Shown here in pieces: positions 1 through 64,000 of a stretch of DNA of 64,000 bases (its first letter is position 1; each line of letters starts with the position of its first letter). Both the position numbers and the translations under genes were made by a program. The DNA is taken from contig CAWGCR010000002.1 of NCBI GenBank assembly GCA_963821135.1, forward strand, positions 365,841 to 429,840. The letters are read 5' to 3'. The notes below the pieces were generated by a model. The model had not been told where the DNA came from and ran no database searches. It was given only the letters and a program-made list of their open reading frames with translations. The stretch comes from an uncultured Bacteroidales bacterium. Lineage in GTDB: Bacteria > Bacteroidota > Bacteroidia > Bacteroidales > UBA10428.

Positions 1-1
1 C

Positions 2-102
2 ATTAATGCATTATCGAAGTTATCATCCCCATTTACCTCGGCAGAAGTTAAGACCTTTGATAAAGATGAAATTGTGAAAGCTGCTGAGTGGATTGCAGCC
101 TG
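2..102 (+). CDS. 3' end (C-terminal 33 aa) of an upstream gene running off the window; product unknown
   Basis: Open frame from the window edge to a TGA at 100-102 (…SAEVKTFDKDEIVKAAEWIAA*). No recognisable motif. Confidence 0.3.
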
Positions 103-270
103 AAATGATTAGGCAAAAACGGTATTGAAAAAAATAATCCAAAAACTTAAACAATATGGATACAAAGACAAAAAAAGAGTTGAGAATATTAGAAAAAATT
201 AAATCAAGATTAAAAAACTTTCGTCCTCCTGAATACAAGAACGATTTAAAACGAAAAAGGGGAGTTAAAT

Positions 271-302
271 AAAAAAACCGGGGATAAACTCCCGGTTTTT
301 TA
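271..302. terminator. Bidirectional rho-independent terminator (A-tract / GC hairpin / T-tract)
   Basis: aaaaaaaCCGGGgataaactCCCGGtttttt. The 5-bp GC stem is flanked by an A7 run upstream and a T7 run downstream. It lies between the + strand gene end and the - strand gene ending at 330. Confidence 0.6.
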
Positions 303-329
303 TTTAACATATAAAGGCAATTATTTCGC

Positions 330-788
330 CTAGCGAATAAGAGCCGGAATGAAAGGGTCTTTTATAAAATCAGAAGTAAGCGGAACAACTGCCAATGTAG
401 GCACACTAATCCCGTTAATTTCCCCGGGTATCCAGTTGCCCGAGCTTGCTTTTATAGCAGACTCAGCCTGTTTTTCCAGATCATCCACGTAGGCGGCCAC
501 GGATGTTTCAATGTCTTCGGATGTGGTAGCAAAAGTTATTTTATCGTCTTCGTCTACCACGAATTTAACGAAAACGATTCCTTCAAAACCCCAATCTTTT
601 GCATACGCTATCTCAATAAAATCATCGGAAACACTTTCCTGTGCACTTGTGGTTACCATTTCAAATGAAAACAGGATTAGAACTACTGTGGCGAGTTTTT
701 TTACCGATATTTTCTGTTGTACATTTTTAGTAGTCTTTACTTTTTTGTGATTAATAGAATTAAGCTGGTTAAGCAACGGCATTAACAA
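330..788 (-). CDS. Hypothetical secreted protein (N-terminal hydrophobic signal-like segment)
   Basis: 152-aa ORF with a hydrophobic stretch (KKLATVVLILFSFEMVTTSAQE) near the N-terminus. No recognised domain. Confidence 0.45.
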   Translation of the reverse strand: MLMPLLNQLNSINHKKVKTTKNVQQKISVKKLATVVLILFSFEMVTTSAQESVSDDFIEIAYAKDWGFEGIVFVKFVVDEDDKITFATTSEDIETSVAAYVDDLEKQAESAIKASSGNWIPGEINGISVPTLAVVPLTSDFIKDPFIPALIR

Positions 789-1164
789 TACCGAAAATGA
801 CCACGATAATCATAAAGGCAAAAAGAAGCCAGAAAAAGCCTCCCAGCGCCAATGCTACTGCTTTTTCTTCTGTCGGTTCCTGGGTTTGTTGTTCCAGTTT
901 ACTCCTTGTTCTGGGGCTTGGAGTAGCTGCTGCTAACAAAAGAGCTATGAAAAGTCCTGCTACCAGCGGGGGAAACCAATAAATATCACCGTAGAAAGGC
1001 CCGATGGGCGTAACCCATAAGTCGGCTGCGACAACACCAAGCAGGATAACAATAAAGAATGCCCAGAAACGGCCCCAGGGGCCACGTATGCGAAGTGCAT
1101 ACCCAAAGATTAAGGTAATAAGGAAGGCGACACCAAATAAATAAAGTAGACCTAATGCGCTCAT
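769..1164 (-). CDS. Small integral membrane protein (3-4 predicted TM helices), hypothetical
   Basis: 131-aa ORF, highly hydrophobic, overlapping the downstream gene by 20 bp (likely operon). Confidence 0.45.
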   Translation of the reverse strand: MSALGLLYLFGVAFLITLIFGYALRIRGPWGRFWAFFIVILLGVVAADLWVTPIGPFYGDIYWFPPLVAGLFIALLLAAATPSPRTRSKLEQQTQEPTEEKAVALALGGFFWLLFAFMIIVVIFGIVNAVA

Positions 1165-1441
1165 AATAATGTGTTTTTAGATTTATAAATAAATTAACAT
1201 CTTACCTAATTAAAAACCTGTGCCAAAGTGGTTGTTGATATGAGTAAGAGCAAAATGAGCCCGGAATAAACAGCCACTACAGGCTGGTAACTTTGTTGTA
1301 TGACATTGAACTGAAAAAGCTATTTGAGGAATAATTCCTGCCAGATGTAGAAAATAACCACAATTTCAAAAGCAAAACACCTCTTTTTCAGCTATTAATG
1401 CTTTTGGAACAATTATTTCAGTAGCTATAGAAAACATCATT

Positions 1442-1966
1442 ATGGAAAAATTACAATTACAAAATTGGTTATTCACGAGTCTGAACGGTTTTTTAGCAAT
1501 AATATTTGGTTTAGTCGCTTTATTGTTCCCTACAATTACCTTAATTGCTTTAGCCATATATTTTGCGTTTTCAATCTTGACTGGTGGATTAGTCTTAACC
1601 ATTGGTTCCATTCGAATAAGAAATGAGAATTCAGGCTGGCACTTAGTTCTGCTTGAAGGCATCATAGGTTTGCTGCTTGGTATTGTTATTTTATTAAGGC
1701 CGGAAGTATCTGCTGCGGTTTTTGTTACCATCATCGGGATGTGGGCAATGCTGCTGGGATTGATTTTTTTAATAGCCTGGTTTAGAAAAAAAACACCAAA
1801 ATCAGAAAAAGGCTTTCTGCTCATAACAGGAATCCTGTCGCTTGTTTTTGGTATTCTCATCGCCCTTAACCCTTTTGAGGGCTCGCGGGTAATCACCGTT
1901 CTTATAGGTGTATATGCCATTGCTTATGGCCTGTTTTCAATGATTACTAACCGTAAAAAAGCTTAA
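1442..1966 (+). CDS. HdeD-like (DUF308) acid-resistance-type membrane protein
   Basis: 174 aa with repeated 2-TM pairs carrying GxxxG-rich helices (IIGLLLGIVILL, LVFGILIAL), the typical HdeD/DUF308 architecture. Confidence 0.5.
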   Translation: MEKLQLQNWLFTSLNGFLAIIFGLVALLFPTITLIALAIYFAFSILTGGLVLTIGSIRIRNENSGWHLVLLEGIIGLLLGIVILLRPEVSAAVFVTIIGMWAMLLGLIFLIAWFRKKTPKSEKGFLLITGILSLVFGILIALNPFEGSRVITVLIGVYAIAYGLFSMITNRKKA

Positions 1967-1969
1967 ATT

Positions 1970-2539
1970 ATGCAACAAGTAAAAAATTTAAAGCATAAAA
2001 CAATTGCTATTTTGGCAACCGATGGTTTTGAAGAAATAGAACTTACGGCACCACAGGAAGAACTGTCCGGGTATGGAGCAACCATCCATATTGTATCGGA
2101 CAAGCCCAAAATTAAATCGTGGAAAAACAAACAATGGGGAAACGAATTTGAAAGTGACCGGATGCTGGAAGCTGCAAATGTAAGAGATTATAATATGTTA
2201 ATCCTTCCGGGAGGTGTAATCAATTCGGATAAACTCAGGAGAAATAAAAAAGCCATTGAATTCATCAAAAAATTTAACAATGAAAATAAATTTATTGCTG
2301 CCATTTGCCATGGCCCGCAGCTCTTAATAGAAGCCGAATTGGTAAAAGGGAAAACGCTGACTGCGCATCAAGCCATTAAAACCGATATAAAAAATGCAGG
2401 TGCAAATTATGAAGATTTTGGTGTTTTAAGGGATGAAAATATTATTTCTGCCAGGGGAGCTGATGATGTTTCTGCATTCCTGAAAAAAATCATTAACGTA
2501 TTGAAAGTTGAAAACAAGGAAGCCTTGATCAAGGATTAG
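1970..2539 (+). CDS. DJ-1/PfpI family protein (type 1 glutamine amidotransferase-like)
   Basis: 189 aa. Conserved nucleophile elbow AICHGPQLL. Starts 4 bp after the previous gene. Confidence 0.8.
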   Translation: MQQVKNLKHKTIAILATDGFEEIELTAPQEELSGYGATIHIVSDKPKIKSWKNKQWGNEFESDRMLEAANVRDYNMLILPGGVINSDKLRRNKKAIEFIKKFNNENKFIAAICHGPQLLIEAELVKGKTLTAHQAIKTDIKNAGANYEDFGVLRDENIISARGADDVSAFLKKIINVLKVENKEALIKD

Positions 2540-2572
2540 ATATTTAGAAACTACTAAATTCGCAATAAAAAA

Positions 2573-3277
2573 ATGAGCATTTTAATTACCGGAGCAAGTT
2601 CGGGTGTGGGAGCCGGTCTTGCGGCTCACTATCTCGAAAATAACCACAATGTTTATGGCATAAGCAGAAATGAAAATGCAGATCTTAATAAACCAAATTT
2701 TAGTTTTTTATCACAAGACTTAGGCAATTTTAAAGAGTTAGAACAAAAATTACCCTCCTTTTTACCGAAGGAAACTAACTTCGAACTGGTTATTCTTAAC
2801 GCAGGTATTCTGAATGAAGTGAAAGACCTGAAAGAAACTTCCGTTAACGAGATAAAACGTACCATGAACATTAATGTCTGGGCAAATAAGGTATTGATTG
2901 ATGTATTATTCAAACATGTCCGTAAAATTAAGCAGGTTGTTGCCATTTCATCAGGAGCCTCAATAAGTGGTTCCAGGGGATGGAATGCATACGCTTTATC
3001 AAAAGCCACGCTGAATATGCTTATAAAACTCTACTCAAAGGAATATATCGAAACCCATTTTTGTGCTTTAGCACCCGGACTTATCGACACAAACATGCAG
3101 GATTATATTTATAACTTGCCCGATGAAGAAAAATTCCCGGTAATTCAAAAATTAAAGAAAGCAAGAGGGACTGAATTAATGCCCGATCCTAAAAAAGCAG
3201 CCGGACAGATTGCACAAGCCATAGAAAAAGTGAAGGGGCTTGAAAGTGGCAGTTTTTTTGATATCCGTGATTTGTAG
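2573..3277 (+). CDS. Short-chain dehydrogenase/reductase (SDR)
   Basis: N-terminal TGASSGVG Rossmann motif; catalytic S…YxxxK (SGS…YALSKA). Confidence 0.8.
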   Translation: MSILITGASSGVGAGLAAHYLENNHNVYGISRNENADLNKPNFSFLSQDLGNFKELEQKLPSFLPKETNFELVILNAGILNEVKDLKETSVNEIKRTMNINVWANKVLIDVLFKHVRKIKQVVAISSGASISGSRGWNAYALSKATLNMLIKLYSKEYIETHFCALAPGLIDTNMQDYIYNLPDEEKFPVIQKLKKARGTELMPDPKKAAGQIAQAIEKVKGLESGSFFDIRDL

Positions 3278-3346
3278 AGTGAAAAGCTGTATTGCCTTAT
3301 TCAGCTACTCAAGTTTTGTTTTGGTTGATTGTATAATGCTATGGGC

Positions 3347-4687
3347 TTAGTTCTTTTTCACCTGTAAAATAAACACAACCAAAAACCAAATTATAGCTAT
3401 TCCTGTCAGAAAAAGCCATGGTCCAAATTGTGCAATTAACGGTAGGGCCAGGCCGGTTACTAATCCTCCGCCAACTATGGGTTCGTAAAAAGGTTGCTTA
3501 TAACTAAAAGCGGCAAGCATTTTATCAGACCTTGCCCTAGTCTTTTTTAGTAAAATAAGTCCTATGGCTGTCGTTCCCATCGATTGCCCTAATTCTCCCA
3601 ATCCTTTTATGCGCCAATATTTTCCAAAAAATACTTTTGAGAGAAAGAAATATACCAGCAATACGTAAGCTATTCCGGTTCCAGCAAGAATAAGTAAAGG
3701 GTATATATTGTTGGCAATGGCCGATAAAGATAGGCTTCCAAGTGCTGCAACAATTAGGATATCTAAAGAAAGATTGGATATAAAACGTATGTGGTGCCTG
3801 CTTACGTGCCGGTCTATTTTCCATTTCACAGCCAATTTCTGTACAACAAGACCTGCCAGCATGGCAACCGGAAACAGGGGTATATATTTTATAATCCTGA
3901 ATTGGCTTTCTGAAAGTAACAAATCTTCCAAAATTCCCATGCCCTTTAAAAACAGCCATCCCAACACTATGGAAAGCCCTACCATACTTACCTGCAATGT
4001 AAACGAAGTTTTCTTAAGCTCTATGGTATTGTTTTCATCACCGGACATTTGCATATCATCATCATCCTTTTTAAAAGGGAGGTTCGACATCAGGGTACCA
4101 AAAACAATAGCCGTTATTATTCCAATAGTGGCAATTCCCAGCCCCAAATCACTGCCTTCAGTAAATCCAAGCTCGCTAAATGTGGGTTGAAGCCCGGCAA
4201 CAGTACCATGTCCTCCTTGAAAACCAATAGCAATTAATGCTCCGGAAAGTACGTCAATATCATAAATGGGTTTTAAGATTAATACAGCTGTTAACAAACC
4301 AACAATGTACTGACCTAATGCAAGTGTATAACCGTACCCTAAATTAGGAAGACTGTTTTGAAATATTTCTTTTGAGGATGGTATTTTCCGGCCAAGAAAC
4401 AAGCAGGCAAATACTATGGTTATTAAATATTCGGGAAGATGTTTCCAAATTATAATATTGATATTTGAAATAAATCCTTCTGGAACGCTACCTTCAAGAA
4501 AGGAGATATTACTGATACTATCTCCAAAAGCCTCCGGGCCAACAAGTAAAGCTAGCACTCCTGCCAGTAAAGAGGAAGGAAGTATTAAGCTTTTAAAAAG
4601 CAAATTCTTTATCAAATAAGAAATAAAAAGTAATACTGATATAATTAATAGTGATGAAAAATAGTTCCCTACAGTGATGTTATCCAT
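3347..4687 (-). CDS. Polytopic membrane transporter (possibly Na+/solute symporter of GltS-like type)
   Basis: 446 aa, ~10-12 hydrophobic helices, acidic cytoplasmic loop (KKDDDDMQMSGDE). Family assignment is tentative. Confidence 0.4.
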   Translation of the reverse strand: MDNITVGNYFSSLLIISVLLFISYLIKNLLFKSLILPSSLLAGVLALLVGPEAFGDSISNISFLEGSVPEGFISNINIIIWKHLPEYLITIVFACLFLGRKIPSSKEIFQNSLPNLGYGYTLALGQYIVGLLTAVLILKPIYDIDVLSGALIAIGFQGGHGTVAGLQPTFSELGFTEGSDLGLGIATIGIITAIVFGTLMSNLPFKKDDDDMQMSGDENNTIELKKTSFTLQVSMVGLSIVLGWLFLKGMGILEDLLLSESQFRIIKYIPLFPVAMLAGLVVQKLAVKWKIDRHVSRHHIRFISNLSLDILIVAALGSLSLSAIANNIYPLLILAGTGIAYVLLVYFFLSKVFFGKYWRIKGLGELGQSMGTTAIGLILLKKTRARSDKMLAAFSYKQPFYEPIVGGGLVTGLALPLIAQFGPWLFLTGIAIIWFLVVFILQVKKN

Positions 4688-4700
4688 GAACTCAAAGTTT

Positions 4701-5555
4701 TTAGAACAATATTGGAATTTCAGAGTTCTGAATAAGATCTTTTTCTATGTTTTTTGTGAGTCTATTACCAAATAAACCAGGCTGTTTGTTGCTAAGGAGT
4801 ATCAGGTCAGGCTCGGTATTAAGGATGTAATTTTGTAGCACATTTATGTAATTATGACCTGTTAATATATTTGTCTTTATTGTATATTGAAAAGACTCTG
4901 TTTCTGCTATCTGAAGCCATGCTTTACTTTTCAATTCTTTTTCCAAATATTTTTTAGGTTTAGCTATATCGACAGCATTAATTATGGGTTTAAAACCACT
5001 CAGAAAAGAATCAGCTTTTAAATATTTGTCAAAAGCATTGTCTCCATTAAAATTAGTAATCATTAACACTTTATTGAACTCATTGAATTGTTTGCCTGAA
5101 GGGACAACAATAACCTGTAGATTTCTGTTTTTAAAGGTTTTAATAATCTCTTTTTGCGAGTGGAAGATGTAATTATCAGGCTCGGAGTTAACCAGCACCA
5201 AGGTGCTAGGCGTATGATCTACTAAACTATTCAGGCAATTAATAATAGAATTATCTTCAACGACTGTATTTATTTTTAGCGGATAATTGAGTGCTGAAGC
5301 TTCCCGGCTCAGAACTTTTTCAATTGCCTTGCGAGATGTGTTTATTTCACGTTGCAGGATTTCATCATAAGACATTTTATTACCAGGTGTTATGCTTTGC
5401 GAATCGGCATACGGGCTGATTACCCCATGTTGGGTGCGCGAATCAATAGAGTGAATAATATCCACTTTAGCATGTAAATGTTTGGCTAAATTTAGTCCGT
5501 AAGGAATTATGCTTTTTGATTTTCCTTTTATGTCGCTAATAATAATTACTTGCAT
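4701..5555 (-). CDS. Tandem universal stress protein (UspA) domain protein
   Basis: 284 aa, two ~140-aa halves each with Usp-like beta-alpha pattern (…VLVNSEP…; ILLSNKQPGLFGNRL…). 13 bp downstream of the transporter gene. Confidence 0.5.
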   Translation of the reverse strand: MQVIIISDIKGKSKSIIPYGLNLAKHLHAKVDIIHSIDSRTQHGVISPYADSQSITPGNKMSYDEILQREINTSRKAIEKVLSREASALNYPLKINTVVEDNSIINCLNSLVDHTPSTLVLVNSEPDNYIFHSQKEIIKTFKNRNLQVIVVPSGKQFNEFNKVLMITNFNGDNAFDKYLKADSFLSGFKPIINAVDIAKPKKYLEKELKSKAWLQIAETESFQYTIKTNILTGHNYINVLQNYILNTEPDLILLSNKQPGLFGNRLTKNIEKDLIQNSEIPILF

Positions 5556-5583
5556 ATTTCTGTGTATATTTATCTAATAAAAA

Positions 5584-6853
5584 TTAAAACAATAAAGCAT
5601 AAGGGTCTTCCAATACATTGCATAACCAACGAAGGAAGCGTGCCCCGTCGGCGCCATTAATTACACGGTGGTCGTAAGAAAGGGATAAAGGCATAACCAA
5701 CCGTTTTTCAAATTCATCATTGATAAGCACCTGCTGGTATTTTGCTCTCGAAACACCCAGAATAGCCACCTGTGGCGGATAAACAATAGGTGTAAAAGCT
5801 GTTCCGCCAATTCCGCCAAGATTAGAAATAGTGAACGTTCCCCCTTGCATTTCTTCGGAAGCAAGTTTTTTATCTCTTGCTTTCTTTGATTGCGCTGCTA
5901 ATTCAGCAGATAATTCGGCTAATGATTTACGGTTCGCGTTACGAATAACCGGAACCAATATTCCCTGTGGTGTATCTACGGCCACACCTATGTTATACTC
6001 AAGTTTAAGTGCAATTTCTTTGTTTTCCCAATCGAGGCTGGCATTGAAACGGGGAAATTTCTGAAGTGCGTAAGCGGATACTTTCAGCAAAATGGAGGTG
6101 ATCGTAAGTTTACCACCCTGTTTTTAGATTTTCTCCTGGTTTTCCTGCCTGAATTTTTCCAGCTTGGTTATATCAGCCTCGTCGAACTGCGTGACATGAG
6201 GTATGGTTTGCCATGCTTCCTGCATAGTTTGTGCAGTTATGCGGCCAATATTATTTAGGGATTCTTTTGTTGTATTGGTTGGATCGGGTGTAGTTTGTTT
6301 GTTTTCCGAATCTTTATCTTTAGAACTAACAAAATCTTCAACATCTGCCTTGGAAATACGGTTGCCCGGCCCTGAGCCTTTAATCTCAGTGAGGTCAACA
6401 TCGTGTTCTCGTGCTACTTTCCTGGCCAATGGCGAAACCGGGATTTGATTATCATCACGAAGTTCACCTTTATCTGTCTTATTCGTATCTTTCTTTTCTT
6501 CCTTGTTATTTTCAGTTTCTGCTGCTTTTTCTTTTTCATCAGTATCCCTGTCCCTGGATGATGATTCGTCGGCTTCTTTTGTTTTCTCCTCCCCCTTGCT
6601 TTCATCTTTATCATCCTGCACTTCAAGAAGAATAATCACCTGGTTTACCTTAATTTCATCGCCTTCTTTTACCTTTAATTTCTTTTATCACCCCATCGTA
6701 ATCCGATGGTATTTCCGTGGTTGCCTTATCGGTTTCTACCGCTACCAAAGCTTGTTCGGCAGAAACTTCATCGCCTTCCGATACCAGAATGCTGGCTATC
6801 AATCCGGATTCATCGTTTTCCGATATATTGGGTATTTTTATTTCTTTAATCAT
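5584..6853 (-). pseudogene. aceF: Dihydrolipoamide acetyltransferase (2-oxo acid dehydrogenase E2) split into three ORFs by two frameshifts
   Basis: Three ORFs carry the three E2 domains in order. 6656-6853 is the lipoyl domain (ETDKA). 6124-6639 is the linker plus peripheral-subunit-binding domain (PLARKVAREHDVDLTEIKGSGPGNRISKADVEDF). 5584-6090 is the catalytic domain ([18 protein letters not shown]). The frame switches near 6640-6655 (one extra G in aaaGGtaaaag would restore …IKVKEGDEIKV…) and near 6091-6123. Confidence 0.8.
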
Positions 6854-6882
6854 ACTATGAGTATTACTTGCCTATTAATAAT

Positions 6883-9549
6883 TTATATGGATGTAGGAGA
6901 TTTTTTTATCACCATCAATACCCAGTTTCTTTTGGCTTCAGTCCATACCTTTTTGTCCAATTTTTTCTGTTCGAACAAGCAGTTTAGCACACTCCAGGCA
7001 ATATGCTTGGCACTTACCTCGAAATGTTCGCGTAATTCTTCCCGATGGTCGCTTAAACCAAATCCATCGGTTCCCAATGCCGTAAAAGTGCCCGGGAACC
7101 ATTTGGACACACTTAAGGGCAGTGCTTTTTGGTAATCCGTAGCGGCGACAAAAATGCCTTCTTTTTCACCTACCGATTTTTGAATGTAGTTCTTTGAATT
7201 TCGGGTATTTAATCGGTTAACCCTTTCAGTTTCTATGGCATCATCGTATAATTTTTTATAACTGGTAACACTCCATACGTCAGCATGTAAATCGTAATCA
7301 CTTTTTAGTATTTCAGCCGCTTTTATCGTTTCATTCAATATGGTTCCGCTGCCCAGTAAATGTATGTTGTGCTCGCTCTTTCTGGTAGTTTTATATTTGT
7401 ACATCCCGTTAAGAATTCCCTCCTCAACGCCTTTTTTTGAAGGCATTTCCGGCATAGTATATTTCTCGTTCATAATGGTGATGTAATAAAAAATATCTTC
7501 CCCTTCTGCATACATTCTTTTAATTCCGTCTCTCACAATTACAGCCAGTTCGTAAGCATAGGCCGGGTCGTACGCCTGAACGGAGGGCACACTCATTGCC
7601 AACAGATGGCTATGCCCATCCTGATGTTGCAGTCCTTCGCCTGCCAGGGTAGTACGCCCCGATGTTCCTCCCAACAGAAAGCCTTTCGCCCGGGCGTCGG
7701 CAGCAGCCCATATAAAATCTCCGACACGCTGAAAGCCAAACATCGAGTAAAAAATATAAAAGGGGATGGTATTTATCTGATGGGTTGAGTAAGCGGTACC
7801 TGCTGCTATGAACGATGACATGGAACCCGCTTCCGTGATTCCTTCTTCAAGAATAGCACCGTTTTTGGCCTCTTTGTAGTACAGCAGGTTCTCCCTGTCA
7901 ACGGGTTCATAAAGCTGGCCTTTGTGGGCGTATATACTTACCTGCTTAAACAGTGCGTCCATACCAAAAGTACGGGATTCGTCAGGCACAATAGGTACAA
8001 TAAGCTTACCGGTTTTTTTGTCTTTTAATAATTTCGATAAAAGCTGAACGGCAGCCATAGTGGTTGCCACTTCCCGTTTGCCAGAGCCTTTCAAAAACTC
8101 ATCGAATAGGTTTTCTTCTGGCATAGTGAACTTTGGTTGTTTATCGCTTCTCATCGGAATATAAGCACCCAGTTTTTCGCGCTGTTCTTTTAAATATTTT
8201 ATCTCCTCTCTATCATCGTCTGGTTTGTAAAAAGGGGCTTCGGCTAAATCATTGTCAGAAACAGGAATATTAAACCTATCACGAAATTGTTTCAACTCAT
8301 ATTCGTTAAGTTTTTTTTGCTGGTGCGTGATGTTGCGGCCTTCCCCGGCTTCTCCCAGCCCATAACCTTTTATGGTTTGCGCCAAAATTACGGTAGGAGT
8401 GCCTTCATTTTCTGTTGCCGCTTTATAGGCATTAAATACTTTTAACGGATCGTGTCCCCCACGTCGTAAAAGGGCTAATTCTTCATCGTTTAAATCCTCA
8501 ACAAGTGTTTGAAGTTCTTCGTATTTGCCAAAAAATTCTTTACGGATGTATTTACCATCAGAGATTGAAAATTTCTGGCGTTGACCATCAACAAGTTCAC
8601 CCAGCCGTTTTTTCAACAGTCCTTTACTGTCCTTTTTCAATAATCCATCCCAGTTTTCGCCCAATATTACTTTTATTACATTCCATCCGGCACCCCTGAA
8701 TGCTCCTTCCAGTTCCTGAATGATGGAGCCATTTCCACGAACAGGGCCGTCGAGCCGCTGCAAATTGCAGTTGATAACAAATATTAGGTTGTCTAATTCT
8801 TCGCGCGAAGCCAGTGTGAGCGCCCCCATCGATTCGGGTTCGTCCATTTCGCCATCGCCTAAAAAAGCCCAAACCTTTTGGTCTGGGGCTTCCAACAATC
8901 CTTTATCCTGAAGGTATTTATTGAAACGTGCCTGGTAAATGGCATTTATCGGCCCTAAACCCATCGATACTGTCGGGAACTGCCAGTATTCTTTCATTAA
9001 TCGCGGGTGTGGATAGGAAGAAAGGCCTCCCTTTTCATTGAGTTCCCGTCTAAAATTTTTGAGCAAGTCATTAGAGAACCTTCCTTCCAGAAAGGAGCGG
9101 GCATAGATCCCGGGCGATGCATGTCCCTGGTAATAGATTATATCGGCTGGTTCGCCGTTTTGGCTTCCTTTGAAAAAATGATTAAATCCTACCTCGTACA
9201 AGGTAGCAGCAGATGCATAGGTTGAAATATGGCCGCCAATTCCCTCTTTTTTCTTGTTGGCCTGCACAACCATAGCCATGGAGTTCCAACGGACCAGGCT
9301 TTTTATTTTCCGCTCCAATTCACGGTTTCCAGGATAAGCAACTTCCTGCTCAGAAGAAATGGTATTGATATAAGGGGTATTCAGTTCTGGTTTTAGCGGT
9401 ACCCCCTCATTAATCGCATGATGCTGCAACAGTTTTAATAATTCTTCGATGCGTTCAGGAGGTTCGTTTTGTATAATATAATCCAGCGATTCGAGCCATT
9501 CCCGGTTTTCGAATTCGTAGATTTCTTTTTTATTGTTTGTTTCTTCCAT
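6883..9549 (-). CDS. aceE: Pyruvate dehydrogenase E1 component, homodimeric AceE type
   Basis: ~890-aa ORF with AceE-type N-terminus (…EWLESLDYIIQNE…) and TPP-binding region (GDGEMDEPES). The ORF track extends to 9618 but that would overlap the rhodanese gene, so the start was chosen at MEETNNKK (9549). Confidence 0.85.
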   Translation of the reverse strand: MEETNNKKEIYEFENREWLESLDYIIQNEPPERIEELLKLLQHHAINEGVPLKPELNTPYINTISSEQEVAYPGNRELERKIKSLVRWNSMAMVVQANKKKEGIGGHISTYASAATLYEVGFNHFFKGSQNGEPADIIYYQGHASPGIYARSFLEGRFSNDLLKNFRRELNEKGGLSSYPHPRLMKEYWQFPTVSMGLGPINAIYQARFNKYLQDKGLLEAPDQKVWAFLGDGEMDEPESMGALTLASREELDNLIFVINCNLQRLDGPVRGNGSIIQELEGAFRGAGWNVIKVILGENWDGLLKKDSKGLLKKRLGELVDGQRQKFSISDGKYIRKEFFGKYEELQTLVEDLNDEELALLRRGGHDPLKVFNAYKAATENEGTPTVILAQTIKGYGLGEAGEGRNITHQQKKLNEYELKQFRDRFNIPVSDNDLAEAPFYKPDDDREEIKYLKEQREKLGAYIPMRSDKQPKFTMPEENLFDEFLKGSGKREVATTMAAVQLLSKLLKDKKTGKLIVPIVPDESRTFGMDALFKQVSIYAHKGQLYEPVDRENLLYYKEAKNGAILEEGITEAGSMSSFIAAGTAYSTHQINTIPFYIFYSMFGFQRVGDFIWAAADARAKGFLLGGTSGRTTLAGEGLQHQDGHSHLLAMSVPSVQAYDPAYAYELAVIVRDGIKRMYAEGEDIFYYITIMNEKYTMPEMPSKKGVEEGILNGMYKYKTTRKSEHNIHLLGSGTILNETIKAAEILKSDYDLHADVWSVTSYKKLYDDAIETERVNRLNTRNSKNYIQKSVGEKEGIFVAATDYQKALPLSVSKWFPGTFTALGTDGFGLSDHREELREHFEVSAKHIAWSVLNCLFEQKKLDKKVWTEAKRNWVLMVIKKSPTSI

Positions 9550-9584
9550 TAGAGGGAAATAAATATTTTTACTCGAATACATTT

Positions 9585-9902
9585 TTAAGATTCCATGGGC
9601 ATTCCGGCATCTTTCCATTCTTTCTTTCCCCCTTCATAATCAAGCACATTTTTGAACCCCAGACTTTCGAGTTTCTTTGCTGCGGTTGGACTGGCAGAGC
9701 AATCGTAGTTTGAACAGTAAACCACTATTTCGTCCTCCTCACCGAACCATTGTTTTGCCCTAGTACCGATTTTTTTCAACGGAATATTAATGGCACCCTT
9801 GATGTGTGACTTTTTGAATTCTTCTTCATCGAGTACCTCAATCAAATGGATATTTGCATTTTCAAGTTTGTTCTTCAGTTCATCTTTGGTTATCGTCTTC
9901 AT
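9585..9902 (-). CDS. Rhodanese-domain protein (single-domain sulfurtransferase)
   Basis: 105 aa; active-site loop CSNYDCSAS with catalytic Cys. Confidence 0.75.
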   Translation of the reverse strand: MKTITKDELKNKLENANIHLIEVLDEEEFKKSHIKGAINIPLKKIGTRAKQWFGEEDEIVVYCSNYDCSASPTAAKKLESLGFKNVLDYEGGKKEWKDAGMPMES

Positions 9903-10211
9903 AAAAAATTATCCTTAAGTTTTTTATAGTAAAACAAGAGGTGTACCAAGTGCTGTTTATTTTGGTGGTTTCACCCGATGTCCTGTATAGTGGAGGAGAA
10001 TAGGAAAACAGACAAGCATAACCAGGAACAAGTTTGTGTAGAATATTTCCGAAAACTGTGGAATTAATACCCAAAAAATCGGTAATAATTATTCAGTGTA
10101 TCGGTTCTCAGAAATCGGATTGTCAGTGTAAAGCGAACATCGGTTGCCAAATACGGAATACCACGCAGAAAAAGGAACGGTTTTTTAAGCATTATACGAA
10201 AAGAAATAGCT

Positions 10212-11579
10212 ATGGTAAACGACATGTACCCGTTTTCATTAAATATCCCTGATACCAATAAACCAAGGGTGGTTGTACTGGGTGGTGGATTTGGCGGCAT
10301 AAACCTGGTGAAAAAGTTATCCGATGATTTTCAGGTTGTACTGCTCGATAGATATAATTACCATACGTTTCAGCCTTTGCTTTACCAGGTGGCAACAGCC
10401 GGGCTTGAACCTGATTCTATAGCAGGACCATTACGCAAGATTATCAGAAAGAAAAAAGATGTTTATTTCAGGATGTTAAGCGCTGGGGCAATTTCACCTG
10501 AAACTAATACAGTAACTACAAGCGCAGGGGATTTAAAGTTTGATTACCTGGTAGTTGCAACCGGGGCAAAGGTCAATTATTTTAATAACAAAAGTATTTC
10601 TAAGCACGCTTTTCCATTAAAGCAAGTAACCCATGCCCTTGACCTCAGGAGCCATATCTTTCAACAGTTCGAAAAGTTTCAGGTAATAAAAGTCAAAAAT
10701 CAAAAAGCTTCGTTTCTCAATTTTGTTGTGGTTGGGGCCGGGCCAACAGGAGTGGAAGTTTGTGGTGCATTAGCAGAATTAAAGGCGCACGTATTTCCGA
10801 AAGACTATCCCGAGCTGAAAATTAACGATGTAAAGATTTACCTGATAGAGGGACTGGACAAGGTGCTGCCCGGTATGTCAAAAGAATCGTCTGAAATGGC
10901 ATATCAATACCTGAAAAAGGCAGGTGTGGATGTGATATTAAACCGACTGACAGAGCATTATGACGGAGAAGTAGTTAAACTCAACAATGGCCAGAAAATT
11001 GAAACAAATACACTTATTTGGGCAGCAGGTGTTAAAGGAAATATCATTCATGGTATTGATGATCAAAGTATTAGAAGTGATAAAATACAGGTGAACGAAT
11101 TCAGCCAAATAAGCAGAAATAACAAGAGTAATGGAGCATACAAGAATATTTTTGCTATCGGTGATGTGGCATTCATGCAACTCAAAGACTATCCCAACGG
11201 GCTTCCGGGTTTGGCACAAGTGGCCATACAGCAAGGCAGGAATCTTGCCAGCAATCTGGAGCGAGAGCTAAAGCATCAACCACCAAGGGCGTTTCAATAC
11301 AGAAATAAAGGTGTATTGGCCACAATAGGAAGAAACAAAGCAGTAGCCGATTTACCAAATAACATCAAATTCAGCGGGATTACCGGCTGGTTTATTTGGA
11401 TGCTTGTACACTTAGTATTTCTGGTCGGTTTCAGAAGCAAGCTAATTGCCGTAACCAACTGGATTTGGAATTACTTCACCTACGACCGGGGCATAAGGCT
11501 GATTCTAAGACCGTCAACAAAACAGGATGATGAAATGACCCAGAATATGAAAAGAGAAATGGATGAAACAGAAGCTTAA
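10212..11579 (+). CDS. ndh: Type II NADH dehydrogenase (NDH-2)
   Basis: 455 aa. Two dinucleotide-binding motifs (VVVLGGGFGG; VVVGAGPTGVE). C-terminal membrane-anchoring region. Confidence 0.85.
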   Translation: MVNDMYPFSLNIPDTNKPRVVVLGGGFGGINLVKKLSDDFQVVLLDRYNYHTFQPLLYQVATAGLEPDSIAGPLRKIIRKKKDVYFRMLSAGAISPETNTVTTSAGDLKFDYLVVATGAKVNYFNNKSISKHAFPLKQVTHALDLRSHIFQQFEKFQVIKVKNQKASFLNFVVVGAGPTGVEVCGALAELKAHVFPKDYPELKINDVKIYLIEGLDKVLPGMSKESSEMAYQYLKKAGVDVILNRLTEHYDGEVVKLNNGQKIETNTLIWAAGVKGNIIHGIDDQSIRSDKIQVNEFSQISRNNKSNGAYKNIFAIGDVAFMQLKDYPNGLPGLAQVAIQQGRNLASNLERELKHQPPRAFQYRNKGVLATIGRNKAVADLPNNIKFSGITGWFIWMLVHLVFLVGFRSKLIAVTNWIWNYFTYDRGIRLILRPSTKQDDEMTQNMKREMDETEA

Positions 11580-11602
11580 AAAATTATTCTCCTAATTAAA
11601 AC

Positions 11603-13558
11603 ATGCTTATGAACAAACTTAACGTTACACAAAAACTTATACAGTCTCACCTGGTTGACGGTACCATGCAACCGGGAAAGGAGATAGGCTTAAAAATAGA
11701 TCATTTATTGCAGCAGGATGCTACCGGCACGCTTATAATGTTGGAGCTGGATAAAATTGGCATAAAACGGGTTCATGCCGAAGTGGCCATTCAGTATGTT
11801 GACCACAATCTGTTACAAACCGACTTTAAAAATGCCGATGACCACAAATTTTTACGTTCGGCTGCCATGAAATACGGTTACTGGTACAGCCGCCCTGGGA
11901 ACGGAATAAGCCATGTGGTGCACATGGAACGTTTTGGCAAACCCGGAAAATCAATGATTGGTTCCGACAGCCATACCTGCTCTGCCGGAAGCTTAGGCAT
12001 GTTAGCCGTAGGTGCCGGTGGGCTTGATGTAGCTACCGTTGCATGCGGGCAAGCCTTTTACATGACCATGCCCAAAATATTGGGTGTGGAATTATCCGGA
12101 AGGTTGAACGACTGGCTAAGTGCCAAAGATATTATTCTGGAAATGCTGCACAGGTACGATGTTAAAGGCGGTGTTGGGTATATTATCGAATATTTTGGCG
12201 ATGGCCTAAAATACCTGAGTGCCTGGGACAGGCATGTTATAGCCAACATGGGAGCTGAACTGGGCGCTACAACATCAGTTTTTCCGTCAGACGATGTAAC
12301 GAAAGAGTTTCTTGCACAGGAAAAAAGGGAGGAAGACTGGACAGAAATCTTAGCCGACAAGGGAGCTGAATACGATAAGCTTGAACATATTGACCTGGAC
12401 AGGCTTGAACCACTGATTGCCACTCCCGGCAGTCCTGGAAATGTGGTGCCTGTGAGAGAAGTAGCCGGAAAAACTATTTCGCAGGCAGTAATCGGTTCAT
12501 CAGCAAACCCTTCATTGAGAGACTTTTGGATGGTAAGCCGTATCTTGAAAGGGAAAGTCGTTCCGGCTGGTGTTTCGTTGGACATCAACCCTTCTTCAAG
12601 ACAGAAAATCGAAGATTTGGGTAAACTCGGAGCCATAAACGACCTGATTCAATCCGGAGCCCGTTACCACCAAACCGGTTGTATGGGATGCATTGGAATG
12701 GGACAGGCTCCGGCATCGAACAGCATCAGCCTGCGGACAATGCCACGAAATTTTCCCGGTCGTTCCGGTACCGAGGATGACCAGGTGTATTTGTGCAGTC
12801 CCGAAACAGCAACCGTTTCAGCACTACATGGTAAAATAGTAGATCCGGCAGAATGGGGCAAAACCACGCAATATCCAAAATTTATAGAACCCAAAACAGC
12901 TTCAGTCAACACGTTAATGCTTATTCCACCCTATGAAAAAGCCATGGATGTAGAACTTGAAAAAGGCGAGAATATCAAAACGCTTCCAGACTTTCAACCG
13001 CTGGAAAATACGTTCAAAGCAGCGGTGTTGCTAAAAATGGGGGATAATATTTCCACCGATGAAATACTAAAAGCCGGAGCGGAAGTATTGCCCCTGAGAA
13101 GTAATATTGAAGCCATCAGCAAATACGCCTTTCATGCCATCGATAAAAACTTTCATCACTTGGCGGGTCAGGCCTACGATTCGTTGGGCGGGCATATTGT
13201 AGTGGCCGGCGAAAACTATGCCCAGGGTTCGAGCAGGGAACATGCCGCCCTTGCCCCCAGATATTTGGGACAAAAAGCTGTGATTGCCAAAAGCTATGCA
13301 CGTATTGGCCGTCAAAATCTGATAAACTTTGGGATTATACCTTTTGTTTTCGAAAACCCAGCTGATTATGAAACCTTGGAGGTTAAAAATATTTTTCAAT
13401 TTAGCGAGCTTACGGAAGCTATTAAGAACGAAAAAGCGGTAGTTGCTTACAACGAATCCAATAAAAAAGGAATTCGGCTAATTTGTAGCTTGACGTCCCG
13501 CCAGCGGGAAATTTTATTGGCTGGGGGACTTATTAATTATTTAAAAACTAAAAAATAG
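11603..13558 (+). CDS. Aconitase-family hydratase (aconitate hydratase-like, ~650 aa)
   Basis: Fe-S cluster ligand region SDSHTCSAGSLG…GAGG; swivel-domain motif GENYAQGSSREHAALAP. 24 bp downstream of ndh (probable operon). Confidence 0.8.
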   Translation: MLMNKLNVTQKLIQSHLVDGTMQPGKEIGLKIDHLLQQDATGTLIMLELDKIGIKRVHAEVAIQYVDHNLLQTDFKNADDHKFLRSAAMKYGYWYSRPGNGISHVVHMERFGKPGKSMIGSDSHTCSAGSLGMLAVGAGGLDVATVACGQAFYMTMPKILGVELSGRLNDWLSAKDIILEMLHRYDVKGGVGYIIEYFGDGLKYLSAWDRHVIANMGAELGATTSVFPSDDVTKEFLAQEKREEDWTEILADKGAEYDKLEHIDLDRLEPLIATPGSPGNVVPVREVAGKTISQAVIGSSANPSLRDFWMVSRILKGKVVPAGVSLDINPSSRQKIEDLGKLGAINDLIQSGARYHQTGCMGCIGMGQAPASNSISLRTMPRNFPGRSGTEDDQVYLCSPETATVSALHGKIVDPAEWGKTTQYPKFIEPKTASVNTLMLIPPYEKAMDVELEKGENIKTLPDFQPLENTFKAAVLLKMGDNISTDEILKAGAEVLPLRSNIEAISKYAFHAIDKNFHHLAGQAYDSLGGHIVVAGENYAQGSSREHAALAPRYLGQKAVIAKSYARIGRQNLINFGIIPFVFENPADYETLEVKNIFQFSELTEAIKNEKAVVAYNESNKKGIRLICSLTSRQREILLAGGLINYLKTKK

Positions 13559-13563
13559 AAATT

Positions 13564-13971
13564 ATGACCTATACAAAAAAGAATTATCCTGCATCGATGA
13601 AAAACCTTATCCCCGATATCAGGGATAAAGCCATAGATATTTTAAATGCTTTAATTGAAGAAGAAAAGATGGAAATTGGGTATGCTATTCCAACGGCCAT
13701 AAGCCGGGCAAAAGACTGGGCGGCCAACAGGAACAAGACCGTTCCCCCATCACCAACGGATTTTAAAAAACATGGTGAAGATGTACATGTGTTGCCAAGA
13801 GAAAACGGATGGGCCATTAAAAAAGAGAAAGCCGAAAGAGCAAGTGCTGTTTTCCCAAAAAAGATGGAAGCAGTTTCGCGGGCGCAAAATATGGCAAAGA
13901 AAAATAAGGGCAGCTTAATTATTCACCGAAAAACAGGAAGTATACAAAATAAAATTTCTTATACACAATAA
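13564..13971 (+). CDS. DUF2188-domain protein
   Basis: C-terminal HVLPRENGWAIKKEKAERASAVF…LIIHRKTGSIQNKISY matches the DUF2188 pattern (HVxPxxxGWAVKxEGAxRAS…IHxxDGxI). Confidence 0.5.
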   Translation: MTYTKKNYPASMKNLIPDIRDKAIDILNALIEEEKMEIGYAIPTAISRAKDWAANRNKTVPPSPTDFKKHGEDVHVLPRENGWAIKKEKAERASAVFPKKMEAVSRAQNMAKKNKGSLIIHRKTGSIQNKISYTQ

Positions 13972-13974
13972 CTC

Positions 13975-14925
13975 CTATTTTTCTACACTATTAAGCATAT
14001 CGGCCAGTGATTTTCCTCCCTTAATGCCAAAGTCGATGGTACGAATAGGGAAGGTAATGGTAATGTCATTTTGGTCATATGCTTTTTTGATATTTTTTAT
14101 GCCCTGGCTCAATGCGCGCAGGTATATCAGGTAGTCGTCCGAAATGTATTGTACCCAGTACCTCACTGAAAAAAAGATGGCACTATCACCAAATTCTTTA
14201 AAATACAAGTCCACGGGCTTTTCTTTGTTGATATATGATATCTTATTGATGGCTTGTAGCGTAACTTGCTCTACCTTTTCAAGGTCATCGCCATACGAAA
14301 TACCCACATCGAGGTCAATCCTTCTTTCTTGATTAATGGAAAAATGCGTGTATTTCTGTTCCATAAGCAGTCTGTTGGGAATAACTACATCCTGTCCCTG
14401 CCAGGTGCGTATGGAGCTTGATCGTAAACCAATATCCTTTACAATTCCGAATACATCCTGGTATTCCAACACATCACCAACATTTACAGGGCTCTTTATA
14501 GCCATATATATACCTGCCAAAAAGTTGGAGGCTATATCCTTAAAAGCAAAACCCAATGCCAAACCTACTATTCCCAACCCGGCTAAAAGAGAGGTTACCG
14601 TTTCGTCGAGGTTTAATATACGGAGGGAAATAAATACCCCGATTATTAACACTGTAAAAAATATAATTGAAGCCGTAAGCTTGTTAATGGCTTCATTATC
14701 AGATAAGCGCTTCATAAGGCCATATAACATTTTTCGTATATACCTGCTGGCAAAATAAAAGGTAATCAAAACCAGCAGGGCAGCAACAAAATTGGGAAGC
14801 ATACCAATAAGACCTTCTAACCAATCGGTAACTTTATTTAATACAACACCAACATATTCATTTATATCTTTCATAATATCTTTCATTTGTTTACTAGTTA
14901 TGACAAGGTCTGATATGCAGCACAA
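13975..14925 (-). CDS. mscS: Small-conductance mechanosensitive channel (MscS family)
   Basis: 316 aa; 3 N-terminal TM helices then the MscS beta domain (GDVLEYQDVFGIVKDIGLRSSSIRTWQGQDVVIPN). Confidence 0.8.
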   Translation of the reverse strand: MCCISDLVITSKQMKDIMKDINEYVGVVLNKVTDWLEGLIGMLPNFVAALLVLITFYFASRYIRKMLYGLMKRLSDNEAINKLTASIIFFTVLIIGVFISLRILNLDETVTSLLAGLGIVGLALGFAFKDIASNFLAGIYMAIKSPVNVGDVLEYQDVFGIVKDIGLRSSSIRTWQGQDVVIPNRLLMEQKYTHFSINQERRIDLDVGISYGDDLEKVEQVTLQAINKISYINKEKPVDLYFKEFGDSAIFFSVRYWVQYISDDYLIYLRALSQGIKNIKKAYDQNDITITFPIRTIDFGIKGGKSLADMLNSVEK

Positions 14926-14980
14926 ATTATTGTTATGGCTCTGATGAGCCTCAGTAATAAATCAGACAAGATCTGTTTCA

Positions 14981-15955
14981 TCATTTGTTTTTGTTTACCA
15001 TGGGTATTAGGCCAAAGGCTATAGCTCCCGGAATAAGGTAGATGAAATTGGTGGCTGCATGGGCTACCAAAGAGAAAGCTTTACCATTTTCGCTATCTAC
15101 ACCAAACAAAAGCAGGCACTGAATAACTACAAAATGCCAGGCACCCATGCCGGCCTGAACAGGAATTAGAAAAGCCAGTGTAGCCAGCCCGAATGTAAAT
15201 ACCGCAACTTTAAGCGATAGGGTTTGTGTTGGAGGATATGCAAAGAATAGCACATACAGCATGAACAACCACAAAGCATAGATTAAGACTGATTCAAACA
15301 AATACAAGCTCTTATGCTTAATACGGCGAAATGAAGAAAATCCTTCAACAATATTATTTTTTGTTTTCATCAATTTGTTTTGTGCTTTATGAAACCAATT
15401 GTACTTTTTTGAAGCAAAGGCCAATAATGCGAATGCTACAATGAATCCTACCAGAATAAGTAAACCTTTGGTTAGTGTGAAGGAATGAATATTAATCTGT
15501 GGTAAAGCAAGCAGCTCCTTTATCCTTGCGAATTGCCAAATCAAAAGCCCTATAAAAATGAGTACCAGAATAATAAAATCGGTTAAACGTTCAGCCAGTG
15601 CAATACCCAGTAATTTTGAAAAAGGGACTTTCTCTACCCGGTTTATAACACCCAGACGTACAACTTCTCCGCCTCGGGGTATTATTTGATTGGTAAAAGC
15701 CAGAGTAAGTACCGCTAGAAAGAGGTTGTATGTTTTTGGATTGAATTGCAATGGTTTAAACATAAGTTTCCAACGATGCGCTCGAACCAATTGGCTTAGC
15801 ATGTTTAAGGCTACCGAAGCCCCAATCCAAAAAATATTAAATTGTATCAACTGGTTTTTAAGAGAAGTTATATTGGTGTCTTTATAAACATACCAGAATA
15901 ATCCAACCCCAATTATTAAAAATAGTATGGATTGTATGATTTTCTTTTTATCCAT
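14981..15955 (-). CDS. Flippase-like / lysyl-phosphatidylglycerol-synthase-TM-region-like membrane protein (UPF0104)
   Basis: 324 aa, ~8 TM helices. Overlaps the GT2 gene by 8 bp; this GT2 + UPF0104 pairing is common. Confidence 0.5.
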   Translation of the reverse strand: MDKKKIIQSILFLIIGVGLFWYVYKDTNITSLKNQLIQFNIFWIGASVALNMLSQLVRAHRWKLMFKPLQFNPKTYNLFLAVLTLAFTNQIIPRGGEVVRLGVINRVEKVPFSKLLGIALAERLTDFIILVLIFIGLLIWQFARIKELLALPQINIHSFTLTKGLLILVGFIVAFALLAFASKKYNWFHKAQNKLMKTKNNIVEGFSSFRRIKHKSLYLFESVLIYALWLFMLYVLFFAYPPTQTLSLKVAVFTFGLATLAFLIPVQAGMGAWHFVVIQCLLLFGVDSENGKAFSLVAHAATNFIYLIPGAIAFGLIPMVNKNK

Positions 15956-16769
15956 TATTTTTTAATAGCGCATGAATTTTATCGTTAACATCGTCTTGCA
16001 GCTTTTTAAAAGATTCTTTTAGGTTCTCCCCTTGTTCCTCGAAAGAATTACCGATGCGTTTTGAGATTAAATCGTAATTCTGAAGGAGGGTTACAGCTAT
16101 TTCCTTTCCTTCGCTAATAAACTCCTGAGTGGCCTTGGCTGGTGTTGTTTTGTCATATTTGGTTGGGTGGGTTAATCCATTAAGAAGAGTGTATTTTATT
16201 TTCTTTCCGTATGCCTGAAAATAGAGATTGATATAAGTTTCTACGCCAAATTGAATATCCCGGATATTTTCCAGAATAGGTATCAATTCATTTTTCCTGA
16301 TGGCTCTTTCACCCGTAAGACTTTTGAAAGGATTTACCCGATAATCAATAAGCGTTTCAGATGGAGAACCCAATACCATATCAACAGGATTTTCTTTATC
16401 AAAAATAGGAGCAAGTAATTGGTCAAAGTGTTCTTTTTTAATTCCCGAAACATCAGCATCAAAAAACAATATAATTTCGTTTTCAGCTTTTTCTACCCCT
16501 GTAACCATAGCGTTACTCTTGCCTCGGTTTTCTGGTAAGCGAATGTTTTTAATGTTTAATTCCTGTTCAATATTGACAAGTATTTGTCCGGTCTTATCTT
16601 CCGAACCATCATCCACAACAATAATTTCACTTTCGGGATTAAACTCGCGACATTTTCTAACCACATTTTCTATGGTTGTTTCTTCATTGTAGGCGCATAT
16701 TACTATGCTAACTTTATCTTTCATCGTTCTGAATTTTTTAGTGAATACTTGTTTCTGAAAATGTAACAC
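15948..16769 (-). CDS. Family 2 glycosyltransferase
   Basis: VSIVICAYNEE…VVDDGSEDKT, DAD (DxD) motif. Confidence 0.8.
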   Translation of the reverse strand: MLHFQKQVFTKKFRTMKDKVSIVICAYNEETTIENVVRKCREFNPESEIIVVDDGSEDKTGQILVNIEQELNIKNIRLPENRGKSNAMVTGVEKAENEIILFFDADVSGIKKEHFDQLLAPIFDKENPVDMVLGSPSETLIDYRVNPFKSLTGERAIRKNELIPILENIRDIQFGVETYINLYFQAYGKKIKYTLLNGLTHPTKYDKTTPAKATQEFISEGKEIAVTLLQNYDLISKRIGNSFEEQGENLKESFKKLQDDVNDKIHALLKNNG

Positions 16770-18729
16770 GCCTGAATATGGTTGTTCCCATAGGCACTAA
16801 GTTTACATCTTCTTTTTTGTTTTTTTTATTTCTAAGTTTACCACGAAGGCTAACTGGTGGATTTTCCCAAGGATTGTCTAAAGGATGGTCTTTTTTTTGG
16901 CGGTAGGTGAACTTATCATCCTTATGTATTTTATACTTCCATGCACCTGAATCGACAGGGCGCACCTTATAGCGATAGTAGCCACTGTTTTGGTGTTCTT
17001 TTACGGTATCGATATTATGTTTAAACGGCAGGGCATAAACCAGGGGACCACGTTTAAGATAGAACCCGCTTCCTTCTACCGATTTTGAAAGTGGTTGTGG
17101 TATTCTTTTTATTATAAAATCAAATGTTACCTGTACAACATTCTCTTTTATCCATTTATTGGTAATGATTACATAGTCCTTCTCTTCTTTCACAATTGCC
17201 GAATCAGGTGCTTGAATTTTCCGGATTTTACACCCAAATGGTTTCCGAATAATAAGCGGAAAATTAATTTCTTCCTCTGTGTTAATTATAAAGCGTATAT
17301 TGTCTGAAAAGGGATATGTCGTTTCTTCCTTAATGCTTATGAGAACATTATCTACCGTTGTTTTGAACTCACAAGGACCAAATAAGGCAGCTACTAAAGC
17401 CTTTCCGTTGGTTTCCTTCATCCACATACCTTCTACGTAGTATGGCATAAGACGAATGCCGTTTAACGCACAGCACACGGCTGCCAGATGTGCAGCATCG
17501 TAACTTTCACGTCGGACTAACTCCCGATGGTTTATGTGTATACGGTTATCGGTAGTAAAGTAAGATAATGCCGTCAATACCGGAAATCTGGCTCCTTGCC
17601 CCGCGTTAAATACCATGGTTTCAATGTGGTTGGCCAGGGATAAATTCCCAGTCAGAGAAATCATCTTGTTCATAGGACTAATCATTTCGGCAATACCACA
17701 ATATTCATAACGCTCATCGGCAGTGCCTTCACGTCCTTTTATCCATTCATCGCAGCGCATGGCGCCACCTGGTGTGAGGTGCTTTTTGAGTTTGGGCATA
17801 ACATTATCTGCTGCTTTAATGAATTCCCCATCTTTGCTTATGGATGCAACAAATCGTGGTACAAACAGGCCTTCGGCAATATGCGCACCGTGTTTATGAA
17901 ATAATCGCGATTCATCCAATAACATGTTGGTTTTTAAATCGTCGTCACGGAATTTACCCTGGTTAAAATCCTTGTACAGTTTCACTACAAACTCAATATA
18001 TTGAGGCTTGCCGGTTATCCTGTATAACCATTCCAGGTTTTCAAAAAAACCTATACCATGGCTTACACCACCCCCATTCGATTCTGTGGCAAAGTAGTTT
18101 TTAGTTTTGTATTTTTCCATTATCAACTTTACAGCTTTCTCTGCTGCATCAAGCACTCTTTTGTTGCTCGTAAATTCATAATAAGCCAACAGGGCCATAA
18201 CTATTCTGCTGGTTGCCCACAATTCGCCATTGCCCCGTTTATGATGGAAGCGGCAACCCGGCTTTTCACAATCTTCGTATATGCCAATGTATCCTTCTTC
18301 ACCTGTATGCGTGATAATTTCTTCGACCCAACGTTTTGCCTTTTCGATGTAAGGCCTATTATTTGTTAGAAAGGCCATACGGATAACACCGTCTTTCCAG
18401 TACCCTTCATGTTCACCACTCCACCATTCTTTCCGAAGCCCTAATCGCCTCTTGCTTATCCTGTTTTGCTCAACAAACACATTTTTGGTTACAGTTGGGT
18501 GTACCTGGTTGTAGCTACCTGCATAGCCTTGGGTTAAATCCCGGCTTAGTTGTTCATGGATCCAACCTTTTGGCATTACAGAACCGGCCTGGGGAATTTC
18601 AAATGTGTAAATATTTAACATAGGGTAACTTTTACTTTTTCCATTAACTAGTAATGCATAACTTAAACCTGCCAAAAGCAACCATTTTATAGTCTTTTTC
18701 TTCATTTTAGCTGCTTTATATAGTTGCAC
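16738..18729 (-). CDS. Secreted GH127-like (DUF1680, beta-L-arabinofuranosidase-type) hydrolase
   Basis: 663 aa with signal peptide. E-x-C (ERYEYCGIAE) and adjacent CC (AAVCCALN) match the Glu/Cys3 zinc-thiol catalytic constellation of GH127 HypBA1-type enzymes. Confidence 0.55.
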   Translation of the reverse strand: MQLYKAAKMKKKTIKWLLLAGLSYALLVNGKSKSYPMLNIYTFEIPQAGSVMPKGWIHEQLSRDLTQGYAGSYNQVHPTVTKNVFVEQNRISKRRLGLRKEWWSGEHEGYWKDGVIRMAFLTNNRPYIEKAKRWVEEIITHTGEEGYIGIYEDCEKPGCRFHHKRGNGELWATSRIVMALLAYYEFTSNKRVLDAAEKAVKLIMEKYKTKNYFATESNGGGVSHGIGFFENLEWLYRITGKPQYIEFVVKLYKDFNQGKFRDDDLKTNMLLDESRLFHKHGAHIAEGLFVPRFVASISKDGEFIKAADNVMPKLKKHLTPGGAMRCDEWIKGREGTADERYEYCGIAEMISPMNKMISLTGNLSLANHIETMVFNAGQGARFPVLTALSYFTTDNRIHINHRELVRRESYDAAHLAAVCCALNGIRLMPYYVEGMWMKETNGKALVAALFGPCEFKTTVDNVLISIKEETTYPFSDNIRFIINTEEEINFPLIIRKPFGCKIRKIQAPDSAIVKEEKDYVIITNKWIKENVVQVTFDFIIKRIPQPLSKSVEGSGFYLKRGPLVYALPFKHNIDTVKEHQNSGYYRYKVRPVDSGAWKYKIHKDDKFTYRQKKDHPLDNPWENPPVSLRGKLRNKKNKKEDVNLVPMGTTIFRRVTFSETSIH

Positions 18730-18746
18730 CGTAATACCTTTTTCGC

Positions 18747-19184
18747 CTATTCGGAACTTTTCTCCTGGTTGTTTCCTTCCTCAAATTTTTTAGCCACTCC
18801 TTCAATTTTTTCATGTAGGCTGGAAATATCTTTAGCTGTCTTATTAAACTCTGTCGATTGTTCTTTATATAACATTTCCTTTAGCTTTAATATTTCTATA
18901 TCCTTTTCCTGCATGGCTATTTTGGTATTCTTTTCCTTGACTTCAATTCGCCTAAGCATGCGAGAATATTGAAGCATATATCGAATGGATAATATGATAA
19001 GCATGCCCAATACAAAAAATAGCACAAAAGGGCGGTTGTTAATTATGCCAAGGCCCAGGTTTATATTGAGTTTCACAACAAATATATCCCAGTTAAACAA
19101 CATAAAATAACCCCAGGCTACTATCCATATTATCAGTAAGATATGAATGAGATACCGAACTTTAAAATTTTTTACTATTTCCAT
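18747..19184 (-). CDS. Membrane protein with 2 TM helices + coiled coil (LapA-like topology)
   Basis: 145 aa. Two hydrophobic helices followed by a charged coiled-coil tail. 18 bp upstream of the GH127 gene. Confidence 0.4.
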   Translation of the reverse strand: MEIVKNFKVRYLIHILLIIWIVAWGYFMLFNWDIFVVKLNINLGLGIINNRPFVLFFVLGMLIILSIRYMLQYSRMLRRIEVKEKNTKIAMQEKDIEILKLKEMLYKEQSTEFNKTAKDISSLHEKIEGVAKKFEEGNNQEKSSE

Positions 19185-19192
19185 GCTTTTTA

Positions 19193-19721
19193 TTATTTAT
19201 TATCGTGCTCCTTCTCCTGTTCTTTTATCTGAATTATCTTTTTGTCGATACTTTCAATTTCCTTTAGCAAAGTCTGTATTTCTGTGTCCTCCATTAAATG
19301 TTCGGGCAGACCATTTACAACACTTTTAACTGCCTGATATATATGTTTACCCAGTTTAGCCATAATCTTATCCCGTTCTTCCCCAAACTGTTTTATCTCC
19401 TGATTGTGTTTGTACGTATCAATTATTTCCTGGGCTTTATGCACCATTTCTAATGTAAATTCAGAGCCTGATTTGACAACTTCTTTTGCTTTCTCTCCGA
19501 TAGTTTGTGCATACTCACTCATGGTTTCGCCCACAACTTTTGCACCTTCGCTGATGTTTTCTTTGGTTTCTTCCCAAAAATCTTGCTGTTGATTTTGATC
19601 TTCGGATATCTTCTTTCTTGTCTTTCGTGTTTTTTCCTTTTGCTTCCGAATCTACTTTAGCCTGATCGGTATTTTGTTGTTCTTTTTGTTGTTTGGTATT
19701 GTTTTTATCTTTTGTTTCCAT
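19193..19721 (-). CDS. Hypothetical charged alpha-helical protein, probably one gene interrupted by a frameshift near 19600-19640
   Basis: ORFs 19515-19721 and 19193-19534 overlap. The second frame stays open well upstream of its first Met (…SEDQNQQQDFWEETKENISEGAKVVGETMSEY…). Homopolymer tracts (ttttttcc) are at the junction. Confidence 0.35.
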
Positions 19722-19795
19722 TTCTAATTGTTTTAATAGTTCTAATAATCAACTTTTCTCAATTTAACACATGGGTTTAGGCTATTTTTTATCAT

Positions 19796-21163
19796 TTATT
19801 GTCCTTTTCTTTTTAGCCGTCTTTTCCTACCGAGATAGAACAGTCCTGCAATAACCAGCAAGCCAACAATAATTAGTACACCCAGGAATTTTACCGCACC
19901 TGCTTTTTTTGCTCTTTTCGTATCAATTTCTGCTTGTTTTTCTGCCAAAAGTTTGCGTTCTGATGCAAGCTCGTATTTAATGCTTTCAATTTCAGTACGA
20001 TGGTTTTTCAAGTCTTCCTCTAAGGCTTCTAAAAGGCTTAAGTCACTTTCACCTTTTGCTTCCATAGCTTCTTCTTTTGCACCAGGCGATTTTTTTAATG
20101 CTGATTCCTGCTCTGATAGCAATGCCTCTTCCCTCTCTAATTGCGATTTTCGCTCAAGTAAATCCGACAATTCTGTACTGCTAACAAGAGCAATTTCGTT
20201 GTCGATGGAAGCTAGTTGTTTATTTATTTTTTGCTTTTGTTTGTTCAGTTTTTGTTCAGAATCTTTCAACTCCATCTTTTCTTCCTTTAGCATGACCAGC
20301 TCGCTGTTGAGCCTTTTTATTTCACCTTGTGTAAACGAATCAATGGTTTGCTTCCGGTTAAATTCTTTGGTCATCATATCAGTAAGATTTTTTTTGAGGG
20401 TGGCGAACTCATCCAACCATATATTGTTTGCTGAAACTATTTTTGTGGCCTTTTCGATTTTATCATTCTCGTTACCGATTTCTTCCTCAATATCAGCGAT
20501 TTTAGTGTCAAGCTTTCCAATTTCATCATCTCCTGCATTTTCAATAGTCAAATCGTTTTTCTCGCGTAAATAAATATTCTTTTCATCTTCGAACAGGGTT
20601 ATTTTTTGATTGGAAAGGTTAATTTTCTTTTTGTTGATGTCTATTTCTTTTTGTTTCGTAACTTTTTGTTTTTCAATTTTATCCAGGCGTTCGTCAATTT
20701 CTTCAATTCCAGTAACCATTACTCCCTTCGCTTGTTCTTTTTGTTCTATCAATTGGCCTTCCTTTATTTCCAATTTTTCCTTTTGATCATCCAAGTTGGC
20801 TAGTTCTTTTTTCAAGACTTTCAGACTGTCTTCAATAACATAAAGCTGTTCCTTAAGCCTTGACTGTTGCTCCTGCAAATCGCTTACTTCTTCTTTTTTT
20901 AGGGTTTGCTCAAACTCGGTGATTCTCTTTTCTACATCTTCCTTCTTTTTCAGAAGTTCCGATTCCTGCTTTTGCAACGAATCTTTAGCCCTATTATAAA
21001 ATTCTTCCGTTACTTTTTGCTCTTTTTCCAGCACTTCAACTTGCTTGTCAATAAGTTTTTGAGCCTCCTTTTTGTTGTCGGGCGATGTGCAGTTAACTAA
21101 TAATAGCATAAATGCAGTTCCCAAAATTAGTTTTCTCAGGTAGTATAAATTTTTCAGATGCAT
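19796..21163 (-). CDS. Long coiled-coil protein with N-terminal signal/lipobox-like Cys and C-terminal TM anchor
   Basis: 455 aa. MLLLVNCTSP near the N-terminus. ~400 aa of heptad-rich charged sequence. C-terminal hydrophobic helix (VKFLGVLIIVGLLVIAGLFYLG) plus basic tail. Confidence 0.55.
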   Translation of the reverse strand: MHLKNLYYLRKLILGTAFMLLLVNCTSPDNKKEAQKLIDKQVEVLEKEQKVTEEFYNRAKDSLQKQESELLKKKEDVEKRITEFEQTLKKEEVSDLQEQQSRLKEQLYVIEDSLKVLKKELANLDDQKEKLEIKEGQLIEQKEQAKGVMVTGIEEIDERLDKIEKQKVTKQKEIDINKKKINLSNQKITLFEDEKNIYLREKNDLTIENAGDDEIGKLDTKIADIEEEIGNENDKIEKATKIVSANNIWLDEFATLKKNLTDMMTKEFNRKQTIDSFTQGEIKRLNSELVMLKEEKMELKDSEQKLNKQKQKINKQLASIDNEIALVSSTELSDLLERKSQLEREEALLSEQESALKKSPGAKEEAMEAKGESDLSLLEALEEDLKNHRTEIESIKYELASERKLLAEKQAEIDTKRAKKAGAVKFLGVLIIVGLLVIAGLFYLGRKRRLKRKGQ

Positions 21164-21318
21164 AATTCTATTTTTTAATTTTTTTTATAAAACTCGAATA
21201 TACTTTGTGCAAAAAACAATCCGAATGTTTAGTTTTATGAGGATCTCTCACTTAATAGTCACACAATCAGATATATAAAAGCGTTCTTATGCCTCGTGTG
21301 TTTTTTAGCCTATTGAAA

Positions 21319-21358
21319 AAAGTGTGGAATAACCAGGAAAGTGTGGAAAAATTCCCCA
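21319..21358 (+). promoter_or_regulatory. Bipartite direct-repeat/palindromic motif upstream of mlaD: AAAGTGTGGAATAAccaggaaAGTGTGGAAAAATTCCCCA
   Basis: Two TGTGGAA copies 19 bp apart. The second is embedded in the imperfect palindrome GTGGAAaaaTTCCcCA. Nearly the same 40-bp architecture recurs upstream of otsAB (56174-56214). Confidence 0.4.
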
Positions 21359-21509
21359 TCTGAAATTCTACCGAATACCTGAACAATACTCTTAAATAGC
21401 TGAATATCAGAAAATATGTGATTTTGTTAATGTATTGCACTGTATTTGCAACTCTTCATTATTGTACTAAAGATTTCAAAACAAATCAATTGCCCTTCTA
21501 AAAAGAAAA

Positions 21510-22493
21510 ATGAAAAATCGCGCACAAAAAATTAGGCTTGGTATATTTCTACTTATCAGCTTAACTGCATTGATATCAATAATAATATTTTTTACCGCCC
21601 GTGAATTTTTTGAAAAAGAGGATACTTACTATGTGTCGTATGAAGATATATCGGTTGGTGGGCTTGATATTGGAAGCCCTGTAAAATACATGGGTATTCA
21701 GGTAGGTACTATCAAAGATATCAGGATCGATCCTGAAAATGTAAATATTGTTGTAATAGAACTATCCCTAAAACCAGAAACGCCCATTAAAGAGGATGCA
21801 ATAGCAGATATCATTTCAATGGGCATAACAGGCTTAAAGGCGATAGAAATTAGTGGCGCCAGTAATAGTTCAAAATCATTGAAACCAGGGTCCTACATAA
21901 AGGCAGGGTCTTCATTTGCCGGGGAAATTACGGGTCAGGCTGAAATTATCGCGCAAAAGGCTGAAAAAGTATTGAACAACTTATTGTTGTTTACACACCC
22001 AACAAACCTTAACAAAATAACTCAATTGGCCGATAATGCCAGTAATACTATTTTAGATATGGATAGTATTCTGCTCGAGAACAGGCAGGATATCCGACAA
22101 GCAGTAGTTCCACTAAAGGATATTAGTGGTCGCCTTGACGAATCAAGCCGCTTATTACTTGCAACATTAGAAACTGTATATTTGAAAGTAAACAGCGATA
22201 CGATAAATGAAATATTTGCAAACCTGAGGGATGTTTCTGTAAAACTAAAAGAAACTGATATTAAATCGCTGGTTGACAATATTATATTAATTGCAAACCA
22301 AACTGAAGAGTTGCTCAGCAAAGTGGATAATGACCTGGAAAGGGGAGGCCAGGATTTTTCACAAAGCCTTGAATTATTGAAGTTAACGCTCGAAAATTTG
22401 AACAGAGCATCAATAAAAATTAATAACGATCCTTCTATTTTAATAAAAGGGGTAAGCTCTAAAAACACTCCTGATCATAATCTGAATAAATAA
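21510..22493 (+). CDS. mlaD: MlaD/MCE-domain protein (ABC transporter periplasmic substrate-binding component)
   Basis: N-terminal TM anchor then the MCE domain (YYVSYEDISVGGLDIGSPVKYMGIQVGTIKDIRID…). Long helical C-terminal region. Confidence 0.8.
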   Translation: MKNRAQKIRLGIFLLISLTALISIIIFFTAREFFEKEDTYYVSYEDISVGGLDIGSPVKYMGIQVGTIKDIRIDPENVNIVVIELSLKPETPIKEDAIADIISMGITGLKAIEISGASNSSKSLKPGSYIKAGSSFAGEITGQAEIIAQKAEKVLNNLLLFTHPTNLNKITQLADNASNTILDMDSILLENRQDIRQAVVPLKDISGRLDESSRLLLATLETVYLKVNSDTINEIFANLRDVSVKLKETDIKSLVDNIILIANQTEELLSKVDNDLERGGQDFSQSLELLKLTLENLNRASIKINNDPSILIKGVSSKNTPDHNLNK

Positions 22494-22496
22494 AAC

Positions 22497-23108
22497 ATGC
22501 GAAAACAAATCATTTACCCGATTATTCTTATTGTAGCTATATCCTGTGGATGCAGCAACCCAAACAAGATAATAAATAAGTATTATTTGCTTGAGAAACC
22601 AGATACCCTTCAATTTTCTGCTTTTACCAACAATCCATATCTTGATGGATATTGTGAAATAAGCCCTGTACATATTTATCCGGCGTTTAGCACTCAAAAT
22701 ATAGCAAATAGGAGCAATAATCGTGAAATTGTGTATTACAGTTATCATTTTTGGGCTCATCGCCCCGATGAATCTTTTACTTTATTGATTGAGGATTATT
22801 ATTCCCACTCTGCTGTTTTTAAGGGAGTATCGACCAGATATTGGAGGTTGAATCCTCATTACAGGTTGAGCACTATAATATACCAGTTAGAACTTGTTGA
22901 GCAAGGGAATTCGACTTCGGCGCACATATCTCTTGAATTCAGACTATCGAGAATTAGTGATAAAACAAGCCTGATAATTCACCGGGCCGATAAATCACAA
23001 ATACTTGAAATAAAAGATTTAAACTTATTTGCTGCAACAGTTGGGGAGTTGTTTTATAAGGAATTAAACACCTTCTCTGAAAAGATTATGAATTACGCGG
23101 CAAAATAA
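22497..23108 (+). CDS. Lipoprotein, probable ABC-type transport auxiliary component (PqiC/YmbA-like)
   Basis: 203 aa, lipobox (ILIVAISCGCS). Sits between mlaD and mlaE with a 3-bp gap. Confidence 0.45.
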   Translation: MRKQIIYPIILIVAISCGCSNPNKIINKYYLLEKPDTLQFSAFTNNPYLDGYCEISPVHIYPAFSTQNIANRSNNREIVYYSYHFWAHRPDESFTLLIEDYYSHSAVFKGVSTRYWRLNPHYRLSTIIYQLELVEQGNSTSAHISLEFRLSRISDKTSLIIHRADKSQILEIKDLNLFAATVGELFYKELNTFSEKIMNYAAK

Positions 23109-23118
23109 TGATTCTGTA

Positions 23119-24234
23119 TTGAAAAGAAATATCGACATAAGGACCTATAATTTCACTATTGAAGGCACAACGCTTTATTTATGTAATGCTTTATTAATAA
23201 GCAATGTAGGTGCATTTACAAAAGAATTGTTTGATAAACTAAAAGTGTTTAAATACAAGTTACTTGAAATTAATATTGACGAATTAGAGCGCATTGATAG
23301 CATTGGAGTTGCTACACTGAATTATGTAGAAAAGAAATTGGCAAAACGTAATATCGAAGTTCAAATAACTGGTGGCAATAATACTATTAAAAAGAAGTTA
23401 CTGACATTTTCACAAGAAAAATCCTTAAAAGAACACATTGTAGAAAGACCCAAATTTTTCGAAACACTGGGTGATAGCTTTTTCAGTTTTTTACATGATT
23501 ATTTAAAAAGGTTTATAACCCTTACAGCCAATATATTGTATTGGTCGGTAGTGGATATTTTTCATTCAAAAAGACAGCGCAAAGGTGAGTTCTATAACCA
23601 GGCTGTTCTTATTGGAGTGAATGCTGTTTGGATTGTTATGGCAATGTCCTTCATTATAGGACTTGTATTGGCCATACAATCTGCTTCTCAATTGCGTAAC
23701 CTGGGAGCTAACATATACATTGTCGACCTTACTGTAATTGCCATGATGAGTGAAATGGGCCCTTTAATTACGGCTATTTTAGTAGCCGGTAGAAGTGGTT
23801 CATCCATTGCTGCAGAAATTGCTACCATGAAGGTGACATCCGAAACCGATGCACTAAAAACTATGGGACTGAACCCTGTCCGCTTTATTGTAATTCCCAA
23901 AATGCATGGCAGTATTGTTACGCTGCCTTTTCTTACCATACTGGCAAATATTCTGGGAATATTCGGAGGTATGGTAGTTGCATATTTTTATCTCGATATT
24001 GGTTTTCAGGTATTTATTAACAGGATGACAGAATCGCTGTACAATCGTGATATTATAATAGGAATTGTAAAAAGCCTTGTATTTGCCTGCATTATTGTGC
24101 TTACCGGTAGTTTTTTCGGGCTTATGGTCAATAAAGGTGCCGAAGGGGTCGGAAAGGTTACTACCCAGGCTGTGGTTGTTTCTATTTCTTTGGTTTTTAT
24201 TGCAGATAGTATAATGGGTTTATTGTTTTATTAA
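23119..24234 (+). CDS. mlaE: MlaE-family ABC permease with N-terminal STAS (anti-sigma-antagonist-like) domain
   Basis: The C-terminal 260 aa carry the MlaE signature (GPLITAILVAGRSGSSIAAEIATMKVTSETDALKTMG). The N-terminal ~100 aa have a STAS pattern (…LLEINIDELERIDSIGVATLNYVEKKLAKRNIEVQITG…). TTG start per the ORF track. Confidence 0.75.
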   Translation: MKRNIDIRTYNFTIEGTTLYLCNALLISNVGAFTKELFDKLKVFKYKLLEINIDELERIDSIGVATLNYVEKKLAKRNIEVQITGGNNTIKKKLLTFSQEKSLKEHIVERPKFFETLGDSFFSFLHDYLKRFITLTANILYWSVVDIFHSKRQRKGEFYNQAVLIGVNAVWIVMAMSFIIGLVLAIQSASQLRNLGANIYIVDLTVIAMMSEMGPLITAILVAGRSGSSIAAEIATMKVTSETDALKTMGLNPVRFIVIPKMHGSIVTLPFLTILANILGIFGGMVVAYFYLDIGFQVFINRMTESLYNRDIIIGIVKSLVFACIIVLTGSFFGLMVNKGAEGVGKVTTQAVVVSISLVFIADSIMGLLFY

Positions 24235-24244
24235 TAGGATAAGC

Positions 24245-25000
24245 GTGAAGAAAATTATTCAAATAAAAAACCTTTCTGCATCCTTCGGCAATCGAGAAGT
24301 CTTGTCAGATATTAATTTTGATGTTTTCGAAAACCAGATAACTGTTATTCTGGGCATTAGTGGAGCCGGTAAATCCGTACTTTTAAAACATCTCCTGGGG
24401 CTTATAAATATCCAGGAAGGATCAGTTTCTATGTTCGACAAGAATCTCTCGGATTTAGAGGAGGAAGAGCAAAAACAACTCTATTTGAAGATAGGTGTTT
24501 TTTATCAGAACGGAGGCTTGCTCAACTCATTATCAGTTGCTGAAAACGTAGCCTTACCCCTGGAACAAAATAGTAACCTGAATGCGGAACTGATATCGCA
24601 TATTGTTAGGTCAAAGCTTAACCTGGTTAATTTGCTAGATGCTTATTATTTATATCCTTCCGAATTAAGTGGCGGCATGTTGAAAAGGGCTGCCCTGGCA
24701 AGAGCAATTGTAATGGAGCCTGAACTGATTTTTTGTGATGAACCCGGAGCAGGGCTGGATCCAATTTCCCTGGCCTCATTGGATGAATTAATACTAAATT
24801 TGCGGGAACAATTGGGCATGTCAATTGTAGTTGTTACGCACGAAGCATCCAGTATATTCAGGATTGCAGATCGGATTGTGTTTCTTGACGAGGGGAAGGT
24901 TATTTTTCAGGGGACATTGAAAGAGGCAGTGCAAGCAGACATTAAAAAAGTACAGGACTATTTCAGAATAGGCATGACTTCTCCCACCTTAATTCACTAA
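24245..25000 (+). CDS. mlaF: ABC transporter ATP-binding protein (MlaF-like)
   Basis: Walker A GISGAGKS, ABC signature LSGGMLKRAALARA, Walker B IFCDEPGAGLD. GTG start. Confidence 0.85.
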   Translation: MKKIIQIKNLSASFGNREVLSDINFDVFENQITVILGISGAGKSVLLKHLLGLINIQEGSVSMFDKNLSDLEEEEQKQLYLKIGVFYQNGGLLNSLSVAENVALPLEQNSNLNAELISHIVRSKLNLVNLLDAYYLYPSELSGGMLKRAALARAIVMEPELIFCDEPGAGLDPISLASLDELILNLREQLGMSIVVVTHEASSIFRIADRIVFLDEGKVIFQGTLKEAVQADIKKVQDYFRIGMTSPTLIH

Positions 25001-25219
25001 GGCACTAGTTATTTATATGCAATGAAACCTCGCACAACTACAAAATCTTTAAGACACAGACGGCAATTATTTTTTAGTTTTGTGAAGTTCCACCCGACAA
25101 TTATGAAATTCTGATACGCTAACAATGTACGGACGTACCGATGCGTTGAGGCAATTAGAAAAAAGAACATAAAATACCTGTAAAAGAACAGCAGGAAATA
25201 ATTAAAAAAGAATAAGAAA

Positions 25220-27658
25220 GTGACACAAATTAGTAATAAGTCAAAAACAGGTTTTGGAACTTTCGGAGGTGTTTTTGTCCCCAATATATTAACCATATTG
25301 GGGGTAATAATGTATCTCCGTACTGGTTGGGTGGTTGGAAATGCAGGTCTGTATAACACATTAATTATTGTGCTCATTGCTAATTTGATAACGCTGCTAA
25401 CTTCGTTGTCTATTAGCACTATCTCAACAAATATGAAAGTGAAGGGTGGTGGTGTGTATTACATCATTTCACGTTCTCTTGGGCTGGAAGCAGGCGGGTG
25501 TATTGGCATTCCGCTCTACCTGGCACAGGCTTTGGGTATAGGTTTGTACCTTGCAGGATTTTCCGAGGCTGTTGTTCATTTGTTTCCGGAGCTAAATCCA
25601 AAAGTATTAGGAATTGCTTCGCTGACAATGCTTACAGTGCTTGCAATGATAAGTTCGGGTATTGTTATTAAATTACAATATGTGATACTGGGTGTCATCG
25701 GACTGTCTCTTCTATCATTTTTTACTGGAAAGACACCTGATTTTAGTTCGGTTCAGATTGCAGCAAGTTATGAATCAGGGTATAACTTTTGGTCGGTTTT
25801 TGCTGTGTTTTTTCCGGCAGTGACTGGTATAATGTCAGGTGTAAGCATGAGTGGCGATTTAAAAGATGCTTCCAAAAGTATTCCGAAAGGAACACTGTAC
25901 GCTGTATTAGTAGGTTCGATTGTTTATCTTGGAATAAGTGTTTGGTTTTCAGGGATGTCTAGTCCCGAGGAGCTAAAGACCAATAATAGTATTATGATTT
26001 CATCTGCTCTTTGGGCACCTCTTATTTATGCAGGTATTTGGGGTGCTACCTTGTCATCAGCACTTGCCAACTTGCTAGCATCGCCCAGAACCCTGCAGGC
26101 TTTGGCTGCCGACAGAGTGCTTTTTAAAATTCTTGGAAAAGGTAAAAGGCAACAAAATGAACCTGTACCGGCCACCGTATTCACTTATGTTTTAGTAGGA
26201 GGTATACTTTACATTGGCGATTTAAATACGATAGCCCCGGTACTCACCATGTTTTTCCTCATAACCTATGGTTCAGTTAATTTCATCGCGTTTATGGAAG
26301 GACTAATAAACCGACCCGGATTCCGGCCATCATTTAGGGTTCACTGGATTTTTTCTTTTCTTGGTGCAGTAAGTTGTGCCTGGGTTATGTTTATCATTAA
26401 TATTTACGCCTGCTTACTTGGCTTTTTGTTTGTAATTGGTTTGTACTTTATACTAAAAAGAAGGCAAATGCAACGCAATTGGGGCGATTCACGCATTGGA
26501 ATTTGGAGTGCCATTATTCAATATTCATTGTTAAAACTGGAAAACAAAAAAAATCACCCAAAGAACTGGCGTCCTAGTATTTTGTTATTTAGTCGTGGAA
26601 AAGAACTGAATCCTTCCGTATTGAGAATTGCTGGTTTGCTTACCCGGAAAAGTGGATTTATAACAGCCGTGCGATTATATCAACCTCATGAAGTAAAATT
26701 CTCAGACCTGAAAAAGGACAAAATTGATATCAGGGAACTCATTCAGTCGAAAAGACTATCCGTTTTTCGGCGCAATATTATTGTAAATGATATTACGCAA
26801 GGGCAAATTATTACCGCTCAAACAAATGGCATCGGGGGCTTTAGACATAACACCACTATTATAGAGTGGCCACATTTTGAAAATGAAACATTGTTCAGGA
26901 AAAATAAGGAAATAAGGAATCAATTCAGTCTTATAAGGGTATACAAAGATTTAAATATCAGCACCATCCTGGTAAGTAGTAAATCCGATGAGTTAAAGGA
27001 TGCTTATGAAAATATTGATGTATGGTGGGATCCGGGTCAGGAGAACGGTAGTTTTATCTTGCTTTTGGCACACTTAATACGATTAGGTAACCGAAGGACC
27101 AATTCTATAATTACACTTAAAACAGTTGTGCTGGAAGAAAAAAGTGAAAATACCCGGCATTTATTGGAGGAACTTGTTGAAAAGTCGAGAATAGAGGCTG
27201 ATATCCATGTATTATATCCCGACTCATCAGAACAGAAAAATCTTGAAATACAGTACAAGCGTATTGCCAAAAAACGAAAAATCCGATTAAAGATTTTTAA
27301 TTTTTTTAGAAAAACGTATGATGATATAAATAAGCCTGAAGAAAATAAAGAAATATCAGGTATCAATCAGCCAGGGCCACTTCTGCGCGAAGATGAAAAA
27401 ATACTGGATGAAGATGAGGAAAGGATAAAAGAAGAAATATCATCACAGCTTGAAGAACGCGATGCATATATCATTCAAAAAAACATCCAGGAAATAATAA
27501 TTAAAAATTCACAATCGGCTGATTTGGTAATATTAGGGTTTAATATTCCCGGGGAAGATAGAGAACAAAAGTACATTGGCAAAATGAATGAACTTGTCAA
27601 TCAATTGCCGGATACCATATTGATCAATTGTCCTTTTGAGGTAAACTTGTTTGAATAA
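25220..27658 (+). CDS. SLC12/cation-chloride-cotransporter-like APC superfamily transporter with large cytoplasmic C-terminal domain
   Basis: 812 aa. The N-terminal 12-TM APC core (GTFGGVFVPNILTILGVIMYLRTGWVVGNAG) is characteristic of CCC/KCC-like amino-acid-permease relatives. ~330-aa hydrophilic C-terminal domain. Confidence 0.65.
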   Translation: MTQISNKSKTGFGTFGGVFVPNILTILGVIMYLRTGWVVGNAGLYNTLIIVLIANLITLLTSLSISTISTNMKVKGGGVYYIISRSLGLEAGGCIGIPLYLAQALGIGLYLAGFSEAVVHLFPELNPKVLGIASLTMLTVLAMISSGIVIKLQYVILGVIGLSLLSFFTGKTPDFSSVQIAASYESGYNFWSVFAVFFPAVTGIMSGVSMSGDLKDASKSIPKGTLYAVLVGSIVYLGISVWFSGMSSPEELKTNNSIMISSALWAPLIYAGIWGATLSSALANLLASPRTLQALAADRVLFKILGKGKRQQNEPVPATVFTYVLVGGILYIGDLNTIAPVLTMFFLITYGSVNFIAFMEGLINRPGFRPSFRVHWIFSFLGAVSCAWVMFIINIYACLLGFLFVIGLYFILKRRQMQRNWGDSRIGIWSAIIQYSLLKLENKKNHPKNWRPSILLFSRGKELNPSVLRIAGLLTRKSGFITAVRLYQPHEVKFSDLKKDKIDIRELIQSKRLSVFRRNIIVNDITQGQIITAQTNGIGGFRHNTTIIEWPHFENETLFRKNKEIRNQFSLIRVYKDLNISTILVSSKSDELKDAYENIDVWWDPGQENGSFILLLAHLIRLGNRRTNSIITLKTVVLEEKSENTRHLLEELVEKSRIEADIHVLYPDSSEQKNLEIQYKRIAKKRKIRLKIFNFFRKTYDDINKPEENKEISGINQPGPLLREDEKILDEDEERIKEEISSQLEERDAYIIQKNIQEIIIKNSQSADLVILGFNIPGEDREQKYIGKMNELVNQLPDTILINCPFEVNLFE

Positions 27659-27660
27659 TA

Positions 27661-27700
27661 AAATCCGCAGATAAAATTTCAATGTTTGCTGCGGATTTTA
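27661..27700. terminator. Rho-independent terminator (10-bp stem)
   Basis: AAATCCGCAGataaaatttcaatgtttgCTGCGGATTTT, immediately after the transporter stop. The A/T-flanked hairpin can act on both strands. Confidence 0.7.
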
Positions 27701-27727
27701 ACTTTTTACGGATTAGTTACTTTGTTT

Positions 27728-27889
27728 TTATGCTTCCTGAAAGTTTGATTTCAGCCATTTCTGCAACTTTTCAAAATCATTTACAGTAAGCCATTCACGG
27801 GATTTTGCAATCTCTTTGTTGAATGTTTCATCGTTGTTCGAAACATTCTCAATCACTTTCTTTTGGTGTTCAAGCATATTTCTTTCCAT
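27728..27889 (-). CDS. Possible small protein (53 aa), hypothetical
   Basis: Hand-translated: MERNMLEHQKKVIENVSNNDETFNKEIAKSREWLTVNDFEKLQKWLKSNFQEA*. It lies between the FNR-like gene and the terminator, on the same strand. Below the 60-aa cutoff of the supplied ORF track. Confidence 0.2.
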   Translation of the reverse strand: MERNMLEHQKKVIENVSNNDETFNKEIAKSREWLTVNDFEKLQKWLKSNFQEA

Positions 27890-28017
27890 ATTACTCAAAC
27901 TGTGTTTTATTGTTCTAAAAAATTAGTCCTCAATCTCAAAAGAAAGCTACCATTTTTAACAAATCGGAACATCCGATTTCAAGAATACCCCAAGGGTAAC
28001 ACCGTAGAAAACATTGC

Positions 28018-28686
28018 CTATACTTCCATGACGATTGAATTCTGGTCAGCCCCCAGTGATTTCAACTGTTTCTTTAAAGCCTCAACCATTGGTGGTGGTC
28101 CGCAAACATAAAAGTTTGTATTAAAATCAGAAATATGCTTTTGTAGAAAACCCGCATCAATCATCCCGTGCGCATAGCCTTCTGCTTTCTCATCAGACAA
28201 AATATTTATAAAGTTATTTCCAAGTAAATACTGAAACTCTTTCTCCAGAATAATATCAGATTTCGTTTTATTGGCAAAAATAAGCTGGTTACCAGAAAGT
28301 TTGTTTTGGGTTTGAAGATCTCTTAATATGGCAATAAAAGGAGTTATTCCCGCACCACCAGCAATAAATACTCCTTGGCCTTTATACTCAATAGCACCCC
28401 AGGCATCACCTATAATTAATTCATCATCGGTTTTAAGCTGATCAAATTCTTTGGTAATTCCATTATGTGAATGATATATCTTTACTGTTAGTTCAAGAAA
28501 CGGATCACTGGTTAAATTGGTGAAGGTAAAAGGTCTTTTTTCATTCTCTAATTCCGGAGTATTTATTGATACTTCCGTGGCTTGACCAGGGGTAAATGAA
28601 TATCCTTCCGGTTCTTCTATGGTAAATTTTTTCACATCATGCGTAAGCTTTTCAATTGCTTTTATTTTAACTATATTTTCTTTCAT
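28018..28686 (-). CDS. FNR-family FAD/NAD(P)-binding oxidoreductase (ferredoxin/flavodoxin reductase-like or siderophore-interacting-like)
   Basis: 222 aa. FAD-binding RPFTFT (RxYS-type) and NAD-binding GGAGITPF motifs. Confidence 0.7.
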   Translation of the reverse strand: MKENIVKIKAIEKLTHDVKKFTIEEPEGYSFTPGQATEVSINTPELENEKRPFTFTNLTSDPFLELTVKIYHSHNGITKEFDQLKTDDELIIGDAWGAIEYKGQGVFIAGGAGITPFIAILRDLQTQNKLSGNQLIFANKTKSDIILEKEFQYLLGNNFINILSDEKAEGYAHGMIDAGFLQKHISDFNTNFYVCGPPPMVEALKKQLKSLGADQNSIVMEV

Positions 28687-28739
28687 TTTAATTTTCTTTG
28701 ATTCAATAATAAATTTGATATAATTACTTCTTCTATTTT

Positions 28740-29332
28740 TTATTTTTTTGCAGTATTCCTTTCACTTCAAATTTTACAGTAGCCACATCATCCATTCCTG
28801 CCATTTGATGATCTACCTCATAATCTAATCGATTAATTTTAGCTTCGCCGGTAATTGAGATTTCAGACTTGCTTAATTTCTTGATATTGAAAAAGACTGT
28901 TTCCTCTTTCTCAATTCCACGTATCTTTAGTTTTCCTCTGGTTTGATATTCATAATCATTGGCTATAGTATTCTTAGCTACCTGTTACTTGAGAACTCTA
29001 TATGAGGAAATTTCTCTGTATAAAAGAAATCTTCGGATTTAAGGTTATCATCTCTTTTATCAATTCCTGTACTTATTAATGAAACATTTATAAGGGCATT
29101 AATTTTTGGCTTATCATCATTTTTAAAAAATACGTTAATAATCGGCATCTTACCTTTTGCATTAAAAATAAACATGTTACCTATTTTGAATGTAAGCTTT
29201 GTTTTCATAAGTATCAAAATCCCAATTGCCTTTGTATTTTTCGATTGATGCAGACTGCGGAAACATACTTAAACTAAATGCCATTAAAAGGATTATACTT
29301 AAAACTGTTATCTTTTTCATAATTAATTGCGT
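28740..29332 (-). pseudogene. YceI-like periplasmic protein, disrupted by at least two frameshifts
   Basis: Signal peptide MKKITVLSIILLMAFSLSMF (hand translation from 29332). The middle ORF (28978-29217) ends …DFFYTEKFPHIEFSSNR, which is YceI-like. A C-terminal segment is in another frame (…GEAKINRLDYEVDHQMAGMDDVATVKFEVKGILQKK*). Confidence 0.55.
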
Positions 29333-29595
29333 TTTAATATTTTAACCTATTTATTATTAGTATAGTATTAAAATTCTATGCCACGATTTACATCGTCTTA
29401 AGCTAAAAGAGCTTAAACAAAGCTCATTCAAGGAATATAGTTAATTAATTATTAAGAAAATGTTTTATTTAAAGTGTGAATAATATTGGAGGGTGTGAGA
29501 AATAATAACACCCAAGTTTTGAGACACTAACATTTCGCTTGATCTTTAAAATCAACTATATATTCTTTCATTGTAATGTTTTTATGGTTCAATAT

Positions 29596-29982
29596 TTAAA
29601 GTGAGGCAATTACTTTCTCCAACTTTCCCTTCACTTTTTTTGCTATTTCTGAAAGTTCCTTATTTTCAATTGCCTGTATAGATGCAAATGGGTCAACAGC
29701 TGCAATTTCAACCTGATTATCATCAAGCTGTTGTACAACAACATTGCAAGGCAACATGGTTCCAATTTTATCTTCTTTTTGTAATGCCTGATAAGCCAAA
29801 GGTGGATTACAAGCTCCTAAAATCCTATATTTTCTGAAATCAACATCCAGTTTTTCTTTAAGCTTATCATGGATATCTATTTCAGACAATACACCAAAAC
29901 CTTCTTTTTGGAGGTCTTCTTTGGTTTTTGCAATGGCTGATTCAAAATCTGTGTTCAATGTTTTTTCTATATAATACTTCAT
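29596..29982 (-). CDS. DUF302-domain protein
   Basis: 128 aa with the typical DUF302 pattern (…GFGVLSEIDIHDKLKEKLDVDFRKYRILGACNPPLAYQAL…MLPCNVVV…). Confidence 0.7.
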   Translation of the reverse strand: MKYYIEKTLNTDFESAIAKTKEDLQKEGFGVLSEIDIHDKLKEKLDVDFRKYRILGACNPPLAYQALQKEDKIGTMLPCNVVVQQLDDNQVEIAAVDPFASIQAIENKELSEIAKKVKGKLEKVIASL

Positions 29983-29993
29983 AACTATTTATT

Positions 29994-32089
29994 TAATGGT
30001 TCGTCTTCATTTTACGTTTTAATAGTTGTGCGTTAATGGCTACAATAATAGTACTCAAACTCATCAATACCGCTCCCATAGCCGGATTAATAAATATTCC
30101 GGCATTGATAAAGTACACCTGCAGCCAGTGGTATAGCCACCACGTTATAGCCTGTTGCCCAGATAAAATTCTGTATCATTTTTTTATAGTGTTTCTTTAC
30201 CAAACAGCACCAATGAAGCAATGTCTTTAGGATTACTGTTTACAAGAATAATATCTGCTGTTTCTGCTGCTACATCGGTACCCGAACCAACGGCAATACC
30301 TACATCGGCTGTCGCTAAGGCTGGTGCATCGTTAATGCCATCGCCGGTCATAGCAACAAATTCCCCGTTTTTTTGAAATTCTTTTATTTTTTCCAGTTTC
30401 TGGTCAGGTAATATTCCGGCAAAATAGCCATCAAGACTCAATTCATCACTTACGCTTTTAGCTACTTTTTCATTATCACCTGTCATCATATACAATTTCA
30501 GGCCATTGTTTTTTAATGTTTTTACGGCTTCATACGATTCCGGTCGGATTTCGTCTGCCATGGCAATAAACCCGGCTAATTCATCATCAACCATTACAAA
30601 AACAACTGTTTCCTGCTCATTTTTATATGCATTTTTCGGAATTTCAATGTTCATGTTCCTTGACATATCCGGGGCTTACAACCTTTACTTTTTTGTTATC
30701 TACATCTGCTTCAATGCCTTTTCCGGTAATGGCATTAAAATTTTCAGCCTCGGGTATTTCGATATCCTCTTCTTTTATTTTATCCATAATGCCTATAGCC
30801 AAAGGGTGCTCAGATTTCGATTCCAGGGCTCCTGCCATTCTTAAAATTTCTTTGTCATCGAAATCTATCATTCACAGATATATATCTTGTCACGCCGAAA
30901 TTACCTTTGGTAAGCGTGCCTGTTTTGTCAAATGCCAGCAAGCTTATTTTTCGGGAATTTTCGAAAGCTGTACGATTTCGGATTAATAATCCTTTTTGTG
31001 CCGAAATAGAAGTTGAAATAGCAACAACCAACGGAACAGCAAGCCCCAATGCATGAGGACAAGTAATCACCATAACACTGGCCATACGCTCTAAGGCAAA
31101 AACAAAAGGCTTACCAATGATTAACCAGGTGGTAAGTGTTCCAAATCCCACGGTAAGGGCAATAATAGTGAGCCAGAAAGCAATACGGTCGGCCAGGTGT
31201 TGGGTTTTCGATTTTTTGCTTCTGTGCATCGCGTACCATATTAATTACTTTATTCAGATACGCATCTTCACCAACCTGTTTAACCCTAATTTTTAGTGAA
31301 CCGTTGCCATTTATAGTACCTCCAATAACCTTATCATCATTTCCTTTTTTTACCGGTTTTGATTCTCCGGTTACCATCGATTCATTCACATTGCTTTCGC
31401 CTTCTTTAATAACGCCATCAACGGGAATTTTTTCCCCAGGACGAACCAGCACCCATCTCCTGATTTTAGCTCATCGACTTTTACATCTGTTGTATCCCCA
31501 TTTTCCAGTCGGTGCGCTTCGGACGGCATCATTTCCACCAGCTTTTGAAGCGAGCGAGAAGCACCCATTACGGATTTCATCTCAATCCAGTGGCCAAGCA
31601 GCATAATGTCAATTAAAGTAGCCAGTTCCCAAAAGAATTTTTTGCCTTCCAAGCCCAAATGTGGTTGCCGAGCTATACCCAAAAGCTACCGTAATTGCCA
31701 CTGCTATAAGGGTCATCATGCCAGGTTGTTTCTTTTTTAATTCATCCACCAAACCCTTAAGGAACGGCCAACCACCGTAGAAATAAACAAATGCTGATAA
31801 GGCTGAAAAGGACATAACCAGAAAAGCTAAATGTGAAACTATAACCTAACAAGCCTTGTATCAAAGGGGAAAGAACCAGTATCGGAATGGTAGCTATGAG
31901 CGAAACCCAGAATCGTTTCCGAAAGTCAGTAATCATCATGGCATGATGACCTGAATGGTCATGCGAACCGTGTCCACCGTGTTGGTGATTTTTATGTTCC
32001 TGGTGTTTATGTTGTTTATGGTCATGATTATGTTCTGAATGATTTTTCATTTGTTTATAATTTATTTCAATTGCCAAATGGAACCGCAA
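29994..32089 (-). pseudogene. copB: His-rich-N-terminus P1B-type (CopB-like) heavy-metal ATPase, fragmented into at least 8 ORFs
   Basis: Fragments in order on the minus strand. 31757-32089: His-rich N-terminus (HNHDHKQHKHQEHKNHQHGGHGSHDHSGHH) plus first TM helices. 31386-31815: TM helices. 31111-31452: actuator domain ([14 protein letters not shown]…). 30855-31229: TM and CPx region, then phosphorylation site (FDKTGTLT). 30184-30871: nucleotide-binding/HAD domain (MTGDGINDAPALA…). Hand translation of 29994-30150 gives the C-terminal TM (…WATGYNVVAIPLAAGVLY…AINAQLLKRK*). Confidence 0.8.
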
Positions 32090-32281
32090 ATAAATTTAAT
32101 CATCCTATTGTGTGAAAATTTGGACGATTAAATTTAAATGCTTGTTTCATAATACATCATTTTTATGTTCTTTCTATTGACACATGAAAATTTTATACCA
32201 TAAATAATTAGTTGCAATGTTTAGCTTGTATTGCCCATGTATTCAATAAAATGAATTTTAAATTATTTTAATTGTATTTAT

Positions 32282-32325
32282 AATGTGGTAACAAATCCAC
32301 ACTGTTATGAATTTGTTACCACATT
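32282..32325. promoter_or_regulatory. Perfect 15-bp inverted repeat (AATGTGGTAACAAAT-N14-ATTTGTTACCACATT) between the HMA-like gene and copB
   Basis: Read directly from the sequence. It is either a strong terminator-like hairpin downstream of the 32352 stop, or an operator in the copB promoter region. Confidence 0.45.
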
Positions 32326-32351
32326 CTTGCAAAATCTATGATTGAATCTTT

Positions 32352-32723
32352 TTAATGCATATGACCACTATGGTCTTCTTTCTTAGCAGGTGCTCTATCA
32401 TATTGACAACAGCCCGGTAATGCATTATAGGCTTCATCTTTCGCTTTGTGCATTTCTGTATCATGACCTGCTTTGGCTATAGCCATGTGAACTTTATGCA
32501 CATCGGTTTTGGTGCTGTCAAATGAAACCGCTATCATTTTGGATTCTTTGTTCCAATCGGCTGTTGTTAAACCATCAACTGATTTTGCTGCTTTTTCGAT
32601 ACGGCTTTCACACATACGGCAGTTTCCATATACTTTGAATTTTGCTGTTTTTGCTTGCCCAAATACCGTTGTTAAGCTCATCAGAGCTATTACCATTGTT
32701 AAATAAATTGCTTTTGTTTTCAT
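32352..32723 (-). CDS. Secreted HMA-like metal-binding protein (CxxC + C-terminal CCQY)
   Basis: 123 aa, signal peptide, GNCRMCESRIEKAA (CxxC in an HMA-like ferredoxin-fold context) and PGCCQYD near the C-terminus. Confidence 0.55.
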   Translation of the reverse strand: MKTKAIYLTMVIALMSLTTVFGQAKTAKFKVYGNCRMCESRIEKAAKSVDGLTTADWNKESKMIAVSFDSTKTDVHKVHMAIAKAGHDTEMHKAKDEAYNALPGCCQYDRAPAKKEDHSGHMH

Positions 32724-32751
32724 ATCTTAAAATTTAATTGATTAGTAAAAA

Positions 32752-33039
32752 TTACTCTCTTGTATACTGGCAGCAAGAAGGTAGATTTTCATATGCTTCC
32801 TGCGATGCTGTTTCTTTTTCTGTATCATAACCAGCGTTGGCTATTGCTTTATGGATTTCAGATAGGTTTACTTTATCCTTATTATAGGATAGGTGTATTT
32901 CCTTAGTTTCAGTACTCCATTCTGCCAAATTAACGCCTGTCAAACTGCTTGCAGCTTTCTCAATTGTAGATTTACACATTTCACAATTTCCTGAAACCTT
33001 AAACATGGCTTGTTCTATATTGGCATCCATATTATTCAT
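32752..33039 (-). CDS. HMA-like metal-binding protein, paralog of 32352-32723 (CxxC + CCQY)
   Basis: SGNCEMCKSTIEKAA…PSCCQYTRE. The ORF track extends to 33075, but that portion overlaps the 3' end of the upstream adaptor gene. The start is probably MNNMD… at ~33039. Confidence 0.5.
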   Translation of the reverse strand: MNNMDANIEQAMFKVSGNCEMCKSTIEKAASSLTGVNLAEWSTETKEIHLSYNKDKVNLSEIHKAIANAGYDTEKETASQEAYENLPSCCQYTRE

Positions 33040-33063
33040 TTTAGGTTCAGGTTGTTGGTGTGC

Positions 33064-34444
33064 TGATATGGTCAACCTCTACTGTTTCTTTTATTTCCAT
33101 ATTGCCCTGCCCGTCCGGCAGGCGGGCATGATTGTGTTCTGTAGAAACATTTACCACCTCCGGGATTCATCATACTTGGTATTACCTGTCAATTGTGCTG
33201 CAGCATCAATTTTAAATACTCCATTGGTTGCAATTTCTTCACCTTCATGTAAACCTTCTGTCAACAATATAAAAATTACCTGCTTCTGGTCCTAGAGTAA
33301 TTTCACGATATATAAATGAAGGCTTTTCTCTGTCCTGGTACTTTAACATATACTACGGCTCTTTTTCCTGTCCATAAGAATTGCTGATTTTGGAATCAAT
33401 AAGTTCATTGCGTATTTTCAGCAATATTTGATTTCAGAAATTCCATTTGCAAACATTTCCGGTTTTAGATTCTAGATTTGGATTATTTAATTCAACCCGA
33501 ACTTTTGCCACTCTTGTTTGTAGCATCAATAAAAGGATCGATAAATGTTACTTTTCCATGAATATTTTTCCCGGGAATGATTGAATTGTAAATTCAATTT
33601 ATCCCTATTTTTAATCCAGGGCAAATCACTTTCATAAGCATCAAACATTACCCAGACCTTTGATAAATCAATTACTTCAAATAAAGCAGTAACCTTCTTT
33701 TACATAATCACCAATGGAAATATGCCTTTTTGTAACTGTTCCGGTAATTGGAGATTAGAATTTCAAAGTATTCTTTGGTTCTCCATTTGTTTCAATAGCA
33801 TCAATTTGTTTTTCAGTTAAATCCCATAAGTTTTAATTTGGTGCGGGTGAACTTTGTAAAATGAAGGATTTGATTCTTTGTATTTTACGGCTTCAAATAG
33901 TTCTTTTTGTGCGGTTATTAATTCGGGTGAATAAATTGTCCCCAAGCTTTTGACCCTTTTTTACATTTTGTCCGGTATAGTTGATAAAAAGTTTTTCAAT
34001 TCTTCCACCAAATCGTGCTGTAAGTTGCGATATATTTACGTTCATCTGCTTTTACTTTACCAAATAATTGAATCGATCTTTTTCAGGCATATCCCTTTTT
34101 AACAATTGTTGTTTGAATCTCTGCCAATTTCATTGCCGATTCAGTCATCTGAATTTCATTTGGGTCAACATCTTCACCTTCGATCTGCACTGATGCCATC
34201 GGAACTAATTCCATTGCACAAATAGGGCATAAACCCGGTTTGTTTTGCTTAATCTGTGGGTGCATTGAGCATGTGTAAACTAGTTTCTTCAACTATCGGT
34301 TCCTGTTCGTGATACGTGATGTCAGCTGTTTCTAGTTCTCTGAAGAATGAAAAAACAACCAACCCAAAAAATAAGCCTGCAATCAGTAATGTATATCTAA
34401 TATCAGTTTTTATATCTTGTTTTATTATTTATATTTGTTTTCAT
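33064..34444 (-). pseudogene. cusB: HME-RND periplasmic adaptor (CusB/CzcB-like), heavily frameshifted
   Basis: Hand translation shows MKTNINNKTRYKN* near 34444, then in another frame a TM helix (LLIAGLFFGLVVFSFF). ORF 34083-34292 carries the metal-binding N-terminus (YTCSMHPQI…GLCPICAMEL). Downstream are many short shifted ORFs. The C-terminus (…MEIKETVEVDHISTPTT*) ends at ~33064. Confidence 0.55.
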
Positions 34445-34462
34445 CTTAATTTGTATTTTTAA

Positions 34463-35719
34463 TTATTTCCCATTAAATAATGTGATAAATGCTACAGCTG
34501 CTTCTTTATCGGCTGTTGCTTTTTCAAGTTCCAAGAGCATATTTTAAAAGCTTCCGTTCCATTCGTAATATCTCTTCAAAATTTATATCATTTGTGGCAT
34601 ATTCTGATTCAAGAATATGAAAGTGACTTTTCTGCTAATTCTAATTGCTTATTGATATAAGTGAATACCTTCTGTTTGCATCCTGATAATCTTTCCAAAC
34701 ACTTTCAAATAAGACTGTTCAAGAGTATTTTCCTTATCAGTTTTTTCATTTCTCTTTTGCTTCTTGCAGAAAGACCACTTCCTTAACTTTTGACTTTGTA
34801 TTTTTTTCGATACAGAGGAATGGTTAATACCAACTTTAGGAAACACAAAAGCATCTTGTCCTGCATTGATTGCCGTTGAATTACCTTTTCCAATGAAAGT
34901 ATAGTCAATTCCAACATTGAGAATTGTGGCAAGCCCTTCTTTTGAGGCAGACTTCTTGCGATATTCTAAACCTTCAAGTTGATAATCGAATGCAGCTAAA
35001 CTGATGATTATTTAGCCATTAAACTATCCAAGTCCAGCTTGTTTAAAAGCAACATTACTGTCCAGAATTCTCAGGAATTTGAACACTTGAAATTCACATC
35101 AACATTTAACAAATTGTTGAATTTCACTTTTAAAGCGTTTGAATTATCTTTCAACAAAGCCAACTGATTTTCAAGGTCGTTAATTTCCATTTCCACCCGT
35201 AATTCATCAACAGCTGATGCATGAACCTGATTCGATTTTAATATTTGCCAAGCCTTTGAAAGAGGTTAGAATTGCGATATTCTCTAATTGTAATTCCAAT
35301 TGCTTTTTTATTAAAGATACAAGATTAAAATAGGTAGCTTTAACATCAAAGAATAATTTTGATTTAGCTTCTTCAAATATTTCAAATTTTGCTTTAGCCA
35401 ATGCTTCATAGCCAAATTTTCTCTTGCTCATAAAGTTCCAAACCAGGGAAACATTTGTGTAAGCGGATATTTTTGCTTGTTGAGGCCCATCTTGTTTCAA
35501 CAGGCTGAATGAAATACCCAAATGCAATTGTAGGGTCAGGTAATGCTCCCAACTTGTGGAACTCATCTCTAAGCGAAGCCAGATATTCATTGAATTTTGC
35601 TTTTAGTCCCGGATTGTTTTCAGCAGCAGTTTCAAGATATTTTTCAATCTTCTTGAGCAGAAATAATTCCTGATAATCAGCAAAAGAAATGATCAGTATA
35701 TAATATTATATGTTTTCAT
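34463..35719 (-). pseudogene. cusC: TolC-family outer-membrane efflux factor, frameshifted
   Basis: N-terminus by hand translation: MKTYNIIY* then …LEKYLETAAENNPGLKAKFNEYLASL…LPDPTIAFGYFIQPVETR, a typical Bacteroidetes OMF start. ORF 35207-35590 carries OMF helical repeats. The C-terminus ends …ATADKEAAVAFITLFNGK*. Confidence 0.55.
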
Positions 35720-35754
35720 GTATACCTTTTCTTTTAATGATTTAGACATCTTTT

Positions 35755-38700
35755 TTACATTTCTCTCCTGCCACATACTATAGAGCACAGGAACAACAAA
35801 AATGGTAAGTATGGCAATGAGCATTCCTCCAACTGTGGGATTGCCATCGGAACCATAATATCAGAACCTTTTCCTGTTGATGTTAGTACAGGCAATAAGG
35901 CAATGATTGTTGTTGCAGTTGTCATCATTGCAGGGCGAACCCTTTTTAATCCGGCCTCCAAAACATTTGCACGAACTTCCTCAATGATTTAGGTGCTTTC
36001 TTATCAAATAATTGTTTTAGATATGTACTTATAAGTACACCATCATCTGTTGCAATTCCAAATAAAGCAATAAATCCTACCCATACTGCAACACTCAGAT
36101 TAATGGTATGAATCTGAAACATATTCCTGTAAATGAATTCCAGCCAACTGTGAAATTCATAAACCATGACTGACTATATAACCAAAGCATGATAAAACCA
36201 CCTGAAAATGCAACCAAAATTCCTGAAAATATCAAACTTGCTGCAGTAACTGACCTGAATTGGAAATAAAGGATCAGAAAAATCATAATCAAGTGAAATA
36301 GGAATTACAATCAACAATCGTTTTGTTGCCCTTATCTGATTTTCATAGTTTCCTGTAAATTTATAATTTACCCCGGTGGGATACTTATAATACTCCTTGT
36401 TCAATTTTTTCATTTAGATAATCTTGAGCATTTTCTACCACATCAACTTCTGCATAACCTTCCTTTTTATCGAAAATTACATAACCCACTAAAAAGGTGT
36501 TTTCACTTTTAATCAATTGCGGTCCACGGGTATATTTGATAGTTGCTAATTCACCTAATGGAATTTGAACCCCTGAAGGAGTTGGAATAAGAATTTTTTT
36601 CAAATCTTCAGGATTATCTCGGTATTCCCGAGCATATCGTACCCGAACAGGAAAACGTTCACGGCCTTCAACTGTTGAAGTCAATGGCATCCCGCCAATA
36701 GCACTACTTAATAGTCATTTGAAAATCCTGCAATGGTTAATCCGTAGCGGGCAATAGCATCACTGATTAATATCAATTTCCAGATATGGTTTACCAACAA
36801 CCCTGTCGGCAAAAACAGACATTCGGTTTAACACCTTCAACATTCTTTAAATGATTTTCCAAGTTCGAAATCCAACTTTTTCAATAGTTTCCAAATCTGG
36901 CCCAAAAACTTTAATTCCCATTGGCGCGCGCATTCCTGTTTGCAACATTACCAAACGTGTTTGAATGGGTTGTAATTTTGGCGCAGAAGTTAATCCGGGA
37001 ATGTTTGATTGTTTAACAATTTCATCCCAAATATCATCAGGAGATTTTATATTTTCACGCCATTGCCGGAAATATTCTCCTTTTAATCTTCGGATTAAAT
37101 TGATCTTTTTCGATTACTCTGAAATTCATCTGTTTTTGGATTATAAGTTGCTACCATCCATTAAATACAAATGCACCTTCCTTATTCACTTTAAATCGAA
37201 TTCGATGACCATTTTCATTCAACATGAATTCCGATTTATAATTGATTACATTCTCAAACATTGAAATTGGGCAGGGTCAAGAGCTGAATTTACACGGCCC
37301 CATTTACCAACAACATTATCAACTTCCGGAATTGCATTTACCTTTTTATCAAACATTCGAATAACTTCAAGGTTTTCTTCAATCCGGAATGAGGCATGGT
37401 TGTTGGCATTAATAAGAAATGAACCTTCATCTAGTGCTGGCATAAATCTTTCCCAATACCAGGAAATGTTTTATTAAATGATTGCCATACTTTGACTTCT
37501 CTTAATGTATCAGGCATAAATCCAAACATCTTATCGAATCCTTGCCATGTAAATTCCAAATAGAACAACAAATATTGGAATGCTTAAAAATTTCCATTTA
37601 TTAGCTAATGCCCATGTTAAAATTCTCGAATAAGAATCTGACAACCAATAACATTGCAGCTAAATACTAACTCCAATCAATAATCCGACGAAGAAAAATT
37701 TGAAAAATCACTGTTCTGCGCACCCAAGTGGCATCCACTCTTTTGTGAGTAGCCAAGTAACATAACCATAACCAATGCTAAATAGGAGAATCGAATCAAC
37801 TATGAATAATAATCGTTTCCATTGTCTCAGGTAATTGGAATTTTACTTCTCATTATTAATCCCTTTTGAGGGCATCCATTTAAAGTCAAGAAGATTGTTA
37901 ACACCAATACCAACTAAGGCAATGGCTATAAATATCTTTACCAAAGAATATAAAGCTTATACCTCAATAAGTATGAAAATTGCATTTAGAACTTGCTTCG
38001 TCTTTTTTCTATCAATTTTAATTGAGAAATATAATATGAGCCATAGCTGGAATAATGACCAAACCAATAATTAATGCTGAAAGCATCGCAAAGGTTTTTG
38101 TGAAAGCCAATGGTTTAAATAATTTTCCTTCGGCTGCTTGCATTGCAAATACAGGTAGAAAACTAACTATAGTAGTTGTTAAAGCCGTGATAACTGCAGG
38201 TGCAACCTCTACTGTAGCATCATAAATTATCTTTAAGTAGCTTTCCTCTCCTTTATTCTCCAGTCAACTCGATATGCCGGATAATATTCTCTGTAAATAC
38301 CACTCCGACATCCACCATTACACCAATTGCAATTGCAATACCTGAAAGAGCAACAATATTAGCATCTACACCAAACCTCCGCATGGCAATAAAGGTCATT
38401 AATACTCCAATAGGCAGTAAACTTGAAATAAGAAATGATGCACTTAGATTAAGAACCAGAATAATAATTACGATGATACTGATAAAAACTTCGAAAGTAA
38501 GTGCTTCTTCCAAGTGTTCCAAGTGTTTCTTTAATTAAGCCTGTACGGTCATAGAAAGGAACAATGGTAACCTTTGAAACAGTTCCATCATCCAATATTT
38601 TAGATGGCAATCCGGTTGAAATTTCTTCAATTTTGTCCTTAACATTATTGATGACCTCCAAAGGATTTGCTCCGTATCTGGCAACAACTACACCACCAAC

Positions 38701-39604
38701 TGCTTCAGCACCTCCTTTATCTAATCCCCCTCTTCGACGTAGCTGGCCCAAAACTTAACTTTTGCTACATCTTTAATCCTGAATTGGGATATTGTTTTTC
38801 ACGCTAACAACACTCTTTTCAATGTCTTCAAGACTTTTAATATATCCTAAAGCTCTGATCAAGATATTCTGCACGGTTAAACTCAATGGTTCTTGCACCA
38901 ATATCCAGGTTACTCTTTTTAACAGCATTCATTATTTGAACGACAGAAACACCATGGCTTTCATAGCATTAGGGTCAATATCTACTTGATATTCTTTAAT
39001 AAATCCACCAATAGATGCCACTTCAGAAACTCCTTTGGCAGCAGTTAAACCATATTTTACATAAGAAGTCTTGTATGGTTCTTAACTCATGGGGATCCCA
39101 TCCCCATTTGGGTTTCCTTTTTTGTCACGTCCTTCGAAAGTGTACCAATAAATTTGTCCTAATGCTGTCGCATCTGGCCCCAATGCAGGGTGTTACTCCA
39201 TTGGGTAAAGTTCCAGCTGGTAAGAGAATTGAATTTTTCAAGTATTCGGGTTCTACTCCAATAGAATTCAATATCTTCATCAAAAATGATGTAAATACTT
39301 GATACTCCGAAAATAGAATTACTCCGAATGGTTTGTAACACCGGGAATACCGAATAATGCAGTTGTTAAGGGATAGGATATTTGGTCTTCAATATCCTGT
39401 GGTGATTGTCCTGCCCATTCGGTGTACACGATTTGTTGGTTTTCACCAATATCAGGAATGGCATCACAGGAACAGGGTCAGAAGGAAGAAACCTGTTTCC
39501 CAACTGAATGGTGACGAAACAATTCCCCAAGCGATAAAAATCGCAAGTAGCAGGAATGTCACCAACTTATTCTCTAAAAAGAATTTTATGATTTTGTTCA
39601 ACAT
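35755..39604 (-). pseudogene. cusA: CusA/CzcA-family heavy-metal efflux RND transporter, fragmented into >12 ORFs
   Basis: N-terminus by hand translation from 39604: MLNKIIKFFLENKLVTFLLLAIFIAWGIVSSPF…[17 protein letters not shown]…, continuing into ORF 39159-39341. Fragment 38253-38751 has …AIGVMVDVGVVFTENI… Fragment 36385-36690 is the periplasmic C-terminal domain. Fragment 35755-35961 has the C-terminal TM (RVRPAMMTTATTIIALLPV). Confidence 0.75.
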
Positions 39605-39712
39605 ATCTTATGAATTTGATAAACATTCTATTTATAAAAAGTTACGGCAATTAAATTGCATAACAATACAACTCGGTTATAAGGTGAATTGTAAATCAGT
39701 AAAATAGAATAT

Positions 39713-40090
39713 TTAACATAGATATGTTTGCAGTATAGAAAGGCGGGTTTGAATTGTAGGCGGTGGCAAAGCATCGTAAAAAGCCACAATCGCTTTATCT
39801 TCTTCATCTAACAATTCAAGATTAAGAACAAATAATATTGGAAATAGAATATCAAGTTGAATGACTTCAATATTGTTAATCTGAACCGGACTTATATAAT
39901 CATCTTCAACTTCAAAGTGGAGTGTTTTATTCTCACAACATCCACCTTTTCCATCGCAACAAGTTTTAGCTTCTTTATAAATGGATGCAGATACTATTTT
40001 TCCTCCACAGTAATGTATAGAAAGGGTTATTCCTGTAGTTGCAACCATTAGGAATAAAGCAAAAATAATATGTGTTATTCTTCTAAACAT
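39713..40090 (-). CDS. Cys-rich small membrane-anchored protein (HYCGG…CCDGKGGCCEN), candidate metal-binding protein
   Basis: 125 aa, N-terminal TM/signal. The segment HYCGGKIVSASIYKEAKTCCDGKGGCCENK holds 6 Cys in ~25 residues. First gene of the RND cluster; intact. Confidence 0.45.
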   Translation of the reverse strand: MFRRITHIIFALFLMVATTGITLSIHYCGGKIVSASIYKEAKTCCDGKGGCCENKTLHFEVEDDYISPVQINNIEVIQLDILFPILFVLNLELLDEEDKAIVAFYDALPPPTIQTRLSILQTYLC

Positions 40091-40096
40091 TATTAC

Positions 40097-40122
40097 ATTT
40101 AAAACATTTTGAAATTAAAAAT
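40097..40122. terminator. AT-rich hairpin (AAAACATTTTgaaattAAAAATGTTT) downstream of the GH65 gene stop
   Basis: Inverted repeat read from the sequence. It lies in the 37-bp gap between the GH65 stop (40128) and the Cys-rich gene start (40090). Confidence 0.35.
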
Positions 40123-40127
40123 GTTTA

Positions 40128-42523
40128 TTAAATTTCATATTCAACCGAATCATTTTTTTCAAACACCTTCGATTTTCCTTTTACATTTATTTTAATGGGT
40201 TGTTTTAACCAACCCTGATCAAATTCTACGCTTAGCTTTTTATGGTTTATATGTAGTTTTATCCAATGGCTGCGGTAACGGATTTGAAGGCTTATTTCCT
40301 TTACTTCTTCCGGCAAACGGGGATTAAGCCACAACATTTCATGGCGTATTTCCAATCCGGTGTAACAGCGCTGGATAATATCCACTGTACCTGCCATTGC
40401 ACCCAAATGTATTCCTTCGGGCGTAGTTCCTCCCTGTACATCTTTCACATCGCTTAAAAGTGCTTTTTTAAAATTATGCCACGACCGTTTTCTGTCTGAC
40501 CGTGCCAAAACCCAGGAATAAACCACCTTGCTGAGTGTAGGACCATGGGATGTTATTTTTTGATAATACGCAATGTTTTCAGGGATTTGCTGGGGTTTGA
40601 ATTCATATCCCAATCGACTGAACATCTCTACCAATTTACTGGACGAAAAAAGGTAAAATAACATGATAACATCAGCCTGCTTGTTTGCCCGGTAGTTGTT
40701 TGGCGAATCATTCTCTTTTTCTAAAATACGATCTAAGCGCATCACTTCGCCATGTTTTTCGCGGTATTTCTTCCAATCCAGTTCTTTTAGCTTATCAAAC
40801 CCTTCGAACTGCATAATAATGTCTGTCTTCATTGAACGGTATATACATTTTCCTGGTTAGCTTCTTCCAAGATATCCACATCATCTTGAACTACTCCTGT
40901 TTTTTCAAAAAGTTCTTTCACAAATTCATCGTCAAACAATTCTATAATATCGAGGGCACATTGTATTACCCAAACAGCCATAAGATTGGTATAGGCATTG
41001 TTGTTTAAACCAGGCGAATCAGAACCCGGATAGCTGGTATGGTATTCATCGGGACCCATCACACCCCGGATTTCATATCTGTCGCGTTTGGGGTTATGTT
41101 CGGCAATACTAGACCAGAAAAGTGCTGTACTAAGAATAATTTCAGCGCCATAACCGGCCAAAAAGTCTATGTCGCCGGTAGTTTGGTAATATTGCCACAC
41201 ATTATAAGGAATGGCCGCATTGATATGTCTCTGTAACCTGGAATTGTCAGGTATCCAACGTCCTGATTTTGGGTTCAGGTGAATCATCTGGCTTTCTTCA
41301 CGACCATTACTACCGCTTTGCCAAGGGTACATAGCCCCCGATACCCATTTTTTTCAGCTGCCTCCCGTGCTTTTGGCAAGCGTCGATAGCGGTACATAAG
41401 CAGGGAACGGGCAAGGTGAGGATTGTGCAAATTGATAAATGGGAATATAAATAATTCGTCCCAGAATATGTGACCACGATATGCTTCGCCATGCCACCCG
41501 CGTGAGGGTACGCCTATATCGTATCCAACACTGTGTTTGGAAATTGATTGGTACAAATGAAAAATATGCAGACGCAATATGAAAATATCTCCATTTCCTG
41601 TTTTAACATCAAAATTGCTATGCTTCCAAATTTGCGACCATGCTTTTTTGTGTTTATCCATAACACTTTTAAAAGACTTGGTTTGAGCCACTTTATTTTT
41701 GGCTTCGTTCAGCGGGTCACTAATGGCAAAATCATTTCGAAGTATAAGGGCTTACCAACTTCTCAATACGAACAGGCTCTAGTTTGGAACATTTAATTTT
41801 TATATCCTGCCATACCGATTTCTCGTCACTATATGTCTGTCTTGGGGCATTTAGTTCGTTTTCATTCTGAAAAAGCTTTGTGCCTGCTGCCTGAGCCATG
41901 AGAATTTTTGATTGCTTGGAAGTACAGGTCAGATAGATATAATTTTCGTTAAATTCGCCTTTATCGTTAATATCAATGTGTTTTCCGTTTAAATCACTAT
42001 AGCGTTTAACACCATTGTTGGTAATGTTACCATTAATGCCAGAGCGAACCGTAAATTTTCCTGACCAGTTTTCAGGTATGATTGTCCACTCAATTCCGGC
42101 AAGGTGCGGGTCGTGCATGCTCACTATGCGTCGGCTCAGGATAGAGGTTTCACGTTTATTCGCATCGCGAAATCTGATTTTGCGTTCAAGCACTCCTTCT
42201 TTAAGGTGCAGGCGAACCACGTAATCCAAAACTTCTGTTTTTTGAATGTCGAGCCAATCTTCTTGTTCAATGTTTATGGTCAACATTAACCAGTTTGGCC
42301 AGTTCACCAAATCTTCGTTTTCGATTTTTTTATCCTTAATTTCTGAGACTGCACGGTTATATCCTCCTGCCAGGTATGTGCCCGGATAGTTATACTCATT
42401 ATCGGCAGCGAATTCCAAAGCACCTCGTGTAGCGAAATAGCCATTTCCTAAAGTACACAGGGCTTCGGTTAGCGGATGTTGTTCCGGGTTCCAGTTATTG
42501 TATTCCAGTATCCAATTGTTCAT
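40128..42523 (-). pseudogene. GH65 family disaccharide phosphorylase (trehalose/kojibiose/maltose phosphorylase-like), split by 3 frameshifts
   Basis: Four consecutive ORFs (41732-42523, 41284-41691, 40829-41332, 40128-40832). The GH65 catalytic region is present (GWHGEAYRGHIFWDELFIFPFI; MYPWQSGSNGREES). Confidence 0.75.
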
Positions 42524-42535
42524 CGTATTGTTTAT

Positions 42536-44102
42536 TTAGGCCGATAATTCCTGAAGAAATAAACGTACCTGGTACACATTTTTCAGTGCATATTTAGCGG
42601 CACTGGGTTGTTCATGAAACCCGACCAATATGCCTATACCTTTGTCTGATAGCGTACGGAAAGCATCTTCGTCTGTGACATCATCTCCTATGTAAATGGG
42701 CAGCATTTCCGGGTTTTTGTCAAAACCCAGCTTTTCCATTATCCAGTTAATGGCTTTTCCCTTGTGCCAGTCAACATCGGGCTTTATTTCCACAATTTTT
42801 TTGCCTTCGCCTTTTTTAAATCCCGGATAACGCGCCAGTAAAGCATTCGCTTTTTCCTTTATTTTCAGGTTCGTTGTCTTCCCCGGCATTTCTGAAATGC
42901 ACACCTACAGCATAGCGTTTTCTGTCAATTTGCACACCTTCTATTTCTTTTAACGATGTGCTCAGTTCTTTTTCTATGTGGTCGAGTTTGGGCAATATCT
43001 CTTTTGATTTTTCATGTTCCATGTATAGCCCGTTAGGTCCTGATATTCTAAAGCCATGACTACCCGCATAAATAAGGTTTTCGATATCTACCCTGCTTTT
43101 TACATCGTCCATATCCCTGCCACTTACTATGGCTACAGAAAATTTTGATGCGCATTGTTCAATCACGTTTTTCATTTCTTTTGAAAGAATGGCATCTTCC
43201 GGGCGTTTTACAATTGGTGAAAGGGTACCATCGTAATCCATGAATAGTACAAGTGTTTTATCGGCTGCAATATCATGAAATTTTGTTTGTTTCGAAAAGG
43301 CTGATGGCAAAGATTGGGTGAAGTAGGGTTCAATTTCCCGGTTGTTGAATAAGTCGATTTCTTTCAGGTTTTTCACTACAACATCAGCGCCGTTTTCGTA
43401 CAGTATGGTTTCATTATCGGTTCGGCTAACCCCTATTACAAAAGCGAAATTGCCTTTACTGCCGGCCTGAACTCCCGATATGGCATCTTCAACAACCACG
43501 CATTTTTCCGGACTGGTTTCCAGTTCATGTGCAGCCTCAATGAATATATCGGGTTCGGGCTTTCCTTTTATTCCTTTATCTTCTGCTACCTGACCGTCGA
43601 CCCTTGCATCAAAAAGATTATCGACACCAGCAGTTTCAAGAACGTGCTTGCAATTTCTGCTGGATGAGACTACGGCAGTTTTTAACCCGTGGTACCGCCA
43701 ATGTTTGATTTGTTGAATGGCATTCTCATAAACGTCTACACCCCTGTCGTGCAACAAATTTAAAAAAAGTGCATTTTTTTTGTTTCCCAGGCCATGAACG
43801 GTTTGTTCATCCAATGCGTCATAAGTAGAACCTTCCGGCAAATCTATGTTTCTTGATTCAAGAAAACTTTTTATACCTCCCAGCCTCGGTTTTCCATCGA
43901 TGTATTGGATATAGTCTTCATCAGTCATCAATGGGTAGTCTTTATTTTGTTTTTTCAAAAATTCATTAAACATTTCTTTCCAGGCTTCTTTATGTTCTTT
44001 AGCCGTTTGGGTGATTACCCCGTCCATATCGAGAATCACGGCTTCCATGCCTGAAATTTTAAGTTGTTTTTTATCTGCTTGCTCTATTGTTTGCGTATCC
44101 AT
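42536..44102 (-). pseudogene. Beta-phosphoglucomutase-like HAD domain fused to trehalose-6-phosphate phosphatase (OtsB-like) domain; frameshift near 42860-42900
   Basis: N-terminal HAD with DMDGVITQT (DxDG). Second half has FMDYDGTLSPIV (T6PP motif I). ORF 42536-42904 supplies the OtsB C-terminus (DWHKGKAINWIMEK…IYIGDDVTDEDAF). Confidence 0.7.
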
Positions 44103-44146
44103 TTAATAATTATTTATTTTATTTTGTTTAACCAATTGTGTTGCGT

Positions 44147-45083
44147 TTATGAATCAGGCCTTAACCAATCGTTTATTTTATCTGTATCGACTTTTCGGCA
44201 CAATTCAGAACCGGGGGTCATGGCGGCGGCTGTCCCTGCCGAGACACCATACCTGGCAGCATGGGGTGGCCACAGCCCTTTTGCCAGACCCGTAACCATT
44301 CCTGCTACCATTGAATCTCCAGCACCTACTGCGCTAATTACTGGCATTGTTGGGGGTACAATGTAGTTAATGACATCTGTGTTATGGGCAATCATTGCCC
44401 CTTTAGCACCCAATGAAAGAAGCAAAATGGAACAGGCTTCTTTTTTAAGAAATTCTTTGGTTGCTTGTTCCTGTTCCATTCCTGTTATAAGCTTCTTTTT
44501 CTAGCAGTTCTGCCATTTCACGCAGGTTGGGCTTTATCATGTACACCCCTTCATTAAGTGCTATTTTTAGCGGCGTACCCGAAGTGTCCAGAATCATACG
44601 TATGTCATTTTGGTTACAATGCCTTGCCAATTGCGCATAAAAATCATCAGGCACACCTGGTGGCAGGCTTCCACTGGCTGCGAGGTAAGCTGGTTTTTGT
44701 TTTATTTTTTTTAATTCTGACAAAACGTTTTTCCAGTTTTCTTCTTTAATAGCATTGCCCGGCATACCAAAACGGTATTGGTTGTTTGTTGTCTCGTCAA
44801 GCACCATCAGGTTTTCCCGAACATTTACCCCTGAATCTATTTGTTTGTTATGGACGCCTTCTTCATTAAGTAATTTTACTAAGGAATTACCGTTAGTGCC
44901 TCCTGCCAAAAAGAATGCTACAGAATCGCCGCCCAGTTTTTTAATAGCCCGCGATACATTTATTCCACCACCACCGGGGGCGAAAGAAGGCGTTTTGCAA
45001 CGGATTTTCTTTTCCGGTACAACCAGTTTGGCGCTGGTGTTTTTATCCAGTACGGGATTCATGGTAAGCGTAACAATCTTCAT
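44147..45083 (-). pseudogene. PfkB-family sugar kinase (1-phosphofructokinase/tagatose-6-P kinase-like), one frameshift near 44470
   Basis: N-terminal half has the GG motif (FAPGGGGINVSRA). The C-terminal ORF carries PfkB signature 2 (AVGAGDSMVAGMV). Confidence 0.75.
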
Positions 45084-45094
45084 GGTAGTATGAT

Positions 45095-45927
45095 TTATTT
45101 TGATTCGGTAAGTATGGACATAGCTTCCGGTGACAATACCCTGAATGTGAACGATTCGGTTAGGTACAATTTCACTTTTTCGTTGGTATGGCTATCATAT
45201 CCAATGCTCATGTCCTGTCCGAGTGTTAGCTCAAAATCGCCTCCTCTTTCCGTAACAAGATAAGAATTGGTATTGCTGTGATTAATAATAATCCGGCCTT
45301 CTATTATTTCCTGTAGTTGCTTTAAAATAGGATAACCTTTGGCCAGGTTTATCAATCCCTGCCATTTTTTTTCGTTTATTGCAAGGGTATATGGACCCTG
45401 AACACCATCTTTCCGAAGTTTCATTACTTCGGCGCCTATACTTTTTAAAAATTCATTGGGGTCATCGGGCAGGATTACTGCTTTATGTGAAGCACTTTTT
45501 CCAATCCTTTTATCCGGCCTTCTTCAAAACCTTTATAAATGGCGGTATCTTCAAAAAGAGCTATTTCTTTAGCCGCGTTTTCTAATGGTTCTAAATCTAT
45601 ATCTTTTGCGCCCCGGCTCAAATTATCCAACTCCCATATTTCCAGTTCAAAGGGTTTTCTTATTTCAATAAAAGGCATAATTTCCCTCAAGCCATAGTTG
45701 ATTCCCTCTTTGGATTGTTTTTTGGGAGTTATAAGTCTTCCTGTGGAAACACCTCCCTGTTCAAGGCCTGTTGGCCCTTCAATATCAACAAATTTGCGTG
45801 CAGTGAGATGTATTTTAAATATGGCGGAAGCCTGCTCTGTTATTTCTTTCCAGGCGGCTTCTGTGATTGGTGCTATGGATTTCTTTAATATGTTCATAAT
45901 TATTTTTTTTGACGTTAGATAATACAA
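45095..45927 (-). pseudogene. Family 1 encapsulin nanocompartment shell protein, one frameshift between 45424 and 45475
   Basis: N-terminal ORF (LKKSIAPITEAAWKEITEQ…ARKFVDIEGPTGLEQGGVSTGRL) and C-terminal ORF (RGGDFELTLGQDMSIGYDSHTNEKVKLYLTESFTFRVLSPEA) both match HK97-fold encapsulin (linocin M18) conserved blocks. Confidence 0.8.
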
Positions 45928-46000
45928 ATCAGGGAATAGAGGTTGGGCGGTAGAATTGTATACATAAATTTACAATCAGTACCTTTTTAACTTTTAAATG

Positions 46001-46291
46001 CTACTCTCCTTCAATTTTTACAATGTCTTTTTCGGTGAACAGATAGGTTTTTAAGTGCTCTTCCCATCCGTCCATGTTTCTGCGGAGCCATTCCAGTACC
46101 ATACAGGCATGTTCCATTTCTTCATCGCGATTATGTTTTAATATTTTTATTAATTGCTTGTCTGTTGCTGCATCCATGCGTTGCTGGTACCAGTCAACGG
46201 CCTCAATTTCTTCTTTTAAAGAATTTAAGGCGCGCATATAATCTTTTGTTTCTTTTGAGAGAAGTTCTGGGGGTTCATGATAATTCTTCAT
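46001..46291 (-). CDS. Encapsulated ferritin-like protein (EncFtn) cargo
   Basis: 96 aa. HEPPELLSKETKDY…EAVDWYQQRMDAATD…HNRDEEMEHACMVLEWLRRN…HLKTYLFTE matches the EncFtn family essentially block-for-block (ExxH iron site). Directly upstream of the encapsulin gene. Confidence 0.8.
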   Translation of the reverse strand: MKNYHEPPELLSKETKDYMRALNSLKEEIEAVDWYQQRMDAATDKQLIKILKHNRDEEMEHACMVLEWLRRNMDGWEEHLKTYLFTEKDIVKIEGE

Positions 46292-46398
46292 AATATTTCT
46301 GATTTGTATTTAACTGTTTACACTTCGCCTTAGCCCAAGTTTTTTTGTATTCCGAGTGGATTAATGGAAGGGCCATTTTTTTATAGCAATAAAAAGGG

Positions 46399-46900
46399 CT
46401 ATTCAATTCGTAACGATTTAGCCATTTTCATGAATTGCTCTTTGAGCTTAGTATTGTTCGAGTTTGCTGTATTTAAATAGGCATTTACCCGAATCAGACT
46501 ATCTGAACGGCTAACCAATACTTCAGCGGAATCTACTTTGTAAATTTTGCCTGTATATCCGTCGTCAAAAGAGAATTCGTGTGTTGTCTGATGAGCTGAT
46601 AAAAACTGATCATTCTCGTTTACTATCATTTCACCATAAACTTTTATTTTAGATCCAGAATAAGAAGTAGAAATGAAATAGCCATCCCCGTTATCACTTA
46701 CATCTATAGCATTCCAGCTTTCCGGTATACTAAAACTAAAGTGGTACCTGGCATTACATATTTTCTGATAGTTTATGTTTCTGTATTTCTTTATTCTTTT
46801 GCTGACAACTATTGCATGAGTACAACCCACTTACCAGTATAAAAATGCAATACCTGATAACAATTGTATAGCTATTTTTTTTCCTCGCATGTGTTATAAA
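46399..46900 (-). CDS. Hypothetical (lipo)protein, N-terminal signal region disrupted by a frameshift
   Basis: 143-aa ORF. Upstream in another frame: [19 protein letters not shown] (hand translation), suggesting a broken signal peptide. Confidence 0.3.
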
Positions 46901-47505
46901 TTTTCTCTGTTAAACAGTTCGGCCACTTTATCCCAATTCACCACATTCCAAAACGCTTCGATGTACTCTGGCCTTTTGTTTTGGTATTTAAGGTAGTAGG
47001 CATGCTCCCAAACATCGAGGCACAAAATCGGGGTTCCTTTAATTGAGGCAATATCCATTAAGGGGTTATCCTGATTAGGTGTGGATGTAACAACAAGCTC
47101 ACCATTATCTTTTTTTACCAACCATGCCCATCCTGAACCAAATTGAGTAGCAGCAGCATTAGAGAATTCCTCTTTAAGCTTATCCAGTGTTCCAAAATAC
47201 TTTGTAATTGCATCGGCAAGGCGAACATCCAGCTTTTCCTGTGAATGGGGTGATAAAAATTGCCAAAACAAGGCATGATTAAAAAAACCGCCTCCATTAT
47301 TTCGAACTGCATCGCTATGTTTCGATATTTCAGCAAAAATTGTCGATGGGGTTTTATTCTCCAACTCGGTCTTTTCGATAGCAGCATTAAATTTTTTCAG
47401 ATATGCTGCATGATGCTTTGTATGATGAATTTCCATTGTTTTCGCATCAAAATGTGGTTCCAATGCATCATAACTAAATCCTAATTCTGGTAATTTAAAA
47501 GCCAT
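46894..47505 (-). CDS. sodA: Superoxide dismutase, Mn/Fe family (Mn-type signature)
   Basis: 203 aa. Metal ligands in HHTKHH and [19 protein letters not shown] (the Mn-type LKYQN block). Confidence 0.9.
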
Positions 47506-47542
47506 AACTTACATATTTTAATGATTAAAATACAGATATTTA

Positions 47543-48303
47543 TCATTTAGCGGTCATTCCACCATCAACTGGTAAAACAGCACCCGTAATGAAGCTACTT
47601 TCCTCGCTGGCCAGGAATAATGCAACACTGGCAATTTCTTCGGATTTGCATATCGCCCCAAGGGAATTGCCTGTTCAAAATTCTTTTTAATTTCATCTCC
47701 TTTTCCCGGGCTAAATCCTTCTTCAAGGGAACGCATCATTCGGTTGTCTACCGGGGAAGGATTTATAGTGTTAACACGAATATTTTGGGGTGCACATTCC
47801 AGTGCGGCGCATTTCATAATGCCGATAGTGGCATGTTTACTGGCCACATAGGGCGAAACATTTGCTGTTCCCTGCAAACCTGCTACGGATGAAGTGATTA
47901 TGATGCTTCCGTTATCATTCATTTCAGGAATGACATGTTTTAGTCCGAGCCATACGCCTTTAACATTTACATCCATTACTTTTTGAAACATTTCCAAAGG
48001 GTATTCGGTTATGGGTTGTACTTTGCCTTCGATACCGGCATTGTTGAAGAAAATATCCACTTTTCCGAATTCCTCTTTTGTGGTTTTGGTATAGTTGGCT
48101 ACGTCTTCATTTTTGCTTACATCGGCCACCACGTATTTTATGTTTTTATTGCCAATATCCTGAACGGTTTTTTCAAGTTCATCTTTTTGTAAGTCGACAA
48201 GCATTACATTGGCGCCTTCGTAGGAAAAAATCCTTGCGGCTTCTTTTCCTATTCCACCGGCACCTCCGGTAATGATTGCTGTTTTACTTATTAATCGTTC
48301 CAT
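47543..48303 (-). pseudogene. SDR-family oxidoreductase (3-oxoacyl-ACP reductase-like) with a C-terminal frameshift near 47635
   Basis: TGGAGGIGKEAA…YVASKHA are intact. After …GRYANP the annotated frame gives nonsense. The alternate frame gives the canonical SDR C-terminus ([31 protein letters not shown]). Confidence 0.65.
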
Positions 48304-48318
48304 GGTATTATTATAATT

Positions 48319-48519
48319 TTAAGCTTCAAGGAGAAGCGTGTTTATTTCTGTCATAAGTTGGTCTCTATTTATCCCTGTTTTTATTTGCAGGTTTTTCAGC
48401 AATTCCTCTTCCTTTCCGTCTTGAAAGGTTAAATCGGTATTAGTAAGTTCAGGGTACCTGAATTTGAGCTTGCCCCGTATGATTGGCCAGCTATCTTTTA
48501 TTGCTTTATTCGTTTCCAT
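48319..48519 (-). CDS. CsbD-like general stress protein
   Basis: 66 aa with the CsbD pattern (…RGKLKFRYPELTNTDLTFQDGKEEELLKNLQIKTGINRDQLMTEIN…). Confidence 0.45.
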   Translation of the reverse strand: METNKAIKDSWPIIRGKLKFRYPELTNTDLTFQDGKEEELLKNLQIKTGINRDQLMTEINTLLLEA

Positions 48520-48552
48520 ATATTTTTTGTTTTTGGTTCAACAATGAGTAAA

Positions 48553-48586
48553 CAGGCAAAAGCCTCATGTTAGCTTTTGCCTGAAG
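48553..48586. terminator. Hairpin terminator downstream of the BON-domain gene (11-bp stem)
   Basis: CAGGCAAAAGCctcatgttaGCTTTTGCCTG, 19 bp after the 48605 stop. Confidence 0.5.
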
Positions 48587-48604
48587 ATTCTATTATATTT
48601 ATTG

Positions 48605-50104
48605 TTAAGGTGTGTAATCAACCACAAGCTTGTTTTCTACTTCAGTTGCCCCGCCTTCAAGAGCGTTTATCTCTGCAAACAGTTTCTCTCTCTTCGTATC
48701 CACTGTACCTGTTAAAATTGCTTTTCCGTTAGTTACAGTAACATTTACTTCATCCTGGTTTACGTAAGGCGACCACCACAACTCATCAACAATGTTCTCT
48801 TTAATGGCGTAATCTGTTTTATAATTATAAACAACATCAATATGGTATGGTGGGTAATAGGTGTTCCATCCGTAATAATTGTAGAAATAGTAGTCGTTGT
48901 TATCAAATACCGAGAGGTTGTTTTCTACAGCAATTACGCCATTGATTTTGGATGCAATATCTTCGGCTTCCAATTTTTCGAAATACGAATCCACTGTTCC
49001 GTTTAGGTAAACAACACCGTTATTTGCTCTTACATCAATTTCCCATTTTTCAACAACAGGATTTTTTAACATGGCCAATTCAACATTGGTTTCTAAATCT
49101 TTATCGTCTGGAATAAACGCGGGTCGTACTTTGAGGTAATTTTTTACCCTAAATGCACCTACCACATTTTTAGCACTTTGTTCTGCTGCATTTTTGGCTT
49201 TAAGATTGTCAACTATTCCGGTTAGCGTTACAACACCATGTTTCACGGAAACATCAGGGTTAAAGGACAAAACTCTTGGGTCATACAAAAAGGCGTCTTT
49301 AACAGCATCTTTAATTTCGATATCTGTTTTAGTAACATACTTATTTTTTCGTAGGTTGTCATCCCTGGCCCATTCTTTTACCTCCAGCTTTTTATCGCTC
49401 ACTGAATTAACCCCGGCTATCCAGGCTTTGGAATATGCCAATGATTTTTCGTTCGCGCTTCCTACTGTTCCCGATAGTTTTACTTCACCATTTTTTACGG
49501 TAACATCAATTAAAGCATCATCGATACGGATATCATTTTTCATGCTTTGCTCAATGTCTTCCCTGATTTCGTAATCAGGCCTGTTTACAGCATAATTAAC
49601 AGTAATATTGTTTTTCACACTTTTTACTCCCAAAACTCCTTTTGCAACGAATTCAGAAAGCTGCTTTTCCTGCCATGATTCCACTGTTCCGTTAAGCGTA
49701 ACGTGTCCATTGTCAGCATTCACAGTTACTTCGTACGAATCGGTTGCAGGGTCGGATAAGAGCGCGGCGTTTACATCCTTTTCCAATACAATATTCGAGC
49801 GGTAGGGTGCATCTACCTGAATACGATCAACAACGGCTCTAACGCCTTTTACGGTTCTGGCTATTTTTACAGCCCTGTCTTTTGCCAGGATATTATTGAC
49901 CGAACCATTAAGGCTTACTATACCTTCGCTGGTTTGCACATCAATTAAATACGAAGGGGTGGTTGCGTTAAATAATAGTTCGTTATCAACAGCATTGCTT
50001 ATCTCCTGGTCTGTAGGATTATTCTCTGCTGTAAGATTATTACTGATGAATAAAAAACAGCTAAAAAATAAAACAATTGGAATTGCATTTTTTAAAGTTT
50101 TCAT
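48605..50104 (-). CDS. Secreted multi-BON-domain protein (OsmY-like osmotic stress protein), ~6 BON repeats
   Basis: 499 aa, signal peptide. Repeated ~65-aa units with the BON pattern (…VTLNGTV…ekl.A.e.A..v.GV..V.N.L.V…). Confidence 0.8.
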   Translation of the reverse strand: MKTLKNAIPIVLFFSCFLFISNNLTAENNPTDQEISNAVDNELLFNATTPSYLIDVQTSEGIVSLNGSVNNILAKDRAVKIARTVKGVRAVVDRIQVDAPYRSNIVLEKDVNAALLSDPATDSYEVTVNADNGHVTLNGTVESWQEKQLSEFVAKGVLGVKSVKNNITVNYAVNRPDYEIREDIEQSMKNDIRIDDALIDVTVKNGEVKLSGTVGSANEKSLAYSKAWIAGVNSVSDKKLEVKEWARDDNLRKNKYVTKTDIEIKDAVKDAFLYDPRVLSFNPDVSVKHGVVTLTGIVDNLKAKNAAEQSAKNVVGAFRVKNYLKVRPAFIPDDKDLETNVELAMLKNPVVEKWEIDVRANNGVVYLNGTVDSYFEKLEAEDIASKINGVIAVENNLSVFDNNDYYFYNYYGWNTYYPPYHIDVVYNYKTDYAIKENIVDELWWSPYVNQDEVNVTVTNGKAILTGTVDTKREKLFAEINALEGGATEVENKLVVDYTP

Positions 50105-50587
50105 AATTCATACTTTTTAAATGTCTGCCTGTTGGCAGACGTGGTTCAACATTGTTTTTATTTAAGTATTCGTATTATTTAATAAGAAAATTGCATGCCA
50201 AGCTGATTTGATTCAATGCAAACACCTTGGTATTTAGTACGTTGAGGGATAATTACAAATTTTTGGCTACTAAGTAATTTGTTGAATAAATCCACAAGTG
50301 GTGGAATGAGTTCACAGCCCGAGGGGTATATCAATAAATAAAAATACAGTTATAAGTCAATTGCACAGCATATTACAATAAAAGGCAATTATTGAGATAT
50401 TCCGGCATCAAATTGTTACAGTTTCAACATTTAATATGAAGGATATTATTTTGTTGGGAAACTATGCTCACCAAATGGTTAATAATTCGACAATACCTGT
50501 AATTTTGTTACCGGCAAAATAATTTGAGATAAATTCAGAGTGTTTTAAGACACAAGGCATTGACTACTAACCTACAATAACGAAAAT

Positions 50588-51682
50588 ATGTTAGAAGAAT
50601 TTGGAAAAGAATTTTTGGGACAGTTTAATAATGGCAATTGGTTGAATGCAAGCATTATTAGTGTGTCAGTTTTACTTGGTAGTGTTTTATTGCATTTCAT
50701 CTTATTCAGGATATTAAAATTCATGAATAAAAAAGATATATTCCTTGTAAAACATATCCGTAAAAAATTTAAAGCCCCAAGTTTGATTTTTCTGGTTGCT
50801 GTTGCTTTAAATATTATTGTTTTCTCTTTTGCCCCGCAGAATCTTTTGACCAATTACATAATGCATGGCTTAAAATTGCTTGTTATTTTTAGCGTGGCAT
50901 GGCTTATTGTGCGATTGATTAGCCTTGGTAAAGAAGTTGTGCTAAGGAGATATGATGTGGAAGAAAAAGATAATCTGAAAGCCCGCAGGGTGTATACACA
51001 GTTTAAAGTAATTGAACGTATATTTAATTTTATAGTAGTTTTAATTGCATTGGCAATTGCACTTATGACTTTTGAAAGCATCCGTAAAATTGGGGTGAGC
51101 CTGTTTGCATCGGCAGGGGTTGCAGGTATTATTCTTGGTTTTGCGGCGCAAAAAATGATTGGAACGGTGCTGGCCGGCTTTCAAATAGCTATTACACAGC
51201 CCATTCGCTTAGATGATGTTGTAATAGTTGAAGGCGAATGGGGCTGGATAGAAGAAATTACCCTCACTTATGTGGTTGTGCGGATATGGGACAAGCGCCG
51301 CCTGGTTGTGCCAACCACATATTTTATTGAAAAACCTTTTCAAAACTGGACCCGGGTTTCTGCTGATATTTTGGGCACCGTGTTTATTTATACAGATTAT
51401 ACTGTACCCTTCGATAGTTTGCGGGAAGAACTTACACGCATTCTAAAATCGGATAACAACTGGGATGGCAATGTTAATGTACTTCAGGTGACTAACGCTA
51501 CAGAAAAAACAGTGGAAATAAGGGCACTAATGAGTGCTGTTGATTCACCTACGGCATGGAATTTACGGGTTAGTGTGCGTGAAAAACTAATAGAATTTTT
51601 GCAAAAGAATTATCCGGAAAGTTTACCGAAATCGAGGTTACTGTTTGATAACCCAGCTGATGGTATGCTGCCTGAGAAGTAA
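50588..51682 (+). CDS. Mechanosensitive ion channel (MscS family), second copy in the window
   Basis: 364 aa. TM helices then …TQPIRLDDVVIVEGEWGWIEEITLTYVVVRIWDKRRLVVPTTYF…. Confidence 0.8.
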   Translation: MLEEFGKEFLGQFNNGNWLNASIISVSVLLGSVLLHFILFRILKFMNKKDIFLVKHIRKKFKAPSLIFLVAVALNIIVFSFAPQNLLTNYIMHGLKLLVIFSVAWLIVRLISLGKEVVLRRYDVEEKDNLKARRVYTQFKVIERIFNFIVVLIALAIALMTFESIRKIGVSLFASAGVAGIILGFAAQKMIGTVLAGFQIAITQPIRLDDVVIVEGEWGWIEEITLTYVVVRIWDKRRLVVPTTYFIEKPFQNWTRVSADILGTVFIYTDYTVPFDSLREELTRILKSDNNWDGNVNVLQVTNATEKTVEIRALMSAVDSPTAWNLRVSVREKLIEFLQKNYPESLPKSRLLFDNPADGMLPEK

Positions 51683-53047
51683 CTATTTTAATACTTCAAT
51701 CTCATATAGCTTAATCTTATTATAAAGTGTCTTGCGATCGATATTGAGTAGTTTAGCTGCCTTAGACTTATTGTAATTTGATTCAATCAGTGCATTTGAT
51801 ATCACCTCCTTTTCTGTGACTTCGGTAGCTTCTTTTAAATCTGTTAAAGCCTTGTTTTGTATGGCCGATTTCATTTTTGTGGAGCTGGTTTGAAAACTAT
51901 TCCGTAACCTGATTTCATCGGGTATAACCTCTGAGGTAATATATTCATGATTAGACAGTAATACAGTTCTGTTTATTACATTTTGAAGTTCACGGATATT
52001 TCCATACCAGGGATATTGGTAAAACAATTCTTTTACCTTTTCGTCTATACCTAAAATATTCTTATTAAAACCCTTGTTTGCTTTTTGAATGAAAAAGTTG
52101 GTGAATTCTAAAATGTCATCACCTCGTTTTCTTAAGGCAGGTAGTTTTAATTTAAATCCATTTAAACGGTGGTAAAGGTCTTCCCTGAACTCGTTTTCTT
52201 CCAGTTGTGGTAACAAATCTTCGTTTGTTGCTGCAATCACCCGCACATCTGTCTTAATGGTTTTGTTATCGCCAACTTTGCTAATTATCTGTTCTTGAAG
52301 CGCCCTTAACAATTTAACCTGGTTTTCATAAGGCAAGTTTCCAACTTCGTCTAAAAACAGGGTGCCACCTCTGGCAAGTTCAAAGTATCCTTTTTTGTCG
52401 TTAATGGCTCCCGTAAATGCACCTTTCACATGCCCAAACAATTCGCTGTTGGCCAAATCCTTGGGTATTGCACCGCAGTCAACTGCAACAAAAGGCTTAT
52501 TTTTCCGATTGCTGCTATAATGTATTGCTCTGGCAATGTATTCCTTCCCTGAGCCGGTTTCCCCCTCAATAAGTACTGTTAAATCAGTTGGAGCTACAGC
52601 CTTTACATGCTGCATTACTTTAAGCATTTCCGGACTTTTGCCGGAAATAAAATCTTTTTCAAAAGAAATATCTGTTTCCTTTTGCTTTCTGGATTCAATA
52701 GCCCTGTTTACAAGCTGTAAAATTTCTTCGGGTTGTATTGGTTTGGTAACATAATCAAAAGCTCCTGCTTTAATCAGTTTAACCGCCATTTTAACATCGG
52801 CATAAGCGGTCATGATTATAACAGGAACAGTTGCTTTTTTAGTTTTTATGTGCTGCAGGATTTTTAAGCCATCGGAATCGGGCAGCCGGAAATCGCATAA
52901 AATCAGATCAAAATTTTCTTTTTCGGCTAACTTAATTCCTTTTAAGCCTGAAATGGTTCCCTCGGTTTTAAACCCATTCTGAGCAAGGTATTCGACTAAT
53001 AAATTACAGATGTAGGAATCGTCATCAACAATTAATATTTTTTTCAT
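51683..53047 (-). CDS. Sigma-54-dependent response regulator (NtrC family: REC + AAA+ + Fis-type HTH)
   Basis: REC (ILIVDDDSYICNLL…D54-like). Walker A GETGSGKE. GAFTGA motif (ELFGHVKGAFTGA). C-terminal HTH (KAAKLLNIDRKTLYNKIK). Confidence 0.85.
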   Translation of the reverse strand: MKKILIVDDDSYICNLLVEYLAQNGFKTEGTISGLKGIKLAEKENFDLILCDFRLPDSDGLKILQHIKTKKATVPVIIMTAYADVKMAVKLIKAGAFDYVTKPIQPEEILQLVNRAIESRKQKETDISFEKDFISGKSPEMLKVMQHVKAVAPTDLTVLIEGETGSGKEYIARAIHYSSNRKNKPFVAVDCGAIPKDLANSELFGHVKGAFTGAINDKKGYFELARGGTLFLDEVGNLPYENQVKLLRALQEQIISKVGDNKTIKTDVRVIAATNEDLLPQLEENEFREDLYHRLNGFKLKLPALRKRGDDILEFTNFFIQKANKGFNKNILGIDEKVKELFYQYPWYGNIRELQNVINRTVLLSNHEYITSEVIPDEIRLRNSFQTSSTKMKSAIQNKALTDLKEATEVTEKEVISNALIESNYNKSKAAKLLNIDRKTLYNKIKLYEIEVLK

Positions 53048-53211
53048 GCATTAATGCATTTGGCTTACAATAAGATGTAAAGAACAATTTAGAATACTTC
53101 TTTCTAAACAACGAGACTTATCATAAGCTGTTAAAATTTTAAATTTACAATAAATAATGCGTTTCGACTTACATTTCAAAATTAATACATGTAGAAATAC
53201 ATATTCCCAAA

Positions 53212-53583
53212 TCACTTAGTATCAAAATAAATAACCCCTGCATTTATTTCCTTTTCTTTTATTTCTTGCGTAATGGGCTCTTTTAAATAATCGGGAACAA
53301 CCAGGTAGAAATTACCATTGTTTTTCCTTGCATAAAGGGAAAGCATCCGCCACTTTTCAACAGGCATAGTTTTGTTTAATTCAATTTCGTATACTGTTGT
53401 GCTGTTGTCGAAAATTGCAGCAATGTCTGGAGTATATCCTTCATCTTTTCCTTTTAATGAAATTTTGTTCGGACTATCGTATCCAATTACATGTTTTGTT
53501 TTAATGGCTTTTGGTTTTCGCTCTTCTTCAATTTTTGTTATTACCGCCCGGGTAACCATTGATTTATCTAATGCTTGTGCCAT
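53212..53583 (-). CDS. Hypothetical protein (123 aa), no recognised domain
   Basis: Isolated ORF between the NtrC-type regulator and otsAB. Flanked by AT-rich intergenic DNA. Confidence 0.35.
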   Translation of the reverse strand: MAQALDKSMVTRAVITKIEEERKPKAIKTKHVIGYDSPNKISLKGKDEGYTPDIAAIFDNSTTVYEIELNKTMPVEKWRMLSLYARKNNGNFYLVVPDYLKEPITQEIKEKEINAGVIYFDTK

Positions 53584-53682
53584 AATATATTGTTTTAAAT
53601 ATTAATACTACTACGATTTCATAGCGTTCTTTTTTAAGCAAGGGAATAATTTTCTTTGTGATTATTTATTTTTTCTTCATAG

Positions 53683-56110
53683 TCATCTTGTTAATTCTTT
53701 CTCCAAAAATTTGATCTTTTGTTTATTTTTAATTCTCTGATTTGATTCTGCCAGTTTCCTTAATAACCCCCGTACTTCTTTAAACGATTCTAAGTGGTAT
53801 TTTGCCAGTGTTTTATTGATACCCGCCTTTATAGTAATGGCTGAATCAGGTAATTCCTCATACAAATTTTCATCGGTATAATCATCACCAATGGCCAGGA
53901 CAAAACAACGTTCACATGTATTCAAATATTCCACCGCAGATTTTCCTTTGTTAAAAACACTACTTTTTATTTCAATTACTTTGTTTCCCTCGATGATTTC
54001 CAGTTCCTGGTTTAATATCAGGTTGTTTAATTCTTCTTTTAGCTCAACAGCACAGAAATACCCAGGTCGGGATCAGTATTTCTGTAATGCCAGGAAATGG
54101 AATGTGTTTTTTCTTCAATTAAACTTGCAGGTGTTCGGTCGGTATAGAATTGCACTATGGGAAGAACAATATCCTTCCATTCATCCTTTAAAGAACCATT
54201 TTGAAGGTTTACCCAATTTTTAGCCGGTTCTTTAATCCACACCCCATGTTCCACTATTAGGGTATAATCTTTTGTGGAGAACCATTGGTCGAAAGTCTCT
54301 TTTCCCCTGCCGGTAATCAATACTACGGTGGTGTTATCATTTTTCGAAAGTGTGTCCAGAATATGGTATAATTCTTCATCGGGTTTTGCTTTCCGTGGGC
54401 TTTTTTGGTAGTTTACCAATGTGCCGTCATAATCCAGGAAAAGGACTCGCTTCTCTGCTTTTTTGTATTGTTCTACAATTTCATTCTCGATTACCGGGCT
54501 TATCTTCTTCGATAAGTATTTTTGTTGGATAACCGGCATATTATTCAGACTTTGAATAAAGTCTGATGCCCAGCGTTTCACATCGTATCGCTTGATGTCG
54601 CTCGCGCAAAAAGGTGTTTATTTCTATTTGTTCATCTACAGGCATTTCCAATGCTTGTTTAATGGCATGGGCTATTTCATTTTTATTGTTTGGATTTATC
54701 ACGAGGGCTTCATTCATTTCTTTATAGGCGCCGGCCATTTCACTTAAAATGAGTACACCGGTATTATCAGTGCGGGAGGCCAGGTATTCCTTCGCCACCA
54801 GGTTCATGCCATCACGAACCGGGGTAATTAAAGCAATATCACACGAATTATAAAGTTCAATCAGGTTATTGAAGGGAAGTGAACGGTAAAAATACCAGAT
54901 TGGCATCCAGTTTATCGAAGCATATTTTCCATTAATACTGCCCACCAACTCATCAATTTCACTTTTCATAATTTGGTATTGCTCTACATTTATGCGAGAA
55001 GGTACAGCCAGCATAAGCAAGTGTTACTTTCCCATGATATTCTGGATACTTGTTCAAGAAGTGTTCAAAAGCAGTTAACCTGTTGGGAATACCTTTTGAA
55101 TAGTCAAGCCTGTCGATTGAGAGTATCAATTTGCAGTCCGGGTTAACCTTATAGAATTTTTCAATTTCTGCTTTTATTTCTGATTGTTCGTCTGGCTGGT
55201 TTTGTCCACTCAATAATGCAGCGCTGTTAAACTTTTCATAATCAATGCCCATTGGAAATGCATCGGTTTTAACAATGCGGTTTTCTAAATTAATCTGATT
55301 GAAATATGTTTCGTGACCGAAAAGACGCCTTACACTACTTAAAAAATGCCGTTCGTAATCGTAGGTATGAAAACCAATTATATCGGCCCCAAGCATGCCT
55401 TCGAGCAGCTCTTCCCGCCAGGGCAATACCCGGTATATTTCGTAAGACGGGAAAGGGATGTGCAAAAAGAATCCAATAGAAACATCAGGAAATTCCTGCC
55501 GAATGAGTTTAGGTAAAAGCAATAAGTGGTAATCGTGTATCCATATTTTATCGCCCTCTTTAATATTTTTTAAAATAGCTTCTGCAAACTTCCGGTTAAC
55601 CCGTACATATGCATCCCATTGATTATCTTCGTATTCCGTGAATTGCATAAAATAGTGAAAAAGTGGCCAGATGGTTTTGTTGCTAAATCCCGTATAGTAT
55701 AGTTCTTCATCTTCCTTATCGATATAGACCGGTATGCAGTTTTCCTGGCTCAAACGGTTTTCAATAGTATTTTTTGTGTTTTTTGAAATCTCGTTTTCGC
55801 CAAATCCCGGCCAGCCATACCATTTACTTTCATAATTCTTATATATTGATTTCATGCCTGTTGCCAGTCCGCCTACGCTTGGAGTGATTTCGATAGATTC
55901 ATTATCGCTTATGTTAATCGTTTGTGGCAACCTGTTTGATACTATTATCAGTCTTCCCATATTCTTTTGTAGTGTTTTGTATAGTGCTTTTTCAGCCAAA
56001 CCTGTGCCATAAATACTTTTCTTCATTTTATTTCTGCTGATTGAGTAATTTTTGAACTGTGTTCGATTATCTAATAGCTTAATAGTAAGAACTGATATGT
56101 GTGAACACAA
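53683..56110 (-). pseudogene. otsAB: Bifunctional trehalose-6-phosphate synthase / trehalose-6-phosphate phosphatase (OtsA-OtsB fusion), split by at least 3 frameshifts
   Basis: 54959-56110 has the GT20 OtsA N-terminus (RLIIVSNRLP…GGLATG…WIHDYHLLLLP…GFFLHIPFPS). 54541-55020 has the OtsA C-terminus. 54039-54581 has OtsB (VLFLDYDGTLV). 53683-53934 has the OtsB C-terminus (LAIGDDYTDENLYEEL). The true start is probably MGRLII… near 55965. Confidence 0.8.
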
Positions 56111-56173
56111 GAACGAAAAAAAATATTTCCAAAATACTCTTGGTAAAAGCGATTAGGAATTGAAATCTCTTAT

Positions 56174-56214
56174 TGGGGAAATATTCCACAATACCGGAGA
56201 GTTTATTCCACAGT
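56174..56214 (-). promoter_or_regulatory. Second copy of the bipartite motif, upstream of otsAB (minus strand reads cTGTGGAATAAactctccggtatTGTGGAATATTTCCCCA)
   Basis: Same architecture as 21319-21358: TGTGGAATAA, then 12 bp, then TGTGGAAtAtTTCCCCA. Confidence 0.4.
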
Positions 56215-56255
56215 TTTAAAACGTATTGTATTTGGAATTGGGTAAAAGTATTCTG

Positions 56256-58604
56256 TTATTCGAGTTCACTTTTTAATTGCACATTTAATTGCTGCATGGC
56301 TTCAATTGTTTTATTGAGCAACCCCGGAACGGTTTTGTAATCAGGGTTAATCAATGTCTTCGTTTTTATTTCTGTTAATTCTGAGGTAATCTCGTGTGCT
56401 TCGAGATGCCTGAAAGAAGGTAAAATTTTATGGGCAGATTCGCCTATCTGAGCCCAATTTTTATCTTGAAGGTATTGTTGAAATTTTTGAATGGTGTTTT
56501 CTGAATTTTCGATAAAAGTATTTAGCATATTAATCATTCCTTCTTTATTCCCGACCATTTTTTTTAATTCCTCAAGGTTATATGGCTTGGGGCTGATTTC
56601 TTCCTTTAGGATGATTTCCTCTTTTGGCTTATCGTATGCTTGATGCTTAATTTTGAGTACTTCGCACATTTTATTAAAAAGGTGAATTTCTTTGAAGGGT
56701 TTAATAATAAAATCGTTAATACCGACTTTAAAATATTTTTTAATGTCGTCCTTCATTACAGCAGCAGTAACAGCAATTATCTTTGTTAAGGAGTCGTGTT
56801 TTTTATACCGGAGATGTCTGGCAACCTCAATACCACTTATATCAGGCATGTGAATGTCGAGTAACACAATATCGTACTTGTTTTTTTTAAGCATTGCAAT
56901 AGCTTCTTCACCATTGTTGGCGATGTCAAAATAGCAGTTGAATTTTTCAAGTATTGTCTTACCCAGTAATCGGTTCACGCTGTCATCATCAACCAATAAA
57001 ACTTTTTTGTCTCGGAGTTTTTCGGAGTCGATAGTGCCCAAATCATCAGGGAGAATATCCGTTTCTTTGCCTTTCCGATAAGGGATAATAAATGTAAAAG
57101 TTGTTCCGATATTTTCCTGGCTGGTAACCGATAAGCTTCCATTTTGCAGTTCAATGAGGTTTTTACAGATAGTGAGACCCAGCCCTGTCCCTCCATATTT
57201 CTTGGTTATACTCGAATCTGCTTGTTTAAACTGCTCAAATATATATTCAAGCTTTTCCGGTTTAATTCCAATGCCAGTATCAATGATGTCGAACCTCACT
57301 TTCATTTCGTTATCGGTCTCCTCTTTAAGAAAGCAGCGAAGTTCAACGTACCCGCTATTGGTAAATTTTATTGCATTACTTAACATATTGATAAGGATCT
57401 GACGAAGCCGAAATGAATCGCCCATCAGTACTTTATCCAGTTTTTTATCGATACTGTACATAAACTGCAGGCCTTTCTCCTCAGTTTTTACCAGCAGTGC
57501 ATTATGTACATATTTAACGGTATATTCTATCTTAAATGGGGTGTTTTCAATATTGATTTGGCGGGCTTCAATTTTAGAAAGAATCAAAATATCGTTAATA
57601 AGTGAAAGCAGATGTTCTGATGATTTATCAATGATGTTAACATAATCACTTTGTTTTTTATCTAATTCAGTTTGTTTTAATTGCTCGGTAAATCCTAAAA
57701 TAGCGTTTAACGGAGTTCGTATCTCATGGCTTACCCGAGCTAAAAACTCGCTTTTTGCGCGGTTTGCCTTTTCAGCTTCTTCTTTTGATTTTTTAAGCTT
57801 TTGTTCGTTTAGCTTATCGTCCGTAATGTTTTGTGTTATAGCAATACCTGAATAAATATCGTTATCGCTGTTTTTTAAAGGGAGCACCCATATTAAATAA
57901 TAGTAATTGTTGAATTTGTACTCCGTTGATGTTTCTTTACCATCTAAAGCGATTAAAAACAGTGGCTCCCATATTTTTTTTATTTGCTTGCTGGATATTT
58001 CTTCTAAAAGTTTTCCTTCAAAATGGTTACGGGTAAAGCCATTGTTCTTCATTTCAGCCCCTTCGGCAAGTACAAAGCGCAAATCATTATCGAATAAATA
58101 TAAGTTAATATCGGGGATATTATTTGCCAGGATTCGGTAAAGATTAACATCTTTCTGGAGTTCACGCTGATTGTTTATATAATCGGAAACATCCTCACCT
58201 GAAAGAAGAATACCCAGAAATTGTTTATCACGGTTTTTGATAATGCTAATTTTAGCCTCCAGTATCCTGGTTTTTTTGTCCTGTGTTATTAATGCGAAAC
58301 GGGTTTTTCCCAAATTAGGCACTTTTCCTTTAGCCAGGGAATTCAATAAATTGTGCATTCTACGTCGATCCTGTTCAGCAATGTGCCTGTCCACAAAATC
58401 ACTTCCAATAATACTACTTTCCTTAGCAGATAATAGTACTCGTCCCTTTTTATTAATCAGGGTTAACTTTCCTTTTTCATCAATTGCCGCAACGAAAACC
58501 CCAACGATATCAAAACATTTTTGTACTAGCTCCGATTCAAAAATATTTTCCGAATCAATGATAAAAATGTCCTCAATGATCTTTGAATCAAAGGTTTTAA
58601 CCAT
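56256..58604 (-). CDS. Hybrid sensor histidine kinase (PAS-PAS-HisKA-HATPase_c-REC-Hpt)
   Basis: 782 aa. H-box (SHEIRTPLNAILGF), G-boxes (DTGIGI…GGTGLGL), receiver (VLLVDDDSVNRLL…D), C-terminal Hpt-like helical region (HKILPSFRHLEA). Confidence 0.85.
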   Translation of the reverse strand: MVKTFDSKIIEDIFIIDSENIFESELVQKCFDIVGVFVAAIDEKGKLTLINKKGRVLLSAKESSIIGSDFVDRHIAEQDRRRMHNLLNSLAKGKVPNLGKTRFALITQDKKTRILEAKISIIKNRDKQFLGILLSGEDVSDYINNQRELQKDVNLYRILANNIPDINLYLFDNDLRFVLAEGAEMKNNGFTRNHFEGKLLEEISSKQIKKIWEPLFLIALDGKETSTEYKFNNYYYLIWVLPLKNSDNDIYSGIAITQNITDDKLNEQKLKKSKEEAEKANRAKSEFLARVSHEIRTPLNAILGFTEQLKQTELDKKQSDYVNIIDKSSEHLLSLINDILILSKIEARQINIENTPFKIEYTVKYVHNALLVKTEEKGLQFMYSIDKKLDKVLMGDSFRLRQILINMLSNAIKFTNSGYVELRCFLKEETDNEMKVRFDIIDTGIGIKPEKLEYIFEQFKQADSSITKKYGGTGLGLTICKNLIELQNGSLSVTSQENIGTTFTFIIPYRKGKETDILPDDLGTIDSEKLRDKKVLLVDDDSVNRLLGKTILEKFNCYFDIANNGEEAIAMLKKNKYDIVLLDIHMPDISGIEVARHLRYKKHDSLTKIIAVTAAVMKDDIKKYFKVGINDFIIKPFKEIHLFNKMCEVLKIKHQAYDKPKEEIILKEEISPKPYNLEELKKMVGNKEGMINMLNTFIENSENTIQKFQQYLQDKNWAQIGESAHKILPSFRHLEAHEITSELTEIKTKTLINPDYKTVPGLLNKTIEAMQQLNVQLKSELE

Positions 58605-59127
58605 ACGATATTTTTTGTAGTGGAAGGTTCAAATAATATACAAAAATAGCGAATAGATTTTTAATCAGTAGTTTATCTGTTTTTATTACTGTAGATATTA
58701 TCTATTACATACGTCTATTCCCAAGGAAACGCAATAAGGAATTTGAAAAAATGTATGTTATAATTTATCTTACGTATAAAATTCTTATTAAAATAATAGA
58801 AATACAAATTACTTGGAATTCATCAAATCAGATAAGGTTCTTTAGTTTAATAAGAATAAAAAACCTGGTAATTTAAATCATATAATCACTTTTCAAATAG
58901 TTTTAATATTGAATTTTTTGAGCACATCCAGGACAGAAAGTTAAGAATAAGCTGCTAGTCATAAAATAATATATGAATTCAGACTAAAAACTAGTAACTT
59001 GAAACTGCTCAAATAACGTCTTGATTGTAAGGATATTTTTTGTAATTTGTCTTCTATTATATACTTAATGCCATAAGGAAAATAGATCTACTCTTCGATT
59101 TATCTGCATGTTATATGCCATTTTAGG

Positions 59128-59712
59128 ATGGCCCCAACGACAATGACTGAATTAGAAAAATATATACAGACCTATTTTGGTGTAAACAAAGACGACTTGA
59201 CTAAAATAAGTTCGTTTTTCAAACCAGTGACATTAAAAAAGGGTGACTTTTTTCTAAAAACTGGAAGATATTCTGACAGACTTGGATTTGTTCAGACTGG
59301 AATAATTAGAGAATTTGTTTTTATTGACGACAAGGAAGTAACAAAGTGGATTTCAACCAAAGGCTATTTTGTGGTTGACTTATCAAGTTTTGTGTTTCAA
59401 CAAACAGCACGTTGGAATATCCAAGCATTGACGGACTGCGAACTTTACGTTATTGACAGCAAAGACTATCAAAAAATTGGGCAATTAATTCCAAGTTGGA
59501 CAAAACTGGAAAAACTATTTATTGCAAAGTGCTTTACTGTTTTAGAAGACAGAGTTTTGCAACACATTTCAATGACAGCAGAAGAAAGATATAATCAACT
59601 TTTCAATTTCAACAAAGAATTGTTTAATCAAGTACCATTGCAATACTTAGCCTCAATGCTTGGTATGACACCCGAAACATTAAGCAGAATAAGAAAAAAG
59701 GCGGCTGGCTGA
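59128..59712 (+). CDS. Crp/Fnr-family transcriptional regulator (cNMP-binding + HTH)
   Basis: 194 aa. Beta-roll region (GDFFLKTGRYSDRLGFVQTGIIREF). C-terminal HTH (LASMLGMTPETLSRIRKK). Preceded by a ~520-bp AT-rich divergent intergenic region. Confidence 0.7.
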   Translation: MAPTTMTELEKYIQTYFGVNKDDLTKISSFFKPVTLKKGDFFLKTGRYSDRLGFVQTGIIREFVFIDDKEVTKWISTKGYFVVDLSSFVFQQTARWNIQALTDCELYVIDSKDYQKIGQLIPSWTKLEKLFIAKCFTVLEDRVLQHISMTAEERYNQLFNFNKELFNQVPLQYLASMLGMTPETLSRIRKKAAG

Positions 59713-59785
59713 ACTTCTTGATTTTTGTCAAGAGCAAGTATTGGTTTTGTGCTGACCTTTGTATCGTTAATTAAATCGAAATACA

Positions 59786-60298
59786 ATGTTCACAAAATTA
59801 ATTTTACTAACGGCAATTAGCTTGACAATTTCAACAGGTTCATTTGCACAAAACAATTCAAAAATGAAAAGTATCAACAACAACGCACCAGTAAAGTGCA
59901 GCAAGTCAATTACTATAAATGCAAGTAGTGAAAAAGTTTGGGAAGTAATGACCAACATTGACAATTGGGCAACTTGGCAGACCGACATCACTAAACCTAA
60001 ACTGAATGGAGGGTTAAAACCTGAAACCACCTTTGACTGGAAAACTGGTGGAGCAAAAATTCATTCTACACTTCATACCGTTGAACCTTTTAAAAACTTC
60101 GGATGGACAGGAAAAGCTTTTGGTATGTTTGCTATACACAACTGGACATTAACCGAAAACAACGGACAAGTGATAGTATCAGTTGACGAAAGTATGGAAG
60201 GTTTTTTTGCGAAACTTTTGAAGAAGTCATTCAATAAGAACTTAGAAAAAGGTATGCAGTATTGGTTGGACTTATTAAAACAAGAATGCGAAAAATAA
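59786..60298 (+). CDS. Secreted SRPBCC-superfamily (polyketide cyclase/AHSA1-like) protein
   Basis: 170 aa, signal peptide. SRPBCC pattern (…SEKVWEVMTNIDNWATWQTDI…). Confidence 0.55.
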   Translation: MFTKLILLTAISLTISTGSFAQNNSKMKSINNNAPVKCSKSITINASSEKVWEVMTNIDNWATWQTDITKPKLNGGLKPETTFDWKTGGAKIHSTLHTVEPFKNFGWTGKAFGMFAIHNWTLTENNGQVIVSVDESMEGFFAKLLKKSFNKNLEKGMQYWLDLLKQECEK

Positions 60299-60401
60299 CA
60301 TGGCAGAAAGAAAAACGGAATATAACAATGGTAGCTGTTGCACAACCCCGTTTTAGCCCTCAATATTAAATCGAATACAGTTTTATAAAAAGGTTTTAGG
60401 T

Positions 60402-61996
60402 TTAGTTTTGGACCGGTATTAAAATGAGCTGCAATTTTGAATCTGATTTTTCTTGGCTGAAAAGTCTTTGAAAATAGCTTGAAATCGTTAAGTAAACTTG
60501 TTTTAATTTTGATATACAGCTACTTACCCCTAAGTGTGGATTCCTTCTCTGCTGCTTTAGAATTTTCCTTAGATTGTAAGCCATGGCCGCCATTAGCATC
60601 ACCTTATTGGCACTCTCAATTCCTCTCGTATTGATCTTGCGCATACCCATGAAATTAATGAGTGTTCCAAAGACGGGTTCCACGGTACTTTGCCTGAGTG
60701 TTTTGTAGTATTTTGCTTTGCGGGTTTTAGCGCGTTCGAGTGCCCTGTCGTAGTACTCTTTGTAGAAGGTAATGCGAAGCCTTTTTTCATGTGATTTGCC
60801 AATACATTTACTGGCTATGGGGCAACCCTTACAGTCGGAACGTCGGGTGAGATAGTGTTTTTCCGGATGGTTCTTTTGGTATTTTATCGTGCGCATTGTA
60901 GCATACTTTCCCTGGCTGCATCGCCACCGATCGTGTTCGGGTTCATAGGTGAACCCCTCACGCGTACCCTCATACTGGCCATGCAGCGGGATATAACCAG
61001 TTATGTTTTGACCCTCAAGATATTTATAGTTCTCGCCATTGCTGTAACCAGCATCAGCAAGCACAGTGTCCATTCTTAATTCATTTTTTCTTAGGCGCTG
61101 TTGTGTCTGGCGGACCAGGTCGATTAAATTGAGGTTGTCTTTATGGTCGGCGTAATTAGCGCGGATATGGGTAATCACATGTTTATCTGTATCAACACTC
61201 ATACTGCTCATATAATATAACTGGCGGGGTTTGCCGGGCTTAACTGCTACACGGGCATCAGGATCAACCGGTGAGTAGTGTGTTTTATTACTCAGGTATT
61301 TTGCCCGATGATCCTGTGAACCCAATCGGCCACCTTGGTTTTTACCAAACCACTTCTGATGTGTATCCAGATTTTTAAGTTGACGCGGGGTGGCATCGAT
61401 GGTTTTTTGTGCTGTGCTACTCTTGTCGCTCTTTGCTTTCCGCCGGGGTTGATCATTCTCCTGATCATTTTCACTGTGTATTTTTCGAATGTGACTCTTA
61501 AGATTTTCAGCCGGTGTCTTCTTTTCCAAACTTATCCAGCGAAGCATTGGCTTTTATATAGGCTGAATCGATTGCCTGGGTATGACCGGATACCATCCCA
61601 TTATCTACACAAAGCTTTAAAACCCGCTCGAAGGCTTCTTCAAAAATCGCATCGGGAAGCATCTTGCGTGTGCGACTGATGGTGGAGTGCCACGGCAAGG
61701 ACTCATCGATATCGTAATCGATAAAGTACAACAAAGTCCAATCGCATACTGATGTGTTCAATAAGCTGACGGTCTGACACGATATTTTCCAGGTAACCAA
61801 TTAGCATAATGCGAAAGAAAACGGTGGGATCGATAGATTTTTGCCCCTCTGAACCATAATAGGGTCGAGCCATATCCCGCATAAACTGCAAATCAAGAAC
61901 TTCCTTAAGCTGGCGATAAAAATTGTTCTCAGGGATACGGCTGGTCAGTGAAAAGGACAAAAAAAGTTTTTCTTGATAATCCTTTTGGCCGAGCAT
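60402..61996 (-). mobile_element. IS1182/IS5-family insertion sequence remnant; transposase broken into 3 ORFs
   Basis: 61703-61996 has the N-terminal DUF772-like region (…YYGSEGQKSIDPTVFFRIMLIGYLENIVSDRQLIEHISMRLD…), and 61507-61800 continues it (…LPWHSTISRTRK…SGHTQAIDSAYIKANAS). 60402-61547 has the DDE catalytic region (…VLADAGYSNGENY…NxxRxxK-like NLRKILKQ). Confidence 0.7.
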
Positions 61997-62304
61997 GGTG
62001 TTTTATTTTCAAGTTACAAAACCATCATACTCAATTCAATTTCTTATACTTGTAGTTGTGAACAAATTATGAGTTATGCAACAGGCACAATGTGTATAAT
62101 TCATAAGGGTTTCAGAGGTTTTCGAGCGTTATCACCCGCTTCAATTTTGGGTGGTAACTTGATAGGTTTGAAGTCCGAAATCCCTTACGAAATCATACAC
62201 TAAACGGCCTGTGCAAAAACCTTAACAATTGTTAATAATCTTTAGTCTGCATTTCCAGGAATTGGTGTTTTGTAACTTGTATACCATACCAAACACACTA
62301 TTCC

Positions 62305-63749
62305 ATGCAGCACAACAAGGAGAAGACAGGAACCAAATGTTCATGTTCAGCCTGGAAAGTGCCATTCCCCGATTCCTTTGTTCGTGTAGTAGATGCCTTT
62401 GTTGATTCGATAGATCTGAAGAGTTTGGATTTGCCCACGTTGAATGTGAGGAGGAAGGACGACCAGCCTACCTCCCTCGATTTTGCTTAAATTGTATTTA
62501 TATGGTTATCGTCATGGCATCCGAACCACGCGCAAACTCGAACGTGAGGCACAAACCAATATTGAAGCCATGTGGCTACTATCAGGTTTGAGACCCAAAT
62601 ACAAGACCATAGCTGACTTTCGTAAGAACCATTCAAAAGCCTTCCGAGAGGTATTTCGCCGATTCGTATGCCTATTGAAGGAATGGAACCTGATTGAAGG
62701 AGAAACCGTCGCAATAGATTCTTTTAAAATCCGTGGAAGTAATTCCCTGAAAAACAACTTTAATGAGCGCAAACTTAAACATCACCTGGCTTATATTGAT
62801 AAACAAATCGAAGAATATGAAGCCTGTTAGATGGCAATGATAAGGAAGAAGAGAAAAAAGAGCTCACGAAAAAAATTGAAGAGCGTAAAGCAAAACGGGC
62901 CAAATATGAGCAGGTAAAAAAGCTGGAAGAAAGTGACCAGGAACAGATATCACTGACCGATCCTGATTCGCGTTCTGTCATATTACACAAGAACATAATC
63001 AATGTGGGGTATAATATCCAGGCATCCTCTGATGCAAAACATAAGCTGCTGGTAGAATATGACACGGGTGATGTGAATGACACTCATGCCCTAGCTCCAA
63101 TAGCCCTGCAAACAAAAAAGATACTTGGAGTAGAAAGCATGAAGGTGCTGGCCGACAAAGGTTACCATACCGGAGTGCAGCTAAAAGAATGCGACGATAA
63201 TGGGATAAAGACTTATGTTTCTCCCAGAGATCCTTCCCCTCAGGCAGAAGGATTATATCCTTATACTATGTTCCATTACAACAAAGAGACAGACTGTATA
63301 TCCGTCCAGCCGGAAGTACCCTAACAACTCATGGCAATGGATAAGCATAGCGAAAGCAGGAAAGGTCGTAAATCCAGGGTGTATTACTTTAAGCGATATA
63401 GTACCCCGGACTGCAAAACATGCAAACAAAGAAATAAATGCACCAATAGTAAGCACAAGATAAGGAATATAGACCGAAGTGAGTATGCAGAAATAATTGA
63501 GGCAAATAACAGGCGGGTAACTCAAATTCTCGATTATTACCGCAACGCCAGCAGGTAACAGAACATATGTTCGGTACGCTGAAACGACAAAGAGGTTTTA
63601 CCCATACCCTGGTTAGAAAAAAGGATAATGTACTTGGAGAGGTTGGCCTCATGTTTATTGGGTATAACTTAAGTAGGTGTATTTCAATACTGGGAGCAGA
63701 AAGACTGATTAAAACGCTGAAAGAGCGTTGTTACAAAATTTATCTTTAA
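62305..63749 (+). mobile_element. Second IS5/IS1182-like transposase remnant (different lineage), at least 4 frame breaks
   Basis: 62483-62830 has a DUF772-like N-terminus (LKLYLYGYRHGIRTTRKLEREAQTNIEAMWLLSGLRPKYKTIADFRKNH). 63004-63324 has the DDE region (NVGYNIQASSD…LADKGYHTG). 63331-63749 has C-terminal fragments (…GYNLSRCISILG). Confidence 0.55.
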
Positions 63750-64000
63750 ATGAAATGGCTAATATTAAGCCTTTTTAAGCAGAAAAAAGATATGCCTCTA
63801 AAAATCAGATTTGAGACACAGAGAAATAAATATGGCCTATAACAAGTGTTAAAACAAGTTATTGCATATATTTATTCTGCTAAAACGGATTTTTGCATAG
63901 ACTCACGTTGTGGCTAATCTGAGAACATCGTACTAAACAAACAACTCCAGAAACTGTTAATTATTTGAGATTGAATAATATCACTTTGAATGTTACTATA

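Follow-up and report, generated by a model that had tools for sequence, protein, structure and literature searches.

Tandem TGTGGAA sites upstream of predicted stress-response genes in a Bacteroidota genome probably serve as enhancers for an NtrC-family regulator at sigma-54 promoters

The described systems closest to the one predicted here are the NtrC enhancer at glnAp2, the ZraSR-ZraP (HydHG) system, and, as a functional analogy only, the RpoS regulon. The enteric NtrC site is TGCACCA-N3-TGGTGCA, a 17-bp dyad of 7-N3-7 geometry. At glnAp2, tandem 17-bp 7-N3-7 dyads lie ~100 to 140 bp upstream of a -24/-12 promoter and are bound by a response regulator with REC, AAA+, and Fis-type HTH domains, and our locus resembles this arrangement in each respect, the last by prediction. 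It differs in its half-site (TGTGGAA), in its regulator (402 bits against the NtrC cut-off of 559), in its sensor, which is a PAS hybrid kinase, and in its predicted targets, which are stress and envelope genes rather than genes of nitrogen assimilation. ZraSR-ZraP is likewise a sigma-54-dependent two-component system whose regulator activates its own operon, as is predicted here, and in many Bacteroidota an adjacent small secreted protein gene is the predicted target of activation; JGI labels the motif-linked regulators "HydG." However, our regulator scores 361 bits against 760 for ZraR, a PAS hybrid kinase takes the place of a periplasmic zinc sensor, no relation of the small targets to ZraP was detected, and the predicted Marinilabiliales regulon is much broader. 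The classic Escherichia coli RpoS targets are osmY, otsBA, yceI, osmC, and superoxide dismutase (SOD) genes. The predicted regulon here recalls them with an OsmY-like BON protein, otsBA, yceI, and SOD (and osmC in the related locus L131), with Usp and ferritin-like proteins alongside, but we propose a sigma-54 promoter and a phosphorylated EBP in place of an alternative sigma-70-family factor. To our knowledge, the Bacteroidota have no RpoS, and the sigma-54 regulons and activators of this phylum are almost unstudied. The mechanism considered below is a textbook one, while the regulator, operator, and regulon appear to be new: no description of the operator or regulator was found in the full-text literature, with most subscription journals outside its coverage. 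A 2025 survey (PMC12316311) predicts Bacteroidota sigma-54 promoters ahead of genes for chaperones, proteases, and transporters; trehalose, Mla, and upstream activating sequences did not turn up in term searches of it, and its passages on osmoregulation and MscS concern Planctomycetia.

The window, by which we mean the whole 64-kb stretch of DNA that was analyzed, comes from an organism that, judged by sequence, is a member of the Marinilabiliales; Carboxylicivirga marina has an MlaD 74% identical to the one encoded here. A sequence-only reading had described a bipartite element of ~40 bp shared by the regions upstream of the mla operon and of otsAB, and re-reading the window confirmed both copies in position and sequence. 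Positions 21319 to 21358 on the plus strand, upstream of mlaD, read AAAGTGTGGAATAAccaggaaAGTGTGGAAAAATTCCCCA, and positions 56214 to 56174 on the minus strand, upstream of otsAB, read cTGTGGAATAAactctccggtatTGTGGAATATTTCCCCA. Each is made up of TGTGGAATAA, a spacer of 9 or 12 bp (9 to 12 bp had been claimed), and the 17-mer TGTGGAAWAWTTCCCCA, which is common to both elements and has 2 exact matches in the window. When up to three mismatches were allowed, the 17-mer matched the window 8 times compared to 1.32 expected, a count that 0 of 100 shuffles reached. Half-site clusters, defined as at least three TGTGGAA copies within 45 bp with no more than one mismatch each, numbered 5 compared to 0.84 expected, with a maximum of 4 among 200 shuffles. 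The dyads with up to three mismatches were mostly intergenic (7 of 11 in the window). Both an alignment and a repeat search found the mlaD and otsAB upstream regions alike over ~40 bp only, and we therefore rejected a longer repeat, a MITE, or a mobile element as the source of the likeness. An Rfam search of the window returned no RNA family match.

The promoter-proximal half of the element is a near-palindrome, TGTGGAA-N3-TTCCACA, that spans 17 bp in 7-N3-7 geometry, which bears out the earlier suggestion of a palindromic second half-site for a dimeric factor; the dyad consensus is TGTGGAA-N3-TTCC(C/A)CA. The upstream partner can be another dyad or just a single TGTGGAA half-site. At sites A to E and G (Table 1), dyad and partner start 19 to 22 bp apart, about two helical turns. 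The window holds at least five of these tandem sites, and probably seven, each located 93 to 181 bp from a -24/-12 promoter aimed at a gene. The shared element is thus real but is not confined to mla and otsAB, given the additional copies at sites E, A, G, and D. Similarly, the common orientation relative to the downstream operon that had been pointed out holds for sites B and C, but the motif occurs in both orientations in the window, and across its sites the promoters lie on either side.

Table 1. Predicted sites, promoters, and genes in the window, in order of position; ranks are those of the sigma-54 PWM.
Feature	Sequence	Position	Strand	Remarks
131-aa membrane protein gene		769-1164	-	behind site E promoter
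Site E sigma-54 promoter	TGGCACAGGTTTTTAA	1210-1225	-	rank 5
Site E, two dyads	TGAGGAATAATTCCTGC + TGTAGAAAATAACCACA	1325-1362	.	dyad matches, 21 bp apart
Rhodanese gene		9585-9902	-	behind site A promoter; PDH E1 gene next
Site A sigma-54 promoter	TGGTACACCTCTTGTT	9933-9948	-	rank 11; 105 bp from site A
Site A, two dyads	TGTAGAATATTTCCGAA + TGTGGAATTAATACCCA	10037-10073	.	dyad matches, 20 bp apart
Coiled-coil lipoprotein gene		19796-21163		divergent from mlaD; operon continues downstream
Site B distal site		21323-21339	+	only left half TGTGGAA (21323-21329) matches; 19 bp start to start
Site B proximal dyad	TGTGGAAAAATTCCCCA	21342-21358	+	7-N3-7, 1 mismatch to TGTGGAA-N3-TTCCACA
Site B sigma-54-like promoter	TTGCACTGTATTTGCA	21435-21450	+	rank 8; 93 bp past dyad start
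mlaD, auxiliary lipoprotein, STAS-MlaE, MlaF operon		21510-25000	+	putative site B target
Site F sigma-54 promoter	TGGCATAGAATTTTAA	29368-29383	-	rank 6; before frameshifted YceI-like gene
Site F (doubtful)		near 29470-29510		weak TTCACA-type half-sites only, ~90-125 bp upstream of promoter
Site G sigma-54 promoter	TGGTATAAAATTTTCA	32185-32200	-	rank 20; 101 bp past site G
Site G, tandem cluster	TGTGGTA.../TGTGGATTTGTTACCACA	32284-32323	-	found as half-site cluster; weaker than other sites
BON x6 (OsmY-like) gene		48605-50104	-	behind site D promoter; then SDR, SOD, EncFtn, encapsulin genes
Site D sigma-54 promoter	TGGCATGCAATTTTCT	50185-50200	-	rank 4; 96 bp from proximal dyad
Site D, two dyads	TGTTGAATAAATCCACA + GGTGGAATGAGTTCACA	50280-50316	.	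dyad matches, 20 bp apart
Sigma-54-dependent response regulator		51683-53047	-	REC, AAA+ Sigma54_activat, HTH_8 domains
Conserved 123-aa protein		53212-53583	-	function unknown; in relatives between kinase-downstream site and regulator gene
otsA-otsB (GT20 + trehalose phosphatase)		54039-55960	-	three ORFs, apparent frameshifts
Site C sigma-54 promoter	TGGCACAGGTTTGGCT	55994-56009	-	rank 1; 181 bp past dyad; target otsA
Site C proximal dyad	TGTGGAATATTTCCCCA	56174-56190	-	dyad match
Site C distal half-site	TGTGGAA(TAA)	56196-56212	-	22 bp upstream of dyad
Hybrid histidine kinase		56256-58604	-	PAS, HisKA, HATPase, REC domains

The sigma-54 PWM was built from 25 promoters, all of them from other genomes and none from the window. 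The promoters adjacent to the sites ranked 1, 4, 5, 6, 8, 11, and 20 of 128,000 strand positions (binomial P ~1e-8 for ranked promoters beside sites), and all of them point away from the site and toward a gene start. Five site clusters were still paired with promoters under a stricter PWM from which close relatives had also been excluded. As a control, six loci with mlaD homologues and without the regulator gene, 109 kb in total, yielded one borderline site-promoter pair. Five of the sites (C, D, E, A, and G) have a -24/-12 promoter at spacings of 96 to 181 bp; at site B, a candidate promoter with TTGCAC as its -24 element lies at a spacing of 93 bp. Overall, the spacings (93 to 96, 101, 105, 116, and 181 bp) are compatible with DNA looping, and those of 93 to 96, 105, and 116 bp are near whole helical turns, a pattern in small numbers. 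Several predicted promoters are off consensus at -12 (TTTTC, TGGC, TTTAA). No rpoN gene occurs within the 64-kb window.

Along the minus strand, the kinase gene is followed by site C and its promoter, then by otsAB, the 123-aa gene, and the regulator gene. Given this neighborhood, we propose that the sigma-54-dependent response regulator is the factor that binds the motif; the hybrid kinase is its probable cognate sensor. An NtrC-like regulator and a hybrid kinase had both been named as possible trans factors in the sequence-only reading, and both are now favored, as homologues of the regulator adjoin the motif in other genomes and the kinase gene is kept beside the regulator gene in relatives. 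The regulator scores below every NCBIfam equivalog cut-off (422 of 714 bits for AtoC, besides the NtrC and ZraR values given above), and thus it is a member of an unnamed and uncharacterized subfamily. The HTH segment NKSKAAxLLxIDRKTLYNK is 71 to 95% identical among motif-linked regulators compared to 40 to 54% over the full length, and a paralogue that is not motif-linked (L069) has a different DNA-binding helix.

The arrangement recurs in close relatives. In loci L128 to L130, the regulator orthologues are 67 to 84% identical and the kinase, 123-aa, and regulator genes keep their order; there, a dyad and a sigma-54 promoter come after the kinase gene, then the 123-aa and regulator genes, and then another dyad and sigma-54 promoter, behind which lie BON, SOD, EncFtn-encapsulin, or Usp genes. 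The Maribellus locus (L131), where neither a kinase nor a 123-aa gene precedes the regulator gene, keeps the second half, that is, regulator gene, dyad, promoter, and P-type ATPase gene. The dyad directly behind the kinase gene reads TGTGGAATTATTCCCCA in L130, TGTGGAAAAACTCCCCA in L128, and TGTGGAAAATGACCACA in L129. In L128 to L131, a second tandem site lies past the regulator gene with a sigma-54 promoter 93 to 96 bp from the dyad, a spacing that matches window sites B and D. The BON site is orthologous in L130 and the window, and its 96-bp spacing is identical. The Maribellus orthologue of the 131-aa site E target also has a sigma-54 promoter, and the type of target found at site G, a P-type ATPase, recurs behind the regulator gene in L131. 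Site, promoter, and spacing are therefore kept at the BON/SOD/ATPase and kinase-downstream loci but not at mlaD, to which we return below. The element had been called conserved, a description that fits the kinase-downstream site and the pre-BON site but not the region before mlaD in the six relatives compared.

A scan of public genomes, restricted to one genome per species and with loci chosen solely by the 17-mer, extended the association beyond close relatives. It returned at least 120 loci, 57 of which bear Bacteroidota names among the matches listed; many of the non-Bacteroidota matches fall inside coding sequence, for example, those encoding "DVEKFP" in YceI and "WGNFPQ" in GH15. A full-length homologue of the window regulator was present in 15 Bacteroidota loci among the matches listed (tblastn, 39 to 53% identity), and many of these 15 also carry a hybrid kinase gene. 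This identity is within the range of NtrC-family paralogues, and orthology is thus not proven. An outward sigma-54 consensus match lies 80 to 121 bp from the 17-mer in 10 of the 15 regulator-linked loci listed, and across the loci listed, outward matches to a generic sigma-54 consensus are ~10-fold enriched 40 to 260 bp from it. In Bacteroides, Prevotella, Parabacteroides, Alistipes, and Alloprevotella, the layout after the regulator stop codon is stereotyped: TGGGGAA-N3-TTCCACA and 2 to 6 more TTCCACA repeats come directly past the stop codon, TGGCACG-N4-TTG(C/T)G follows ~100 bp on, and a gene for a small secreted protein ("MKK...") starts ~90 nt later. The dyad does not have the same polarity toward the promoter in Marinilabiliales as in Bacteroidales.

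Collectively, these findings make it likely that the element is a tandem UAS, or enhancer, for a dimeric NtrC-family EBP at sigma-54 promoters. What was computed directly are the sites and their statistics, the promoters paired with them, the spacing that is kept, and the presence of regulator and kinase genes alongside the motif across the Bacteroidota; we infer binding by the window regulator, activation as opposed to repression, and the signal that would be sensed. In the mechanism that we propose, the PAS hybrid kinase would phosphorylate the response regulator, which would then bind the tandem sites and assemble into an active AAA+ oligomer. Through DNA looping, the oligomer could remodel the sigma-54 holoenzyme at the -24/-12 promoter ~95 to 180 bp away.

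The link of the element to mla is the weakest in the predicted regulon. Phylogenetic footprinting upstream of mlaD, which had been suggested alongside the original claim, went against it: neither the motif nor a sigma-54 promoter was found upstream of mlaD in six relatives (52 to 74% MlaD identity), and a metagenome scan for MlaD relatives gave two distant loci only. Control of mla by site B would thus be lineage specific at best, and we consider it only slightly favored. The site B promoter lies 60 nt upstream of the mlaD ATG. Its -12 element (TTGCA) is ideal and its 93-bp spacing is within the conserved class of 93 to 96 bp, but its -24 element has TG instead of GG (TTGCAC where TGGCAC is expected), so that this rightward promoter is without the first G of the doublet. 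A possible alternative, to which we give less credence, is that the motif is an EBP enhancer but that site B serves the divergent coiled-coil lipoprotein operon or nothing at all. GH127, GT2, and LPG-synthase genes follow the lipoprotein gene in the window and are also found downstream of the regulated cluster in L130, and an enhancer between two divergent promoters does exist in L128. On the other hand, within the 346 bp between the two genes a single sigma-54 PWM match reaches a score of 4, and this match (11.8) is directed at mlaD. We rejected a leftward sigma-54 promoter for the lipoprotein gene, given that the only candidate was a very weak CGGATT...TTGCA with a PWM score of 0.7.

It is unlikely that the element is instead the operator of another dimeric factor acting on sigma-70-type promoters, such as the Crp/Fnr-like regulator encoded at 59128 to 59712, which had been offered as a possible trans factor, Rex, or a LysR-type protein. 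The TGTG...CACA ends are indeed reminiscent of CRP and Rex boxes, NDH-2 and rhodanese genes flank site A, and the site B promoter could pass for an imperfect -7 box, TGTATTTG. In two Chitinophagaceae loci (L021 and L085), moreover, a Bacteroidota sigma-A -7 box before infA lies ~30 bp downstream of the 17-mer. The geometry of CRP, FNR, and Rex sites, however, is 5-N6-5, 5-N4-5, and 7-N4-7, respectively, and the 17-bp 7-N3-7 dyad is unlike all three. We found no link between CRP/FNR/Rex-type regulators and the motif in other genomes, while EBP and kinase genes and -24/-12 promoters repeatedly co-occur with it, the EBP genes across the phylum; the Crp/Fnr regulator was accordingly set aside as a trans factor.

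The proposal of an ECF-sigma-type promoter fared worse still, and we regard it as very improbable; on this view, TGTGGAATAA would supply the GGAA-like -35 and the second repeat the -10. In its favor, the GGAA(T) core is similar to some -35 boxes of ECF promoters, and the copies at sites B and C point the same way as the gene downstream. ECF spacers are rigid, with ~16 to 17 bp between the -35 (GGAAC/AAC) and a CGT-type -10, whereas the distance between the repeats here varies from 19 to 22 bp. In addition, the second element is palindromic, no CGT-type -10 is conserved, the paired promoter at sites A, D, and E is on the opposite side of the sites, and a -24/-12 promoter is present at a conserved distance downstream. 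We rejected as highly improbable a reading as DnaA boxes, origin-like repeats, or iterons (TGTGGA(A/T)AA approximates the reverse complement of TTATCCACA, the site B dyad holds one relaxed DnaA box, TTWTNCACA, and L084 and other 17-mer loci have dense TTCCACA/TGTGGAA arrays), given that only one of the window's 11 relaxed boxes (at 21342) falls within a site, that no site is near dnaA or dnaN, and that the 7-N3-7 symmetry, the paired -24/-12 promoters, and the EBP linkage are left unaccounted for.

Under the favored reading of the element as an EBP enhancer, the predicted regulon in the window comprises otsAB, the 123-aa gene, the regulator gene, and the genes for the BON/OsmY-like protein, the rhodanese, the small membrane protein, and the P-type ATPase, with the mla operon a less sure member; the site G promoter precedes a frameshifted P-type ATPase and DUF302 gene. 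The extent of each transcription unit past its first gene is a prediction. If otsAB through the regulator gene are cotranscribed, then the regulator would be autoregulated. SDR, Fe/Mn-SOD, EncFtn, and encapsulin genes follow the BON x6 gene on the same strand, and two MscS channel genes, an SLC12 transporter gene, a DJ-1/PfpI gene, and a second gene for trehalose phosphatase accompanied by one for a GH65 phosphorylase lie nearby with no promoter assigned to them. This gene content points to a response to osmotic, oxidative, and envelope stress, and the further copies paired with promoters support the earlier suggestion of one regulon across several envelope and osmotic-stress operons.

The composition of the predicted regulon is that of a general stress response. 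A broader and more doubtful possibility is that the Bacteroidota mount such a response through a conserved PAS hybrid kinase and EBP, sigma-54, and a phylum-wide TGTGGAA-N3-TTCCACA operator. If so, a phylum-wide response would span osmotic, oxidative, and envelope stress. The Marinilabiliales would then have a large clustered regulon for trehalose synthesis, OsmY-like protein, SOD, encapsulated ferritin, Usp, OsmC, YceI, a P-type ATPase, and possibly Mla, while gut Bacteroidales would carry the same operator in arrays before a small secreted protein gene. The analysis ties a specific operator sequence, one that is conserved between the marine Marinilabiliales and the gut genera Bacteroides, Prevotella, Parabacteroides, and Alistipes, to a specific predicted regulator and kinase pair, and it provides for annotation a search pattern for the regulon, a corrected otsA start, and a reason for long upstream regions that seem empty.

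Some smaller observations concern individual sites. One of the five half-site clusters, at 54235 to 54279, lies inside the otsB coding sequence and is probably a chance occurrence. Upstream of the kinase gene in L128, a dyad is accompanied by a TTGCAY variant of the -24 element, which we rejected as a promoter because it overlaps a sigma-A -7 box (TAttTTTG); in the window, the corresponding position has a comparable TTGTAT stretch that also overlaps a Bacteroidota sigma-A -7 box, and probably neither is a sigma-54 promoter. The dyad and TTGCAY variant upstream of the kinase gene in L130 come with no such -7 box. The first two in-frame otsA start codons (56110 and 56026) lie upstream of the site C promoter, and thus the true start is most likely the ATG at 55960, ~35 nt past that promoter, which gives a product that begins MGRL... 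just ahead of the GT20 domain.

The operator, the TGTGGAA-N3-TTCC(C/A)CA dyad, has grown into arrays of four to seven TTCCACA/TGGGGAA units in gut and rumen Bacteroidales. There, a secreted protein some 100 aa long is the sole target next to them. In Prevotella and Bacteroides, this target has a low-complexity sequence with abundant Asp, Thr and Pro residues, and by eye its counterpart in Pedobacter (L003), Fontibacter (L031) and one further locus carrying the 17-mer (L065) looks like a PepSY-type domain. Downstream of a hybrid kinase gene, a Tannerellaceae bin (L104, positions 12-48) carries two copies of the 17-mer in perfect inverted orientation with 4 bp between them (TGTGGAAAAATTCCCCAtaacTGGGGAATTTTTCCACA).

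Within the window, the tandem operator sites D and E each have a weaker sigma-54-like match on the opposite side as well, running in the reverse direction (CGGCATCAAATTGTTA and TGGAACAATTATTTCA, respectively). Judging from these matches, the enhancers at both sites may act in both directions, as the enhancer in the close relative L128 appears to do. Upstream of the kinase gene, the window and L128 have a near-identical stretch in common (aaaaatctattcgcTAttTTTG). This stretch includes a Bacteroidota sigma-A -7 box (TAnnTTTG), and a housekeeping promoter is therefore probable for the kinase gene. A DDE transposase gene of an insertion sequence lies just past the kinase and cNMP-binding regulator genes. 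In the window and in the close relatives L128 to L130, a conserved gene for a 123-aa protein is invariably placed after the site that follows the kinase gene and before the regulator gene. The protein had no match in Pfam or NCBIfam and no obvious signal peptide; it may be a modulator of the kinase/regulator system.

Features in the window and in related loci
Feature	Position	Strand	Remark
Stretch upstream of kinase gene	window 58610-58650; L128 6480-6520	- (window)	
DDE transposase gene	window 60402-61547	-	
123-aa protein gene	window 53212-53583; L128 9520-9891; L129 9462-9833; L130 9501-9872		
Sigma-54-like match, site D	window 50403-50418	+	toward MscS gene at 50588
Sigma-54-like match, site E	window 1405-1420	+	toward DUF308 gene at 1442
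Operator arrays (L016, L035, L066, L070, L093, L101, L108, L119)	from the stop of the regulator gene to the following gene		
otsA-otsB	within window 54039-56110		split ORFs
Encapsulin gene	window 45095-45927		split ORFs
PfkB kinase gene	window 44147-45083		split ORFs
GH65 phosphorylase gene	window 40128-42523		split ORFs
P-type ATPase gene	window about 30184-32089		split ORFs
YceI-like gene	window 28978-29320		split ORFs

The 17-mer TGTGGAAAATTTCCCCA is also present within coding sequence (L023, L029, L090, L095, L097, L116; L027, L082, L083): in Sphingobacteriales it lies in GH15/glucoamylase-like genes adjoining otsA, and in YceI genes it encodes the peptide DVEKFP. Any regulon search based on pattern matching would pick up such occurrences as false positives. 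In two Chitinophagaceae loci (L021 and L085), infA is preceded by a sigma-A -7 box (TAtcTTTG), and TTCCACAaaaaTGTGGAAaatTTCCCCA lies about 30 bp further upstream; a sigma-54 promoter is absent. Either the same site is put to a different use here or the match is due to chance. A Verrucomicrobia bin has a region (L084, about 3190-3790, minus orientation) that is densely packed with palindromes of the form TTCCACAgTGTGGAA and with GCGTGGAAAA repeats; it contains six relaxed DnaA boxes in 600 bp and adjoins neither dnaA nor dnaN.

Numerous genes in two parts of the window (28900-45950 and 54039-56110) are split into two to four neighboring ORFs each, which points to assembly indel errors or widespread pseudogenes.

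Follow-up and report, generated by a model that had tools for sequence, protein, structure and literature searches.

Dense one-base insertions in a copper/silver resistance module of an uncultured Bacteroidales bacterium: most likely a poor assembly stretch, not gene decay

The window analysed here, a stretch of 64,000 nucleotides from an uncultured Bacteroidales bacterium (GCA_963821135.1, contig CAWGCR010000002.1), carries a module for copper/silver resistance of the standard Bacteroidota (Marinilabiliales-like) kind. Its seven parts lie on the minus strand in the order HYC_CC_PP/DUF8199, CusA, outer-membrane factor (OMF), CusB with HMBD and HMA domains, HMA protein, CopB-type ATPase and DUF302. 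The first gene (39713..40090) codes for a small Cys-rich protein of the HYC_CC_PP/DUF8199 family (NCBIfam NF047658, 61 bits, cutoff 28). It is followed by a CusA/CzcA-family heavy-metal RND pump (35729..39604), assigned by alignment to CusA of locus L084 (GCA_965183885.1, OZ238992.1) and by TIGR00914, and by an OEP/TolC-like outer-membrane efflux factor (34466..35719), assigned by L084 alignment and Pfam OEP. Next come a CusB-type membrane-fusion protein with N-terminal HMBD and C-terminal HMA domains (32755..34444, Pfam) and a free-standing CopZ/MerP-like HMA protein (32355..32726, Pfam HMA), whose hydrophobic N-terminus is a putative signal peptide. The module is closed by a CopB-type P1B copper ATPase with His-rich N-terminus and CPH motif (29996..32050, TIGR01511) and by a DUF302 protein (29596..29982, Pfam DUF302, E=2e-26). 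The latter is a conserved partner downstream of the ATPase, and the same pairing is present in loci L081, L082 and L083.

Domain and family matches bear out the gene identifications of a preliminary description of this DNA (CopB-like ATPase, CusA, CusB, OMF, DUF302, HMA and Cys-rich proteins). Its statement that the small genes are intact holds for three of them, in which end-to-end alignment reveals no disrupting event: the DUF302 gene, the HMA gene (85% identity to the 121-aa HMA protein of L084) and the Cys-rich gene (73% identity to the DUF8199 protein that precedes CusA in L084). The fourth, "HMA1" (32755-33078), had been mistaken for a separate gene; comparison with the intact CusB proteins of L084 (631 aa) and L035 (601 aa) shows it to be the HMA domain at the C-terminal end of the broken CusB.

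Intact modules with the composition DUF8199-CusA-OEP-CusB(HMBD/HMA)-HMA(-CopB ATPase), for example L084, L028, L035 and L026, share the genes, their order and strand with the window, and each of their genes is a single open reading frame (ORF). In L028 the seven-part layout is identical. The RND-OMF-MFP order, formerly considered atypical, is the usual one in this clade: all 12 fetched loci with full-length CusA have the order CusA-OMF-CusB. The same protein families, namely CusA/CzcA RND pump, CusB adaptor, outer-membrane factor and P1B ATPase, and the same inferred mechanism are known from cusCFBA and copA of E. coli. There, however, the order is OMF-CusF-MFP-RND, whereas the module of the window has HMBD/HMA domains on CusB and the free HMA protein instead of CusF, and the ATPase is of CopA type, in contrast to the CopB type (His-rich, CPH) of the window. 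Judging from the families, the P1B ATPase would move copper from cytoplasm to periplasm and the tripartite RND pump would carry periplasmic Cu(I)/Ag(I) out across the outer membrane, with metal handed over by HMA and HMBD domains.

All four large genes of the module, between 29996 and 39604, are shattered, with no surviving ORF longer than 163 aa. Disruptions were called by frameshift-aware alignment to intact homologues; when intact homologue DNA was supplied as a control, the aligner reported 0-1 false events per gene. The preliminary description was right that every large gene is broken, and its count of about 30 breaks was too low: there are 96 (CusA 42, OMF 21, CusB 25, ATPase 8), about three times the density. 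In CusA, 27 events are of +1, three of +2, ten of -1 and one of -2 type, and one is an in-frame stop; as given, the gene has no single reading frame and its longest ORF piece is about 109 aa. After stitching, CusA is 90.3% identical to the intact 1265-aa CusA of L084, passes TIGR00914 (758 bits, cutoff 701) and keeps 379 of 383 invariant columns, with dN/dS of 0.068. The frame-corrected OMF has 77% identity to the 410-aa OEP protein of L084 and matches Pfam OEP (E=1.6e-28) in two stretches, as expected of its two repeats. Stitched CusB, likewise 77% identical to its L084 homologue, unites HlyD_D23 (E=1.5e-68), HMBD (8.8e-11) and HMA (3.9e-8) on one protein, the same domain set as in L084 and in other intact homologues, which measure 601-631 aa; all 25 of its disruptions lie upstream of 33064. 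The ATPase has eight frameshifts (seven +1, one -1) and no stops. Its stitched product shows 91.7% amino-acid identity to the intact protein P0001, 617 bits with TIGR01511 (cutoff 397) and all 222 invariant columns, together with the motifs DKTGT, GDGINDAP, CPH (VITCPHALG) and a His-rich N-terminus (MKNHSEHNHDHK...). The last two, the His-rich N-terminus standing in place of CxxC HMA domains, are features which we take to define the CopB subgroup. The closest intact relatives are at 87.5% nucleotide identity for the ATPase (L081) and 90% amino-acid identity for CusA (L084). Metagenome contigs contained no match to a 26-mer of the intact HMA gene when searched for exact identity, and five intact proteins of the window sought by exact sequence (DUF302, the Cys-rich protein, a 222-aa reductase, a 234-aa piece of GH65 and the 499-aa BON protein) returned no record.

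The spectrum of events is narrow: 64 of +1, 12 of +2, 15 of -1 and three of -2 type, with two in-frame stops. Insertions thus outnumber deletions 76 to 18, about 4:1, and all indels are of at most 2 nt. No frame-breaking deletion above 2 nt occurs in the four large genes, and the alignments of CusA, OMF and ATPase contain no amino-acid gaps. The preliminary description had proposed to count indels falling in homopolymers, and that signature is absent in context simulations. Best-removal candidates of insertions fall into runs of length 1, 2, 3 and at least 4 with frequencies of 0.48, 0.33, 0.17 and 0.02; random bases at random positions give 0.47-0.51, 0.26-0.28, 0.15 and 0.08-0.10. A neighbour-duplication model predicts 0.04 at run length 1, against the observed 0.48, and a homopolymer model places 95% at run lengths of at least 4, against the observed 0.02. 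In other words, no run can accommodate 48% of the insertions, and contact with a run of four or more is limited to 1 of 64. The context of deletions fits the random null as well. Homopolymer slippage, as sequencing error or as natural replication slippage, is therefore rejected by these simulations. The 27 unambiguous inserted bases (A12, T10, G4, C1) are AT-rich and random-looking; no shared motif was visible by eye around them, so that motif-linked (methylation-type) systematic error, which was considered, appears unlikely. Of the two stops, that in the OMF gene (35430) is a TGA facing a TCG serine codon of the homologue and resembles a single substitution, and that in CusA (37845) lies in a loop that aligns poorly and probably hides pairs of indels.

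The density of events is strongly non-uniform, which is not due to chance. A core block of 6.4 kb (33064..39486) holds 88 events, one per 74 nt. Their spacing is close to Poisson (CV 0.83), and the edges of the block lie inside CusB and CusA, off the gene boundaries. The adjoining 682 assessable nt, comprising the HMA domain of CusB and the HMA gene, contain no event (P=1e-4 at the block rate). Thinner shoulders extend from about 28.9 to about 46.9 kb, and scattered events occur elsewhere in the window. Breaks are not confined to the metal island. Outside the module, the minus-strand gene of a GH65 glycoside phosphorylase (40128..42523) has four frameshifts (three +1, one -1 against a 798-aa protein of L081) and is split into four ORFs, which match consecutive parts of the Pfam families Glyco_hydro_65N/m/C. 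The HAD/trehalose-phosphatase gene (42534..44102, minus strand) carries two frameshift events. Just beyond DUF302, a YceI-like gene (28760..29330, minus strand) is spread over two reading frames by at least two frameshifts: positions 7-84 of the 150 of Pfam YceI match a 79-aa ORF, and three-frame translation follows frames 1, 2, 1. PfkB and encapsulin genes have one event each and a gene for a 163-aa hypothetical protein has two; OtsBA (54039-56110) is in at least three pieces. The gene of pyruvate dehydrogenase E2 (5584-6880) has a frameshift and an in-frame TAA (6124) that resembles a single substitution. All these genes are broken at lower density than the module. The region from 10 to 28.7 kb, described earlier as uninterrupted, is so: there are no events in about 17 kb, and from 10.2 to 28.7 kb only long ORFs are found, with Pfam matches free of signs of truncation (ten ORFs scanned, nine of them in that stretch). 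The earlier argument that the breaks are local and therefore genuine does not follow from this distribution, since the breaks are patchily distributed along the entire window and the block begins and ends within genes. An island bounded by repeats or insertion sequences was considered as the source of an assembly gap and dismissed, since the window contains no meaningful repeats.

Natural decay leaves a different record. In natural bacterial pseudogenes there are 0.76 insertions per deletion, and fewer than half of the deletions (44%) are of 2 nt or less (PMC6054270); compared with this spectrum, the excess of insertions has P=7e-14 and the restriction of all deletions to at most 2 nt has P=4e-7. 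In wild-type Vibrio mutation-accumulation lines, indels arise at about one fifth of the rate of substitutions (PMC5854121). If 5-10 substitutions accompanied each indel, one would expect 23-46 in-frame stops, and two are seen (P<=3e-8). CusA and ATPase together have 605 columns without variation among 120 homologues, of which 601 are kept, and the broken genes have dN/dS values of 0.068-0.15 versus 0.05-0.26 in intact neighbours. The broken genes thus show neither the deletion-biased, broad-length indels nor the substitution load (nonsense codons, lost invariant residues, raised dN/dS) of pseudogenes, nor the massing of indels in runs typical of homopolymer-type errors (454, Ion Torrent, nanopore). 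What they do show is the pattern of random indel noise: random position and base, events of 1 nt, indels far in excess of substitutions and a density that tracks position, not function.

This stretch is most likely poorly assembled, and not decayed, because the breaks are random one-base insertions, no other damage accompanies them and neighbouring housekeeping genes are affected too. We consider it very probable that the shattering is non-biological indel noise from a patch of poor consensus sequence, and that the copper/silver operon beneath it is a standard one and probably intact; the technical origin of the noise is suggested by the pattern of events. Of the two readings offered previously, a low-quality assembly patch is hence favoured over the headline one, gene decay, against which speak the spectrum and randomness of indels, the missing substitution load, the unchanged dN/dS and the spread to neighbours. 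Genuine pseudogenization, in which the module and some stress genes would decay by real mutations while the small genes remain under selection, is unlikely. In its favour, disruptions are densest in accessory metal-resistance genes, while 21 kb of nearby housekeeping genes are unbroken and the DUF302, HMA and Cys-rich genes are intact. Moreover, the corresponding position of L081 lacks the cus block, only a SHOCT gene lying there between GH65 and ATPase, and in L004 homologues of the flanking genes are about 3.1 kb apart, too close for cus, with no cus match there. The OMF stop and the E2 TAA also have the look of single substitutions. Set against this are the 4:1 surplus of insertions, all of 2 nt or less, where nature has a deletion bias and broad lengths, the two nonsense codons at most, the retained invariant residues without raised dN/dS, and inserted bases 48% of which are non-templated singletons. 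Pyruvate dehydrogenase E2 and OtsBA would also have to be decaying, and selection cannot explain why the untranslatable HMA domain of CusB has been spared (P=0.015-0.02, Poisson estimate at the block rate).

A somewhat smaller chance is left to a mixture, i.e. one or a few real inactivating mutations in the operon beneath mostly technical noise. A handful of true lesions among 96 events is compatible with the sequence, and the two stops of the island and the one in E2 differ in class from indels; yet no individual lesion has positive evidence of being real, the stop at 37845 in CusA falls into the ambiguous loop, and residue conservation gives no sign of relaxation. It is very improbable that the indels are real and arose in vivo by localized, insertion-biased hypermutation, very recently and before substitutions accumulated, adding non-templated single bases over about 6.4 kb and the shoulders on either side; error-prone break repair acting repeatedly, or some novel template-independent activity, might be examples of causes. 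Least credible of all is biological recoding, by which programmed ribosomal frameshifting, transcriptional slippage or RNA editing would restore the frames. The conserved frame-corrected proteins mean that such correction would yield functional products, but about 96 sites lack a shared motif or slippery homopolymers, shift in both directions, are placed at random with Poisson-like spacing and recur in unrelated genes. We know of no bacterial system that edits or shifts at such density.

Under the favoured reading, the noise would stem from error-prone single-molecule reads whose consensus was locally unpolished or of low coverage, as could arise by long-read gap filling or from an accessory region at low depth; a record corrupted in some other way would look the same. 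Several observations are counterpoints to such an artefact. About 1.35% indels with less than about 0.7% substitutions, next to 21 kb of unbroken sequence, call for a mosaic consensus, which is plausible. The error-free 682 nt lie between two error-bearing stretches, and all three free-standing small genes are intact, as selection would also have it. Random AT-rich insertions are matched cleanly by no specific platform. PacBio CLR errors are commonly described as dominated by insertions, about half of which would be expected to copy a neighbouring base, but one simulator paper reports different error proportions. PacBio CLR was considered as the source and set aside, and no platform is named here.

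Gene-fragmenting indels are known from long-read assemblies (PMC12007338). The false pseudogenes of long-read or hybrid assemblies, which reference-based correctors such as Kastor (PMC12007338) and Homopolish (PMC8011154) address, resemble the present genes in that frameshifts split them while the corrected translation is fully conserved, in the dominance of indels with few substitutions and in a patchiness that goes by position, not by gene function. Unlike typical residual nanopore errors, the events here are insertion-biased and not associated with homopolymers, and the local density of about 1.35% is very high compared with a finished consensus. True multi-hit pseudogenes in reductive genomes, those of the Ca. 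Burkholderia leaf-nodule symbionts (PMC6054270), also have many frame-disrupting indels per gene; in them, however, deletions exceed insertions, indel lengths are spread broadly according to a power law and substitutions build up, in contrast to the short insertions without detectable load found here.

Read literally, the sequence would count as a loss of resistance to copper and silver and as one of the rare islands in which decay is dense; most likely it is neither. The genes of the module are probably intact in the organism, which probably has a working copper/silver export module of the standard type. The case is useful as a warning and as a procedure: false pseudogenes can be told from true ones without reads by four checks that need the sequence alone. 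These concern the indels themselves (their size, sign and context), the number of in-frame stops, the retention of invariant residues and the spill-over into housekeeping neighbours. In the present assembly the checks mark the region of about 28.9-47 kb of the window, and a few other spots, for polishing.

Between 29.6 and 40.1 kb of the window, all coding lies on the minus strand and the longest ORF has at most 163 aa, compared with up to 911 aa elsewhere in the window; the large genes of this copper/silver island are thus shattered, as the preliminary description had stated. Once the frames are stitched, the block encodes a P1B ATPase of 683 aa and a ~1250-aa RND pump, for which thousands of intact homologues exist in Bacteroidales/Marinilabiliales genomes and MAGs (top BLASTP identity 91% for the ATPase, to P0001, and 84% for CusA, to P0121). 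Related loci, fetched with their flanks, contain the same co-oriented module with each gene present as a single ORF: small Cys-rich protein (DUF8199/HYC_CC_PP), CusA (1265-1274 aa), OEP outer-membrane factor (OMF, 410 aa), CusB (601-631 aa, with N-terminal HMBD and C-terminal HMA domains), one or more small HMA proteins and, at the end, ATPase followed by DUF302. Frame-corrected CusA matches TIGR00914 CusA/CzcA (758 bits, cutoff 701) and the corrected ATPase TIGR01511 copper ATPase (617 bits, cutoff 397); corrected CusB matches HlyD_D23, HMBD and HMA, the corrected OMF matches OEP, and the Cys-rich protein matches NF047658, all above curated cutoffs. The gene order CusA-OMF-MFP, originally called atypical, is shared by 12 of 12 fetched loci with full-length CusA, and the window layout is matched exactly by homologous locus L028; the order is therefore typical for the clade.

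Breaks were counted with a purpose-written protein-to-DNA aligner that models frameshifts of +1, +2, -1 and -2 as separate states, using as references the closest intact homologues: the intact cus locus L084 for the cus genes, P0001 and the metagenome contig L081 for the ATPase. Instead of the roughly 30 breaks first estimated, 96 events were found in the four large genes (CusA 42, OMF 21, CusB 25, ATPase 8), comprising 64 +1, 12 +2, 15 -1 and 3 -2 frameshifts and 2 in-frame stops; a few of the "+2" calls may in fact combine a -1 shift with an in-frame codon difference. The picture is unchanged with more distant references, and in a control the aligner reported 0-1 events per gene on intact homologue DNA more divergent than the window. 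Events may be miscounted in the variable loop of CusA (37740-37880, aa ~573-600), where compensating indels could have escaped detection; this loop is ~20 codons longer than in L084 and contains a KWMP/KEWMP motif that recurs and, at 37845, an in-frame TAA. The small genes had been described as intact, and this holds for DUF302, the 124-aa HMA protein and the Cys-rich protein, all with zero events; the supposed second HMA gene ("HMA1", 32755-33078) aligns with the C-terminal HMA domain of intact CusB proteins, so that it represents the tail of the broken CusB and no gene of its own.

The events are short and randomly placed. When the ATPase is aligned at the nucleotide level with seven intact relatives (identity to L081, 87.5%), extra bases are seen directly (e.g. 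tgaTaga, acaTgaa, ttcAgcc) and are not run extensions. For the 64 single-base insertions, we took the removals best restoring the reference-protein match and scored the longest homopolymer run possible. Runs of 1, 2, 3 and 4 or more account for 0.48, 0.33, 0.17 and 0.02 of them, which fits random bases at random positions simulated in the same genes (0.47-0.51, 0.26-0.28, 0.15 and 0.08-0.10); the respective values are 0.04, 0.40, 0.32 and 0.24 under neighbouring-base duplication and 0.04, 0.01, 0.01 and 0.95 under a homopolymer model. The 15 single-base deletions fit a random-deletion null, so the proposed check for indels in homopolymers turned out negative for both signs. The only length changes above 2 nt are in-frame ones within loops that vary naturally, and CusA, OMF and ATPase have zero amino-acid gaps.

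The breaks are not uniformly dense, as noted earlier, but neither are they limited to the metal genes. The segment 33064-39486, whose edges fall within CusA and CusB, holds 88 of the 96 events (1 per 74 nt; spacing CV 0.83, near Poisson). The 682 assessable nt between it and the ATPase (CusB HMA domain and HMA gene) contain none (P=1e-4 at the block rate), and ATPase events are evenly spread at 2 per 500 nt. Contig L081 is syntenic with 50107-40126 and 32044-29801, and against its proteins five genes of the stress-related block at 40128-46900 have frameshifts of the same kind as the island's: GH65 phosphorylase (4), HAD/trehalose phosphatase (2), PfkB kinase (1), encapsulin (Linocin_M18; 1) and a 163-aa hypothetical protein (2). 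This block, itself syntenic with L081, also encodes an EncFtn cargo protein, Fe/Mn SOD, a short-chain dehydrogenase and a BON-domain protein. A YceI-like gene (~28760-29330), located in an AT-rich stretch (28.5% GC) between DUF302 and an FNR-type reductase, changes frame twice, with at least two frameshifts. OtsBA (54039-56110), a fusion of GT20 trehalose-6-phosphate synthase (OtsA) and trehalose phosphatase (OtsB), consists of three or more overlapping ORF pieces; both resolvable shifts fit +1 insertions, and near 54039 there is a further cut in the phosphatase domain. The gene for pyruvate dehydrogenase E2 (5584-6880), whose E1 neighbour (911 aa, 6883-9618) is intact, is frameshifted within its lipoyl domain and interrupted by an in-frame TAA at 6124-6126; genuine pseudogenization is unlikely for this core-metabolism gene. 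No break was found over 10.2-28.7 kb (including NDH-2, aconitase, MscS and MlaDE), in accord with the uninterrupted ORFs reported there. The defect thus depends on position and is no property of the metal genes; it forms a patch whose core is very dense, with thinner shoulders and a few outliers.

Of the two readings offered initially, decay of the module or a low-quality assembly patch, the random 1-2 nt indels and their spill-over favour the patch. Frame-corrected CusA retains 379 of 383 columns invariant across 120 homologues, the four exceptions lying beside frameshift sites or within the poorly aligned variable loop, and the ATPase retains 222 of 222. Relative to the nearest intact homologue, dN/dS is 0.068 for CusA, 0.089 for ATPase, 0.093 for CusB and 0.15 for OMF (intact genes of the same loci, 0.05-0.26). 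In CusA and ATPase, neutral substitution divergence estimated from invariant residues is at most ~0.7%, against an indel density of 0.84%. A random substitution in these codons has a 4.9% chance of creating a stop, so that 23-46 stops would be expected at 5-10 substitutions per indel, against 2 seen (P <=3e-8); the deficit persists if only 2 substitutions per indel are assumed (P=0.005). Among 151 curated bacterial pseudogenes, insertions and deletions number 300:396, deletions average ~19 nt (1-nt in 131/396) and insertions 4.5 nt (PMC6054270). Indels in wild-type Vibrio mutation-accumulation lines arise at ~1/5 of the substitution rate, mostly in simple repeats, and single-base indels of mismatch-repair mutants cluster in homopolymers (PMC5854121). 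The 4:1 insertion:deletion ratio of the window (P=7e-14 against the pseudogene spectrum) and the restriction of all events to 2 nt or less (for deletions P=4e-7) complete a spectrum unlike natural mutation in sign, length, placement and near-absence of substitutions. Genuine decay would imply a mutational spectrum without precedent and leaves the sparing of an untranslatable CusB tail unexplained, and we regard it as improbable; a mixture of few real lesions with noise seems slightly less probable still, and recoding, which would have to act at ~96 sites without a motif, is very unlikely.

The simplest account, and on sequence grounds a quite probable one, is a record with non-biological indel noise over an ordinary, probably functional Cu/Ag resistance operon. 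The noise could stem from error-prone single-molecule reads whose consensus was locally low in coverage or left unpolished, or from equivalent corruption. The events do not resemble nanopore, 454 or Ion errors, because the homopolymer link is absent. Purely random bases are no obvious match to the PacBio CLR profile as generally pictured, a picture with which the ratios given in one paper conflict.

The cus block (Cys-rich protein to HMA protein, 32044-40126) is an insertion relative to L081 (9720-10007), which lacks it and has a 48-aa SHOCT gene between GH65 and ATPase; in homologous locus L004 both flanks match only ~3.1 kb apart, insufficient for the block. This would fit an accessory segment that had lower depth or had to be bridged by long reads. 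Neither flanking repeats nor mobile-element genes were seen in the window. The ATPase (29996-32050) is 87% identical to L081 in nucleotides, compared with 75-80% for syntenic flanks and 67% aa for DUF302, an excess over the flanks that suggests stronger constraint or more recent exchange. Near-identical copies of this CopB-type ATPase (74-84% aa) occur in eight loci (L002, L003, L010, L023, L024, L036, L053, L080) from MAGs that carry the labels of other phyla (Hyphomicrobiales, Spirochaetes, Polyangia, Krumholzibacteriota, Fibrobacterota, Atribacterota and others), a distribution that points to wide horizontal transfer or binning contamination. A 455-aa minus-strand ORF without Pfam match (19796-21163) lies where base composition is strongly skewed (AT skew ~-0.37, GC skew ~-0.20), close to direct repeats that are short and imperfect (19631-20073).

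Follow-up and report, generated by a model that had tools for sequence, protein, structure and literature searches.

The locus at positions 45095-46291 of the analysed stretch of DNA (the window, 64,000 nucleotides in length) is very probably a family 1 encapsulin system of the ordinary two-gene kind that is widespread among Bacteroidales and Marinilabiliales, and the base missing from its shell gene is most likely an error of the assembly consensus. By analogy with the systems of R. rubrum, H. ochraceum and T. maritima, the cargo, an encapsulated ferritin (EncFtn), would form a decameric ring, and a di-iron centre between its subunits (E28, E58, H61) would oxidise Fe2+. The HK97-fold shell protein would self-assemble to a small icosahedral particle, probably with 60 subunits (T=1) as in its 45%-identical T. 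maritima homologue, and this cage would store ferric mineral, keeping reactive iron from peroxide. The cargo is of the short 's-FLP' form, which stops immediately behind the folded domain, and encapsulation is putative for this whole class. The missing base, at about position 45496, lies inside a roughly 19-kb low-quality stretch that probably stems from unpolished long reads; the organism itself most probably has an intact shell gene.

All genes of the locus are encoded on the minus strand. The EncFtn gene (46001..46291) is intact and encodes a short protein of 96 aa without a targeting peptide. It is followed by an intergenic spacer of 103 bp (45898..46000), which is 14 bp long in Sunxiuqinia and extends over about 240 bp in the relative L008, and by the family 1 shell gene (45095..45897), with the start codon ATG at 45897 (MNILKK...) and the stop codon TAA at 45095-45097. 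Directly downstream, after a gap of 11 bp, lies a PfkB-family sugar kinase (44150..45083) that is split by a +1 insertion at about 44492; Pfam matches both halves (profile positions 21-201 and 209-298). On the other side, an intact Fe/Mn superoxide dismutase (SOD; 46894..47505; Pfam match) is separated from EncFtn by a conserved lipoprotein gene of 163 aa (46402..46890) with two compensating 1-bp indels, at about 46842 (-1) and about 46780 (+1). This lipoprotein was considered as a cargo and ruled out, being an exported protein. The synteny of SOD, the first gene of the cluster, is found in the relatives L008, L010, L011 and L012, and the complete order SOD - lipoprotein - EncFtn - shell is kept in L008, L011 and L012. 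The locus belongs to a conserved cluster for oxidative and osmotic stress, with the order SOD - lipoprotein - EncFtn - shell - PfkB - trehalose genes. The stress island proposed in the original prediction agrees with this conserved order and with the surroundings, i.e. SOD, BON, MscS, trehalose genes, YceI and Cu efflux. Scans over the window, including the EncFtn-shell spacer, revealed no promoter or terminator consensus significantly above background and no Rfam match above background.

The identification of both genes, which had been made from the letters alone, is confirmed by family models and PDB sequences. EncFtn matches PF22277 (E 5.2e-41, 138.8 bits, cutoff 27) and TIGR04535 (139.2 bits, cutoff 125), in both cases above the curated cutoffs, as well as R. 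rubrum 5DA5 (E 2.8e-32) and 3K6C (E 5.6e-27). In the residue-level alignment with 5DA5, the ferroxidase-centre residues E28, E58 and H61, together with Y35, correspond residue for residue to E32, E62, H65 and Y39 of R. rubrum. No frameshift is present in EncFtn relative to its L008 or L011 orthologues, and its dN/dS amounts to 0.05-0.07. Furthermore, the adjacency to a family 1 shell gene recurs in nine related loci (L001-L004, L008, L011, L012, L013 and L014), where an intact shell gene of 265-269 aa directly follows EncFtn.

The C-terminus of the cargo requires a closer reading. The tail YLFTEKDIVKIEGE (46004..46045, minus strand) marks the end of the folded domain, and EncFtn matches only positions 1-92 of the 114 positions of TIGR04535, positions 93-114 being unmatched. 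According to a motif scan, neither LxIGSL nor GDLGI occurs in the protein, so that the canonical targeting peptide is missing, as had been predicted. Applied to the window and to related Bacteroidales loci, the motif scan detected no cargo that bears a canonical targeting peptide. The short sequence DIVKI had been regarded as a leftover of such a peptide, a view that the alignment with the EncFtns of R. rubrum and of relatives contradicts. DIVKI aligns with PITAI of the R. rubrum EncFtn, whose tail reads ...TYLFTEGPITAIE, and the relatives that do bear a targeting peptide (L006, L007) have the same segment (DITEI/PITQV), followed by a linker and the peptide SLGIGK or GDLGIGK. Residues 98-140 of 5DA5 are invisible in the crystal (PMC11202242), which places PITAI in the ordered part, and the window protein stops three residues past the segment ordered in 5DA5. 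DIVKI is the homologue of PITAI, a conserved end of the EncFtn domain, and hence not a degenerate targeting peptide; judged from the sequence, the linker and the targeting peptide are absent as a whole.

Among the 125 closest homologues, the tail follows the pattern YLFT[ED]K[DE]I[VTL]K[IVL]E, with two variable, mostly acidic residues thereafter, and 120 of them share the same short tail at a length of 91-99 aa. Two subclasses come into question. FLP-TP proteins possess a flexible linker and a peptide of the SLGIGSLK, GGDLGIRK or LTVGSL type; the window protein has no such extension, and the locus is therefore filed under s-FLP. Proteins of this second subclass comprise about 95 aa, have neither a disordered C-terminus nor a targeting peptide, and end in a tail LFT(D/E/N)K..I..E, in accordance with the 96 aa and the tail LFTEKDIVKIEGE found here. 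A class 's-FLP' of short EncFtns lacking the targeting peptide has already been described (PMC11202242), and throughout a large clade of Bacteroidales/Marinilabiliales the 96-aa form without the peptide is the usual one. Thus, the peculiar, divergent cargo signal suspected for this locus turns out to be the usual tail of its clade.

That the tail DI(V/T)K(I/V/L)E could itself act as a minimal divergent targeting signal, docking in the peptide groove of the shell, was the idea of the original prediction, and we regard it as unlikely. In its favour, conservation of the tail is strong, shells paired with cargo that lacks the peptide keep R34, D38 and D~230 of the groove, the s-FLP tail is listed as a putative, uncharacterised targeting peptide (PMC11202242), and the tail loosely resembles GGDLGIRK, the peptide of T. 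maritima. However, EncFtns with a linker and a true targeting peptide carry the same segment (PITAIE, DITEIE, PITQVE), and its order in the R. rubrum crystal structure points to a part of the domain rather than to a flexible tag. The hydrophobic spacing (i, i+3) is unlike the LxI/LxIxxL consensus, only two to three variable residues follow the segment, and the groove residues may be conserved for structural reasons.

As deposited, the shell gene consists of two ORFs (45475-45897 and 45095-45424). With one base restored, an intact ORF of 804 nt encodes 267 aa and matches PF04454 (E 5e-80, profile 1-253 of 253), NF041155 (E 5e-82, 275 bits, profile 1-258 of 261) and T. maritima 3DKT/7K5W (E about 1e-64 over residues 1-263). 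The predicted identity as a family 1 shell is upheld by these full-length matches, which the restored base makes possible; the deposited sequence itself offers no uninterrupted ORF. A single indel separates the gene from its intact orthologue in L008, to which the repaired protein is 92% identical in amino acids, and hundreds of relatives possess an unbroken shell gene of about 267 aa. A scan of the genome contigs with the repaired shell returned relatives at 67% identity or less only. The targeting-peptide groove of KpEnc was defined by mutagenesis as Arg34, Asp38, Asp229 and Ile230 (PMC10960027). The window shell keeps R34, D38 and the motif GQD(M/L)SIGY, and R34, D38 and GQDMSIGY are conserved across 14 aligned shells; the equivalents of D229 and I230 are presumed from the position of the conserved motif.

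Nucleotide alignments and a frameshift-aware protein-DNA alignment place the frameshift at 45495..45500 (minus strand). One base is missing at about 45496 (45495-45498) in the context GGAAAA[N]AGTG, where L008 has G and L011 has T; it is the third position of codon 133 (TTG GAA AA_ AGT). The junction reads GGAAAAAGTG, with five A, in the window, GGAAAAGAGTG in L008 and GGAAAATAGTG in L011. If the shift is an artefact, the true junction at 45496 would have six bases, GAAAAAAGT or similar. One frameshift had been predicted and is indeed present, but the interval 45424-45475 to which it had been assigned only reflects where the two called ORFs end. A scan of metagenomes (JGI) for the junction with five or six bases gave no matches and hence no independent copy of the same strain.

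In principle, the A-run GAA AAA G could allow the complete shell to be made, either by programmed -1 ribosomal frameshifting or by transcriptional slippage; if tRNA-Lys slipped by -1 on A AAA G, exactly the orthologous sequence ...LEKSAS... would be expected. We reject this mechanism as having a negligible probability: the site is not conserved, given that all 120 closest shell homologues and all nine syntenic loci have a single in-frame ORF; the A-run is just 5 nt long and the P-site codon GAA is unable to re-pair after the slip; and no structure stands out downstream, where the RNA fold has an unexceptional z of -0.66. In addition, about 30 other frameshifts nearby are found at non-slippery sites.

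The shell gene is not alone in carrying such a lesion. Frameshift-aware alignment to intact orthologues mapped at least 17 single-base indels in seven genes: one each in the shell, PfkB and TPP genes, two each in the lipoprotein and YceI genes, four in GH65, and six within 1.4 kb of the Cu-ATPase, which after frame correction is still 91% identical to its orthologue. These indels comprise 12 insertions and 5 deletions, mostly outside homopolymers; internal stop codons or frame-breaking multi-base lesions are found in none of the seven mapped genes. After frame correction, dN/dS ranges from 0.06 to 0.32 in the frameshifted genes vs 0.05 to 0.18 in intact neighbours, over which no excess is seen, and the value for the shell gene downstream of the shift is 0.089. 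Further genes are split, namely OtsA/B and an IS transposase into four pieces each and an RND pump into at least eight, and the tail of an SDR gene continues in another frame. Altogether, 1-bp indels spread over at least ten genes, in patches of the window (about 28.7-47.7, 53.7-56.2 and 60-62 kb), and about one third of the window carries about 1-4 single-base indels per kb. No split genes occur in the region 0-27 kb, which contains full-length genes of 680-916 aa. Errors of the homopolymer type (454, Ion Torrent or nanopore) were considered as the cause and account for the pattern only in part, since most indels are random insertions. The error spectrum is more like that of low-coverage PacBio CLR or raw long-read sequence, and from this spectrum an unpolished long-read consensus is most likely the source of the indels. 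Because many random 1-bp indels lie nearby, nonsense mutations are lacking and dN/dS downstream of the shift is 0.09, we judge, on this indirect evidence, the shell frameshift to be a consensus error as well.

The original prediction saw a decaying organelle here. In that case the frameshift would be real and the shell gene would be a recent pseudogene of this strain, as might be the entire stress and metal island, and EncFtn would persist as a free ferroxidase. There is some evidence in this direction: among the relatives, two independent natural losses of the shell with an intact EncFtn have taken place, i.e. a clean deletion in L009 and L010, which leaves a gap of 78 bp between EncFtn and PfkB, and a truncation in L015, where the last 52 shell codons alone remain; moreover, the frameshifts of the window are patchy and affect mainly accessory stress and metal-resistance genes, where true decay would also be expected. 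The losses in relatives, however, are large deletions and not point frameshifts, and a genuine pseudogene should combine mixed lesions with relaxed selection, whereas the 17 mapped lesions are without exception 1-bp indels, for the most part randomly placed insertions, with no nonsense mutation or larger deletion among them. Six indels in 1.4 kb of a 91%-identical ATPase are not credible as neutral decay, and dN/dS gives no sign of relaxed selection. Bacterial pseudogenes are subject to a deletional bias, against which the RND pump, although in at least eight pieces, retains its full length. With the shell frameshift being one of many 1-bp indels in at least ten genes, a low dN/dS and intact shells in relatives, we consider real decay quite improbable and maintain the reading as an ordinary encapsulin system with a consensus error. 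The practical consequence is that calls of "pseudogene", "split gene" or "decay" at 28.7-47.7, 53.7-56.2 and 60-62 kb deserve distrust, and this annotation caveat for the indel-rich third of the window is the chief practical result of the analysis.

Taken alone, the locus is nothing new for encapsulin biology. A further reading concerns the clade as a whole. An EncFtn without a targeting peptide beside a shell with a conserved peptide groove occurs in hundreds of Bacteroidales and Marinilabiliales genomes, and in at least two lineages the shell has been deleted and EncFtn kept under purifying selection. We tentatively suggest, as a possibility that falls short of a probable explanation, that this clade either loads its cargo without a targeting peptide, e.g. 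by direct docking of the decamer, or that the s-FLP EncFtns work without a shell and the shell serves another, unlinked cargo. The pairing of such EncFtns with a shell, the conserved groove and the repeated loss of the shell sharpen the question of the 2024 review, i.e. whether EncFtns without a targeting peptide are encapsulated, and how.

Compared with the known family 1 systems with EncFtn/Flp cargo (T. maritima 3DKT, 7K5W; R. rubrum 5DA5; H. ochraceum 7ODW/7OE2), the locus has the same two-gene operon with the cargo upstream. Its shell is about 45% identical to the T. maritima shell over the full length; the residues of the peptide groove are retained, as is the Trp to which flavin binds in T. 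maritima. The EncFtn of the locus is about 60% identical to that of R. rubrum, with an identical di-iron centre. Unlike the cargo of T. maritima, R. rubrum and H. ochraceum, the window EncFtn has neither the Gly/Pro/Ala-rich linker nor a targeting peptide of the LxIGSL type. In this respect it resembles the s-FLP protein NE0167 of N. europaea (PDB 3K6C, 95 aa): both are 95-96 aa long, lack an extended disordered C-terminus and show no recognisable targeting peptide, and the tail LFT(D/E/N)K..I..E of the window protein fits the class motif of the review (PMC11202242). The tails themselves differ, i.e. KPIAHE in NE0167 and EKDI(V/T)KIE in Bacteroidales. The s-FLP class was first classed as non-encapsulated for want of a targeting peptide (PMC11202242); in the s-FLP clade of Bacteroidales, the gene stands consistently beside a family 1 shell gene. 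In the archaeal Flp-fusion encapsulins (P. furiosus, 2E0Z/5N5E), an EncFtn domain likewise associates with the shell and needs no long linker, from which it is seen that a short tether is sterically feasible. There the two proteins are covalently joined, whereas in the window they are encoded by separate genes with a 103-bp spacer between them.

The locus consists of an EncFtn gene of 96 aa (46001-46291, minus strand) and, 103 bp downstream of it, a family 1 encapsulin shell gene of 803 nt (minus strand, ATG at 45897 to TAA at 45095-45097). The 96-aa protein covers the whole Pfam profile PF22277 (EncFtn-like; E 5.2e-41) and scores 139 bits (cutoff 125) with the NCBIfam model TIGR04535, "encapsulin-associated ferritin-like protein". 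It also matches the solved structures of R. rubrum EncFtn (5DA5; E 2.8e-32), H. ochraceum EncFtn and N. europaea NE0167 (3K6C), and in a residue-level alignment its E28, E58, H61 and Y35 correspond to E32, E62, H65 and Y39 of the R. rubrum ferroxidase centre. The deposited shell gene changes reading frame; with one base restored, it encodes a 267-aa protein which starts with MNILKK as its orthologues do and matches PF04454 over positions 1-253 of 253 (Pfam; E 5e-80), the NCBIfam equivalog NF041155, "family 1 encapsulin nanocompartment shell protein" (E 5e-82), and, over residues 1-263, the T. maritima encapsulin structures (E ~1e-64). These profile and structure matches bear out both gene identifications of the original prediction.

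In the related contigs L001-L004, L008, L011, L012 and L013/L014 (Sunxiuqinia indica), a short EncFtn gene immediately precedes a shell gene that is intact and encodes 265-269 aa, and superoxide dismutase (SOD) and a conserved lipoprotein often precede EncFtn in the closest relatives. This 163-aa lipoprotein (46,402-46,890, minus strand in the window) has a signal peptide and an FYSC lipobox, belongs to no Pfam family, and in the closest relatives (L011 3022-3513; L009 59-550; L012 4499-4990) always separates SOD from EncFtn. The SDR gene between a 66-aa ORF and SOD is variably present: L011 holds a 38-aa remnant (2247-2363), and L008 lacks it.

Aligned at the nucleotide level with the intact shell orthologues of L008 (91% identity) and L011, the 803 nt show exactly one frame-breaking indel. 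Where the window reads GGAAAA-AGTG, L008 reads GGAAAAGAGTG and L011 GGAAAATAGTG; the window lacks one base there, at ~45496, so that codon 133 has no third base. The predicted interruption exists, but not at 45424-45475; these coordinates are just where the two called ORFs end. A frameshift-aware protein-to-DNA alignment with L008 gives 92% identity across 266 codons, with one -1 shift and zero stop codons. Relative to L008, dN/dS is 0.175 upstream of the lesion and 0.089 downstream of it; the latter value indicates no relaxed selection in the part that would go untranslated. The correct protein would also result from programmed -1 frameshifting on GAA AAA G, but this was rejected: the best 120 homologs and nine syntenic loci are all in frame, the A-run is just 5 nt long, the RNA downstream shows nothing unusual (z = -0.66), and nearby frameshifts sit at non-slippery sites.

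The PfkB kinase gene next to the shell is broken as well: one ORF covers Pfam profile positions 21-201 and another 209-298. The comparison was therefore extended beyond the shell, with four related contigs (L008, L009/L010 and L011) supplying the intact orthologues. Single-base insertions (+) and deletions (-) were mapped in the shell (-45496), PfkB (+44492), a HAD/trehalose phosphatase (+42866), a GH65 phosphorylase (+41734, -41334, +40872, +40824), the 163-aa lipoprotein (-46842, +46780), YceI (+29203, -28983) and the N-terminal 1.4 kb of a P-type ATPase (six indels). This amounts to 17 single-base indels, 12 insertions and five deletions, in seven genes and ~8.2 kb of coding sequence, or ~9.1 kb with EncFtn and SOD, both intact, counted in. 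Most of them lie outside homopolymers, e.g. CACAGAAGC versus CACA-AAGC, and the seven mapped genes contain neither internal in-frame stops nor multi-base frame-breaking lesions. In the lipoprotein, the two N-terminal indels compensate each other.

Pfam mapping adds further split genes: an OtsA/OtsB fusion (53686-56152, minus) and an IS1182- or IS5-like transposase (domains DUF772 and DDE_Tnp_1_6; 60076-62002, minus), each in four pieces, a Cu-ATPase (30.2-32.1 kb), and an RND pump of the CusA/AcrB type (35.75-39.5 kb) in at least eight pieces, which match the ACR_tran profile one section after another. The SDR gene (47554-48303, minus) is frameshifted near 47,640, its canonical C-terminus lying in another frame. 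Indels are dense, ~1-4 per kb and insertion-biased, in the blocks ~28,700-47,700, 53,686-56,152 and 60,076-62,002, and no open frame of >=200 codons occurs between 30 and 40 kb. At 0-27 kb genes are full-length, e.g. PDH E1 (916 aa) and GH127 (680 aa); no split genes were found there, at 48.3-53.6 kb or at 56.2-58.6 kb. The last 2 kb (62,000-64,000) hold short overlapping ORFs on both strands, none reaching 200 codons.

Parts of these blocks form recognizable modules. A copper/heavy-metal resistance island (30,187-39,700, minus) comprises the P-type ATPase, two HMA-domain proteins (32352-32723 and 32752-33075, minus), a CusB-like protein with an HMBD domain (34083-34292, minus), TolC-like fragments and the RND pump. 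Two trehalose modules are present, one downstream of the shell with the GH65 phosphorylase, the HAD/trehalose-phosphatase fusion and PfkB (40,128-44,102, minus), and a separate OtsA (GT20)/OtsB fusion (53,686-56,152, minus); both are intact in the relatives that have them (L009, L011). The stress region has the IS transposase close to its end, and a mobile element there fits a strain-variable, hard-to-assemble island.

Real decay of bacterial pseudogenes mixes nonsense mutations and frameshifts with deletions and IS insertions; it is biased towards deletion and accompanied by substitutions. Lesions in the window are solely 1-bp indels, insertion-biased and in random contexts, in genes that otherwise appear fully constrained; this spectrum looks like that of an unpolished long-read consensus. 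Values of dN/dS in the frameshifted genes (0.06-0.32) overlap those in intact neighbors (0.05-0.18). Once its frame is corrected, the ATPase shares 91% identity with the L011 orthologue, including stretches of ~100 nearly identical residues, and neutral decay cannot account for six independent indels within 1.4 kb of such a gene. The patchiness would be consistent with a hybrid assembly, in which long reads bridge short-read contigs, or with failed polishing in strain-variable islands. A scan of JGI metagenomes for the junction yielded no second copy of the strain.

Real inactivation of the shell gains some prior plausibility from relatives in which the gene has truly decayed. In L009 and L010, PfkB follows EncFtn after 78 bp (L009 936-1012; L010 1520-1596), with no trace of a shell gene in between; in L015 (5.9-Mb genome; 5292-6003), EncFtn is intact and directly followed by all that remains of the shell, its last 52 codons (44% identity, tblastn E 5e-10). 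Shell decay is thus genuine in this clade, and EncFtn outlives the shell. However, it proceeds by deletion and lends no support to the window frameshift, whose surroundings show only 1-bp indels, no nonsense or multi-base lesions, and dN/dS as in intact neighbors. On this indirect evidence, we regard real inactivation as unlikely and an assembly artefact as likely; the shell lesion is most probably non-biological. The organelle had been predicted to be decaying; its single indel is one of the 17 mapped in genes that otherwise look constrained, which speaks against that description. Pseudogene calls inside the indel-dense blocks are suspect. The locus is an ordinary member of a known, automatically annotatable system, inside a low-quality assembly stretch.

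The cargo peculiarity is real, yet clade-wide and already described. Among the 125 closest EncFtns (120 best matches plus five further members of the window protein's cluster), 120 are 91-99 aa long and share the tail YLFT[ED]K[DE]I[VTL]K[IVL]E plus two variable, mostly acidic residues; cultured Sunxiuqinia species are included. Judging from these sequences, the non-canonical C-terminus of the original prediction is a trait of the clade and not peculiar to the window. The protein belongs to the published s-FLP class (3K6C type), which was "initially classified as non-encapsulated" and whose tail, LFTD(E/N)KPIAHE, is given as a putative, uncharacterised signal (PMC11202242). No ORF with a canonical targeting peptide was found in the window or in related Bacteroidales loci. 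The deletions in relatives suggest that a short EncFtn can be kept without a neighboring shell and hint that s-FLPs are able to work without one. Loading could be by direct docking of the decamer or by a minimal tail signal, or there could be no encapsulation at all; how, or whether, such EncFtns are encapsulated is the remaining interest, at clade level.

By analogy with characterised systems, the most likely function is a role in the response to oxidative stress, in which EncFtn decamers would oxidise Fe2+ and the shell would sequester the ferric mineral. The crystal structure of R. rubrum EncFtn lacks only residues 98-140 (2024 review, PMC11202242); its PITAI segment is hence ordered. The window's DIVKI aligns with PITAI and with DITEI and PITQV of the relatives L007 (Enhygromyxa) and L006 (Planctomycetales), which run on through EEAEEG and a linker to GDLGIGKPRGS or SLGIGKFKKG. 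DIVKI is thus the end of the domain and not, as had been proposed, a worn-down targeting peptide; linker and peptide are wholly absent in the window (TIGR04535 positions 93-114 unmatched). Shells with peptide-less cargo retain R34, D38 and the GQD(M/L)SIGY motif, which correspond to peptide-groove residues required for loading in K. pneumoniae, as determined by mutagenesis (PMC10960027). The equivalent of the T. maritima tryptophan is conserved in most Bacteroidales shells, L002 and L003 having Met in its place, and the clade may be characterised by flavin binding. In T. maritima encapsulin, which binds flavin through this residue, W87 stacks on the ligand (PMC8086157), and the window shell keeps it as W88 (~45,634-45,636).
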